A stretch of 63,197 nucleotides of DNA, filler included, from Nemertoderma westbladi (taxonomy: Eukaryota > Animalia > Xenacoelomorpha), in assembly GCA_032718475.1 (NCBI GenBank). It is 3 parts of 3 records of this genome, joined end to end, with 100 filler letters (N's around TTAATTAATTAA, not from the genome) between each part and the next. Parts side by side here need not be neighbours in the genome. Positions count along the whole stretch, not along the records: positions 31,771 to 56,809 come from JAUCBJ010001448.1; 2 more parts are not named here. One strand, written 5' to 3'. A program made the translations under genes and the position numbers. Positions 1 through 63,197 of this stretch are shown here, one piece after another; position 1 is the first letter of the stretch, and each line of letters opens with the position of its first letter. Under the pieces are notes generated by a model. That model had not been told where the DNA came from. It saw only the letters and a list, made by a program, of their open reading frames with translations, and ran no database searches.

Positions 1-69
1 TGGCGTCTCCAAAGGGTCAAAATATAAATGAATAAAAACCTCTATGAAACAAGAAAAATGCCTCCATAT

Positions 70-826
70 TTGTTACTGCAGTAATAAATAATTGTTACTG
101 CAGTATAAATTATTAATTACTGCAGTAATAAATAAAAATTATTTTTTACTGCAGTATGAATTATTTGTTACTGCAGTAAAAAAAAAATTTTATTTATTAC
201 TGCAGTAATAAATAATTGTTACTGCAGTAATAAATAAATTGTTACTGCAGTAATAAATATTTGTTACTGCAGTAACAAATAATTATTGCTGCAGTAACAA
301 TTATCAATTATTTATTACTGCAGTAACAATTGTTTCTTACTGCAGTAACAATTATTTATTACTGCAGTAACAATTATTTATTACTGCAGTAACAATTATT
401 TATTACTGCAGTAACAATAATTTAATACTGCAGTAACAATTATTTATTACTGCAGTAACAATAATTTATTACTGCAGTAACAATAATTTAATACTGCAGT
501 AACAATTATTTATTACTGCAGTAACAATTATTTATTACTGCAGTAACAATTATTTGCTACTGCAGTAGCAAATATTTATTACTGCAGTAGCAAATATTTA
601 TTACTGCAGTAACAAATAATTATTACTGCAGTAACAAATAATTATTACTGCAGTAATAAACAAAAAAATTTTTTTTTCTGCAGTAAGAAATAATTGTTAC
701 TGCAGTAAAAAAAAAATTTATTTATTACTGCAGTAATAATTATTTGTTACTGCAGTAATAATTATTTGTTACTGCAGTAATAATTATTTGTTACTGCAGT
801 AGCAAATATTTATTACTGCAGTACTA
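70..826. repeat. Left TIR subrepeat array (~19-21 bp units around palindromic TTACTGCAGTAA)
   Basis: Dozens of ACTGCAGT cores separated by AT spacers; unit orientation flips within the array. Confidence 0.95.
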
Positions 827-1768
827 AACTGTCCTTTCATTGGCCGATATAATTAAATTAATCTCCAATCAGAATCCGCAGTTATAAGGGCCACCCAAAA
901 CCGGGTTTAATTGGTTGTTATGCATAATACAATTCCACCAATGGGATCTTATGAAGCGTTTACGAAGCAATCATATGGATTTGTCATTGCCAGATTACAC
1001 TGTTTATGTTCTCTAGCATAACGTAGGATGAAAAACGGGTATTCTTCACACTGTCACAGTCACATGGGCGATAGTTTGGCCTACAATACGTAGCGGTATA
1101 ATCCGTGAACTGGTTAAGTGATATCTCCGGGCGGTTCAGCCTTTCATTTTAGGTAGGACTACAGTAATGTACTGTAAAACTGTAGGCCCAGTGTAAGTAC
1201 AGAAGTACCGTATATCCAAATCAACTAACTGCAATGCAATTAGTATAGATTTACGTGGTACTCGCTATCTGGCAGCCAGGTTACTAGTTAAGTTGAGCCT
1301 GATTCGCATTGGAATTTAAGTGATAGGATATACGTATTGTATGCGATAATTAATTATTAACTTTTTAATATTATGTTGAATTTGAACCACATGAACTAAC
1401 AACTTAAGTAGGCCTAATACTTTATCAATTTTATATTATGTGTTATACAGACTGACAGTAGGCCTAGACAGTACACACACTTATACACACACTTGTTTAT
1501 TTCGCTAAAGTGGTTCTTGAATCAGCACCTGTGAACATTTATTTATGTTAATGTAGCAAAGCGTAGTGATAGAAATATACCAATGCTAGAATAGTTTATA
1601 ATATTTATATAGTAACAATGATTAAGCTTTCAAAACTATAGCGCTATATGGAACTCTAGCCGTTTTTTTCGAAGGGTGGGGGGGGGGGGGGCGTGTGGAG
1701 CGTCTGGTTTATATTACCTGGTTAGATTTATTAATGTTGTTGAATTTAATATCAATTTCCACAATTAA

Positions 1769-2865
1769 TTACAAAATCAAATTGTTTATGAAGTGTAAAC
1801 AGTCTAAATATAGCTGGACTCCATAGTCGCTACACTCTAACGTCGTATCAGGAAATCTGTTTCTAAGTTCGTGGATTTGCAGAAGACTCAATACATCATC
1901 TATGTCATAGACTTCTACCAGTGACTCTTCCTCATCTGGAATAGGGCCTTGCCAATCGACACCGTACTCAAAATCATTAATGTCGATTTCATCAACGGTA
2001 CTGTCAAGTCGGCTGTTTATAAATATTTGCTGGGGTGACCAATTCCTTTCTGTTCGGAGAGGGTGGCTATTCCATGCCGCCACAAACTCCGTTAGCGCCC
2101 TGTTAATTCTACCCTGTAATATAAAGTATAAATATTAGCTCTTATACATTCGATTATATCGCTCGAATAAATATTTTATAAATGTAATGTGAATAATATT
2201 ATATATTAAAATTTAGTAAGGTGTAAAGTAAGAAAAATACGGAAAATATTTAATTAGAAATATAAAATTAATCTACCATAAGATTGCAGGTAAAGCTTAA
2301 GCTGATTATTTGACATTTTGAACGTTCAACCCGTCACAACCCGTCATACAATTGTACAGCATTTTCAAAGGTTGAAAGAACTGTACTAGCGCAGTTATCT
2401 AGCGCAGTTTCTCCGTTGAATTTGAAATTGTCTCACCCGCCGAGTAATTGTGGACTTACTCACTCCAAACATTTTACTTATTTGTTTCCTTGAAAATCCG
2501 GTGTCCCTAAAAAATTCAAGGCTTTCCTTATCGAAGACATATGTAGGTCGCCCTGATAACCCTGTATACATAAGGGTCGGGCGTAGCCGAGTAGGGTTGG
2601 AACAACAAGTGCTTATACCCATATCGATGGGTTGAATTGTATTTAACCAACGCAGCCATTGTTTGGTTTCATTAAACAGTTGTCCAACAATAGTTGGGCG
2701 GATAATTTGATAACTTTCAATTTTCCCCAATATCGCTACAAAATGTTCAAGATTTCGATGTATATAGTCGTAATCATGTCCACGTACCCCAATGACAGAA
2801 ATTGCCTCGCATCTTTCTATAATGCTTGACAAATCGTCTAAAAAAGCGGAACCAAGGTCATCCAT
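1769..2865 (-). pseudogene. Fragmented IS3EU/IS481-like HTH + integrase-core transposase
   Basis: HTH LEFFRDTGFSRKQISKMFGVSKSTITRR; residual core piece DNCASTVLSTFENAVQLY (~2345-2400); C-terminal GRINRALTEFVAAWNSHPLRTERNWSPQQIF...YGVDWQGP. The catalytic DDE segments are deleted. Confidence 0.75.
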
Positions 2866-3107
2866 GGGCTCGTCGACAGTACCTATTATGTACTGTTTAG
2901 TAGGCCTACTGGCTACTGCTAGAGAACATAAACAGTGTAATCTATGGCAATGACAAAAAGCCATTATGATTGCTTCGTTAACGCTTCTCATTGGTGGAAT
3001 TGTATGCTGCATAACAACCAATTAAACCCGATTTTGGATGGCCCTTATAACTGCGGATTCTGATTGGGGATTAATTGAATCATATCGGCCAATGAAATGA
3101 TAGTTTA

Positions 3108-3812
3108 GTACTGCAGTAATAAATATTTGCTACTGCAGTAAGAAATAATTATTACTGCAGTAACAAATAATTATTACTGCAGTAACAAATAATTATTACT
3201 GCAGTAATAAATAAATTTTTTTTTTACTGCAGTAACAATTATTTCTTACTGCAGTAAAAATTTTTTTTTTGTTTATTACTGCAGTAATAATTATTTGTTA
3301 CTGCAGTAATAATTATTTGTTACTGCAGTAATAAATATTTGTTACTGCAGTAATAAATATTTGCTACTGCAGTAGCAAATAATTGTTACTGCAGTAATAA
3401 ATAATTGTTACTGCAGTATTACATTATTGTTACTGTAGTAATAAATAATTGTTACTGCAGTAATAAATAATTGTTACTGCAGTAATAAATAATTGTTACT
3501 GCAGTAATAAATAATTGTTACTGCAGTATTAAATAATTGTTACTGCAGTCATAAATAATTGTTACTGCAGTAATAAATAATTGTTACTGCAGTAATAAAT
3601 AATTGTTACTGCAGCAATAATTATTTGTTACTGCAGTAACAAATATTTATTACTGCAGTAACAATTATTTATTACTGCAGTAATAAATAAATTTTTTTTT
3701 TACTGAAGTAACAAATAATTCATACTGCAGTAAAAAATAATTTTTATTTATTACTGCAGTAATTAATAATTTCTACTGCAGTAACAATTATTTATTACTG
3801 CAGTAACAAATA
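3108..3812. repeat. Right TIR subrepeat array (ACTGCAGT core)
   Basis: Mirror image of the left array. Confidence 0.95.
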
Positions 3813-5286
3813 TGGAGGCATTTTTCTTGTTTCATAGAGGTTTTTATTCATTTATATTTTGACCCTTTAGAGACGCCATATAATTTGAACCTAAATCAAT
3901 GGACTTATATTGTGGTTGCTGGGTCGTAATCTACATAATAATAATTAATTGATGCTGTATTCGGATTTTTATCTAACTTATAAATTAGACTAAACACGAT
4001 TTACCTCAAATAGAAAAAACTGTAAACTTATAGAAACAGAATGCGTGTGATGCTTATCAGAGGTAAAGAAGACAGGCAAGCAAACAATATTGAACGATTA
4101 CAAAATACTATTAGTGTACGGTTAGGTTAACCAAAAAAATACAAAAACGGGAGGTGCCCATCTTGAGACAAGACTGCAATGTTAATGTATTTATTTATAG
4201 TTGTAGGACTACATTTATTTTAATTAATTTCCATTACAATGTCTCGAACTTGAGTTCTAAATAACTCATTGTCGATCTAAACTAATGTACTGACTTAATT
4301 GTCTAAAATTCAGTGCAATGCACACGTCATGGTGAACTCAGTAGTGCCGGTACCTAACAGTATCCTATTGCTTCTATATTAAAATAGGTAGGCCTACATT
4401 ATGGCTATGGCACGATGCAGTACTGTAGTATTTATATTCAATAATTTAATACGAGTGATATTATTATTGATCGTTTTAAATTATTTTTGCCATGCTGCCT
4501 CCTTAGATCGTACATTCAGAATGTTCCAGAGTCGAAGGAATGTGCCAATACTGCTATTGTTAATGCCGCAACCGGTTTTTCATTGAATACCTGAAGCACC
4601 AGAGCCACGTTCGGCTTTTGTATGCTTGAAGGTGAAATAGCTGATTGAGTAAGTAAGTGGTGCTGTTCTAACTGTCAAATCGTTCTCTAACTCGAACACT
4701 TTAATTATATCTGAACATTTAGCTATTATTGGCTTAGATTTTCCAGGAAGTATTACATGGCCTTCGCCTACAGTTGGGCCTACTCTGTATGGGATATGGG
4801 ATTAACTAGTTTGGGCTCAGATAAGTATTTTCTAGAAGTGAAAATGTGTACATGATTGAAGCTTCACAACAATAATAATGTGATCATAGTCAATTAGAAA
4901 ACAGTATTAATCTTAATATTTTGTTATATTAATAAGTATAACATATACACTTAAAAAATATCCTTTTAGAATCAATACTGGATATAAAGGATGTGTCAGG
5001 TGTCCCACCAGCTTATTTATTAAACAATATTTTTTAAGTTGTTAGTCCATTAATTAGGGCTATTAAAGAAAATCATTAAAGAATTCTACATTCAATATCA
5101 TCATATCAACATCGCTTATTTATTGTCTAATAGATCACCAATATGTCTACCTTCATTATTCTATACAAGATAAAATACAATACAAACAATTATCTTATGA
5201 GGAAACAAATGTATTAAAATTGTAATTCACTAAAATTTATATTTGAGTCAAATCAACGTTCATTAATTAATCTATTAAGTCTAAGT

Positions 5287-7089
5287 TTAACAGGTTGGTG
5301 GTTCCGTAGGTGGCACTGACACCGCCCAATCAGGAATTGTTCCTAAGTCAAAGATTGGAAAACCAATTAGCCATGTAAACAACATTACACTCAATATACA
5401 TATAATATTCATAACAAATCCCACCTTCATCATAGCAGGCATGGGGATGCCGCCACTGGTAAAGACAATAGCGTTTGGCGGCGTTGCTATTGGCAACATG
5501 AAGGCGAATGAACATGCGAGTGAAGCGGGAAGCATAAGAAGAAGGGGGTGGATTTTCATCGCTGTTGCCATGGAAGCCAATATCGGCAGGAATATATTGG
5601 CTGTTGATGTATTGCTAGTGAACTCTGTGATAAACGCAACCAAAGTCGTAACAATAAGGACAATAACGAAAGTTGGTAGATACTCAATGACAACCAAGCT
5701 CTCTGCTAGGTAAGCGGAAAGACCCGACTCTTCCACACCCTTTGCTAAAGCGAAGCCACCACCTAGTAGCAAGATGAGGTCCCAAGCCATGTGCTTGCTG
5801 AGATAATTCCAATCCAACAACGATGGGTGACTTGTCAAGTTTTGGCCTCGAAACACTGGACGTCGTGAGGGGAATACAAAAAGACAAAAGACAATAAAGC
5901 AGGCTACGGTTCCGTCTTTGATAAACCCTGGATTATCGGGTAGAAGTAAATATGTCCAACCTTCAATGAACTTCGGTTCTCTGAACAACCACAACAATGC
6001 CATGAGAACAAAATGCCCCAGCACAGCTTTTTCAGCGAAAGTCATTGGCCCCAATGCATTATATTGATCCTGTATCATTGCTCGCACTGCAGCATTTGTT
6101 TTCTTTTCTGTCTCTGACTTTTCACGACATCGAAGGCTATTAAACATCTCCTTGAAGTTAAACCCAAAGCTGACTATCTCTAACCATACCCACGAGAGCA
6201 ATATACAAACTATTGCGTTTGGAAGGGCATATACCATCCAAGTTGCAAAGTTGAGACTGTGCTCTGGACCATATAATTCGGAGAGAATTCCAGCTAACAC
6301 CAAATTTGGAGATGTACCTATTTGAGTGCCAGTTCCGCCGATGTTAGCCGAATAGGCTACAGCGAGCAATGCAGCTCGATCGGCCCTGGATCGAACACCT
6401 TTTTTTTTAGGACGATCGGTTTTCGGGTTATCTATTTTTGGCAGAGTTAGATTGAAGTCTTGCCCTTGGTCAGGATCATCAGGATCCGGCGTTACATTGG
6501 CATGTGGATCAAAGCCCTCATTAAATATCCCCCCGTCAATATTAGTAGCGTCATTCATCTCAATGTCTTGAGAAAGTCGTCTATTTCTTTCGTCAATATC
6601 ATTAATTTCTGCCAGAAGAGCCAATATTATTGGAACCATCATCGATGTAGTGGCAGTGTTACTCACCCACATCGATAAGAATCCCGTGATCAACATAAAG
6701 CCCAACATCAGCGCTGCCCTAGATGGAGGAACAATGGTTAGAAACCTGAGAGCAACTCGTTCATGGAGATTCCATTTTTCGATAGCAACTCCTATTGCTA
6801 AACCTCCAAACACCAACAATGATGTATCCGAAACAAAGGCATGGGAAAGTGTCTTTGCCGATGAGATACCGAAGAGTGGGAACAACACAACAGGCAGAAG
6901 AGCTGTAATACCTATATGTGTGACTTCAGCAATCCAATATATAGCTACAATAAGGATGCAGTATGTTGCATAAGCTTCGCTAGAACGCAAAGCTATCGGA
7001 ATTGGGCATAGTAGCAAAGGCGCTAAAATAACAATCAGAGTTCTATAATAGGTTGCAATAAAGTGTTTAGCAAACGTAAACCACTTCAT
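5287..7089 (-). CDS. SLC13: SLC13 family Na+/dicarboxylate(citrate)/sulfate symporter (Indy-like), intronless, 600 aa
   Basis: Many TM segments; motifs LSMWVSNTATT, AYSANIGGTGT..GTSPN, TEFTSNTST, AFMLPIATPPNAIVF. Confidence 0.93.
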   Translation of the reverse strand: MKWFTFAKHFIATYYRTLIVILAPLLLCPIPIALRSSEAYATYCILIVAIYWIAEVTHIGITALLPVVLFPLFGISSAKTLSHAFVSDTSLLVFGGLAIGVAIEKWNLHERVALRFLTIVPPSRAALMLGFMLITGFLSMWVSNTATTSMMVPIILALLAEINDIDERNRRLSQDIEMNDATNIDGGIFNEGFDPHANVTPDPDDPDQGQDFNLTLPKIDNPKTDRPKKKGVRSRADRAALLAVAYSANIGGTGTQIGTSPNLVLAGILSELYGPEHSLNFATWMVYALPNAIVCILLSWVWLEIVSFGFNFKEMFNSLRCREKSETEKKTNAAVRAMIQDQYNALGPMTFAEKAVLGHFVLMALLWLFREPKFIEGWTYLLLPDNPGFIKDGTVACFIVFCLFVFPSRRPVFRGQNLTSHPSLLDWNYLSKHMAWDLILLLGGGFALAKGVEESGLSAYLAESLVVIEYLPTFVIVLIVTTLVAFITEFTSNTSTANIFLPILASMATAMKIHPLLLMLPASLACSFAFMLPIATPPNAIVFTSGGIPMPAMMKVGFVMNIICILSVMLFTWLIGFPIFDLGTIPDWAVSVPPTEPPTC

Positions 7090-7470
7090 ATTGTGGTGGT
7101 CGAGTTATAAATATAACAAACTAACTATAAATGACCTATAAGTTGATTTATAAATATTAACAGTTAGGAAAAATATCAAGAGAATAATTTAATTACTATT
7201 TTTGTTTAATGCGTTATTTATACGATTATGAAAGATAGAAAAAAATATTTTCAAATACAAAAAACAGAATCAATGATCGTTAAAAAAATGAATTATAACT
7301 GCAATCATACGGATTGCATTAAACAGTATTATTTAGTTATTCATATATATGAAATGTTTATAATAAATAATAATATCTTAGAATGACAATGGTGAGGCAT
7401 TGCAGGATATCGCGGCAGTGACAGCATGGAGGCGATAACAGACCGGGAACACAACAAGATGTCTTAACCT

Positions 7471-7750
7471 AAAGTAAAGTAAAGTAAAGTAAATTTTCTT
7501 CGGCCGCTAGGCCAGGGATTACGCACAAAGTCTGACGACTTATTTCCAGTGCGGTCCCCCCAGAACTTTACTCCCCAGAGGAAACTCCAGTACTCATTTA
7601 GCTACCACTTAAGGATGCAAGGCAGAGATGCGCCCTGGCTGGTCCCTTTAAAGCATTCGTGCCGAAACTTAAACTGCCCTGGCCCATGTGAGGATCGAAC
7701 CCACGACCTACAGGAGATGTGAATTCAATGCTACCACTACACCAAGGTGG
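7471..7750 (-). mobile_element. tRNA-derived SINE with (ACTTT)n tail
   Basis: On the minus strand: A-box TGGTGTAGTGG, B-box GGTTCGATCC and an (ACTTT)n tail. Body and 3' end match the copy at 55763-56361. Confidence 0.75.
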
Positions 7751-8774
7751 AACCTGGCCAGCCCCAGCCTCGACATTGGTTTTTGGATGTTTACTGTACT
7801 ATACTGTATAGTGTATATGGTATACTTTTTTTTAACATACTTTTTACTTAGGTTTTCATTTTAACCAATAATATATAATATGTATTAGATATAATCGTTT
7901 AGAGCTTGTATATATACGGGGTAAAAATATAAATATTCCAGATATCTACGGTACCTACGAAGATAACATTGATAAGTAATTGCATCGGAACTTTGTATGT
8001 TTGAAACGCGTATGAGTGACATAAAATAAATACATAAAATAAATTCGAAACTTTTCATTTATTTCAGATATTAATTATATAATCACAGCAGCACGAATAT
8101 AAAACCATTACCTCAAAATCCAATCAGATGATCTATTTGTTTTCACATCACCACTATGTTTGCATTTATGTCGGTATGAAGTCCCCATTTCCCATAAATT
8201 AATTAGATTAGATTACAATTTATTAGTTTAATTAATTGGCGGAGCACCCAAAGCGTGATTAACGTCATTAAGTTAATGCAGATATATATTTTAATTATTA
8301 ATGATCTTTGATCAATGTCATTTGTGGCTCGAAGTCTGTTTAGAATAATACATTTACCTTGGCAATGATGATGTCTATCATTGACTTGGCATGAGCTGTG
8401 CATTAGTGCATTTCCAAAACCTACAAACGATACTCATTCGAATGATCGAAACGCGCGCACGCATTGGCCCATTTTTTTTTTTTTTATTTTTTTTTTTTTG
8501 ACATTATTAGTTGCCAGGGACACATTGCTTCCCGAATGCTAATATTTCCCATAACATCTAGTAATATTTATTATATTATAATTGAGTCATAAACCCCTAG
8601 GCGATACCTAAAAGATAAAACTAATTTCTTTGGGGAATTTCTCAGAAACCATTGCAGTTAACAAATAAATGGCCAATGTCCCACTTAGAAATCATGTGGA
8701 AAATTAATGAAAATTACCAATGATGTATAGTGCAGATATGTAACTAATATTAATGACTTCGATAATAGTTGGTC

Positions 8775-11700
8775 ATGGATACATTGCTTATCGTGTTCAC
8801 AACTTCACTGTATCTGTACTTTCCTCGGGCTGGTTGTTGGAGTGGTGCGACTATAGATAGTGGAAAATCGAAGTGCGTCGATATTGATTTGAAAGGGAGA
8901 TCGTGCAGAATTAGAGGAGAAATCGGAGAATCCATTGGGTTTTATCTGAGGATTCCTAAAGATTTTCCAGACTTTAAGGTAATTAAGGGATAATTATATA
9001 AATATATTTATGTTTATATAAATAGACTCCATTATAGAATATAGTGTATTCTATAACTATTTCTACAAGATAATGAGTTATATTTCATTTTCTTAATGCT
9101 CCTTTCTTGAATAAAGTTAGCACAGACTCTAGTGATGCTCTGGAGAACCTAACGGTCAGAGTTGTGAATACGGAAGTATTCCATCCCTTGCCATTAAATT
9201 TTAAGAGCCGAGGTAAGCATATTATTGATATATTTGAGGCTATTCAGGTAATACGAAATTTAATTCAAAAATGTTTTAAAATTATTATCGTAGTTATTTT
9301 TAACCGATTCCAGATCAAATGGTACAGACTAATAGACGTTCGAAATAAAGTTTCACTATTAAAAGAAAACGTAGAAGTAGCCGACGCCTGGAATCCTTTG
9401 GTTCACATCCTTGAAAATAAAAGAGCTTTGGTTATTGATCAATTGAAGGAAAGCGATATGTTGGATAATATGTGGCAAGTATGTTAGTAATATAAAAGAG
9501 GCCAATGCATCAAAGTGGATAGATTTAAATAGAAGGTGGTCATTGCAGTAAGGGGTGGTCAGAAAGAGAAAAATTAACCTAACGTTTTAAATAATAAATT
9601 GACCAATTAAAATTAAATTTAAATTAAGTTGTGCTCTTAACTTAGTAAGTTGTGTGCACAAGATACTAAGTTGTGTGCACAAGATACTAAGTTGTGTGCA
9701 CAAGATACTAAGTTGTGTGCACAAGATACTAAGTTGTGTGCACAAGATACTAAGTTGTGTGCACAAGATACTAAGTTGTGTGCACAAGATACTAAGTTGT
9801 GTGCACAAGATACTAAGTTGTGTGCACAAGATACTAAGTTGTGTGCACAAGATACTAAGTTGTGTGCACAAGATACTAAGTTGTGTGCACAAGATACTAA
9901 GTTGTGTGCACAAGATACTAAGTTGTGTGCACAAGATACTAAGTTGTGTGCACAAGATACTAAGTTGTGTGCACAAGATACTAAGTTGTGTGCACAACTT
10001 AATAAGTTATAAAATGTAGAGCGCGCCCTGGTCACTGGAGGTATCATAGTAATCTGGAGTGGATAGGATACAGAAGAAAGATGACCCACTGAGAAACAAT
10101 TAATTAATTTAATTAATTAATTAATATTTAATATTTTTTAATTGTTTCTCACCATTACTTCCTCGCCTTTTTCAGGCAGAAATCGGTAGAAAAAAGGCGA
10201 TATTCTACATCCAACCAAAGTTGATAATAGTTAGGAAAAGGAGAGGAATAATTCCTGAGATCAACCTGGACAACTATGTAAAGATACCTCGAAGGTAATT
10301 CATTTGTCAGGTGTATACAATACTACAGCGTTACGATGGATATTGTCAGAATTTGACATTAATGTAACAACTATTTTACTAACAGGGCCAAGTATTTCGA
10401 TTGGTATGTGGAAGGATTTCCTCACCACATGAAACCCTCGGTATTCGTTATGATCGGGCGAATATTAAAGGTGGATAATTTCGATTTCAACAAAATTATC
10501 GCGGTCAACGTTTACGATGGTGATGATAAACTTATCGTAAAGAAAAGGTGAGTCATACTGTCTATAGTCCGACATGTTAGAGGTGATTCATACTGTCTAT
10601 AGTCCGACTTGTTAGAAGTGAGTCATACTGTCTATAGTCCGACATGTTAGAGGTGAGTCATACTGTCTATAGTCCGACATGTTAGAGGTGAGTCTATCTA
10701 TAGTCCGACATGTTAGAGGTGAGTCTATCTATAGTCCGACATGTTAGAGGTGAGTCTATTCATAGTCCGACATGTTAGAGGTGAGTAATACTGTCTATAA
10801 AAAAAAGTTATAATACTGTCTATAGTCCGACATGTTAGAGGTGAGTCTATCTATAGTCCGACATCTTAGAGGTGAGTCATACTGTCTATAGTCCGACTTG
10901 TTAGAGGAGAGTGACACTGTCTATAGTCCGACATGTTAGAGGTGAGTCATACTGTCTATAGTCCGACATGTTAGAGGTGGGTCTATCTATAGTCCGACAT
11001 CTTAGACGTGAGTCATACTGTCTAGAGTCCGACTTGTTAGAGGTGAGTGATACTGTCTATAGTCCGACATGTGAGAGGTGAGTCATAGTGTCTATAGTCC
11101 GACATGTTAGAGGTGAGTCATACTGTCTATAGTCCGACTTGTTAGAAGTGAGTCATACTGTCTATAGTCCGTCATGTGAGAGGTCAGTCATACTGTCTAT
11201 AGTCCAACATGTGAGAGGTGAGTCATACTGTCTATAGTCCGACATGTTAGAGGTGCGTCTATCTATAGTCCGACATGTTAGAGGTGAGTCATACTGTCTA
11301 TAGTCCGACATGTTAGAGGTGAGTCATACTATCTATAGTCCGACATGTTAGAGGTGAGTGATACTGTCTATAGTCCGACTTGTTAGAGGTGAGTGATACT
11401 GTTTATAGTCCGACATGTTAGAGGTGAGGGATACTGTCTATAGTCCGACATGCTAGAGGTGAGTCATACTGTCTATAGTCCGACTTGTTAGAGGTGAGTC
11501 ATACTGTCTATAGTCCGACATGTTAGAGGTGAGTCGTACTGTCTATAGTCCGACATGTTAGAGGTGAGTGATACTGTCTATAGTCCGACTTGTTAGTAGG
11601 TGGTGAGGCGAGTGTGTTGGTTGAGGGGTTGTTGATGGATAGGTGGTGAGGCGAGGGTGTTGGTTGAGGGGTAGTTGATGGGTTGGTGGTGTGGGGTAGT

Positions 11701-14700
11701 TGATGGGTAGGTGGTGAGGCGAGGGTGTTGGTTGAGGGGTAGTTGATGGGTAGGTGGTGTGGGGTAGTTGATGGGTAGATGGTGATGCGAGGGTGTTGGT
11801 TGAGGGGTAGTTGATGGATAGGTGGTGAGGCGAGGGTGTTGGTTGAGGGGTAGTTGATGGGTAGATGGTGATGCGAGGGTGTTGGTTGAGGGGTAGTTGA
11901 TGAATAGGTGGTGAGGCGAGGGTGTTGGTTGAGGGGTAGTTGATGGGTAGATGGTGATGCGAGGGTGTTGGTTGAGGGGTAGTTGATGAATAGGTGGTGA
12001 GGCGAGGGTGTTGGTTGAGGGGTAGTTGATGGGTAGGTGGTGAGGCGAGGGTGTTGGTTGAGGGGTAGTTGATGGATAGGTGGTGAGGCGAGGGTGTTGG
12101 TTGAGGGGTGGTTGATGGGTAGGTGGTGTGGGGTAGTTGATGGGTAGGTGGTGAGGCGAGGGTGTTGGTTGAGGGGTAGTTGATGAATAGGTGATGAGGC
12201 GAGGGTGTTGGTTGAGGGGTAGTTGATGGATAGGTGGTGAGGCGAGGGTGTTGGTTGAGGGGTAGTTGATGGGTAGGTGGTGTGGGGTAGTTGATGGGTA
12301 GGTGGTGAGGCGAGGGTGTTGGTTGAGGGGTAGTTGATGGATAGGTGGTGAGGCGAGGGTGTTGGTTGAGGGGTAGTTGATGAATAGGTGATGAGGCGAG
12401 GGTGTTGGTTGAGGGGTAGTTGATGGATAGGTGGTGAGGCGAGGGTGTTGGTTGAGGGGTAGTTGATGGGTAGGTGGTGTGGGGTAGTTGATGGGTAGGT
12501 GGTGAGGCGAGGGTGTTGGTTGAGGGGTAGTTGATGGGTAGGTGGTGTGGGGTAGTTGATGGGTAGGTGGTGAGGTGAGGGTGTTGGTTGAGGGGTAGTC
12601 GATGGATAGGTGGTTAGGCAAGGGTGTTGGTTGAGGGGTAGTTGATGGATAGGTGGTGAGGCGAGGGTGTTGGTTGAGGGGTAGTTGATGGATAGGTGGT
12701 GAGGCGAGGGTGTTGGTTGAGGGGTAGTTGATGGGTAGGTGGTGTGGGGTAGTTGATGGGTAGGTGGTGAGGCGAGGGTGTTGGTTGAGGTGTAGTTGAT
12801 GAATAGGTGGTGAGGCGAGGGTGTTGGTTGAGGGGTAGTTGATGGAGAGGTGGTGAGGCGAGGGTATTGTTTGAGGGGTAGTTGATGGGTAGGTGGTGTG
12901 GGGTAGTTGATGGGTAGGTGGTGAGACGAGCGTGTTGGTTGAGGGGTAGTTGATGAATAGGTGGTGAGGCGAGGGTGTTGGTTGAGGGGTAGTTGATGGG
13001 TAGGTGGTGTGGGGTAGTTGATGGGTAGGTGGTGAGACGAGCGTGTTGGTTGAGGGGTAGTTGATGAATAGGTGGTGAGGCGAGGGTGTTGGTTGAGGGG
13101 TAGTTGATGGATAGGTGGTGTGGGGTAGTTGATGGGTAGGTGGTGTGGGGTAGTTGATGGATAGGTGGTGAGGCGAGGGTGTTGGTTGAGGGGTAGTTGA
13201 TGGATAGGTGGTGAGGCGAGGGTGTTGGTTGAGGGGTGGTTGATGGGTAGGTGGTGTGGGGTATTTGATGGGTAGGTGGTGAGACGAGGGTGTTGGTTGA
13301 GGGGTAGTTGATGGGTAGGTGGTGAGGCGAGGGTGTTGGTTGAGGGGTAGTTGATGAATAGGTGGTGAGGCGAGGGTGTTGGTTGAGGGGTAGTTGATGG
13401 ATAGGTGGTGTGGGGTAGTTGATGGGTAGGTGGTGTGGGGTAGTTGATGGATAGGTGGTGAGGCGAGGGTGTTGGTTGAGGGGTAGTTGATGAATAGGTG
13501 GTGAGGCGAGGGTGTTGGTTGAGGGGTAGTTGATGGATAGGTGGTGTGGGGTAGTTGATGGGTAGGTGGTGTGGGGTAGTTGATGGGTAGGTGGTGTGGG
13601 GTAGTTGATGGGTAGGTGGTGAGACGAGCGTGTTGGTTGAGGGGTAGTTGATGAATAGGTGGTGAGGCGAGGGTGTTGGTTGAGGGGTAGTTGATGGATA
13701 GGTGGTGTGGGGTAGTTGATGGGTAGGTGGTGTGGGGTAGTTGATGGATAGGTGGTGAGGCGAGGGTGTTGGTTGAGGGGTAGTTGATGGATAGGTGGTG
13801 AGGCGAGGGTGTTGGTTGAGGGGTGGTTGATGGGTAGGTGGTGTGGGGTATTTGATGGGTAGGTGGTGAGACGAGGGTGTTGGTTGAGGGGTAGTTGATG
13901 GGTAGGTGGTGAGGCGAGGGTGTTGGTTGAGGGGTAGTTGATGGGTAGGTGGTGAGGCGAGGGTGTTGGTTGAGGGGTAGTTGATGGATAGGTGGTGTGG
14001 GGTAGTTGATGGGTAGGTGGTGAGGCGAGGGTGTTGGTTGAGGGGTAGTTGATGGATAGGTGGTGAGGCGAGGGTGTTGGTTGAGGGGTGGTTGATGGGT
14101 AGGTGGTGTGGGGTATTTGATGGGTAGGTGGTGAGACGAGGGTGTTGGTTGAGGGGTAGTTGATGGGTAGGTGGTGAGGCGAGGGTGTTGGTTGAGGGGT
14201 AGTTGATGGGTAGGTAGTGAGGCGAGGGTGTTGGTTGAGGGGTGGTTGATGGGTAGGTGGTGTGGGGTATTTGATGGGTAGGTGGTGAGACGAGCGTCTT
14301 GGTTGAGGGGTAGTTGATGAATAGGTGGTGAGGCGAGGGTGTTGGTTGAGGGGTAGTTGATGGGTAGGTGGTGAAGCGAGGGTGTTGGTTGAGGGGTAGT
14401 TGATGGGTAGGTGGTGAGGCGAGGGTGTTGGTTGAGGGGTAGTTGATGGATAGGTGGTGAGGCGAGGGTGTTGGTTGAGGGTTAGTTGGTGGATAGGTGG
14501 TGAGGCGAGGGTGTTGGTCGAGGGGTGGTTGATGGGTAGGTGGTGTGGGGTAGTTGATGGGTAGGTGGTGAGACGAGCGTCTTGGTTGAGGGGTAGTTGA
14601 TGAATAGGTGATGAGGCGAGGGTGTTGGTTGAGGGGTAGTTGATGGGTAGGTGGTGAGGCGAGGGTGTTGGTTGAGGGGTAGTTGATGGATAGGTGGTGA

Positions 14701-17700
14701 GGTGAGGGTGTTGGTTGAAGGGTAGTTGATGGGTAGGTGGTGTGGGGTAGTGGATGGGTAGATGGTGATGCGAGGGTGTTGGTTGAGGGATAGTTGATGG
14801 ATAGGTGATGAGGCGAGGGTGTTGGTTGAGGGGTAGTTGATGGGTAGGTGGTGAGGCGAGGGTGTTGGTTGAGGGGTAGTTGATGGATAGGTGGTGAGGT
14901 GAGGGTGTTGGTTGAAGGGTAGTTGATGGGTAGGTGGTGTGGGGTAGTTGATGGGTAGATGGTGATGCGAGGGTGTTGGTTGAGGGATAGTTGATGGATA
15001 GGTGGTGAGGCGAGGGTGTTGGTTGAGGGGTAGTTGATGGGTAGGTGGTGAGGTGAGGGTGTTGGTTGAAGGGTAGTTGATGGGTAGGTGGTGTGGGGTA
15101 GTTGATGGGTAGATGGTGATGCGAGGGTGTTGGTTGAGGGGTAGTTGATGGATAGGTGGTGAGGCGAGGGTGTTGGTAGAGGGGTGGTTGATGGGTAGGT
15201 GGTGTGGGGTAGTTGATGGGTAGATGGTGATGCGAGGGTGTTGGTTGAGGGGTAGTTGATGAATAGGTGGTGAGGCGAGGGTGTTGGTTGGGGGTAGTTG
15301 ATGGATCGGTGGTGAGGCGAGGGTGTTGGTTGAGGGGTAGTTGATGGGTAGGTGGTGAGGTGAGGGTGTTGGTTGAAGGGTAGTTGATGGATAGGTGGTG
15401 AGGCGAGGGTGTTGGTTGGGGGTAGTTGATGGATCGGTGGTGAGGCGAGGGTGTTGGTTGAGGGGTAGTTGATGGGTAGGTGGTGAGGTGAGGGTGTTGG
15501 TTGAGGGGTAGTTGATGGATAGGTGGTGAGGCGAGGGTGTTGGTTGAGGGGTAGTTGATGGGTAGGTGGTGAGGTGAGGGTGTTGGTTGAAGGGTAGTTG
15601 ATGGGTAGGTGGTGTGGGGTAGTTGATGGGTAGATGGTGATGCGAGGGTGTTGGTTGAGGGGTAGTTGATGGATAGGTGGTGAGGCGAGGGTGTTGGTTG
15701 AGGGGTAGTTGATGGGTAGGTGGTGTGGGGTAGTTGATGGGTAGATGGTGATGCGAGGGTGTTGGTTGAGGGGTAGTTGATGGATAGGTGGTGAGGCGAG
15801 GGTGTTGGTAGAGGGGTGGTTGATGGGTAGGTGGTGAGGCGAGGGTGTTGGTTGGGGGTAGTTGATGGATCGGTGGTGAGGCGAGGGTGTTGGTTGAGGG
15901 GTAGTTGATGGGTAGGTGGTGAGGTGAGGGTGTTGGTTGAGGGGTAGTTGATGGATAGGTGGTGAGGCGAGGGTGTTGGTTGAGGGGTAGTTGATGGGTA
16001 GGTGGTGAGGTGAGGGTGTTGGTTGAAGGGTAGTTGATGGGTAGGTGGTGTGGGGTAGTTGATGGGTAGATGGTGATGCGAGGGTGTTGGTTGAGGGGTA
16101 GTTGATGGATAGGTGGTGAGGCGAGGGTGTTGGTTGAGGGGTAGTTGATGGGTAGGTGGTGTGGGGTAGTTGATGGGTAGATGGTGATGCGAGGGTGTTG
16201 GTTGAGGGGTAGTTGATGGATAGGTGGTGAGGCGAGGGTGTTGGTAGAGGGGTGGTTGATGGGTAGGTGGTGTGGGGTAGTTGATGGGTAGGTGGTGAGG
16301 CGAGGGTGTTGGTTGAGGGGTAGTTGATGGATAGGTGGTGAGGCGAGGGTGTTGGTTGAAGGGTAGTTGATGGGTAGGTGGTGTGGGGTAGTTGATGGGT
16401 AGATGGTGATGCGAGGGTGTTGGTTGAGGGGTAGTTGATGGATAGGTGGTGAGGCGAGGGTGTTGGTAGAGGGGTGGTTGATGGGTAGGTGGTGTGGGGT
16501 AGTTGATGGGTAGATGGTGATGCGAGGGTGTTGGTTGAGGGGTAGTTGATGGATAGGTGGTGAGGCGAGGGTGTTGGTTGAAGGGTAGTTGATGGGTAGG
16601 TGGTGTGGGGTAGTTGATGGGTAGATGGTGATGCGAGGGTGTTGGTTGAGGGGTAGTTGATGGATAGGTGGTGAGGCGAGGGTGTTGGTAGAGGGGTGGT
16701 TGATGGGTAGGTGGTGTGGGGTTGTTGATGGATAGGTGGTGAGGCGAGGGTGTTGGTTGAGGGGTAGTTGATGGGTAGGTGGTGTGGGGTAGTTGATGGG
16801 TAGATGGTGATGCGAGGGTGTTGGTTGAGGGGTAGTTGATGGATAGGTGGTGAGGCGAGGGTGTTGGTAGAGGGGTGGTTGATGGGTAGGTGGTGTGGGG
16901 TAGTTGATGGGTAGGTGGTGAGGCGAGGGTGTTGGTTGAGGGGTAGTTGATGGGTAGGTGGTGAGGCGAGGGTGTTGGTTGAGGGGTTGTTGATGGATAG
17001 GTGGTGAGGCGAGGGTGTTGGTTGAGGGGTAGTTGATGGGTAGGTGGTGAGGCGAGGGTGTTGGTTGAGGGGTAGTTGATGGGTAGGTGGTGTGGGGTAG
17101 TTGATGGGTAGATGGTGATGCGAGGGTGTTGGTTGAGGGGTAGTTGATGAATAGGTGGTGAGGCGAGGGTGTTGGTTGAGGGATAGTTGATGGGTAGGTG
17201 GTGTGGGGTAGTTGATGGGTAGATGGTGATGCGAGGGTGTTGGGTGAGGGGTAGTTGATGGATAGGTGGTGAGGCGAGGGTGTTGGTTGAGGGGTAGTTG
17301 ATGGGTAGGTGGTGTGGGGTAGTTGATGGGTAGATGGTGATGCGAGGGTGTTGGTTGAGGGGTAGTTGATGGGTAGGTGGTGAGGCGAGGGTGTTGGTTG
17401 AGGGGTAGTTGATGGGTAGGTGGTGAGGCGAGGGTGTTGGTTGAGGGGTTGTTGATGGGTAGGTGGTGTGGGGTAGTTGATGGGTAGGTGGTGAAGCGAG
17501 GGTGTTGGTTGAGGGGTAGTTGATGGGTAGGTGGTGAGGCGAGGGTGTTGGTTGAGGGGTAGTTGATGGGTAGGTGGTGAGGCGAGGGTGTTGGTTGAGG
17601 GGTTGTTGATGGATAGGAGAGGTGAGTGATACTGTCTATAGTCCGACATGCTAGAGGTGAGTCATACTGTCTATAGTCCGACTTGTTAGAGGTGAGTCAT

Positions 17701-20700
17701 ACTGTCTATAGTCCGACATGCTAGAGGTGAGTCATACTGTCTATAGTCCGACTTGTTTGAGGTGAGTGATACTGTCTATAGTCCGACATGTTAGAGGTGA
17801 GTCATACTGTCTATAGTCCGACTTGTTAGAGGTGAGTCATACTGTCTATAGTCCGACATGTTAGAGGTGAGTCATACTGTCTATAGTCCGACTTGTTAGA
17901 GGTGAGTGATACTGTCTATAGTCCGACTTGTTAGAGGTGAGTGATACTGTCTATAGTCCGACATGCTAGAGGTGAGTCATACTGTCTATAGTCCGACTTG
18001 TTAGAGGTGAGTCATACTGTCTGTAGTCCGACATGTTAGAGGTGAGTCATACTGTCTATAGTCCGACTTGTTAGAGGTGAGTCATACTGTCTATAGTCCG
18101 ACATGTTAGAGGTGAGTGATACTGTCTATAGTCCGACATATTTACTGCCCTAGTCACCACGTTTTCTAGGTAGCAGTATATCGAGAAGAAATGATATAAA
18201 GTTAATTAAAAAACTTTTCATTTTTAGATTTGCCTTTTCCTTGAATATCACGGTGGCCTCAAGTGACCTTATACCCAATCCTGTAACCATAGCAACAGGG
18301 AAAGCACTCCAACTGGAAGTTTTACTCTACGGCAATGAATTACCTCTGAGTCTTTCTTGGTATTTTGCACCTAAAGCCACAACCAATCCCAAGCTAATTA
18401 AGGTAAATCACATAAAGATAAATGAAAAGATTCGAGACAGGGGGGGGGGGGGGGGGAACTCGACGCAAAAGCCGCCTTGGCGAATTAATATCCCGCCTCA
18501 ATGTTAAATTCTCAATTTAGGGAAAGGAGCAGGTTACAGTGGCAAGTTATTTTAACCAAAACAATAAATAAACACAATAGAACAGGTTACAGTTATTTGC
18601 GTCCAATTTTCCCCTGGAGAGGGATGAATTTTTATTGCGTCCAGTCCCCCCCCCCCCCCCCCCCCCCCATATCTGAATTATTCAATTAAAAAGGTTAAAT
18701 TAAATCAAATTAGTGTACCGTACATGATCAGTTAGTTTAATCACTTGTTATTTATATTTTAAGGAAACTGCCCTAACTAATAGAACATTTTCAGCGGATG
18801 ACACCAATAATGTTGGGACTCTATATATAGAATCGGTTACTCATGACAACTACGGTGTTTACACGTGCGTGGTCAACGTAGGCACAGTAAAACCAACGGA
18901 GATTGCGTATACAGTGCAACACCCTGTGCTAAGTGTACAACCGAAGCATATATCCCACGTGTGGAATTTTGAGAACATACAAATGCGAAACTGTAAATTA
19001 ACAGTTACAGATGAAGCAGCTGATATGAAGAAAATAAATAATAAATATAACTTCAAAGAAAACGATCGTATTGACAATGGGAAATGTAAATCAATGATGA
19101 GTCAACAACCTCGTTGCTTGGTGACAATATCAGGTATCGATGGCAACGCATTGTCTATCAACCAGGGCTTGCGCTGCCGTTCCTATATCGAGCTACTTGG
19201 TAAAGAAGCCTACTTCAGCCAGGATTGTTTGCTATTTCCTAGTTCTTGCGAGTTCGGACTATCTGTGTCCGCGTGGTTGAGATTGAGTTCTCTATCGGAG
19301 AGCAACAAACCGATCAGCCTGATAGAAAGTCATCCGTTTGGTATCTATATCGCGTGTTACGGGATGAAGTTCTACAGAAGTAGATGCGACTTTACGTTCC
19401 GGGAAGAAGAGGGAAGACTGTTTCAGACAAATTTACAGCTACCAGTAAGTTAGTAGTGATACATTATTCCTTATTAATGTAAAGAATCTGGCCAATGCGA
19501 CACAATGTTAACTTAACATATTATACCAAAATAAAATATAACAATTTGCACTAATACATCATCTTATCAAGATACTCGGATTTACACGGGTATCAAATAT
19601 AATATGATGTCAAACAATACTACTGTAATTACAACACATCAGAGTACTTCAGATACAATTTCAATATAGTATCGCAATATATATAGTGCCAATATGACAG
19701 TGTGAATATTGATTCAAAAAATTTCAAAAATATATTCCTTCGAACCGGATTCGAACCAGTGACCTATGGATTACAATTATTGCACTACAGTCCACCGCTC
19801 TACCAACTGAGCTATCGAAGGACGAGAGCGATTTTCTTCCATGTGAAACAGCTCGCTATGACACAAAATTCCATCAGTAACACACCAAACCTGCCACACA
19901 TCCCATCAGCCACATACCAAACAGCTCGTTGCCACACATTATTGCATCAGCTACATCCCAAACAGCTCTTTGCCACTCATACACAGATTCCAATCAGCAA
20001 CATTCAAAAAAAAGATCGCTGTCAAATCAAATCAGCCACATCCCAAACAGCTTTCTGTCAAACATTCATTACATTATATTATTAAAGGAGAGGAGCAGGC
20101 TATATATGCACGTTATTCTAACCAAAACAATAAACGAGAATCAAAAAACAGGGCTCCCTATAGATGGATGTCGTTGGATTGTGGCCAGAGTCCCCAAACC
20201 CCTCTTCCACCCAGTGTGGGTAATATATGCGTCGTTCAAGTTGACCAATACCGTTGATATATAATAATAAAGTACTTTTAACTTTACTGATTACTTAAAT
20301 TCATCGAGTCTGTCCGCACCGATAATATTTACAACATACTTAACGCTAATTTACGCAGATGAAGAGATGGATAAACCTAGTGATGACGTGGAGTCCGGTC
20401 CGAGAATTCGTCGTTTACATCGACGGAATTCCCGAGGGGCGCACGAGCGGCCGACAGGATTACAGACAGCCGCTACAGTATGCGCCGGAGCTCAGCGTAG
20501 GTAAACAGGTTGCCCAGCAACGAGGGACGCATATAGCCGTAGATATAGACAATGTTGTAACGTGGGAAGAGGTGGTGTTGAGTGCGGAGGAAATAGGAGC
20601 AATGTATGGAAATATGATGGGTGTGAAATATTATTGGACTGAACCTAAATCCTACCAACTCAAGGGAACATTGGGGGATAAGGCGAAAGTCTCTTGCCCA

Positions 20701-23700
20701 ATACACGTGCAATTCAGGAAGAAGCCGCTACACGGTCTGTTACGCTGGTACGCCGATGATTCTACCGAGTTTGTGGAATCGAGAGGCAGAGCAGTGACGT
20801 TGAGTCCTCCGATCGGAGGAGTGCACGGAGGCATCTATTGTGCGATATGGAACGGCAGTATGGTTATTCGTTCTAAAACATTCCATTTGCCAAAGTGGAG
20901 TCCGCTATCTGAACAACAGCTGAATCAGAATACGGAATACAATTATGGAATTAAGGAACCAATTAATATACAGTTCGAACGGGAATCGTTAGTATTTTTT
21001 CTATCTACTAGATATTTTAAATAATCACATCCGTCACATCACATCACATCCGTCACATCTATCACATCGCACTTGCCACCAAATGATTGTTCTTCATTCT
21101 TAGTAGTCTTATCCAGTTTTGAATGTTTGAAGAGGGTTAATTAGTATCGCTTTAAATAAATTACAGACCCGGTGGTAATCTATCATGCCATAACGAACTC
21201 CCCTACCATAACAGTCCCACTCAGCTAAAGGTCTGTAAATGTCGACTCGGAGAATTAGGGAGAGATTGTCAACCTTACGCCGTCATTGTGAGGGGGGAAG
21301 TACACACGTTGAACCAACACCTCCGCACCTACAAAGTAGTACCATCGAACACCAATCTAACTGAGTATTACTTGGGAAAGTTCTGGAGTCTGAGTCAGAT
21401 ACTCAAATACAATAATACAAGAGTACATCGAATACAATCCTGTGAGTAGTTAATATCATAGGTTTAATATAATTACTTAAGTCCAGACTGGTGAAATAGC
21501 ATTCGTCATTATACAGTATGTTAATATTTTTAACGTCACCGTTTGTGCTTGTTTCTTAGTCATGGTAGGTTCGAGAGCTGTTGTGCCCTGTATAGGTGAA
21601 CGCCAACACTTACAACAATCTGAGTCGTTGAGTGACATGACATACCTTTGGTACCATGGCAACGGCCATCGTAAAGATCACGTAGTCAAAATAGATCTGT
21701 TGGGAAAAATGGATAGATTTGGTGCATTAAGATTTCGAAGTATTGAAGCCAAAGATTCTGGTAGGCACTATTTAATATTATTTAAGTGTTTAAAATCAAA
21801 CAGAGCAATAGCGTTGCTACTGCATTTACCACCGTGAACATTATTCTGAGGATGCTTCGTAATTGAGAAAACAATTCATAAAATACGCCAGTGATTAGAA
21901 AAGAATGGTATTAATTCAACAAATATATTTTATCACAATAATTACAATATTAATAATATTTTAATAACTACTGTATAACAAAAGAACCATTTACCAGCAG
22001 ATGCTTCCAATTAATAGTAATAACATGGCATAAACTCAAGTTTTGTATTCCAAAAAGTTGCGTTTTCAACTTCTAGGTATTTACATTTGTGAAGTTCGGT
22101 ACTTCAATCTCAGTTACTACGGGAAGCAGAACTTTAGCGTCGCTATATTTACGGAGAAACGAATTGACATTAATTATCACCTCCAGATGATTGGCACGCT
22201 CGGTGGCACCTGCGAACCTATAAGAAGACACGTAAATAAAGCGAGATTTATTTAAATCCAAGGGTATACTACTGTAGCAGTAAAATAATGTAGGCCTAGG
22301 CACCGAGAGCAAGTAAATATTAAGCGAACAAATTAGTATCGAATTTAAAGATGTTTGAAGCTTCGAAGATAATGAAAAGTTATTAAAAATATAAAGATAG
22401 TATTGATATTTAGTTATTGAATATATACATTTACAGGTACTTTATACGCAAAATTAATTGCAGGTTAACATTGAAGTAATGTTCACAAATAACAATTTTA
22501 AATATTTTGTCAAAGCGATACGAAATAAAATCAAAATTGACTTTACAGCACTAATCGAGACAAAAAGTGCCTGTGGGTTGGTGTATTTACTATAGGTGAT
22601 ATACATAGAGTTACAATAATTTTCGGTATCAACTGTAGCTAATAAACTGAAACCAACATTTCGATTTAAATGTATTCTCCATAAAAATAAATAATTGTAT
22701 TACAAAAAATATAATTGCATTATAATAATTGTTGATACTGAGTAGTAGGCCTAGTTGGGTCTTACTGTAGTACATCAATTATTTTTACAGTATCTCGGAT
22801 TGCAAACTCGACAATTTCTAATGAAGAAATTCTGCAACGCCGGAGATTGTTCTATACTAGACATGAGGGCCAACTGTTCCGATCACAACAAAAAAGTCGT
22901 TGTCTACAGGTAAGAACAGTCTAGCAGCAGGTCACACCAAGTAAGTACCGGTACCACGCTATATGGCTCGGACATCGTATTATCGCTATACACCACAACT
23001 ACTGTACCGCGATGTACCATGTAAGCCTACATAAAGATCTAGATATACACACATACAATTTTGTCATATATATTATATAATATTATGCATTATTATTTTC
23101 TTACATTACGTAAATTCCTTTTATTGTATATTTTGGCAGCTACCACAAGCAGACAGATCCCACAATAGTTTGTTAGTATGCCGAGGTCTCCTTTCTTGGG
23201 GAGAGGCTTTAGTTGAACTTTAGTCTAAATTGGTGGTGGCTTTTCCCCTTTTAACATCCGGTTACAAACATTCAATATTGGTCTGTTTAGCACTCCGGTT
23301 TTCCATACCTCCGCTGGGATTTCATCTAATCCACTCGCTTTATTATTGGACATGCTTTTAATGCTTCTTTGGAGTTCGGCAGGTGTGAAGTCCCCTGTTT
23401 CTATAGGTAGTGTCTTGTAATATATTTTCCTTGTAGGGCTGACCTCGATGTTTGGTGGCTGCCCAAGCAAGTTGCTGAAGTGATTTTTCCACTTCCCAAC
23501 ACGTTCTTCAGGACTACCGGCTTTGAGGCCCCCCTTTGCACAAATTTTCCGACCAGATACCTCATCTACAGTTTGCCAGGTAAGTCTTGATTGTTGCTGT
23601 ATGTGAGCAGTTGTAATTGCTTCAATTTTATACTGTATGTACTTTTCCTGGCTGATGTTGTAGGCCAATTTAAGATCGTCCTTAGCTTTCTCAACCTTGT

Positions 23701-26700
23701 TAATGTTTTCGGTTGTTGGTTGTTCGGTTTTAACTTTGGAGGCTATCTTAAGATCTTCTCTCTTACAAGTAACCTCATAGTTTTGCCATGGCACATACTG
23801 TTTTCGGTTGGGTTTCTGGGGGATATGCCTCTTAGCTGATTCCTTGTGGGCTGTTATTATATTCTGGGATATTGAATCGGTGGACTGGTCTTCATCCATT
23901 GACTGAAGTGCTTCAAAGCGGTTTTGAACTTCTACTGTGTAAGCATCCTTTACAGCATTGTCAGTTCTGAGTTTCCCCAGTCATAGTTGATTTGCTTGCT
24001 TGCCCTGGGTTTGCTGGTTCTCAAACTGAGTCTGATCTCTGCAGTCACAATTATGTGGTACGAACCAATTAGGTTGAACGAGCTGTATGCCTCGCAGTTG
24101 ATCATGCTGTTTCTCCACTTTTTGTTTATAAGGATGTAATCCAGTTTTTCTTTGGTTCCATTAGGGTATTGAAAGGTCCATAGCTTCCCCTTACTCTTTT
24201 CGAATGTGTTGTTTGTTGGTATCAATTCACATTCTTCTATTAGGTCTAAAATTAAGTACCCAGTTCTGTTACAACTGGTGTTACAGTATATGTGTAACCC
24301 TTGATGTCTTCTGGGCCAATTTGCGTATTCAGGTCACCAGCAATGACTTTAACATTGTGTTTCGGGATGTCCTTAATAAGTCCAGTCAGATCTTCATACA
24401 ACTTGACTGCTTGTTCTGGCTCTGAGGCATTGGTTGGACTGTAGCAACATATAACTGTTGCCTTGGGATTCCCATCAAATGTTGCGATCATAACCCTGGA
24501 ATTTATAGATTCGATGTTGTTTAGGGTCTTAAGTGCAAATGGGCTTAGCAGAATTCCTACTCCACCAATTGATGCATTGGCCGAGTTTCTTACTGCTGAG
24601 CTTGTTACTAACGTCCATCCAATTCCAATGTCATTGTACTTCATGGCAGTGTCTTCATGACAAATCCGATGTTCTTGGATGCAGATGCCAGATGATGTCG
24701 ATGTTATATTCCATTGCCAGAGCGACTAATAAGATTTAATAGTATTTAATAGTGATTCTTTAGAATAATTAGCTAAATAATTTCGTTGAGGCATTGACAT
24801 CGTAAATTAATATTTCAGTATCAATACTATCGGCATAAGGTAAGTATATATATTACTTACAAATTGGGTCGCCTCCACGGCCGCGCCTTAAATTCTTTTA
24901 AAACACAAATTTTTCTGTTAATACCTTTTATGCCTCTCATCAACCCTCTGTGCGAAGACCCCACGTACGTGTTTCAGTGTTTCAATGCATATGGTTGATG
25001 TACAATACAGTAGTAGCTCGGTTTACTATTTATTATTAGGCTTACTGAAACGGACTTAGATCGTAAATCCACTTGTTACTTTTGGTGTTTGAATTATGAG
25101 TCCCTTGTGGTTTATACTTTCGCCATTGAGTTTTCGATCTGTATTCCGCCGACGTTAAAGCCACAAATCAGTAGTGACATTTTATGTGCAACTAATGTGG
25201 ATTCATGGATGTATTATTAGATGTTCCATCATTGTAAACAGTGCTGGTTGTGCGTAGAGTAGATCATTATTTTGTTCTTAAATATGCGTATTTATTGAGG
25301 TGAATAAATGTTATTACTGTTAGTTTGGGGCAGAATTTATTGCCTATATGTCTTAAAAAATATAAAATAATTTATCGTAATCAATATGGTGCGCATTTTT
25401 TATTGCCGGAACATTATATTTATCTCATGAGTATTATACAACACTGTTTTTCAAATAATAAGTAGATCATAAATAATTAAAATTCTAACTTGTAATAAAA
25501 TGAAATCGGTACATAAGGCCCTTTCACATCCAACGGAGCGGTAAACCGCGCGATGTATCACAGGGCCAGCGGGACACCGCTGAGTGTGTACGACCCAGCG
25601 GTATTCGAGCGGTAAATGATTTTGATCACGGCTGACTTTAAACGACCCAACAGGTAGTTGTGTGGTACACCGCACGGTTTACTGGCTGGGGACTAACGCT
25701 GGGGACTCCCTTTGTTTCTAAAATAATACTTTAATTAAATCATTATACGTAGTATAATAGATTAGTACGATAGGTTAATAAGTTTAGTTTATTAGGTTCA
25801 ACGCCAAGTGCAGATGCTAGTGTTAGAGGGTGGTTTGAATCTGAAAACTATTTTACAAAAAAAATAGTGCAGCAGTTTTCCGGTGCGGCTCATAACCCAA
25901 ACTATTAACAGAGGCGCCAAAAGTGTATTATTCGAGCGGCATATTTTTACTTTAGGTTCTTTTGGAGTCTCATAATTTATATCTAAAATCTTTATGATAA
26001 TAATTTGTTTATTATTTATTATTTATATATTATATATATATTATTATTATTTATATTTATTATTACGATTAGGCCTGAACACTGTTTGGAAGATACTTTT
26101 ATTTAATCATCCCTTCGTTGCAAAATGATATCAATTATTACGTTGCTCTCAGTAATATCTGTATGCAGCTGTGGGAAACTAATCAATGATACCAGGACCA
26201 TCATGAGAGCAACAAAAGAACTAAACGACAAATTGTTTGCCAACTATTTTCCACAGACTCGACCAATTTACAACCAGAACGAAGTTATAGATGTTCAAAT
26301 TACATTTACATTATCTCACATCGCGGACATTGACATTGTCCATTCCACAATGGTATTCTCGGCCTGGGTCGTCGCATTTTGGGAGGATGAAATCCTACAG
26401 TGGGATCCAGATGATTATCTCGGAATTAAACTGCTCACTGTTTCTCCAGAAAAGATTTGGACACCGCAGATAGTCTTGTTAGGCATGTTAGAAGTTAGGA
26501 CGGGCGATGTTGTCAACTATATTACCATCGAGTCAACTGGTGAAATTAAGTGGCATCAAAGGTGGAACATGAAATCAATCCAGAATTTAATGGCAACTTA
26601 TTTTCCCCACGATATTCAACTTGTTACCTTCAACATTTCCTCCTGTACATACAATGATAGTTTTGTTCATTTGATTTGGAGTGAAGAACTTATGTTTTCT

Positions 26701-29700
26701 ATTATGGTTAATGATTATTTGCCATCTAATGAATGGCTTTGGGAGGACAGTGTTATAACTTCCTTTCCAACAAAATATCTAATAAAGCCCGGCGGGGAAC
26801 CGGAGATGTTTAGCACTCTTACATGCGCCGTTACATTACGCAGAGACCCTCATTTCCACTTCCAGACAACAATTTTTCCATCTGTTGTTATCAGTATCAT
26901 CATCCCCATCGTATTTATCATTCCACACGAACAAGGCGATCGCATCAGCCTCGTTTCCGCACTTTTCTCCGCCCAACTTCTCAATCTGGTTGTGGTGCAG
27001 GATTACCTCCCGCCTTCGGGAAAGACCCTACCTATACTTTGTCAGCTGTATTTCCTTAATGTTTTAATTACATTGGCCACCGTGATCATGTGCGTGATTC
27101 TCTCTCAACTGCGTTCTTCTGTTAAGAAGAAAACATCAGAATGTGCTCCTTCATGTGACACTTCTATTGAAAATGTTCCTAGAGAAAAAACTCAAGACGA
27201 AAGCCCCCCTGCAAATATTATTACCTCGGTAAAATGGTATAAGAGCCAACATATTATGAAAAAGGTTCTAAATTATGCCGATATAGTTATGTTTCTCATG
27301 ATGGTAATCATTGCGTTGTTCAACAACTTTTACGTGGTTCATGAATTTTCCAATGGAAAGAATAGTCGAGAAATAATGGAAGACTTTCTCCGGACATATG
27401 GTACTGGATCCACCATTTACGATGTCTCTTACTAAGACAAGGCATAGATTATTTGGAAATATGGAAACTCATACTCGTTTTACACAATGTAGACCTATAT
27501 TATGTAAACTCGTAAACTGTAAAAAACTGTGAAATAGTTTATATTATTATTACTACTACAACAATGTAGTATGAGAAAGAATATAAGCTAAAACCCTTAC
27601 TGGTGTTGTAGGTAAATAGGCAACAGCCTGTAGGTGTAAAGACGAAAAACGGATAGTCACCAAAATGTTTAATTCATTTATTGATCAACCCCACCAATCT
27701 GTATTTGATCAGATAGCTTCTCCTCTTGTGAACTTCTCTCTTGCTACCATAATTACAGTAGTAGAGTATCTTAGCGATATAAAAAGGTCAAATTGTGATA
27801 AAAGTTTCAAACCAAATTTATTGTAAGTACGGTTGGGTATATAGATGACAAAAATACCATGCTCCAAAAAATCTGACCGTATATTAATTAATACTTTAAA
27901 TTTCGTGTTTCTTTCTTAGCAACATGGATTTTATATAGCAACAAGGTAACTGGTAAATAGACCCTATTGGTGAAACTTTTCCCAAATATTTTGAAGACAA
28001 ACTTTAGTCCAATGACCATCGACAGTATGCACTACCGCTGTTATACCACATTGATAGTTTCCATGAGCAAATTATATTTGTCAAATTATTTAGTCAGTTT
28101 ATTATCTACAACTTCTCGACTAAACGATGGAATTTAACCCAGCCCAACAGATTTGTCGACCTCAAAAACCCTTGTTCACAAAAAATTGACTTATTATATC
28201 ATAAACTGATGCGGATTTTAATTTAAACTTAATTAAAACAAATAAATAAATTATCAATTCAGCACTCACAATGATTATTAAGGCAACAATGATCAGCGCA
28301 AATATCTTAAACTTCATAATTTGAAAAAAATCTACTAAAAAACAGCTGACGTTGCGATTTAATCCATAATCATTATCAAAGCAAAAACTAAAAATACCTA
28401 GAAATTAGCGAAAGACAGTAACCGGTACTAAAATATACACATCATGAAGTTTTTGTGCTGTTCACTGCTAATCGGTTACTCAGACATAATTAATTTTTTT
28501 CTGCATCAAGGTTCTGGCTCTACATGTCCTCTTACCAAGTTCTCTCGAAGAAAAACCAGTTGACCGCTGAATGTAAAAACAGTCACTCGTGCTTCGCTAG
28601 CGTAGCCACAAAATATTTAGACAACGTTATTGGACTGATGCAAGGAGAACCTGTGAGTGAAATATCTTAATCCAAGTACTTTCTGTATCCTGTACCGGTA
28701 ATTATATATAATACTAGTAAGTTATTCAATCTATTATTGAGCAGTGCAGTAAAGCTTTTCCAGTCGACAAACTTACTATTACAATCACACACATTATTAC
28801 AGTAAAATTATTTTGTGTACCGGCACCTCATATCAGGCTTGGCACGAGATTTCGGTAAAAATTGTATCTGACTTAACCTTGCCTTAAATTATTTCCCCGT
28901 CTTTTTGAAAAAATTACCTATTTTCGGTATTCAACGGTAGTCATAACAGATTTATTTTATTACCAAAAAAAGTTACATTATAGGCCTATTATTATATGTA
29001 ACCACAATTTCAATGACTTTTGGAGTAGATCTCACACACCATGTCCAGGAATATAGTGTTATTCAGTGATATCAGTAATATTTTTCGCGTGAAAAAATGT
29101 CATTCAGAGATAATTGCCTGAAGTTCTAACCTTCCCGCGCAAAATTGCCTGTATGGGGTCTGGTTGGTTATTAGAGTCTGACAGGAAGGAAGCACGCCAC
29201 CGAGCAAAAATTATATTCAGGGGGTTTTCGGGGTCGCTGATTTCATTTCCGAAGGCAGGTTTAATAGTTGATAGAATCTAGTCTGTCCATCGGTCGGTTG
29301 TCTGTTTGTCTGTCTTACATTTTGACATTCAGATTGCTAGACATATAGAACTAAAAGATATCTCTCTAAGCAGTTTTTAGATTTGAAATCCCCATTAAAT
29401 TCTGCTCTAGATGCACTAAAAAACAATTCTAAAATTTGTGATCATTATATGCGAACACCCCCCCCCCCCCCCCCCAACAATTTAAGGGGGCCCCAAATTG
29501 ATCCGGCCCTGCCCCCCCCCCCCCCCCCCCACCCTCCATCCCCAAACTTTTCCACGAAAAATAATGCGATTGTATGAAATTTGCAACATAGTGATTCACC
29601 CCCACCTTCTCAGTGGGTGAGCCAGGATTTTAATTTTTACTTTCATTCTTTCATACTTTAGCTACAAGCGTATCAAAAAGTGTCTCCGGTGATATTTCAC

Positions 29701-31187
29701 CAATTACACTGTTTCACCAATCTCACCAATTTGCAAGGATTCCAAATATGTCGAATTTGGGTGGGAAATAGCTGAATGGGCAATCGAAAGTTGCTTGTAT
29801 TTTCCGGTCATTTATTATATTTAATTAATTCACCATATTCTGGAACATTTTGTTTACCTCGTAAGTAGCTGGGCGACAATGTAATTAATCCCTCGTTCGT
29901 AGATATTCATGCATTCTCAAAATGTTCTAGAACATGGTGTATTTATCAAATAGAATAAACGGCCAAATAAGTTTGAAGAATAACTGCGGTAAAACTGGTT
30001 AAATCTCGCCTGAGATACTTTTTTTAAACGCTTGTACCTAAAGATTGAAAGCAAAATATAATTATAACTTCCACTAAAGAGGAGGCAAGTGGAGCTATCT
30101 AAATTTCAAATGAATTTCAATTTCAAAATAAATTTCAAATTTCAAATGTCACTGAATTACGACACTGTATTCCAGGACTATAATATTCCAGGACATGGTG
30201 TAGGTGTAGTTTATGTTGACCTATTACGGATGTAAGGAAATTAAAGACGAGCAAAGCGAGCCAACTTGTTAAATTTTTACATAAATTTCCTGAAATTTAA
30301 GCCAGGGGGGGGGGGGGGGGTGGGAAACTGGACGCAATAAAAATTCAAGTTGCTTACTCTCAAAGGCTGATTACTCTCAAAAATAAAACTGTAACCTGTT
30401 CTATTGTGTTTAGTTTATTGTTTTGGTTAAAATAACGTGCCACTGTAACCTGCTCCTTTCCCTAAATTTAGAATTTAACATTGAGGCGGGATATTAATTC
30501 GCCAAGATGGGATTTGCGTCCAGTCCCCCCCCCCCCCCTCATGATGTTCGATGAGTCTTTCAATAAGAATAACCTGTATTCATATTCATATTCCTATATT
30601 TATAATATAAATTAGCGTTGATAAATTTAGAAAACGAAAACAAAGATAATAGAAGATTACCCGGGCTACAGATTACGATTGACATGCCCAAGTGGGTAAG
30701 TCCGGAAGATAAAATTATTCTACTTCCTTAATTCAGAAATATTAAAGGGTTAAAATCATTTACTCACTTTAGATGGCCAGGAGGAATTCTACCAAGGGGG
30801 TGGGGTTACTGACTTTAGATGGCCAGGAGGAATTCTACCACAGGGGGTGGGGTTACTGACTTTAGATGGCCAGGAGGAATTCTACCACAGGGGGTGGGGG
30901 TTCTACCATGAATCTACTTGGCCTAACAGACATAGCCGGCCTACCACACGGTACAACGCCTGGGCAAATAGTAATGGTAGAAAGGCACGGTGACATACTG
31001 TAACATACGATATCCCACCCGTTCCAGATACGGCGCTTACGATGGCAGGTGTATCAGCTGTCCCGAAGGTCACTTCAGCCCCGATGTGGACGGAGTTTGT
31101 TATAAATGCAACAAATCCAGTTACCAGGACAACGCCGGGTCAGTGGAATGCAAAACCTGCGCTAAGGTGAGAAACTATGCATCGTAA
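8775..31187 (+). CDS. Multi-exon secreted protein with Ig-like, LamG/pentraxin-like and C-terminal Cys-rich (ZPBP/Sp38-like, Ephrin_rec-like) modules; exon chain only partly resolved
   Basis: Signal-peptide-like exon 8775-8978. Phase-compatible exons: ..10547, 18228-18402, 18764-19444 (TLYIESVTHDNYGVYTCVV, Ig), 20359.. (WINLVMTW..VYIDG..IDNVVTWE.VLSAEEI, LamG), ~21560-21760 + 22077.. (LRFRSIEAKDSG|IYICEV, Ig), 22791-22909, 28511-28652, 31028.. (CISCPEGHFSP..CYKCNKSSYQDNAGSVECKTC). That all belong to one gene is inferred. Confidence 0.6.
9640..9997. repeat. 21-bp tandem repeat TTGTGTGCACAAGATACTAAG (~17 near-identical copies)
   Basis: Directly visible; contains the palindrome TGTGCACA. The ORFs across it are repeat artefacts. 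Confidence 0.97.
10546..11596. repeat. 35-bp minisatellite GAGGTGAGTCATACTGTCTATAGTCCGACATGTTA, left part
   Basis: ~30 copies, some with 31-bp deletion variants; starts at a splice donor. Confidence 0.95.
11597..17617. repeat. 6-kb G-rich satellite of interspersed 43-bp and 25-bp units
   Basis: Units GTGGTGAGGCGAGGGTGTTGGTTGAGGGGTAGTTGATGGGTAG and GTGGTGTGGGGTAGTTGATGGGTAG; extreme G/C strand skew. Confidence 0.97.
17618..18139. repeat. 35-bp minisatellite, right part
   Basis: Same unit as 10546-11596 resumes (~15 copies). Confidence 0.95.
18440..18668. mobile_element. MITE with (G)n-ACTGGACGCAA-type TIRs
   Basis: Poly-G/poly-C ends with inverted GACGCAA/TTGCGTC; near-identical inverted copy at 30305-30538. 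Confidence 0.75.
19736..19821 (-). tRNA. trnY-GTA: tRNA-Tyr(GTA) with 13-nt intron
   Basis: Minus strand reads CCTTCGATAGCTCAGTTGGTAGAGCGGTGGACTGTAG[TGCAATAATTGTA]ATCCATAGGTCACTGGTTCGAATCCGGTTCGAAGGA; T-run terminator downstream. Confidence 0.96.
23135..24720 (-). mobile_element. Decayed RTE-clade LINE (APE endonuclease + N-terminal RT), frameshifted and 3'-truncated
   Basis: DIICIQEHR, GGVGILLS, ICCYSPT, IAGDLN, LDYILINKKWRNS, NKASGLDEIPAEVWK, PLPKKGDL spread over three frames. Confidence 0.85.
26125..27435 (+). CDS. Pentameric ligand-gated ion channel subunit (nAChR-like, Cys-less), intronless, 436 aa
   Basis: Signal peptide; LFANY..TRP; WEDEILQWDPDDYLGI; IWTPQIVL; YFPHDIQ; LRRDP; M1-GDRISL-M2; YLPPSG..LPIL M3; M4. 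Confidence 0.9.
   Translation: MISIITLLSVISVCSCGKLINDTRTIMRATKELNDKLFANYFPQTRPIYNQNEVIDVQITFTLSHIADIDIVHSTMVFSAWVVAFWEDEILQWDPDDYLGIKLLTVSPEKIWTPQIVLLGMLEVRTGDVVNYITIESTGEIKWHQRWNMKSIQNLMATYFPHDIQLVTFNISSCTYNDSFVHLIWSEELMFSIMVNDYLPSNEWLWEDSVITSFPTKYLIKPGGEPEMFSTLTCAVTLRRDPHFHFQTTIFPSVVISIIIPIVFIIPHEQGDRISLVSALFSAQLLNLVVVQDYLPPSGKTLPILCQLYFLNVLITLATVIMCVILSQLRSSVKKKTSECAPSCDTSIENVPREKTQDESPPANIITSVKWYKSQHIMKKVLNYADIVMFLMMVIIALFNNFYVVHEFSNGKNSREIMEDFLRTYGTGSTIYDVSY
27830..28255. repeat. Dispersed repeat related to the interior of the MITE at 34730-35727
   Basis: Shares blocks TTTCTT..CTTAGCAACATGGATTT, AGACAAACTTTA and TCGACCTCAAAAACC with 34880-35240. Confidence 0.7.
29037..30200. mobile_element. 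Non-autonomous TIR element (Tc1/mariner-like MITE)
   Basis: CACCATGTCCAGGAATA ... TATTCCAGGACATGGTG|TA; additional inner inverted repeats at ~29657 and ~30012-30043. Confidence 0.6.
30305..30538. mobile_element. MITE, inverted copy of 18440-18668
   Basis: Reverse-complement identity over ~200 bp. Confidence 0.75.
30767..30908. repeat. ~47-bp tandem repeat, 3 copies
   Basis: CTTTAGATGGCCAGGAGGAATTCTACCACAGGGGGTGGGGTTACTGA repeated. Confidence 0.85.
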
Positions 31188-31809
31188 CTTGCAGACAAAG
31201 TGTTCTACAAAATGATCTACTTTAAAAATTATCAATCGCGCCATAATGAAATAAAACTCAATACTCGTATATAATAAACACCCCACTGAAGTACCGAACC
31301 TATTCAATCACCGCAAAGGGAAATTATATTGCATTATATTATCCTTATCATACTGTAGGTCATTTTAATATCAATAAAATATCCTTAAACTGCTATAATG
31401 GGACGCGCAAGACTCTCCGCTTTCAATTTATATAAGCGACTTGTGAATGATTGAGATTTAATGTCTATTTGAATCGATCGAAAATATCTATCCATAGAAA
31501 CCAAGATAAGAAATTATCAGAGTGTTAGCGTATTCAATTCCGCTAGCCAGCCCCATAAAGTGAGCTTTAAGCAATATTGGGAACACGAGGTTGATACCCA
31601 ATATCAACCTCGTATCACCCCAATAAAGTGGGGACAAGAAAACCCCAGAGGACATACGCACAACAGGGGTNNNNNNNNNNNNNNNNNNNNNNNNNNNNNN
31701 NNNNNNNNNNNNNNTTAATTAATTAANNNNNNNNNNNNNNNNNNNNNNNNNNNNNNNNNNNNNNNNNNNNCGAAGCCCATCGACAGCTTACCTAATTATT
31801 AATTAAGAA

Positions 31810-34800
31810 TTATTTTCCTAATTGCGAATGTTGTGAGGGTATGTGGCTGGGCCCGCATCCTTTCCCAGCCTCGGCGTCTGCGACCACCTCAACCACGGCG
31901 TCCAACACCAACCGGTCACGAGTCGACTGACGTCGGGCCGTCGACGGATCCGCGATGCACCGCCGGAGGACGGAGTCCAACTCGGAGCGTAACGCGCGGA
32001 CCAACGCTAAGGTATCGGAGCGACAGCGGATCGGTAAAGCCGCCAGAGTCCGTCGCCAAGGGGAGGAGTCTGGGGGGAGGGAACCGGAGGGGTCTGGGGG
32101 GAGGGAACCGGAGGGGTCTGGGGGGAGGAAACCGGAGGGGTCTGGGGGGAGGAAACCGGAGGGGTCTGGGGGGAGGGAACCGGAGGGGTCTGGGGGGAGG
32201 AAACCGGAGGGGTCTGGGGGGAGAAAACCGGAGGAGTCCGCATGGAGAGCACCGGAGGAGTCCGCATGGAGAGCACCGGAGGAGTCGATAGAAAAGGAAC
32301 TGGAGGAGTCAGTAGGAAGAGAAATCATACCTTGGAGGCTACCCGGTCGGTTAACATACGCCATCTCGTGGCCATCTGAGGAACCTGAGGTTAATTCTCC
32401 CCCGAAGAAAAGTAAAGTATAAGGGGAAACCATGGTAGCGTCGAATAAACAAATACCCCCGGTTGTTTTGAGTTTCTCAAAATAAACAAAATAATCGAAT
32501 GGGAATTCCTTGGAATGAGAGACGACGCACTTCGAGTGGAATTCCACGCGGCCCTGCTCGGTTACTATAGATACCCGTTTACCGCGGCGGGTGGCGACGG
32601 CCACTGAGGGGTAGAGACCGGCGCAGACGAGCGATTTAATGAGGGCGACGTTGTCGGAGTTCCGGTTGCCGTCGACCGAGTCGTAAAGGAACCCGGAAGC
32701 GGCGAGGTAGTCCCGGAACTGGGACCGCATGTCCCGGACCATCTCGAGAGTTCGACGGGACAGGAAGTAGTCCCAACAGTAGGACTCCGCCGCGCGGGGA
32801 CTAACTCTCAAGGCTTCTTCCCAACCTGTAAGAAAGTTAATTTAGTTATATGTAACATTCTACATCAATTCAACATTAATGATAACATAAAATGTTGTCT
32901 GATTTATAACCCCAGCTGCCTGACATTAAAATTAATTCAATTAGATTTGAATTTAATTAATCAGGACTATAAAACGTATCTAGTAAGTTCTAATCACGGC
33001 CTTCTTATTAAGCAGAAACGCTATAGTCAAGTAACTTGCGGTCACTTTATCTGTACCTTGGGGTACCAATGTAGAAACTTTCGACATAAGAAGCTGAAAC
33101 TCGAGTTGAAACTTAGTTAAACATCAATATCCAAAAGGTCAAAAGGACCAGACTTTGAGACATCATTATTTCAACATATTTCCGCTAGAGGGCTAGAAGT
33201 ATAAAAATTAATCGTCCTTCCATCCGATTTCCTTCATTTTGACACACACCAGGTGCAACCTAGGAGATATCGACTACACCAAAGGATGCTCAGTTATCCA
33301 GTCTGCCGCTAGAGGGCAAAATGTCTGAAAGTGAAAACCTTCGCCCATATCGTGGTTTACAACGCTTCCGAGTTGATTTTTTTTCCCCAAATATGTACTT
33401 AACAACTTGATCAGACAAAAGTTCTCGCAAAGATCTTCCATTTATAACATCATAAATAAATATTTACCCAAGTATTTAGCTTAGCTGTACAGGATTATAA
33501 ATTAATAGATGTGAGAGAAATCTTTAACTTACAGGCATTTACGGCCGACCAACTAACACCCACACCCACCTTACTCAACATTAATGTACTCAGGCAACTT
33601 ATCAGCGCAGTGTGTATCTGTGTACCGGGCTACAATACCCACACACACATAATATTATAAACCACATATTAATTAAATTAATTAATTAATACTATAGCAG
33701 CCACCATGGAGTGAGGAATCGATATATTTATTAGTGGGATGTAGGTAGATTCTGTTCGTGTTATTGTTCTAGAACAATAATAAAAACAAAACGGCAAAAA
33801 CGACTCATGATATATCAATGTGACGGTTCTTCATTTAATACAGATTTAATCGGTAAAATAAAAGTATTTTACGAATGAAACTATAGTAAAGGGTTACATT
33901 AAACCCAAAACTTCCCAGGAAAGTTTTATATATTTAGAAAGCAAACCTTGGTAGGCGAATAGGATGGTCATATGGTCACTCATAGTCCCGCGAGAGAGGG
34001 ACAACCGAGCTCTATTCACTTCCTGCTCCTTCCCCAAAGGGACGATAAACGGATCCTTGAAGCCGAGACTGGCCGCGATCGTAAGAATCGGGTCGACGCA
34101 ACGGAAGATCGAAGCGAGGACGATCATCTTCCCGATCCGAGGAGACACGGGTATACGGGCGAGGTGCTGTCCCAACGGGGTCAACGACCTCGGACCGTCG
34201 GCGTCCAACCGCAGCGCTCCCATGGCAACCAGATTACCCACGCCCACGGTGATGGCCTGCCGACTGGGGGGGTCGATGGCCTTTGCGAGAAAGTCCTCGA
34301 CCCGGCCCAGCTCGAGGAGATGAATCTTTAGAATGAGCTCCTCTAGAGGCGTCCGCAGTATCTCTGGGGTATCGTGTTCATCCATAATGTTGCAACGAAA
34401 CTGAAAGTATTTAAAGCGAAACAAAATTAAACACGGCAACCGTTCTGCGATATAATCAATAAGTTACTGAACTAGTTATTGAAATTGTAGTATCGCATCG
34501 GTATATCTATTTCAGATAGTGGCTCAAATTAACCGCAAGTGAATAACCTTTAATATTATAAATTTATTAAATTAATTTATTAAACCCACTAAACACATAC
34601 CAGTGAAGTGGCTTAGAGAAAAAATCACATAATCGAATAGATTTTGCGAGTTACTATCTAGCGAGTTATATAGGGTATATATAGATGACGTATAGACATC
34701 CCAAGCTCCAAAAAATATTTATGGGTTAACAGGCGAGTCAATCTAGCCGAAAAAGGGTGTCAACCCATAACAAATTCGCTATTCATCCATACCAATTTTT

Positions 34801-37044
34801 TTTTATTCTACATTACCTTGTTAATACCCCCAAAAAAGTCTATAAAAATATATTATGCGGATCACCTTCAATTTCCTGTTTCTTTCCTTAGCAACATGGA
34901 TTTGACATAGCAACAAGGGGTCTATTATTGGTGGGATTTTCTCCAAATTTGGTACAGACAAACTTTACTCTAATGACTATCGATTGACTGAAGTATGCAC
35001 TTCTATATAGTTACCAATTTAGTTTCCAGAGCAACGGAAATTTGTCTAATAATTTAACCATTTTTAATACCAATTTTGCTGGTACGATATAAGGACCTTA
35101 TTTACACAACTTCTCTACTAAACGGGTGGATGTAACCTCGCCCATCGGATTTATCGACCTCAAAAACCTTTATCCCCAAAAAATTATTTGTTATATGATA
35201 AACTATTGTGGTTTTCAAACTAAAACAAATAAATAAATTACACCTAAATTCAATAGAGCAATAACAATTTAATTATGTGAAAAATCTTCACTAACATTAA
35301 TGGAAATTATGAAATTTCCTTGCAGTGGAATTGTATAATTTAACAACAGTTACCTTAATATATCGTGAAGTTTTTGATATATTTAAAAATTTGATGCGAC
35401 TTCTGGTTTGTTTCCGAGATATAGCAATTAATGTGTAACACGCCAGTGTAAATATTACTGATTTCCCATTGAATCACAGCTTATTGTGAAATTAATTAAA
35501 TTATTCTGGAACATCACCAATTTGCTACTTACTTTTCCCTACTGTTCCTTTTGTTTAGCTTGTGTTATGCAAATTTACGCAGAATTTCCATGAATAAACA
35601 TATGATCCGCAAAATAAATTTTTATAGACTTTTTTTTGGTAATTTATAAGGTAATATAGAATCCAAAATGTGTGGTTCGGATTGATTGCGAAATACTTAT
35701 GGGTTTTTTGCTAGATTGACTCGACTATAAGATATTTGTGGCAGGAAGTTCTAGAAATTGGCGACATAATACGAAATAGTTATGTTCTAGAATAATCTCG
35801 CAATGATTCAATGCGAAAGGAATACAATTTACACTGACCCGTCGCACATTAATTGTTTTATCTCGGTAACTTAAAAATAATAAGAATATATAATAATTAT
35901 GGTAACTTATACATTTGCACTGCACTGCAATGTGATAATATAATGTATTATTATATTTTTATTCAATTATATTGTATTCTATAACCCAACCACAAGCTGC
36001 TAATAACCAAGCCGTTATGGGTAAAGGTATGTGGAGAATTTGGAACAAATTACAATATAATTACTGCCTAATATCTTGTGAATCTAATACACCAACCTTA
36101 GAGTAGAGATGATAACACTCCCCAGGTTGCACCCTTCCCGCTCTCCCTTCTCGTTGCAGGGAGCTAGCCACGCTCACCCACTGCGGTTTCAGAGTGGCGA
36201 CATCGTTATCGATATCGTAATCGGTGAACTTGTTGAAGCCGCTGTCAACAACATACACGACATCCTCTATTGTTATGGACGTCTCTGCAATATTCGTTGC
36301 TATGACAATCTTACGAGTCCCGTTTGGAGGCCTAGGAGATGAAATAATGTTTACTAAACAAGTTGTTCCTATTGTTTCACAAGAATATAATTACAAGAAT
36401 TGTAGCCGTGGTGTTTAGCCATCATCCTTCCTTGTATACTTCATCAGGGTCATCCGCCAACTCTGGTACCTAAATATCTCTCTTAAACGAACAATCACTG
36501 TATGATGGTACCTAAATATCTCTCTTAAACGAACAATCACTGTATGATGGTACCTAAATATCTCTCTTAAACGAACAATCACTGTATGATGGTACCTAAA
36601 TATCTCTCTTAAACGAACAATCACTGTATGATGGTACCTAAATATCTCTCTTAAACGAACAATCACTGTATGATGGTACCTAAATATCTCTCTTAAACGA
36701 ACAATCACTGTATGATGGTACCTAAATATCTCTCTTAAACGAACAATCACTGTATGATGGTACCTAAGTATCTCTCTTAAACGAACAATCACTGTATGAT
36801 GGTACCTAAATATCTCTCTTAAACGAACAATCACTGTATGATGGTACCTAAATATCTCCCTTACAACTTAACAGACAGAGGGGAAAATTGTTGATCCTAG
36901 TTTATATATTGAAAATATAGCTGTATGCTTGTACCGGTAACCAGTACCTGTATGTATTTAATAACACTAAACGCTATATGGTAAATATAATAATACAAGA
37001 CACCCGGTCGCAACATGCAGACATGCCAGGTCGTATTACAGTAG

Positions 37045-37075
<31 letters not shown>

Positions 37076-40000
37076 GACCAGAATTAAGTCTGTTAATCCT
37101 AAGAATAGAAGACCGAAAGAAATGCAAAAATACATGAAACTAAATTAGTCTAAATCACCAGCTTTCCTTTCTGCATGACCTGCAATAACGACAAACCCGA
37201 GGCACCTCTCTTGGTTAAACAGTTTGCCAGTTGCATCTGCCCCGAAATCCAACAGATGTCCTTTACTTCACCTTTCTCCAGCGATTCTTTTATTGCAGCA
37301 AGATCAATACGTAACTTTCTGTCGTCAACCAGCTTGGTAGAGTGGATTGATTCTATCACGCTCTTATTATCAACATAGGCAGTAATTGGAAGTGGAACTT
37401 CATTTCCACTTAAAAGTTCCAGAACGATGCTACGAATATAAATCGCCTCTTCCAAACCTGCTTCCAAACTCAAGGCTTCTGCTGCGATAGTTGATCTGAC
37501 AACACGTCGGATCTTGTTAGTGGTCCATGAGACTGGACAAGATCGCTGTCCCATTCCGACCAAGAATACGATGAAAGACATGGTACTACTGATTTTATCA
37601 TTAAGATTCGCTAGCGCTGCGTCAGTAAACACAACAATTCTCCAAAAGTAAAAGGATCCAAGATTCAGAAACAAAATATAACAGGAAGAGTCCTTAATCT
37701 TTCGAATAATTGATTTTACACGAATGAGGTTCTCCAAGCGTGCATTCTTGAATTTTGTACTCAATTCCAGCAAATCGAATGACCAATCAGGGCGACATCC
37801 CTGAACTACCCAGTTCAGTTTTCCAACCAAAGATCGGTAAATAGACATATCCTTTGCACATAAAGTTTCACTCTTATCAACACCAAAGACTTGATCCGGA
37901 GCTCGAGTATCAAGTCCTTGAACATATCTGTCCTGAATTAGATGGATCGCTCCATTGTCAGACTCCTGGCGAATCTCAAAGCCAATATATTTGAAATTTC
38001 TCTGCTCTTCCTTGCCCGCAATAAATCTCGCTTTCAGTTCATTTATAACAGCCAATTCAAAATGTTTGGTGCCAGCATGTAAAAAGTCGTCCATATGAGA
38101 AACTAGCAAGCCACATAGCTTCTCCTTATGATACTAATAAAACAGGGTAGGGTCCAACTGTGATTTCTTACATCCAAGGGATATTAGTGCTTGAACCACG
38201 CTAATATAAAACTGCCTTGGAGCATCGTTAAGCCCAGAAAGACATTTCTGAAGATGCCACACCGTACCCGACGCTGCCTTGGCTTCTTTAGGAGGTGTTA
38301 AATAAACTGGACGCAACATATCTTCACTCTGTAAGAAAGCAGATTTAACATCAGTTGTTTTAACAATCCATGCATTTGTAGCTATAAGACCAAGTACAAT
38401 ACGCAAGGTGCTCTTATTCACTGTAGGCGAATCAGTAGGAAAATCAACTTCCTCTTCAAAACCACGAGCTACAAGCCTCGCACGTATTTCTTCTCCTTTA
38501 TACCATAAAACCCAACGGGTCGATATGCAATTCTGTCCAGAATAAACGACTTCCTTATAGGCATTAAAATCGATGAGTTTTTTAAGTTCAATCTCCTTTG
38601 CATTCATACACTCCGGTCTGTTATGTTCCCCCCGTGGAATGAGAACCAAATTTACTTCTTCCACAGATTCAGGCTTCCATTGTAACTGCTCTAAATCAAC
38701 GCTCCGTGAATTGCCTGTCACATCTTCAATATTATACCAGTTGGAATATTTTCCTGATACTTTTCCGGCTCTCCCGAGTACGGTTGCTGAAAACCACTGA
38801 TCATTATTTGGGTCATGTATAGTAATTTTGTCCTTAGGTTTTGGATATGAAGATCTGGTTACTGCCGAAAAGTTGGGAAGTTGTGTAGTCAGAGACTCGG
38901 CTCTCGTAGTCGTATCGGAAATTATGGCTTCTGGGGAATATTGGGCACAATCATTCAGTGAGTTAGGTTCATCATCTTCGCTCACTTCACCAGGGTCAAT
39001 CTCATCCGTGTTTCCTTTCTGAATTATTTTACATTGATTTTCACTATGCGGCTGCGCAGCAAACTCCTTACCCACTTTTACAATTCTGTTAAGAGACACT
39101 CGAACATACACACTTCCATGGCGTACAAATATGATTTTGCCATCTTGGCCAATAACAATACCGTGACCGTGCCATCTAGGACTATCGTTTCGTTTGTAAA
39201 ACACCTTTTCTCCGGATTGAAAACTTTCATTGGATACCCGTATTTTATGACGCAACGCCCGCCGTACTCGCTCTGAAGCTTCCGATTTCAAAAATGCCAA
39301 TCTTGATGCATGTAGTGATGTCAAATGCATAGCAAACTGTTCACTAATTGTTTGACCTTCTAGAGCAGGAGGCTTATCTATCAGAGTAGATGGCAATGTG
39401 GGGTTCTGACCAAATACCAATTGATAAGGTGAAAAACCTGAAACATTTTGAAGAGCATTTTTAGCATTTACTGCCCAAATCAATGCAACTTCTAGACTAA
39501 CGGAAGGATTATCTTCTATTAACTTCTGAACAGATACATCGATGACTCTGTGGTTCCTTTCACATAATCCGTTCTGCCAGGGACTCTGTGCCGCAGTATT
39601 CAGAACTTCAATGTTAAGATTCTCACTCATATCGCGGTACTTCTCGTTAGCAAATTCACCGCCGTTGTCTGCTAGAAATTTCTCCGGAACGCCCAAACCA
39701 GAACCGATCCATAATTTCATTACTTTATCAATTATTGTATCAGGTTTCTTATTCGTAATAATGGTGGAGAGAGAAAACCGGGTAAACATGTCGATTAAGT
39801 GTAAGAAATATATTTCAGGTTTGTATTCCTTTAAGTCCATGGCCACAGCTTCATTAAACCTTTTAGCAATTGGTAACCCAACAACAGGACGGGCAGGGGT
39901 CTTTTTGAATCTTAGACATATCTCACAGTTTCTTTCGAGATCATCAATAACTTTTTCACAATCTTTATCCCAAAATCCTGCATCTTGTAATAATGCGCGT

Positions 40001-43000
40001 AGTTTCTTGCCCGAAGGATGTGCAAACTGCTTATGTAACTTTAATATAACTTCTTTCTTTTCTTTTATTGGTCATTCATCGAGCGATACTAAACACATCC
40101 CGATTTCAACATCAGTTTTCTTAAGAGGAATAATATAATGACCCGATGTAGTGCAATCTAGAGTTACATCTCGACCAAATACTTTAGCCCGATCATTCTC
40201 CAGATCCAGATTAATACACGCTTTCTTCATTGCCGATTTGCTGAGTAACAGTGGGATATCACTATCGACAACATCTGTGCGTATCCGTATTTTTGTGCCT
40301 GCCATTTCACACGGAAATATGACTTCGTAAAGCGATAGTTTTTTTTCTCCACCTCCAAATCGAAAAGAACGCCCTCCAGGATTTATCAGCACAATGGATT
40401 TTTCCTGCGCTGTTAAAGATTCCAAATAACAATCCATCCATAACTTTCCTGTAACTGTTGAACTGCAACCACTATCTAGCACAGCAGCATTTAAAGATTC
40501 GCCTGCCAACCGTCCCAACTCGTCTAAACTTCCTCCTGTGAAAAGAACAAGGTTCACTTCGCCACCGTAATCATCCTGTTCCAACTCTATAGATGCCTCG
40601 TAAACCCGATCCATATTCTCGTAGCTGTCAATACAATCCTTCACCAAATGACGAATTGACTCACACGAACTGCAGCGAAGAACATTCCCATCAGATCCTA
40701 TAGGATTCAATCGTTTTACCTGTGCATCCCTCCTTGGAATGAAATCTCTCTTATCGCGTCTTGGGAAACCAGCTCCACGATTTACTCCTGTAAATCCTCC
40801 ACGATTATAACCATAACTATAGCTGGAACGCCCTCGACCAGCACCTGGAAATCGACTTGTGTTCGCACCCCTATAACCGGAATCTCCAAACGATCGTCCC
40901 TGTCCACGATATCCTCCAGCGTTAGCATAATTCCCTCGAAAAGGTGAATATCTTGCGTTTGCATAAAACGCCTCCTCGTCTTCAAACTCTTCTGTCATAT
41001 TAACCGACTCCATTTTTATCGGAAGATCTCGATGCTCTTCACTGGATGTTGACGCAATAGTCGACATGGATTGACTACCAAAAAACTTACGTAACGCCGC
41101 TTTTGTTTGCTGAAACAGCGACCCCTTCTCCGAGTAATTGACAGCTGTAAGAACCAATTGCCGATCTTTATACGACAAGTTTGCCGCATCTAGCATTTTA
41201 AATGACAGGAGAGGTTGTGGCAGCTCCATACCACACTGTTTACTTTTATTATATCGCTTCTCGAACTCTATTATAAACACATCCAACGTCTGTCCGCTGT
41301 CTTTCGAATATCGATATCTATCAAATTGCGTATATTTTTCATAAACCGCCGATAATTCGTCCTTCTTAAAAATATCATCAAGAAAAGTTATTAAACGAGT
41401 TACCCCATCAACCGATTTAAGATCCGCTAAACCTATCTCGCTAAACACTTTGTCCCGTACTCCGGATGGATCATCCTCCAGCAATGCCAACGCAATCGCA
41501 ATTCCGCGTTTCTCTTTTACCAACTCCGTCACTTCGCACCATGCGTTGACTTCCTGTATAAATCGTTCGTAAGGCTTGCTCACACTGTTGAACAGTGGCG
41601 GATTTTTATAACTCGAAGACGCCATATCGCTAATACGCAAACTAAATAATAATACGCTAACAATACGCTAACACGCTCTGCTACCACTGTTGATCCTAGT
41701 TTATATATTGAAAATATAGCTGTATGCTTGTACCGGTAACCAGTACCTGTATGTATTTAATAACACTAAACGCTATATGGTAAATATAATAATACAAGAC
41801 ACCCGGTCGCAACATGCAGACATGCCAGGTCGTATTACAGTAGTTATCACAATATATATTACATAACAAAAATCCCATTTGAGGAGTCAGTATGTGTCCT
41901 ACAAAGTGACACACGAACGCTCTTTTACTTTCACTTTCAGGCTACAGAGGCGAGCTTTTCTAACCAAAACAATAAACAGTTACAATACAAAATGAGAAAT
42001 AAGAGCAGGTAACCAGAGGCGGGCTTTTCTATTCTAACTACAGTATTTAATATAAATATTTAACATTGAGAAAGGCGGCATCAGGATTTAACTTAAAGAG
42101 CACACATGTAATAAATAATTATTTGTAGGGTTTTTCGCAATTAGGGGAGTCATCCCCCCTAAGGGGAGTGTTCTCAGCCTAGGCTGAGATAACTTGGGAG
42201 TGTTCTCAGGCTAGGCTGAGATAACTGGGGAGTGTTCTCAGCAAGGCTGAGATAACTGAGGGGTGTTCTCAGCCTAGGCTGAGGTAACTGGGGAGTATTC
42301 TCAGCCTAGGCTGAGGTAACTGGGGAGTATTCTCAGCCTAGGTTGAGGTAACTGGGGAGTGTTCTCAGCCTAGGTTGAGGTAACTGGGGAGTGTTCTCAG
42401 CCTAGGTTGAGATAACTGGGGAGTGTTCTCAGCCTAGGCTGAGATAACTGGGGAGGGTTCTCAGCCTAGGCTGAAATAACTAATAACTGGGGAGTGTTCT
42501 CAGCCTAGGCTGAAATAACTGGGGAGGGTTCTCAGCCTAGGTTGAGAGGCCTGGGAGGTCATTTAAAGAGGGAGTTATCTCAGCCTTGTACACAGGGTAT
42601 AAACATTTTATTTTAAATATTTTTATTTTATTTAATTGAATTTTACAATATCAAAATTTTCCAAATCACACAAATTTTAACTCCAGTAGAAATAAATTCA
42701 TGAATTATTTGAATAGATTTCATGAAATTAATTTAACATAATATGAATATTGTCAAGTAGCAATTAACAACTGGCAACTGAACTAATTGTTATTTGTTGC
42801 TAACTGTTATTTTTTTACTTATATTATTTAAGTCATTTATTGTTTTGTTTAGAAATGCTAACCACAGATATGCCAAAGCCCCTTGGATTTGGAGATCAAT
42901 GGCAAATGGCAAACAATTAAGTACACTATCAAGGATATGGAAATCGCCTAGAATCATACCCGATAAGTAAATTTATTCCTGACAAAAGCAGCTTGTGTTG

Positions 43001-46000
43001 CTATGAGGCAACCCCTGCAAGTCTGTTACTGCCTGCAGAAGACACTATCCATCGATTATAACTTCAGGGATAATGACTGTAGAAAGGGTCTAATGCCACG
43101 GTTAACGAAAACAGTTTCTATTTATATGGCCATTTCATCCTCACGGACGTCTTCAGTAAATAAATTAAAATAACATTAAAACACAATTTATAAACCTAAA
43201 CCATAATATTAAATTTAACGTACGGTACAACCAATTATTATGCCACCAAATTCCGATATATACAGTATGATAGGATGTATGTATTAGATTAACATATTTA
43301 AATAGAGGGGTAGAACTTTAATATTGATCTGAGGCGGGACGCCATAAATGGGTACGCCACGAACGGCATCATTTCGACTTCTTTCCCATTTAAATATAGA
43401 TCCAAGGGCAATCAACGATGTCAGAAACTGTTTAAAACTTAAACTAAACCAAGTACGTACGCTACAACAAATTGATTACTTTAAATCTTGCCGCCAATCT
43501 AACTTCCCGCCTCAATTTATGGCGTCCCGCCTCAGATCAATATTAAAGTTCTACCCCTCTATTTAAATATGTTAATCTAATACATACATCCTATCATACT
43601 GTATATATCGGAATTTGGTGGCATAATAATTGGTTGTACCGTACGTTAAATTTAATATTATGGTTTAGGTTTATAAATTGTGTTTTAATGTTATTTTAAT
43701 TTATTTACTGAAGACGTCCGTGAGGATGAAATGGCCATATAAATAGAAACTGTTTTCGTTAACCGTGGCATTAGACCCTTTCTACAGTCATTATCCCTGA
43801 AGTTATAATTATGGATACGCCACGAACGGCATCATTTCGACTTCTTTCCCATTTAAATATACTATCCATCGATGGCACATACACAAGTTTGTTACTGCCT
43901 GCAGAAGACACTATCCATCGATGGCACATACACAAGAATGCTACGCAGAATCCATGGTATAAGATATAATGCCCAATTAACAAACTTAATATTTTGTATG
44001 CAAACTTGACAATAACTATTATTACCAAAATCCAACACCACACTGTAGTCATGACGAATAAGTCATGCAGGCCACAGCTATTATAGAACATATTTCCTTG
44101 TGCATGATCTACAGCTATTGAAGTTGGAAGGAGATAGGATTAGAGGAAAGCCTTCACCTTACTGAAACGTATGTTAAGGAGGTGGAGGTTAGTATGGAGG
44201 CGACCGGTAATACATATCTTTGTGGTGAAGGTGTATGTATCAATGTATATACATTCCTTCTTTCCTGGTAATTTCCTAAAATACAACATGTATGGTTAGT
44301 ATGGAAGTTCCCAAATTCACTGGCACGGATTTAAGAACATACAAAAAGAGAGGGAGTTTTAAACTGCTTGTTGGTATTTAGTTTCTTGTTATCAAGGCCT
44401 ACTAGAAGACTATCAGCTGACCAGTGACCGGTACTCATCTACCGGTAGTACAGTAGTAGGCCTTGCTCAGTTGCAGGCCTACCGTACTAGAAATTGAGAT
44501 ATGGGACCCTCCTGACAGAATCAATTTTATTTATTTATCCTGTAACCTGACTGCCTCATTGACTGCATTGTTAGGGTTAGTTGGTCAAGCCTCGTCCGTA
44601 ACTGTATCCATGTGTGTCTTTGTAAGTAGCGTAGCGTTAGTGTACCGGAACCGTCAGGCCGTGTTACTTTAGTGAATTTCATTGCATTTTGCTACCAGGC
44701 AGCCAGGCTACCGGTATGTTTTTGATTTTAAATTTTGGTTAGGGTTAGTTGGGTAATGTGTACCAAGTTTAATAGTATTTGTAAGTTACCAAACGTATAC
44801 AGTACAGTACAGCAGTACAACCAATGGAACAAATCTACGTATCAACGAACTGGTGAAGTGAATTGTGATGCGATCTGTTGTTCTCAAATGGTCAAATACC
44901 TTTTGTTTCTATTTATTTAATATTTATACGGTGGTTGTATCTCTCCATCCTATACATCAGTCAGTACCACTTACCGCAGTAGGCCTACGTTATTAAACGT
45001 ACTGACGTACTGACGTAGCAGCATAGCAATAACTTATAACAGAATAATACTGCTGCACTGAGATATGATGCAGCCTTTTGCTATTATAATCAGAGACAGC
45101 TGGGTTTGTGTGGCTAGTAAATGCGGTTTAAGAGTTTACGACACCACAATAACCACCCAATCTTTGCTATATCGTTACGACTGGAAGGTGAGTGGCTCAG
45201 GGGACGCCAAGGTTCCACCCACTAAACCAACGGGGGGTGAATGTTCCGACTCGGATACCGAAATCCCAAATAACGGACATACAGACTCAGTAACCAATCC
45301 GACACCAGTCGACCACCAATTCGGTATCGATGACTTCGCCGTATCCAATAGCAACGAAATGGTCGCAATAGCAACGTCCAATAAATGCGTCCACGTGTGG
45401 CTGACGTCGTCGTGGCGGTTGTTATGTGAGCACAGAGAGTCTAAACGATGTACAGCGTTGGCCTTCACTGCGCGGCCACCAGAACGGCTACTGGTTGGCG
45501 ACCGGCAGGGCAACGTCTACCTTCGCGCCGGGTTGCTAAGCAACCAGGGCCGAGTGTTAGAGGACCCTCCGTTGCTAGGCCACTTCTCGATAGTAACCGC
45601 GATGGTTGTGTCTCCCAACGACGAGGTGGTAGTGACGGCAGATAGAGACGAGAAGGTACGAGTGAGTCGCTTCCCCAACTCGTACAACGTGCGGAATTAC
45701 TGCCTCGGTCACAAACAGTTCGTGTCTCATCTCGCCGTGCTATCTAATGTGCACGCTTCCGGTTCCGATCTACTCACTTCCGGTCAAGCCAAACTCACTT
45801 CCGGTCAAGCCAAACTCACTTCCGGTCCCGCCAAACTTACCTCCGGTCCTGACACACTTACTTCCGGTACCGACCTACTCACTTCCGGTGCTGACCTACT
45901 CACTTCCGGTGCCGACCTACTCACTTCCGGTGCCGATCTACTCACTTCCGGTCACGACCTACTCACTTCCGGTGCCGACCTACTCACTTCCGGTCACGAC

Positions 46001-49000
46001 CTACTCACTTCCGCTTCCGGTGACGGCACCGTTATCCTATGGGCCTACAACGACGACGGCCTACGACTCGCGACATGGCGCGGCACGGTGGATCGCCCTT
46101 TTACCCGACTCGAACCGGTCTGTGGCAGCGCCGTCACGGTCGTACAGGACCGACGGATGTCCGTACTACGGGCCCGACACACCGGGTCGCTAGGATACCA
46201 GTTTGAGGAGGTCTACACACGGGACGATGTGTTGGATATCGCGGTCTACGGTGAACTAATAGGCCTCATCGTCTGCGAGACAAGGGGTGACTCCGCGGTG
46301 AGTTGGGGTGGTTCAAATGAGTCAACAGAGAGTCGGATGAGTCAATGTGATTCAAACGACCCGAAAATGAGTCAAAGTGGTTCGAATAATTCGGATGTGA
46401 CTCATAGTGGTATTAATAGCCCGGAAGTTAGTCTCCATGTTGTTCGGTTCGTAAACGGTACTATTTCCGATTCCGAGATCCGGTGGCCGTCGGATTTCCT
46501 CGATGACGTCATAGAAACAGCTACCGAAGCTGTTCGGGAGGGACTGGTTGACAGGGAACTCACTGACTATTACGATATGTATAAAGACGTTAATCAGATC
46601 AACTTACAGCAATATTATTGGAGAAAAAGTAAACAAATGCGGAGGGCGGATGAATCAGATTGTACACTAGTTGGTTCCTAAAAGACTATAAATAATGCTA
46701 TCAGAATAGCATTTGAACTGGGGTGGGGGCACAAAGTGTATTCAATGATAAATTTGTATGCCAAGCATTCTGTAAGATCCATTAATACTTCTCGCGCTGC
46801 GAAGGCCTGGCTCAATCTTAATTTCGTAGATCTTCAACGTGGTGTTCGACCATAATGTTCTTGATAAGATTCAGTTTCAATTGAATCAGCTCGAACATAA
46901 ATAAGTATGTAAACTGATTAAAGAACAGTGATAATTCTTAATAATATTTATTTTATTGTTCATCTCACCTCTCAAACACAGCTCGTTGATTTATTGTCGG
47001 CATAAGGGAATGCAGCGGTATAATTAAATGGTTAGCCGTAAAGTAATTGTCATTTAGGAGGAGGCCATTCAGCTGAAATGATTAATTACAATTAAAAAAT
47101 GGATCGAAATTTTTAAGTTAAGTTTAAATTCATTCCTGTTCACCCCCATTGATGATCTGCCACAGTTTTTTTAAACCCCGCCACTCTGTTTCCTAAAGGA
47201 ATAGTAACAATGTGTTGGCAAGCTGTATTTTTCGAGGTGTTTGTTATTATACATTTATTATAGGAAGGGATCTAATACAGCTTGCCAACACATTGTTACT
47301 ATCAATAATCAAAAACTCAGGGGCTAATAAAATGGCAGCTGGCTTTGAAATTAATACTCCATATCTCAAGAACCTGTGGCCTAGTGGTTGTAGTCTCGGC
47401 TTCCACTTCGAGGTCTCAGGTTCGAATCCGACACCACGCTGATGAGACCCAGTAAGGTCGAAACGCGTACGTGGTTTGGAGAGATATGAGATATTAATTT
47501 CAAGAAAAATTACGCGATTCTTAAATTTGTACACTACCCGGTTAAAAAGTACGCATGTGATGGGATTAGTCCTACAATTGCGCCAATAAAAGATGTTATT
47601 TTCGGTAAAATAAACTTATCATTCGAGGTAAAGACCCCTAGATCCCTTCCTATAATAAATCCTAAAGGAATGACTGTTCACCACCATGAGTGATCTTCCA
47701 CAGTAAACCCCTCCACTCTGTTTTCCTAAAGGAATGCCTGTTCACAATCATGGGTGATCTTCCACAGTAAACCATTCCACTCTGTTTCCTAAAGGAATGC
47801 CTGTTCACCCCCATGGGTTATCTTCCACAGTAAACCCTTCCACTCTGTTTCCTAAAATAATGCATGTTCACCCCAATTGGTGATCTTCCACAGTAAACCA
47901 TTCCACTCTGTTTCCTAAAGGAATGCCTGTTCACCACCATGGGTGATCTTCCACAGTAAACCCCTCCACTCTGTTTCCTAAAGGAATGCCTGTTCACCAT
48001 CATGGGTGATCTTCCACAGTAAACCCTTCCACTCTGTTTCCAGAAGGAATGCCTGTTCAGTGTTCACCATCATGGGTGATCTTCCACAGTAAACTCTTCC
48101 ACTCTGTTTCCTAAAGGAATGCCTGTTCACCACCATGGGTAATCTTCCACAGTAAACCCCTCCACTCTGTTTCCAAAAGGAATGACTGTTCAGTACCATG
48201 GGTGATCTTCCACAATAAACCCCTCCACTCTGTTTCCTAATGGAATGCCTGTTCACCATCATGGGTGATCTTCCACAGTAAACCCCTCCACTCTGTTTCC
48301 AAAAGGAATTCCTGTTCACCACCATGGGTAATTTTCCACAATAAACCCTCGACCACTGTTTCCCAACTTACCTTAATTCCCATTTATCGACCAGTCAAGG
48401 GGGAAAGCCTGGGTAGGGGCTACGCTGTTATCTTGTATTTATTAGATTAACACCAATCATTACCTTCACTATAAACAAACCTTACTATTGTATTGAATAG
48501 AATTGATTTCACTAACCTTCGAAATATCAGCCCAGCCTGGAACAAACACCAATACGGCCCCGGCAGGTCTATTTAGGCAGATCCACTTTATAGTTCGAAA
48601 CGCTAAATCGACATCGAGTACCGTATGGTCCATAGTCGATAAAACATCGACAATTCGCCAATCCACGGATCCTTTAATCGATTCGATATAACCGGGCAAC
48701 TCGCACCTAACTCTATCGAGTCTGTACCGTTCTCTACGGGTACTGCGATTGCGACTCAGCCAAGCAATCCGTCGCCAATTCCGCTGCTTCGTCTGCGGAG
48801 TCCACGGAACTTCGTTTAAGATAGTCTCGAGATATTGACCGACTACGGGGAAGGCCCTTCCTCCGCAGTCCAGTACCGGACAGTTGGAGAAGTAATCGCT
48901 GAACTTACTGGCCTCCAGGGTCGCGCTCATCAGCACCACCCGCAGGTCGGCCCGTTTCCTTAGTAACCCCTTGACTATGACCAATAGGAAGTCTTCGAGG

Positions 49001-51849
49001 AGGTTGCGTTCGTGTATCTCGTCTAGTATTAGATGGCTGCACCGACTCAGTAGGGGGTCTATTTCCAGCCACCGCAGTAGCACACCGGTGGTGCAGTAGA
49101 GTATAGACCCATGGTCTCGGGGTGGGCTGGTCTCCAGTCGTATTGAGTAGCCTAAATTAAATAATTAAATTAGGGAAATTAAATAGCATAAACTGTAACA
49201 ATAAAATAATAATAATAGTTTTAATTTTTTTAGCTTTGCTATATTACTAAATGTAAGCGGATTCAATTCCATTACATTACCCACCACAAAATGGAACCAG
49301 TGGCATTTTACTAATATAGTTGGGGATACGAGATTACCAATAATAATCTCGCCTCATAACCAACTTTGGGGGGGGGGGGGGGGCGACACAAGCCCTAAAG
49401 CCACAGAGAGAGGTGAGAGGACAAACCACCTCGGAGGGAGAATACAGCTAGTAGAGGCTAGCAGCGGGGGGAAACACTCGCAGGGAGTGCCAAAGTGACA
49501 ATTAGTATATTAGCCAATAGCAGGGAGGGAAGCACGTGAACAATGATAGGAAAGCATCCACTGGGTACAGAAGGCCAAGTAGAGTAAGAGGTGAAACCAA
49601 TATATGTGTGTATCAATCATATATTATTCTGTATTACTGATTTACCGGTCAGTTCATATAGTTACAGAGTTGCAGACCAGTCATAGTTTATGACCGTCAC
49701 CGCCACCAACATCACCAATTAATATCTGTGTATTTTCGGCTGTCATTCTGTATTGTGATATTCATTACATACTGATTATGTGCTATTATCATTCGGAACA
49801 TTAACATTGAGAAACACAAACTCTGTTATTTTCCCCGACGGCCTTCGGCCAAAACGACCATTAGCTCAACAGCCCCAGCAGAACGGTGACGCGTACTTAA
49901 TCTAACCCGGTCGGGATCTACGATCCCGTCACACTAACCTTTATAATAATATGTATTTAGCATTACAATGAATATTTAAAAAATATGTAATGTGAGAGTC
50001 GAACTTGTGTCTCCCAACAACAGTTAAGACCCTGGCCAATAGAGACCTAAGCGATAAAAGTGATCGGTAAAGTGTGAAACACATACCACTGGAGGCAACC
50101 CGAAGGTTCCCCTCTCTTAGCTGTTACCTGTTTGGAAAGAGGGCGCTACGCCACATTAACTCCCAAGATCGAATACTCTCACTATACAACCCTTTTATTT
50201 ACTCCACAGCATAACACACTAACCCAGGTTCCCAATATAGCTGCAGTTGGGCGGGCTGAAGCAACTTCCTTCGGGTTAACAGCATAATTAAAACTGGGCT
50301 GTTCCTTTAGTGAGGCTGGAACACACGACCTTCCGGTTGAGAGACTGATACTCTTACTGGGCAGTTTTTCCTTTTGTGGGTTAACAATGTTATTTTCTGT
50401 TTCCTGTGCTGTGCTGTATTTTTTAGATTTTTAATATTATAGAATTAAATATTTCTTTAGCTCTAATTTACTTTTTATTAACTGTGGTTTGTCCTTTTTT
50501 CTTTTGTTTTTCGACTGCTACTGAATTGTAAAAACAAGTAGGAAAAACAAAAGTGTATGGGGAGAGATATAATATAATGCAGGCAAATAATGAGAGATGT
50601 TGTACTTACTTCTCATTGAGCAATAATTATTGATCTTCAACAAAAAAGAATCAAGTACCGGTATATCAGCCTTTGTCCCTTTGCTACAAAAACCAACCCC
50701 TCCACTCCCTCCATTACATCCCCTTTTACACCCTGAACTAACTGACTAATGTTCAACTAACCACAACTGTTGCCTGTTGTTTCTCCCCTCTCATTAGCCA
50801 CTCTCGCAGCCACTGACACTGCGCTGATTCGTCGTGGTTGCGTGCACACCACGTTGCATTGGTTGCCGCGCATAGCGTCTATGTAACTATCCAACACGAA
50901 CTGGGGAACTTGGGTGGTCTTTCCGCACCCTGTTGCCCCGGAAACCAAGCTTACCTATAGAAGATAAAATAAAGACTAAGGTAGACCTGGGTTTTACCGA
51001 CTTTTTTAAACCCACAGTGAGCACTGAGTATATTTACATTCTACATAAAACCATCCTGGCCACCCATAGGAAGAGAACTACTTATCTCAGGTACTACAGT
51101 ATTAAACTAATGAAACCCGACATGTTAATTCTCGATTTCAGGTACTCAGAGGTTTTTAAAAAATGAAACTAGGGTGGCTAGGCCATACCACCCTGGTTCG
51201 GCTGTATGGCCTTCTGGATGACTTAAAGGCATCTTAAAAATTAAAGTTATAGCACTTTATGTGATGTCAAGGGCATGGAACAAAACAGCTGTGGATTAAG
51301 AGATCACCGCTCTACCGACTTCGCTTTTAGCTAGTCGAGCAGTTAGACCCTGCTGCCCCGCATGTCCTTATTACCTTTACCTACATGGTTATTTTCAATC
51401 ATTTCCAAGAGCTCATTCCGCTTTTCCCAAACTGGTAAGCGTTTTCTACCGTCGTACAACGCTGACCTCTGCACTCTCAGTTGGTCGTCTTTTAAAGATA
51501 AATTAACAGCGTCGACGTCAACCAACGACCGACGACTAAACACGGCAGAGAAGCGATCGAAGGCAGGTGGAGGATAATTATCTGCAGACTGCGAAGGGGC
51601 GGGTTCAGAACGAATACCTTCAAGCAGTTTGGCAATCCGTGCGTCGGCGTTCCACGAGAGATTGGAAGCGTCTAGACTCCTTTTCTTAGATTTCGGCTCT
51701 CTGTTAGCGTTGTCCCGGTACCACATCCCTATTTCTTTTCCCTTCAACCCGGCCGGATGTCGTCTAGCCATCCCGGCCCCCCGGGACGCAGCCCCAGTAC
51801 TGACGGGTCGACGATTTCCGCTCTTGTATCTCCGTCCCCTTCCGCTCAT
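31810..51849 (-). CDS. DHX36: DEAH-box helicase DHX36 (G4 resolvase/RHAU), 7 exons
   Basis: Exons 51385-51849, 50762-50954, 48517-49151, 46969-47072, 36097-36331, 33947-34400, 31810-32825, all GT-AG and phase compatible. DSM motif [14 protein letters not shown]; [10 protein letters not shown]; DEIHER; MSAT; IIPLHSLMP; [10 protein letters not shown]; QREGRAGRV; HA2/OB regions. Confidence 0.93.
32064..32290 (-). repeat. 24-bp minisatellite ([16 protein letters not shown]) in the last DHX36 exon or in a cryptic intron
   Basis: GGAGGGGTCTGGGGGGAGG(G/A)AACC units. Confidence 0.9.
34730..35727. mobile_element. ~1-kb MITE (Tc1/mariner-like TIRs)
   Basis: CAGGCGAGTCAATCTAGC ... GCTAGATTGACTCGACTA; subterminal inverted similarity. 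Confidence 0.65.
36464..36862. repeat. 42-bp minisatellite (~9.5 copies)
   Basis: TGGTACCTAAATATCTCTCTTAAACGAACAATCACTGTATGA. Confidence 0.95.
36889..41868 (-). mobile_element. Ty1/Copia (GalEa-like) LTR retrotransposon in DHX36 intron 4
   Basis: TG..CA termini; 5-bp TSD AAAAT (36884-88, 41869-73); 5' LTR 41688-41868; truncated 3' LTR 36889-37046; PBS TGGTAGCAGAGCG (tRNA-iMet) at 41674-41686; domain order gag-PR-IN-RT-RH. Confidence 0.95.
37150..41625 (-). pseudogene. Copia gag-pol in a single frame interrupted by two stops (TGA 40072-74, TAG 38134-36)
   Basis: Zn knuckle [14 protein letters not shown]; protease VLDSGCS; integrase HKQFAH..CEIC, D..DNGGEF..ERNH; [25 protein letters not shown]; RNase [14 protein letters not shown]. 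Confidence 0.9.
42163..42586. repeat. ~32-bp minisatellite with palindrome CTCAGCCTAGGCTGAG
   Basis: GGGGAGTGTTCTCAGCCTAGGCTGAGATAACT, ~12 copies. Confidence 0.9.
43119..43162 (-). ncRNA. Type I hammerhead ribozyme (inverted copy)
   Basis: Reverse complement of 43702-43745. Confidence 0.75.
43702..43745 (+). ncRNA. Type I minimal hammerhead ribozyme
   Basis: TATTTA-CTGAAGA-C-GTCC(GTGA)GGAT-GAAA-TGGCCA-TA-TAAATA: stem I TATTTA/TAAATA, palindromic stem III ATGGCCAT, predicted cut after 43739. Confidence 0.78.
45065..46681 (+). CDS. WDR4: tRNA m7G46 methyltransferase non-catalytic subunit WDR4/Trm82/wuho, intronless, nested antisense in DHX36
   Basis: [46 protein letters not shown] and LTSASGDGT signature; 21-bp coding repeat at ~45767-46012. 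Confidence 0.9.
   Translation: MMQPFAIIIRDSWVCVASKCGLRVYDTTITTQSLLYRYDWKVSGSGDAKVPPTKPTGGECSDSDTEIPNNGHTDSVTNPTPVDHQFGIDDFAVSNSNEMVAIATSNKCVHVWLTSSWRLLCEHRESKRCTALAFTARPPERLLVGDRQGNVYLRAGLLSNQGRVLEDPPLLGHFSIVTAMVVSPNDEVVVTADRDEKVRVSRFPNSYNVRNYCLGHKQFVSHLAVLSNVHASGSDLLTSGQAKLTSGQAKLTSGPAKLTSGPDTLTSGTDLLTSGADLLTSGADLLTSGADLLTSGHDLLTSGADLLTSGHDLLTSASGDGTVILWAYNDDGLRLATWRGTVDRPFTRLEPVCGSAVTVVQDRRMSVLRARHTGSLGYQFEEVYTRDDVLDIAVYGELIGLIVCETRGDSAVSWGGSNESTESRMSQCDSNDPKMSQSGSNNSDVTHSGINSPEVSLHVVRFVNGTISDSEIRWPSDFLDDVIETATEAVREGLVDRELTDYYDMYKDVNQINLQQYYWRKSKQMRRADESDCTLVGS
47201..47660 (+). mobile_element. tRNA-promoter/hammerhead retrozyme-like SINE (~410-nt circularly permuted monomer with inverted 5' piece)
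   Basis: A-box TGGCCTAGTGG (~47377), B-box GGTTCGAATCC (~47419), hammerhead 47433-47475. Inverted repeats 47201-29/47274-302 and 47253-74/47639-60. Flanking duplication TCCTAAAGGAAT. Confidence 0.82.
47433..47475 (+). ncRNA. Type I hammerhead ribozyme
   Basis: ACCACG-CTGATGA-GACC(CAGTAA)GGTC-GAAA-CGCG-TA-CGTGGT: perfect core, stem I ACCACG/CGTGGT, palindromic stem III ACGCGT, GUA cleavage after 47469. Confidence 0.9.
47661..48362. repeat. ~62-bp minisatellite (~11 copies; one more unit at 47135-47202)
   Basis: CCTAAAGGAATGCCTGTTCACCACCATGGGTGATCTTCCACAGTAAACCCCTCCACTCTGTTT. Confidence 0.92.
49252..49933. mobile_element. Possible solo LTR
   Basis: TGTAAGCGGAT ... ATCCCGTCACA imperfect terminal inverted repeat; flanks CTAAA/CTAAC (4/5 match as TSD). 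Confidence 0.4.
50065..50362 (-). mobile_element. Degenerate tRNA-derived SINE
   Basis: Minus-strand head ..AACCGGAAGGTCGTGTGTTCCAGCC resembles a B-box region; GC-richer 300-bp island. Confidence 0.35.
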
Positions 51850-53111
51850 TGTCAGATTGTATTGTACAGCCGTTCGCAGCTCATATAGTCTGATAGTGAG
51901 TGCTAATACTGTAATTAATACCTAATTCACATGGAACTCAGAACACCTGCGCTGCTTGTTTGTTTACACAGTACAGCAGTAGGCCTACTCAGTACTGCAG
52001 TAGCAGTACCGATTCATTAACAACGACCAAAGACCATACCGGTCCGGTACATACTGACTGTCTGACATACAGACATAACATAACTGCATAATTAAATAAA
52101 TTAATATAAAACTCTACTTAATCTGTTAATACTGCAGTACTCAGGTACTGTAACTGTAATACAATAATACTGTAATAGGCCTCTGGGCCTACTCTTCTAC
52201 CCAGATAGTGGGGAAACTGAAACTGACATCATTATTAAGATCAACCGAACCGCCACTGCGCCACCCAACAGTACTGCGTAAAGTGTGAGTAGGCCTACAG
52301 TACTGACTGCTGGACTGTACTGTCGGAATCGAGTACTGAATCGGGTGTCTCTTTGATTTTAGTCTTAGTTTGATCTAATTGACTTTAGTCTTAGTTTGAT
52401 CTAATTGATTTGAGTGTTTGAATTTCCCGCTTAACCACATAACCAGTAATCATTTACTGCACACCATCATATCAGCCAATCATTATTAGGCATTGTCGTC
52501 AATATCAAGCGTGCCGCTGCGGGAATATTTGAATTGACACATTGTTTTGTTTTGAAAGCCGTGCGTTTCATTAAAATAATGGAGTATATTTATTGTGCAC
52601 GATGTAATATTGGATTCTAACATGCTCATTATTTTAAATAAATATTAATTCAAATAATATAATATAATAATAACAATAATAATCTATGTGTTAACTAAAA
52701 TTTAAATTCTAATTATTGATTCATCATTGGGTACATTGTTGAATGCATAGATGTAGTGTACCGCTATATATATCAACAAGCAGTACAATTTGACTCCATC
52801 GGTTTACCATTAGCGGTGTAGTTTACAGGTTTACTGCCGTAGGTTTCTTCATATTGAGTATATATTATATAATATTAATTATAAAACAATAATATTAAGT
52901 AATTCAATGCGACGCTCAAAAATACACAATCAGATATACGTAGAAATTATATTTGCACAAAAATATATATCTAGGCTGAGTAAGATTGAAATTATAAAGT
53001 AATAATTGTTCACGATTTATATTTAATAAATTATTTGTTAACTAACTATAAAATCACAATGGGTGAATGAGTCATAGTTTTTATAAGCATTCCAATATAT
53101 AGGCCTATCGC

Positions 53112-56100
53112 TTATGATATTCTAAGACCTTCAATAGACTTCTCTAGTGAATCTAGATTCCATACTATCATCTGTCCATCAGTTCCAGATGTGGATATCT
53201 TATTCACACCTTTGCTGCCTTTTGAAACGCTTCTAATTTCGTTAATTGCTGATTGGTGTTTTGTGGCAACGCTTGTGGAAACCTAAGATAATAAATTAAC
53301 AAATATTCAGTACCGGTATGTGTTGTGTTTTGAAGGCCAATTAGTGTTAAAGATTATAATATCATAGTGCAATATGATTTTCGTAAATGATAACGATGAA
53401 AAGGGGTCAGCAAATACATTACAAACCGATAATGACATGTGGACACTATGTTAGTACTCGCCTTCGTCAGGATATTATGGTGGCCCTAGGTCTTTAGTCG
53501 GTGTCTGTGAGTTTTGTCATAATGTTTTCTGTTTTTTTTTCGACTTTTACAAACTCATTCTAACAAGTTGTAAAAGGGTTTAGTGTTGGACATTACAGAC
53601 ATTCTAAATTTTATCAGTATATTTTATACTACACCCTGTAATTGAACTAAATTAAAAACTTGCCCACATGATTGCCCACGTTGGTTTTTACCATTTTTGA
53701 TTATTGTATAGTAAAAAAATTATGTAGTAAATAGTATAAAAACAGTTTCGGACAATACACAAATGTTAGTTCCTTTTCTTAGATCAAAATGTAATGTCCA
53801 ACACTATAATGGGGTCAAACATTACACTAAATTGTAAAGTCATTCTTCAGGTACTACCTGATGTAAATATCATGACCATAGCCCTACGATAAGCGACTTA
53901 CATCCTTGAGAAGAGTTATGGTGATCCCAGGAGGATATCTTAATTTGAGACAAAATAAGATAAGTGGTGCGATTTGAAAGAACATAATTATGTTCTTTCA
54001 AATCGCACTAATTATCTTATTTTGTCCTTGAGAAGTTGTCAGTTTAACAAGGGTATAATATATATGGCAATGAAATAAAAAAATAACTTTTTTCAAAGAA
54101 AAAATTGTCTATTTTGTGATAATGACTTCTATTTTTTGAGAGCAGATTTGAAAAATTGAACAAAAATGAGTAGAGACTGATATATAAAAAAATGTTTACA
54201 CAAAATTTTTTTTTTTTACATCTATGTCCTATTTTTCAATGAATAGCCCAAAAGTCGATGAGATAAAAAAATAAGTTTACAAAAAACGAACTTTTATTTT
54301 TCCCAGTTTCCCAAATTAACAAATTTGATAACATCAACAAATCAGCTCAATTTTTCCGATCGATTTGAACATAACGTATTAATTCTTACTAACCTCCCCT
54401 GCTCCCTTCTTGTCCATATCCTTGAACATACTCATAGCAGTTACGGTTTTCTCTTTGCTGGACACTTTACTATCGAGACCGGCAACCAATGACAGCTGAC
54501 CACCACCGTGACTGAAGAGCAGTGGTTGGCAATCAAAGCCCGCCCCCACTGTAATAAAGACGACAATAATATTGGAAGGAGAAATATAAAAGGTTAGACT
54601 TCCACAAAGATGGTTACGGGCCCAGATCACCGCCGGGATAAACATAATCGAGTTAGGGTTGCGGGAAAAACGAGAGGACAGATCTACTGTAATCTCTCGT
54701 TTTTGTCCCCCAACCCTATCTCGATTAAAGGTAACACATAGGATACGAAGGATATTACGGTCAAACAGACAATGGACAATTTGCAATAAATAGTAGCCAC
54801 AGTCGTGGAATTGTGAGCCACGAATTATAGTAGTCTAGATCTGTCACGTCTGTCTGAACATGTGCGTCTGGGTCAGCGATTGAACGTAAAATCGTGGTAA
54901 CACCCGCATAATGATTAATTTTAGAATGTTTTGTAGAAGATATATCTGGGCCGCTTTAAAACTGTATGCTAAAGGTTCATAGATATTACGTGCGCAATCT
55001 CCCCTCAAAGTAGACCTACTACTGTAGTAACTACTGTACATATCGCCCATATGAAGAATACCAGGATTTCACTTTTCGGTCGACTTTTTATTGGAATTTT
55101 ATATATGAAGATTTTTTATTTTTGTAAATTTATCTTTATTAAGTATTTTATAGATCTTATTTCTCTCTTATAACCTGTACATATTCTAATTCGTTTATTG
55201 TTTTGGTTAATACAACCCTTCTGTTACCCGTGAAAACCTGGTATTCTTCACATGGGGGTAACTGCAAAGTGAAATATAACGGCAGAAAGTCTGGTATTCT
55301 TCACATGGGCCGTACATATATTGAAGAGATCCGTTCGGAAACAAATGGCTAGATTTTATAGGATGTGTTAAATAATATTGTAAATATACCTATAGAATTC
55401 TCCGTAACCCACAGGCAGGTTACCATTGGCAACAGATTGCAATCCAATATGGCAACTTGATTGTCACTAGCGCTATCGGCTGCCGCTATCGATGAACAAT
55501 GACCGACCCAGGCTAATTTATTTCCTATTTACACAAAATAATAAAGGAATTAGTTACAGCCCGTGTTAGAGAAACCTTTCCAATTCTGCGATATAAAATA
55601 CAATTTTAACAATCATAGCTCGTTTCGCTCGCTCTTCTATTTGATACGGTACAGTATATTAATATACATATGGTTATACTATTGACCTAAATATAAGATA
55701 ATCTGAATCTTGGACTGGATATCGCGGAGATACGAGAGTTAATTGTTTAGAAAGTTCGAGATCCCACCTCGGCGCTGTGGTTAAATACGTTGCTTTGAAT
55801 TCAAATCTTTCCGGAGGTCGTGGGTTCGACCCCCCCCCCCTGTTTTGTAAAAGAACTACTACTACTACTAGGATCGGCATGCTGCATTGCAGCTGCATTT
55901 TTAAGAAAGCTGTGCTGGCCGGTCGACAAAATTGCGCCGCCACAACTCCCTATCACCCATGACATTTACAAGATCATCCGCATCTTCAAGGCCAGTGTCC
56001 TTTAAGATGCGTCTCAAGAAGTCATGGGCTGTCCACCATGCTTATTCACTCAGTGAGGCTGCCAAAGCACGAGATTATGCACTGGCTGGTCCTCACGGCG

Positions 56101-56677
56101 AAAATGTCCTGCAAAGCGGAGGCGACTTTGTTCTAGTGTCAAACTTGGGGAACCAATGAGAAACCTCCAATGTTGTAAGAGAAACTAACCAGGGCGCATC
56201 TCTGCATCCTTCAATGGTGCGGTACTGTAGGTAGCTAAATGGGTACAAGTTTCCCCTGGGGAGTATAGTTCTTGGAGGGAACCGCACTGGAAATAAGTCG
56301 TCAGACTTTGTGCGTAATCCCTGGCAAAACGGCCGAAGAAAACTTTACTTTCTCTTTACTTCAAAAACATTGTTTTGAAATAAAAATTAAATAACAAATA
56401 AATAATTTTAAAACCATCGCCAAATGCCGGTCTCTGAAATCTTTTATCTGGGAGAAATAAGCAATAGTGCCAGGAAATATGTCAATAATTGATAGCCATA
56501 AAAAGTTTCCTCACGTCGCCGCGCAGTGAGATAACCAACCGTTGGGAGAGAATGAAACAGAATGGACCCATCCGCCATTGCCGGTTCCGGCAGGGAACTC
56601 CGCCAACAGATTACCGAACACCAACTTCTTACCCCATGTCGATGCCTCAGGTTTAGCTTCGATTTCTTTCACATAAG
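53112..56677 (-). CDS. ARPC1: Arp2/3 complex subunit 1 (p41-Arc), last four exons; 5' part not found in the window
   Basis: Exons 56540-56677 (AYVKEIEAKP..WGKK..FG..GGWVHSVSFS), 55390-55524 (GNKLAWVGH..WVTENSI), 54394-54548 (VGAGFDCQP..FKDMDKK), 53112-53282 (HQSAINEI..TSGTDGQMIVWNLDSLEKSIEGLRIS*); GT-AG and in phase. Confidence 0.92.
55763..56361 (+). mobile_element. tRNA-derived SINE (same family as 7471-7750, longer body)
   Basis: Head CCACCTCGGCGCTGTGG..GGTCGTGGGTTCGAC; shared 3' region and ACTTT tail. Confidence 0.7.
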
Positions 56678-56974
56678 CTAAAATGAAATACATAGTAAAT
56701 ATTATAGATATTATAATTTATTATAAAATAATTAAGGGTAACACAGTAGATAATTAACAGTAGGTAATTGATTCCAGTTCAAGTGACTATCACTGTGAAT
56801 GTAAAAATCNNNNNNNNNNNNNNNNNNNNNNNNNNNNNNNNNNNNNNNNNNNNTTAATTAATTAANNNNNNNNNNNNNNNNNNNNNNNNNNNNNNNNNNN
56901 NNNNNNNNNCCTGACCTGACACTTATATATGTATACTTACAATATATTGGATAGGAGAGCCTTGAGCAATTCGG

Positions 56975-57125
56975 AAATGAAAGCAGAAATTCCCTATCGT
57001 AATACAGTCTTTGGACAAAAGTCGTTTTCGTATCTAGGTCCAAAACTCTGGAACGATTTACCAGTCAGTGTTAAAAGTGCACCAAATATCGAAAGTTTCA
57101 AAGCATCATGTAAAAAATTACTGTA
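56975..57125 (+). mobile_element. 3' fragment of an L2/Crack-type LINE ORF2
   Basis: IPYRNTVFGQKSFSYLGPKLWNDLPVSVKSAPNIESFK. Confidence 0.7.
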
Positions 57126-57126
57126 C

Positions 57127-57557
57127 TATATCGACCACATTGATATCAGTTAATTTTAATATTTTGTTGTCGTGTATCTGTATATCGACCACATTGATAT
57201 CAGTTAATTTTAATATTTTGTTGTCGTGTATCTGTATATGGACCACATTGATATCAGTTAATTTTAATATTTTGTTGTCGTGTATCTGTATATGGACCAA
57301 ATTGATATCAGTTAATTTTAATATTTTGTTGTCGTGTATCTGTATATGGACCACATTGATATCAGTTAATTTTAATATTTTGTTGTCGTGTATCTGTATA
57401 TGGACCACATTGATACCAGTTAATTTTAATATTTTGTTGTCGTGTATCTGTATATGGACCACATTGATACCAGTTAATTTTAATATTTTGTTGTCGTGTA
57501 TACTGTATATGTACCACATTGATATCAGTTAATTTTAATATTTTGTTATCGTGTATA
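57127..57557. repeat. 54-bp minisatellite
   Basis: GACCACATTGATATCAGTTAATTTTAATATTTTGTTGTCGTGTATCTGTATATG, ~8 copies. Confidence 0.92.
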
Positions 57558-57561
57558 GGCC

Positions 57562-57912
57562 TACTGTATATGTATGTATATATACTGTATATGTATGTAT
57601 ATATACTGTATATGTATGTATATATACTGTATATGTATGTATATATACTGTATATGTATGTATATATACTGTATATGTATGTATATATACAGTATATGTA
57701 TGTATATATACTCTATATGTATGTATATATACTGTATATGTATGTATATATACTGTATATGTATGTATATATACTGTATATGTGTGTATATATACTGTAT
57801 TTGTATGTATATATACTGTATATGTATGTATATATACTGTATATGTATGTATATATACTGTATATGTATGTATATATACTGTATATGTATGTATATATAC
57901 TGCATATGTATG
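57562..57912. repeat. 21-bp low-complexity tandem repeat CTGTATATGTATGTATATATA
   Basis: Directly visible. Confidence 0.95.
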
Positions 57913-60748
57913 AATATTGTTCTGCAAGATAACGGTGAGCTGATTCATGATCATACTCTAGTTAGTAATTTATTTAATAATTATTTTACTAATGTTGCCT
58001 CTAATTTAGTTAAAAGAAGTTACCGTTATCAAGTAATAAATATAGTATAGGGTCCGAAACTCTAATAATTGTTATTTAGAAAAGTTACAAAATTCAGAAA
58101 AGTTATTTTTGGAACCCGTTTCTGAGGATTTCGTTTTCCAAAATCTACTTAGCCTATCAGCCTCAAAAAGTACCGGTCTAGACCTAATACCTGCCCGTTT
58201 TCTTAAGGATGGTGCTGAAGTACTTAAAGTGCCTATTACTTTTATTATTAATTACTCTATCGTAGATAATGTAGTACCAGACGAACTGAAATTAGCTAAG
58301 GTTGTTCCTCTGTATAAAAAGAATAGTAAAGTAGAACCCTGTAATTACAGACCTGTTAGTATCTTAAGTATTGTATCTAAAATTCTAGAACGTTCTGTTT
58401 TTCTACAGCTGGAAGCACATCTTAGTAGGCTAAATCTGATCTATGAACTTCAGTCCGGTTTTCGTAAATCATATTCTACAGACACCTGCCTTATTAACTT
58501 AACTGATACAATTAGATGTAATAACGCAAAGGGTTTATATACTGGTATGGTAATGTTGGACCTACAAAAGGCTTTCGATACTGTAGATCACGAAATTCTG
58601 CTTGGTAAGTTAGCCCTGATGGGTGTAGGTTCTATAGACTGGTTCAAGTCCTACCTGTCAGACGCAGGTCAAACTGTAGTCATTAGCAAATCGCAGTCTA
58701 CTGTACAAGAGATTACCTGTGGGGTACCGCAAGGTAGTATATTAGGTCCTCTGCTTTTTGTATGCTATGTAAATGATATGATAAGTAGTATAGATCCCGA
58801 TTTTAAACTGATTTTATATGCCGACGACAGTGCTCTTATTTTCTCTCATAAAGATCCTATCCATATTTCCCAAAAGTTAAGTGCAGTTCTAGAATCCTGT
58901 AATGAGTGGTTGGTTGATAATAAGCTATGCATTCACTAATATAGTAAGCCATTCCATTGAGAGACTGCTCCGTGGAAATCAGAATGGGTTCCGTAAAGGT
59001 CGTGGGACCATAGAACCCATTTTGGCACTTAGAAGGATAATTGAAGAGTTATCAAAAAAGAAAGACAGGCATCTGGCTGTTATCTTTGTTGACTTCTTCA
59101 AGGCCTTTGATTCAGTCTCCCGCTCACGTATGTTCAGCATACTTTCATTCTATGGGATTCCTGATGAAATTATTGCAGCAATCAGATCAGTATACGATGG
59201 TTCGACAACATTTGTGTCTACTGTTGATGGTGACACAGAACCATTTGAAGTGTTATGGGGCGTTCTCCAGGGAGACACACTTGCACCATTCTTGTTCATA
59301 ATTGTGATTGACTATGTTCTACGCATGTCCTTAGATCATCATAATGATGATGGGGTGATGATAACTCCACCTACTGGCTCCAGAAGTCGAGGAAATCCTG
59401 CCAAGTACCTAACTGATCTAGACTTTGCTGATGACTTAGGAGTACTCTCAGAATCACTAGAGGGAGCCCAACGGCTCCTCAGCTCATTGGAGCATGCTGC
59501 TTCTAGTGTTGGTCTTTTTATTAACTCCAGAAAGACCAAAATGTTGACAGTTAACTTTGAAAGTTCTCAGCAAGTCTCTGATCGGATGAGCATAAGCTCA
59601 AAGGATGATATGCTTGAGCATGTGGACGACTTCTGTTACCTGGGATCATGGATCCGGAAGTCAGGGGAGGACCTTCGAATACGTAAGGGAAAGGCATGGG
59701 CAGCCTTGAATAGGCTTTCCAGGATTTGGAAGTCACCGAGAATTAATCGGAAACTTAAGGTCCGATTATTTAGAGCAGCAGTAGTTCCAGTACTCCTCTA
59801 CGGGAGTCCATGCTGGGCTCTAACTGCTGTGGATACCAAATCTCTGCATGGCACATTCACAATAATGCTACGCCGGGTTCATTGTGTCAAGTACAATGCA
59901 CACATCTCCAACCAGACACTATATAACATTGGAGGTGTCTCATTGGTTCCCCCAAGCTTGACACTAGAACAAAATCGCCTCCGCTTTGCAGGACATTGCT
60001 TTCGCGGTGAGGACCAGCCAGTGCATAATCTTGTACTTTGGCAGCCTCATGGAGTGAATAAGCATGGTAGACAGCCCATGACTTTCTTGAGACGCATCTT
60101 AAAGGACACTGGCCTTGAAGATGCGGATGATGTAAATGTCATGGGTGATAGGGAGTTGTGGCGGCGCAACTTTGTCGACAAGCCGGCACAGCAGCCGACA
60201 CTCTTACAGTCCAGAGCTAGTGCTTCAAACTTCTACCTCCCGAATTGTAAATCCTTTGAATCCGATACTTTCTTTTTTAACGGCATTAAAAATTGGAACG
60301 CTCTGCCTAATGAAATTAAAAACCTAGATAATCCACATTCTTTTAAATCTGCAGTTAAATCTCACCTCCGTGTGCAATGTAAAAATAGGTATAATAATCC
60401 TACAGTAAGTTATTAGTTTATTAATTATTTACTATTTATACTGTAATTACGTTTTATATTAAATTGTTCTGTACATTACATCTTTATCGTTGAGTCGGGC
60501 ATTGTCACGCTTTCGGTAAAGTTGTACATGTACATAGTGTAATTACGTTTTATATTGGTTTTAGGTTAGCGTAGTGTAATATTGTATTTGTAACCAAATA
60601 ACATAAAGGACCCCCTTGGAAATAAGCTGCAAAGCTTTAGGGGTAATCCTATATGTTATGTTGGACAATACCTTTATACCGGTACATTGTTTGGTGTATT
60701 TGTTATTGTTTTTACATAATGTATAAATAAATCTATCTATCTATCTAT
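57913..60748 (+). mobile_element. 5'-truncated Crack/L2-group LINE with its RT C-terminal region replaced by an RTE fragment
   Basis: [68 protein letters not shown]. Tail FFFNGIKNWNALP..FKSAVK. 3' stem-loop 60611-60649, AATAAA and (ATCT)n. Confidence 0.85.
58935..60208 (+). mobile_element. RTE-clade LINE RT fragment
   Basis: QNGFRKGRGT, FVDFFKAFDS, GVLQGDTLAPFLF, LDFADD, YLGSWI, VLLYGS..W, RLRFAGHC.R, DRELWR. Confidence 0.88.
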
Positions 60749-62405
60749 GAGCCGCTAAGTTCCGCGATACCAGTCTATTAAGGCGGACTCGTTATCGGGC
60801 GTGGACACAACAGTAGTGGTTACTGAGGTCGCTTCCAAATGAATTGGCTCTTCCGTTTGGCCTGAGGCGTCCACGATATCAGTCTGTATTTGGCTAACCG
60901 AGAAACCAGGTTTGACGATGGGTCTCTCGATTACCGACGGATGCAGGTTTGAAACGCACACGTTCCGGAATATGGCAAAGCCACCGCTAGCTAGCTCATC
61001 GGTGGCGGAACGGCGTAACTCCCGCTGAAACAACGACTTTACGCGGAAGTGGATGTCGATGTTGGCGAAAGGGGTCAGGAAGCGTCGAAAGCAGTCGAAG
61101 TTCAAGAATTTACCGAATTCATTGAGCTTGGCGAGTTGGGTTGAAATCAGTGAAATATTACCCTAAATCTCCAAATCGCGCACTGTAGTGATTTGACACC
61201 TGCAATTATTATATGCACCTGTCGGTTGTTATAGCAACAAAACAATGGAGTGTTCCCATAACCAACATGTTCTGTATTTCCAATAGAAACATTAATTATG
61301 CAGCGTTGCCATAGCACTGGGGACGTGTCACATTATAATTAATTATTTCTCCATCTAAATACAAAATAATATCTGCAATCATTATTGCCGCTATCCTATT
61401 TATGTCGTTATTGCGATGTAAACAATAAATTGAGCCAAACATTTAAGTTTATTTAATTTTCTCGCTTAATAGATAATGTAAATAAATCCATCAATTTATC
61501 GATATGTTTGCAAAGGTTCGTATCGTTGCTGTGCGTAAGATACAATATTATATACTGTTACTGTACTGTACTGTATATGCAGTATATATTGTATATACAG
61601 TATATACATCATTATATATGTATTATTATATACATACATATATATATATACATATATACAGTATTATGTACTGTATATACAGTATTATAGACTGTACTTA
61701 CAGTATAGACAGTATATATTATTAATATTATTATTATATCTTGTACTGTTTGGGCAAGGTAACGTAATGATAACTATTTATTATATTTATTTAATAAGAA
61801 ATTTGACTTTTAATTACGCCGACCACAAGAGCGAATACGAATGCGAGAACGGACGAGCGGAGCGAGGGTGTGAGGAACAGAATAGAGATAAAGTTATATT
61901 ATTATTTATTATTATTAATATAAATTTACACCATAACTTAGAACTGAACAAAGACAGCATAGACAATTTAACTATAATATTATATGGTGATGGGGTTTCC
62001 CCCATAAAAGATACATTACATAGATTACATACATTACTTAATTTAAAATATGAGTTAATAATTATTTAAGGTACATTAAAATACACCGAGTTAAAATTAT
62101 TACTGTATGTAATTGGTCTCAAAAAGGCCGTGCTAATTATGAGATTAAACGAAGAAGTTAAAAGGGTCAGAAGACAGGATGTTATATGAAATTAGATAGA
62201 ATTATTTGTATTAAAATAAGATGAAATATATATATACGTATTAATAAAAAGGTCGGTCTCTGATGTCATAAAAATGAGATAAAATATATGCGTATTAAAT
62301 TTAAAATGAGATGCAGTAAATACGTATTAAAAGGGTCAGAGTGGATGTGAAATGTAATAAAATTTGTATTAATTAAATAAAGCATTATAGAATATAAGTC
62401 GTTAT

Positions 62406-62790
62406 CTATGGGTATAAATCGTCGAGACGAGAGTTATTATTTCTACAGTTCATCAAGACGCAGCTGCAGCACACCGACCAGCTACAAGGAATATCAATTG
62501 AGTAGTGTTTAATGAAGTACCTCCAAAATAAATCGATCAGACGAGATTTAAGCCCTACATGGTTTGTGAAATTGATTCGATTAGGTAATACATTTGCAAT
62601 GTAAGGTACTCGGAACCAAAAGTTTTGTTCTGACTTGCATTTCTTCGGCCGCACAACATTAAATAAAATCCGATCATTTGAACGAGTATTTTGGTTTGAT
62701 GGTCTGCTTAGTTTGAGGTGTTCTTCCCAGTTGATATCGCATTTTCCAGCGATAATCTTCGACAGCGTCATCAAATCTAGGAGTTGTAGG
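62406..62790 (-). mobile_element. CR1-type LINE 3' ORF2 fragment
   Basis: NTRS..QNFWFRVPYIANVLP..LKSRL..FWRYF..YSIDIPCSWSVCCSC, a C-terminus typical of invertebrate CR1 elements. Confidence 0.65.
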
Positions 62791-63197
62791 TAGAGAGAAA
62801 GGGGGATGTAAAAGCTTTTGTGGGATAACTGATACGTTTGCCTTTGCTGCCCAGTTCCCCCCCAGGCGCTGGAATACTCTAAAAAGGTTTTCTAACTGTA
62901 GATATATTCCCCTCGCCCGCAAGGTACCTTTACAGGTGTTTTAACGGACATAAAAGTAATTCTGCTATATACGTGTTTTAGTGGACATGGTAAGACAAAA
63001 AACTTGTAATGCACTAACTACCTTTCACAGCTTAGCCGTGATGATTCATATTACGACATCTAGCAGCTGGTTGCTGGCATGGAAACAGCCATTGGACGCG
63101 TGGTTCTTTGTTTGGCTTGGGCCAATCAGGGCGGTTTTTCCTGTCGACGTGTAGCTTTTCTGCCGATCATAAGGAGAGTGTTCAGTCTTACTGTTTT

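Follow-up and report, generated by a model that had tools for sequence, protein, structure and literature searches.

Which enzyme moves the retrozymes of animals, and from what RNA, is an open question. It is raised by a locus of Nemertoderma westbladi at which a tRNA-like head runs into a hammerhead ribozyme, within a stretch of 63,197 nt that was analysed as a whole (the window). We consider, with a probability of about 0.75, that the 410-nt family found there is a young, very abundant non-LTR retrozyme of the Sm-alpha design, moved in trans by a Penelope-like (PLE) reverse transcriptase/endonuclease. The combination of promoter and hammerhead cannot be claimed as new, being known already from Sm-alpha, and mobilisation by PLEs has been proposed before; an insertion-level PLE footprint on an element of this design did not turn up in our literature search.

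Structure and setting of the insertion

The features are collected in Table 1, and the coordinates of the first-pass annotation all agreed with our own. The span that it had given, 47201..47660, is present, but the insert proper is shorter by the microhomologies at its outer bases. Junction microhomologies measured 2 nt, 1 nt and 1 nt, and one of the 1-nt microhomologies marks the point where the direct copy (387 nt) and the inverted copy (74 nt) meet head to head. The inverted piece had been said to span the end-to-start junction of the element. It does so base for base: the reverse complement of 47639-60, the 23 nt and 47274-302, joined in this order, is identical to 47201-74, and both arms are 100% complementary. 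The tail consists of the 23-nt linker plus the first 29 nt of the next unit. The inverted copy was likely primed from the top target strand.

Table 1. Positions of the features of the two hammerhead elements in the window
Feature	Position	Strand	Remarks
Insert proper, 410-nt element	47203-47659		outer bases trimmed as 2-nt and 1-nt microhomologies
Left target-site duplication, 12 nt	47191..47202	+	in phase of the 63-nt satellite; last 2 nt match the element
Right target-site duplication	47660..47671	+	opens the 63-nt satellite array 47660-48363
Inverted 5'-truncated copy, 74 nt	47201..47274	-	outer end is the recurrent end "site 2", unit position 47302
PLE-type tail	47201..47252	-	50-52 nt, from end site 1 to end site 2
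Linker, 23 nt	47230..47252	-	closes the 410-nt unit
Direct copy, 387 nt	47274..47660	+	ends at the recurrent end "site 1"
tRNA-like head	47370..47432	+	without acceptor stem
A box	47377-87	+	motif match
TCC triplet in 7-nt loop of a stem-loop	47400-06	+	part of the tRNA-like head
B box	47419-29	+	motif match
Canonical type I hammerhead, metazoan type	47427..47480	+	core from 47439
Stem I	47433-38/47470-75	+	6 bp
Stem I extension	47427-31/47476-80	+	one bulged base
Stem II	47446-49/47456-59	+	4 bp
Stem III, palindromic	47463-68	+	predicted cut after 47469
Predicted long helix around head and ribozyme	47345..47503	+	47345-67 pairs with 47481-503
Lone sense-strand T4 run of the unit	47599..47602	+	possible weak Pol III terminator
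463-nt element	43057-43860		3.3 kb from the 410-nt element; with target-site duplications 43044-43873
Unit of the 463-nt element	43348-43810		463 nt
Hammerhead core of the 463-nt element	43708		8-nt palindrome; predicted cut after 43739
Inverted copy of the 463-nt element	43055-43349		295 nt, perfect
Tail of the 463-nt element	43810-60		51 nt, on the direct copy

The annotated doubling of target sequence on both flanks was also found, as a 12-mer at 47191-202 and 47660-71, but this 12-mer has seven occurrences across the window, the target being a 63-nt satellite. When the insert and one 12-mer were deleted in silico, the phase of the satellite was restored. The unit has 39% GC and no LTR/PBS/PPT layout, and its sole stop-to-stop frame (122 aa, minus strand) was taken as chance. 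Only one ribozyme is present in the copy at 47203-47659, and this copy by itself is unable to yield a ribozyme-to-ribozyme monomer. Matches to miRNAs on 47195-47309 were rejected as reflections of the inverted repeat only.

The window is animal DNA with many satellites. The 410-nt element sits between exons of a minus-strand DEAD/HA2 helicase gene, which we take to be DHX36-like. Nested on the opposite strand within this gene is an intronless WD40 ORF (45062-46681, +; presumably WDR4-like) with an in-frame 21-nt repeat; the element starts 520 nt past its stop and might lie in its 3' UTR. Other long intronless ORFs encode an SLC13 transporter (5287-7104, -) and a ligand-gated ion channel (26107-27435, +). 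Among the best 120 of 1933 matches, this SLC13 protein reached at most 44% identity, and the matches came from cnidarians, molluscs, insects and deuterostomes, with no flatworm named. ORFs of an LTR retrotransposon occupy 37150-41667 (-); they fall into three frames separated by stops and have the integrase ahead of a Copia-type RT domain (RVT_2). Fragments of LINE-type endonuclease and RT lie at 23225-24725 (-) and 58046-60416 (+), the latter with two different RT fragments side by side. At 1769-3021 (-), between blocks of a 22-nt satellite, two ORFs with HTH and integrase-core matches represent a possible DNA transposon remnant.

Promoter motifs and ribozyme

A and B boxes had been reported directly ahead of the hammerhead, and both were recovered at 47377-87 and 47419-29. 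The spaced box pair matched once in the window and in 0/100 shuffles, and so did the pattern of B box plus hammerhead. Both boxes fit their consensus, with no variant at or above 3% in two runs. Neither ARAGORN nor the Rfam tRNA model detected the head (47370..47432) as a tRNA, and its alignment score to the tRNA-Tyr of the window was equalled in 2/1000 shuffles. That tRNA-Tyr gene, at 19735-19822 (-), has an apparent intron. In a predicted refolding, 47370-47423 forms one long hairpin in which the first 7 nt pair with the B-box region and not as an acceptor stem. The conserved T4 run at 47599-602 lies ahead of both end sites, where it could terminate transcription by Pol III. We also considered selection against Pol III terminators (one T4 against seven A4 runs) and rejected it, since P(T4<=1) was about 0.5 in shuffles. 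Judged from these motifs, the head is predicted to let the element be transcribed by Pol III from its own promoter.

The hammerhead was described in the first-pass annotation as a perfect type I ribozyme with a palindromic stem III, and it is so base for base; the proposed extension of stem I by B-box bases (47427-31/47476-80) is present as well, with one bulged base. With 6 bp in helix I, 4 bp in helix II and a palindrome in helix III, it has the layout called canonical for metazoans (PMC4209133). The suggested comparison with Rfam gave a divided answer: the HH9 model matched (E 6.3e-5), but its score of 26.6 bits stays under the gathering score of 52. In place of the larger internal loop of the HH9 model, stem I shows a bulge of 1 nt. 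The expectation that a palindromic stem III favours the dimer was borne out by folding, in which the best predicted structure of two ribozymes was a double hammerhead (-42.7 versus -34.4 kcal/mol for two monomers). The circular fold of the unit was better than 100/100 shuffles (z -3.4) and that of the linear 387-mer better than 98/100 (z -2.8). A pairing of 47622-29 with eight bases of the linker is also predicted, and the long helix 47345-67/47481-503 would clamp both ends of a cut monomer. Self-cleavage is predicted to fall after 47469. Activity is not assured, because stem I is without the larger loop of HH9 and because 8/9 predicted Xenopus retrozyme dimers did not cut in vitro (bioRxiv 10.64898/2026.07.22.740005).

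Abundance and age of the family

Of ten public sequencing runs listed, seven held the stretch or part of it, none of them on record as RNA; the sediment run X7 held a small share. Family coverage was read from the contigs of four runs, with depth as the sum over overlapping contigs and not as copy number. The unique left flank had a depth of 21 (X1) and 30 (X3), versus about 2e5-8e5 summed along the unit. Given this gap of four orders of magnitude, thousands of family copies are likely. The linker had been said to occur nowhere else. It is unique within the window, but in the run contigs it is a regular part of the unit: its bin was as deep as the unit body (7.3e5 in X1 and 5.2e5 in X3), and one X5 contig runs in sense from the unit end through the linker to the unit start. 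Together these two observations make the 23 nt a normal part of a 410-nt unit, and the head-to-tail junction of this unit exists in DNA. A multi-copy, non-coding retroelement family had thus been rightly proposed, and the junction was abundant in the run contigs.

Depth did not fall toward the 5' end of the unit. This flat depth suggests that most of the family sequence sits in multi-unit arrays, although the contigs are short and unable to show full dimers. Compared with the common letters at a cut-off of 3%, the copy in the window differs by five substitutions and four indels, none of them in the A box, B box or ribozyme core. From the few variants at this cut-off, the family is young.

Insertion ends and the Penelope-type footprint

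The ends of other copies were taken from the best 12 of 343 loose-end rows and the joints from the best 15 of 44. Eight of these 12 are short alignment edges, while four have long, mutually unlike flanks (agreement 0.45-0.49). Within the same 12, the end at 47660 was seen in 16 X1 and 11 X3 contigs, both retaining the first few linker bases; at 47201, 18 X3 contigs exit into unlike flanks, and 13 X3 contigs end at 47309, these last two ends coming from one run. The ends group in two zones of the unit about 50 nt apart, one from 47660 to about +10 and one at 47302-09, and both zones are distinct from the predicted start of Pol III, from the T4 run and from the point at which the ribozyme would cut. 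In eight of the best 15 joints (44 in total), the inverted piece meets the direct copy at varying points; their depths, 10-222, are near that of a single locus, and four of the eight occur in both runs. Joint sides are 20-30 letters long and hence error-prone in repeats. In the X3 joint 47586-47423, a 17-nt piece matching 47290-306 ends at end site 2 inside another copy and is possibly a very short nested insertion.

Insertions of PLEs are described with partial tandems, an inverted 5'-truncated copy and a tail of 30-40 bp on one end (PMC8557442). A PLE protein of the anole cuts AT-rich DNA and extends both strands; it starts to reverse-transcribe at two internal sites, and these mark the bounds of the tail (PMC11167929). 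The recurrent inversions and the two fixed ends of the 410-nt family fit mobilisation of this Penelope type, as the first-pass annotation had suspected, with a tail of 50-59 nt that exceeds the reported 30-40 bp. An autonomous PLE was sought in the six frames of the window by RT and GIY-YIG motifs, with 0 matches.

The second hammerhead element of the window has a 13-nt target-site duplication in a 49-nt minisatellite. It has no A/B boxes and no Rfam hammerhead match, and its sequence shows no likeness to that of the 410-nt element (local score 22 versus a shuffle mean of 21). Its terminal redundancy has one mismatch, at 43352, which may reflect either a base of the junction or a difference between units. 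The like geometry of two unrelated families, with tails of nearly the same length, points to one shared mobilising enzyme.

Alternative explanations and the template

A LINE-moved, tRNA-derived SINE with an L1-style inversion and the hammerhead as a passenger would account for the A/B-box head and would find LINE-type RT fragments in the same window; twin priming, too, yields 5' inversions. However, the copy begins 96 nt upstream of the predicted Pol III start and has neither a poly(A) nor a simple-repeat tail, and both its ends lie at internal sites of a head-to-tail unit. A canonical LINE-driven SINE would begin at the Pol III start and carry a 3' tail that is A-rich or a simple repeat; neither mark is present, and we regard this origin as very unlikely. 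Equally improbable is a hammerhead satellite spread mainly at the DNA level, by unequal crossover or circular DNA, with the insert as a repair accident. The flat unit depth, which suggests mostly multi-unit arrays, and the position of the copy inside a satellite would suit it, but fixed 3' ends, variable 5' breaks, recurrent head-to-head joints and the 12-nt target-site duplication argue for target-primed reverse transcription; the arrays may later grow by DNA recombination. Somewhat less remote, though still unlikely, is a PLE-mobilised retrozyme whose A/B boxes are relics and whose arrays are read through by other polymerases. Such read-through is the model proposed for retrozymes generally (PMC7761336), a T4 stands ahead of the end sites, and the neighbouring 463-nt family has a like geometry without A/B boxes. 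Against relic boxes, both of them are at consensus without a frequent variant, a point that is softened by the youth of the family.

For the promoter-bearing retrozyme moved by a PLE enzyme, which we prefer, the steps may be pictured as follows. Pol III would start near 47370 in one tandem unit and read past the single T4 into the next, where adjacent hammerheads are predicted to pair via the palindrome and cut after 47469; some of the cut monomers may be ligated into circles. A PLE enzyme would make a staggered cut about 12 nt apart in an AT-rich target, and both target strands would serve as primers for cDNA, at two internal sites of the RNA that lie about 50 nt from each other. Priming of the bottom strand at site 1 would give the 387 nt, which extend backwards from 47660 past cut site and promoter, priming of the top strand at site 2 would give the 74 nt, and both products would be joined head to head.

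The long product spans the cut site and extends 96 nt beyond the promoter, and site 2 lies past the unit junction. A linear monomer left by cleavage, or a Pol III transcript of one unit, could therefore not have been the template; the RNA must have been unbroken both at the cut site and at the unit junction, being either longer than one unit or circular. The first-pass wording "circular or multimeric" was thus logically right, whereas its headline of evidence for a circular RNA template goes too far: the junction abounds in the genomic DNA itself, tails and partial tandems are the norm among PLEs, and the main substrate of the one PLE studied in vitro was uncleaved RNA (PMC11167929). On balance we favour an uncleaved multimer as the template.

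Religated 410-nt circles from self-cleaved monomers, copied in a rolling manner, would be a special case of the same retrozyme and are possible but the weaker candidate. They too would let the cDNA span both the cut site and the unit junction, the predicted circular fold is stable with clamped ends, and retrozymes of 170-400 nt accumulate as circles in coral, mussel and axolotl (PMC7229834). Yet the linear unit folds nearly as well as the circular one, in DNA runs the depth of the unit junction equals that of the body, the 51 duplicated bases tell nothing by being identical (at the divergence of the family, different units would match with a chance of 0.26-0.51), and ribozyme mutants of the anole PLE inserted normally (PMC11167929). 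The run X4 has the unit as a closed 441-nt contig (411 nt plus a 30-nt overlap), but X4 is only guessed to be RNA, bears another organism label and also has the 63-nt satellite as a closed 93-nt contig of higher depth (31.6 versus 13.8 for the unit), as trace DNA would. We rejected the closed 441-nt contig as circular RNA because the satellite closes likewise. The complete chain, in which the element is transcribed by Pol III from its own head, cleaves as a dimer, is ligated into a 410-nt circle and is copied by a PLE reverse transcriptase from two fixed sites, is offered tentatively, as a possible scheme that we hold less likely than not.

Comparison with known elements

Sm-alpha of Schistosoma, a SINE-like retroposon, is described as tandem units that carry a hammerhead behind a Pol III promoter, each upstream unit driving the next (PMC6765202); it is reported to be tRNA-derived and present in more than 10,000 copies (PMC2770079). 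As far as the passages cited here describe them, Sm-alpha and Sj-alpha share with the 410-nt family the tRNA-derived Pol III promoter, the type I hammerhead behind it and probably the tandem units, and the new element has an A/B-box head directly upstream of its hammerhead at the motif level. The loop triplet is different (TCC here versus tRNA-Gln-TTG in Sm-alpha), the host is not a schistosome, and the tail and inversion footprint of PLEs, present in the 410-nt family, is not named for Sm-alpha in those passages (PMC6765202, PMC2770079).

For non-LTR retrozymes, mobilisation by PLEs has been proposed (PMC7229834, PMC7761336), a link that rests on co-occurrence and pLTR similarity (bioRxiv 10.64898/2026.07.22.740005). 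In these descriptions, the metazoan members are, like the 410-nt family, non-coding AT-rich repeats of 150-450 bp with a canonical type I hammerhead and target-site duplications of more than 4 bp; they have tandem units, which the 410-nt family probably has too. The 410-nt unit itself has the full type I core with its helices, a length within 150-450 bp and a GC content below 50%. Unlike the metazoan retrozymes so described, it has an A/B-box head of its own. Circles were shown for those retrozymes and are only predicted here, and the link to PLEs comes in our case from insertion ends instead of from co-occurrence and pLTR similarity.

The 410-nt family further resembles the endonuclease-bearing PLEs, in what the cited passages tell of them, by its inverted 5'-truncated copy beside a direct copy, its tail on one end, its two recurrent internal 3' ends, its AT-rich target and a hammerhead upstream of the end sites. 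It differs from PLEs in having no ORF, a tail of 50-59 instead of 30-40, a canonical instead of a minimal hammerhead, and in the position of its end sites, which follow the cut at 191 and 243 nt. Helenus, Ajax and Cassandra (TRIMp3) are, in the passages of PMC10886601, likewise non-autonomous elements with a small-RNA Pol III promoter outside the partnership of LINE and SINE; however, they are LTR elements with PBS and PPT and carry no ribozyme. From these sequence features, the 410-nt element would belong with the retrozymes, and its way of working would resemble both that of Sm-alpha and that of a non-autonomous PLE.

Our search of the literature outside subscription journals and Repbase brought up no hammerhead element that combines a tRNA head with PLE-type ends, and none is described in the passages of PMC10886601 and PMC11722881. 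The pattern of B box plus hammerhead core had 0 matches in viral contigs. In metagenome contigs it hit 66 loci, 64 of which were re-read, with 0/64 credible relatives; one locus that passed the filter on stems I and II was rejected, as it has no stem III and follows an ordinary tRNA gene.

Significance

The 410-nt family extends the Sm-alpha design beyond schistosomes and provides a young, abundant, retrozyme-like family with a PLE footprint at its insertion ends, and the nearly equal tail of the 463-nt family points to one enzyme shared by both. It also gives precise predictions, namely two RT start sites, a cut site and a Pol III start, and with long reads the choice between circle and multimer as template becomes testable from sequence alone. 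If the tentative scheme with its ligated circle were true, the family would represent a class of SINEs partnered with PLEs and not with LINEs, and the nature of the template, circle or multimer, would be readable from the insertion sequences of a young high-copy system.
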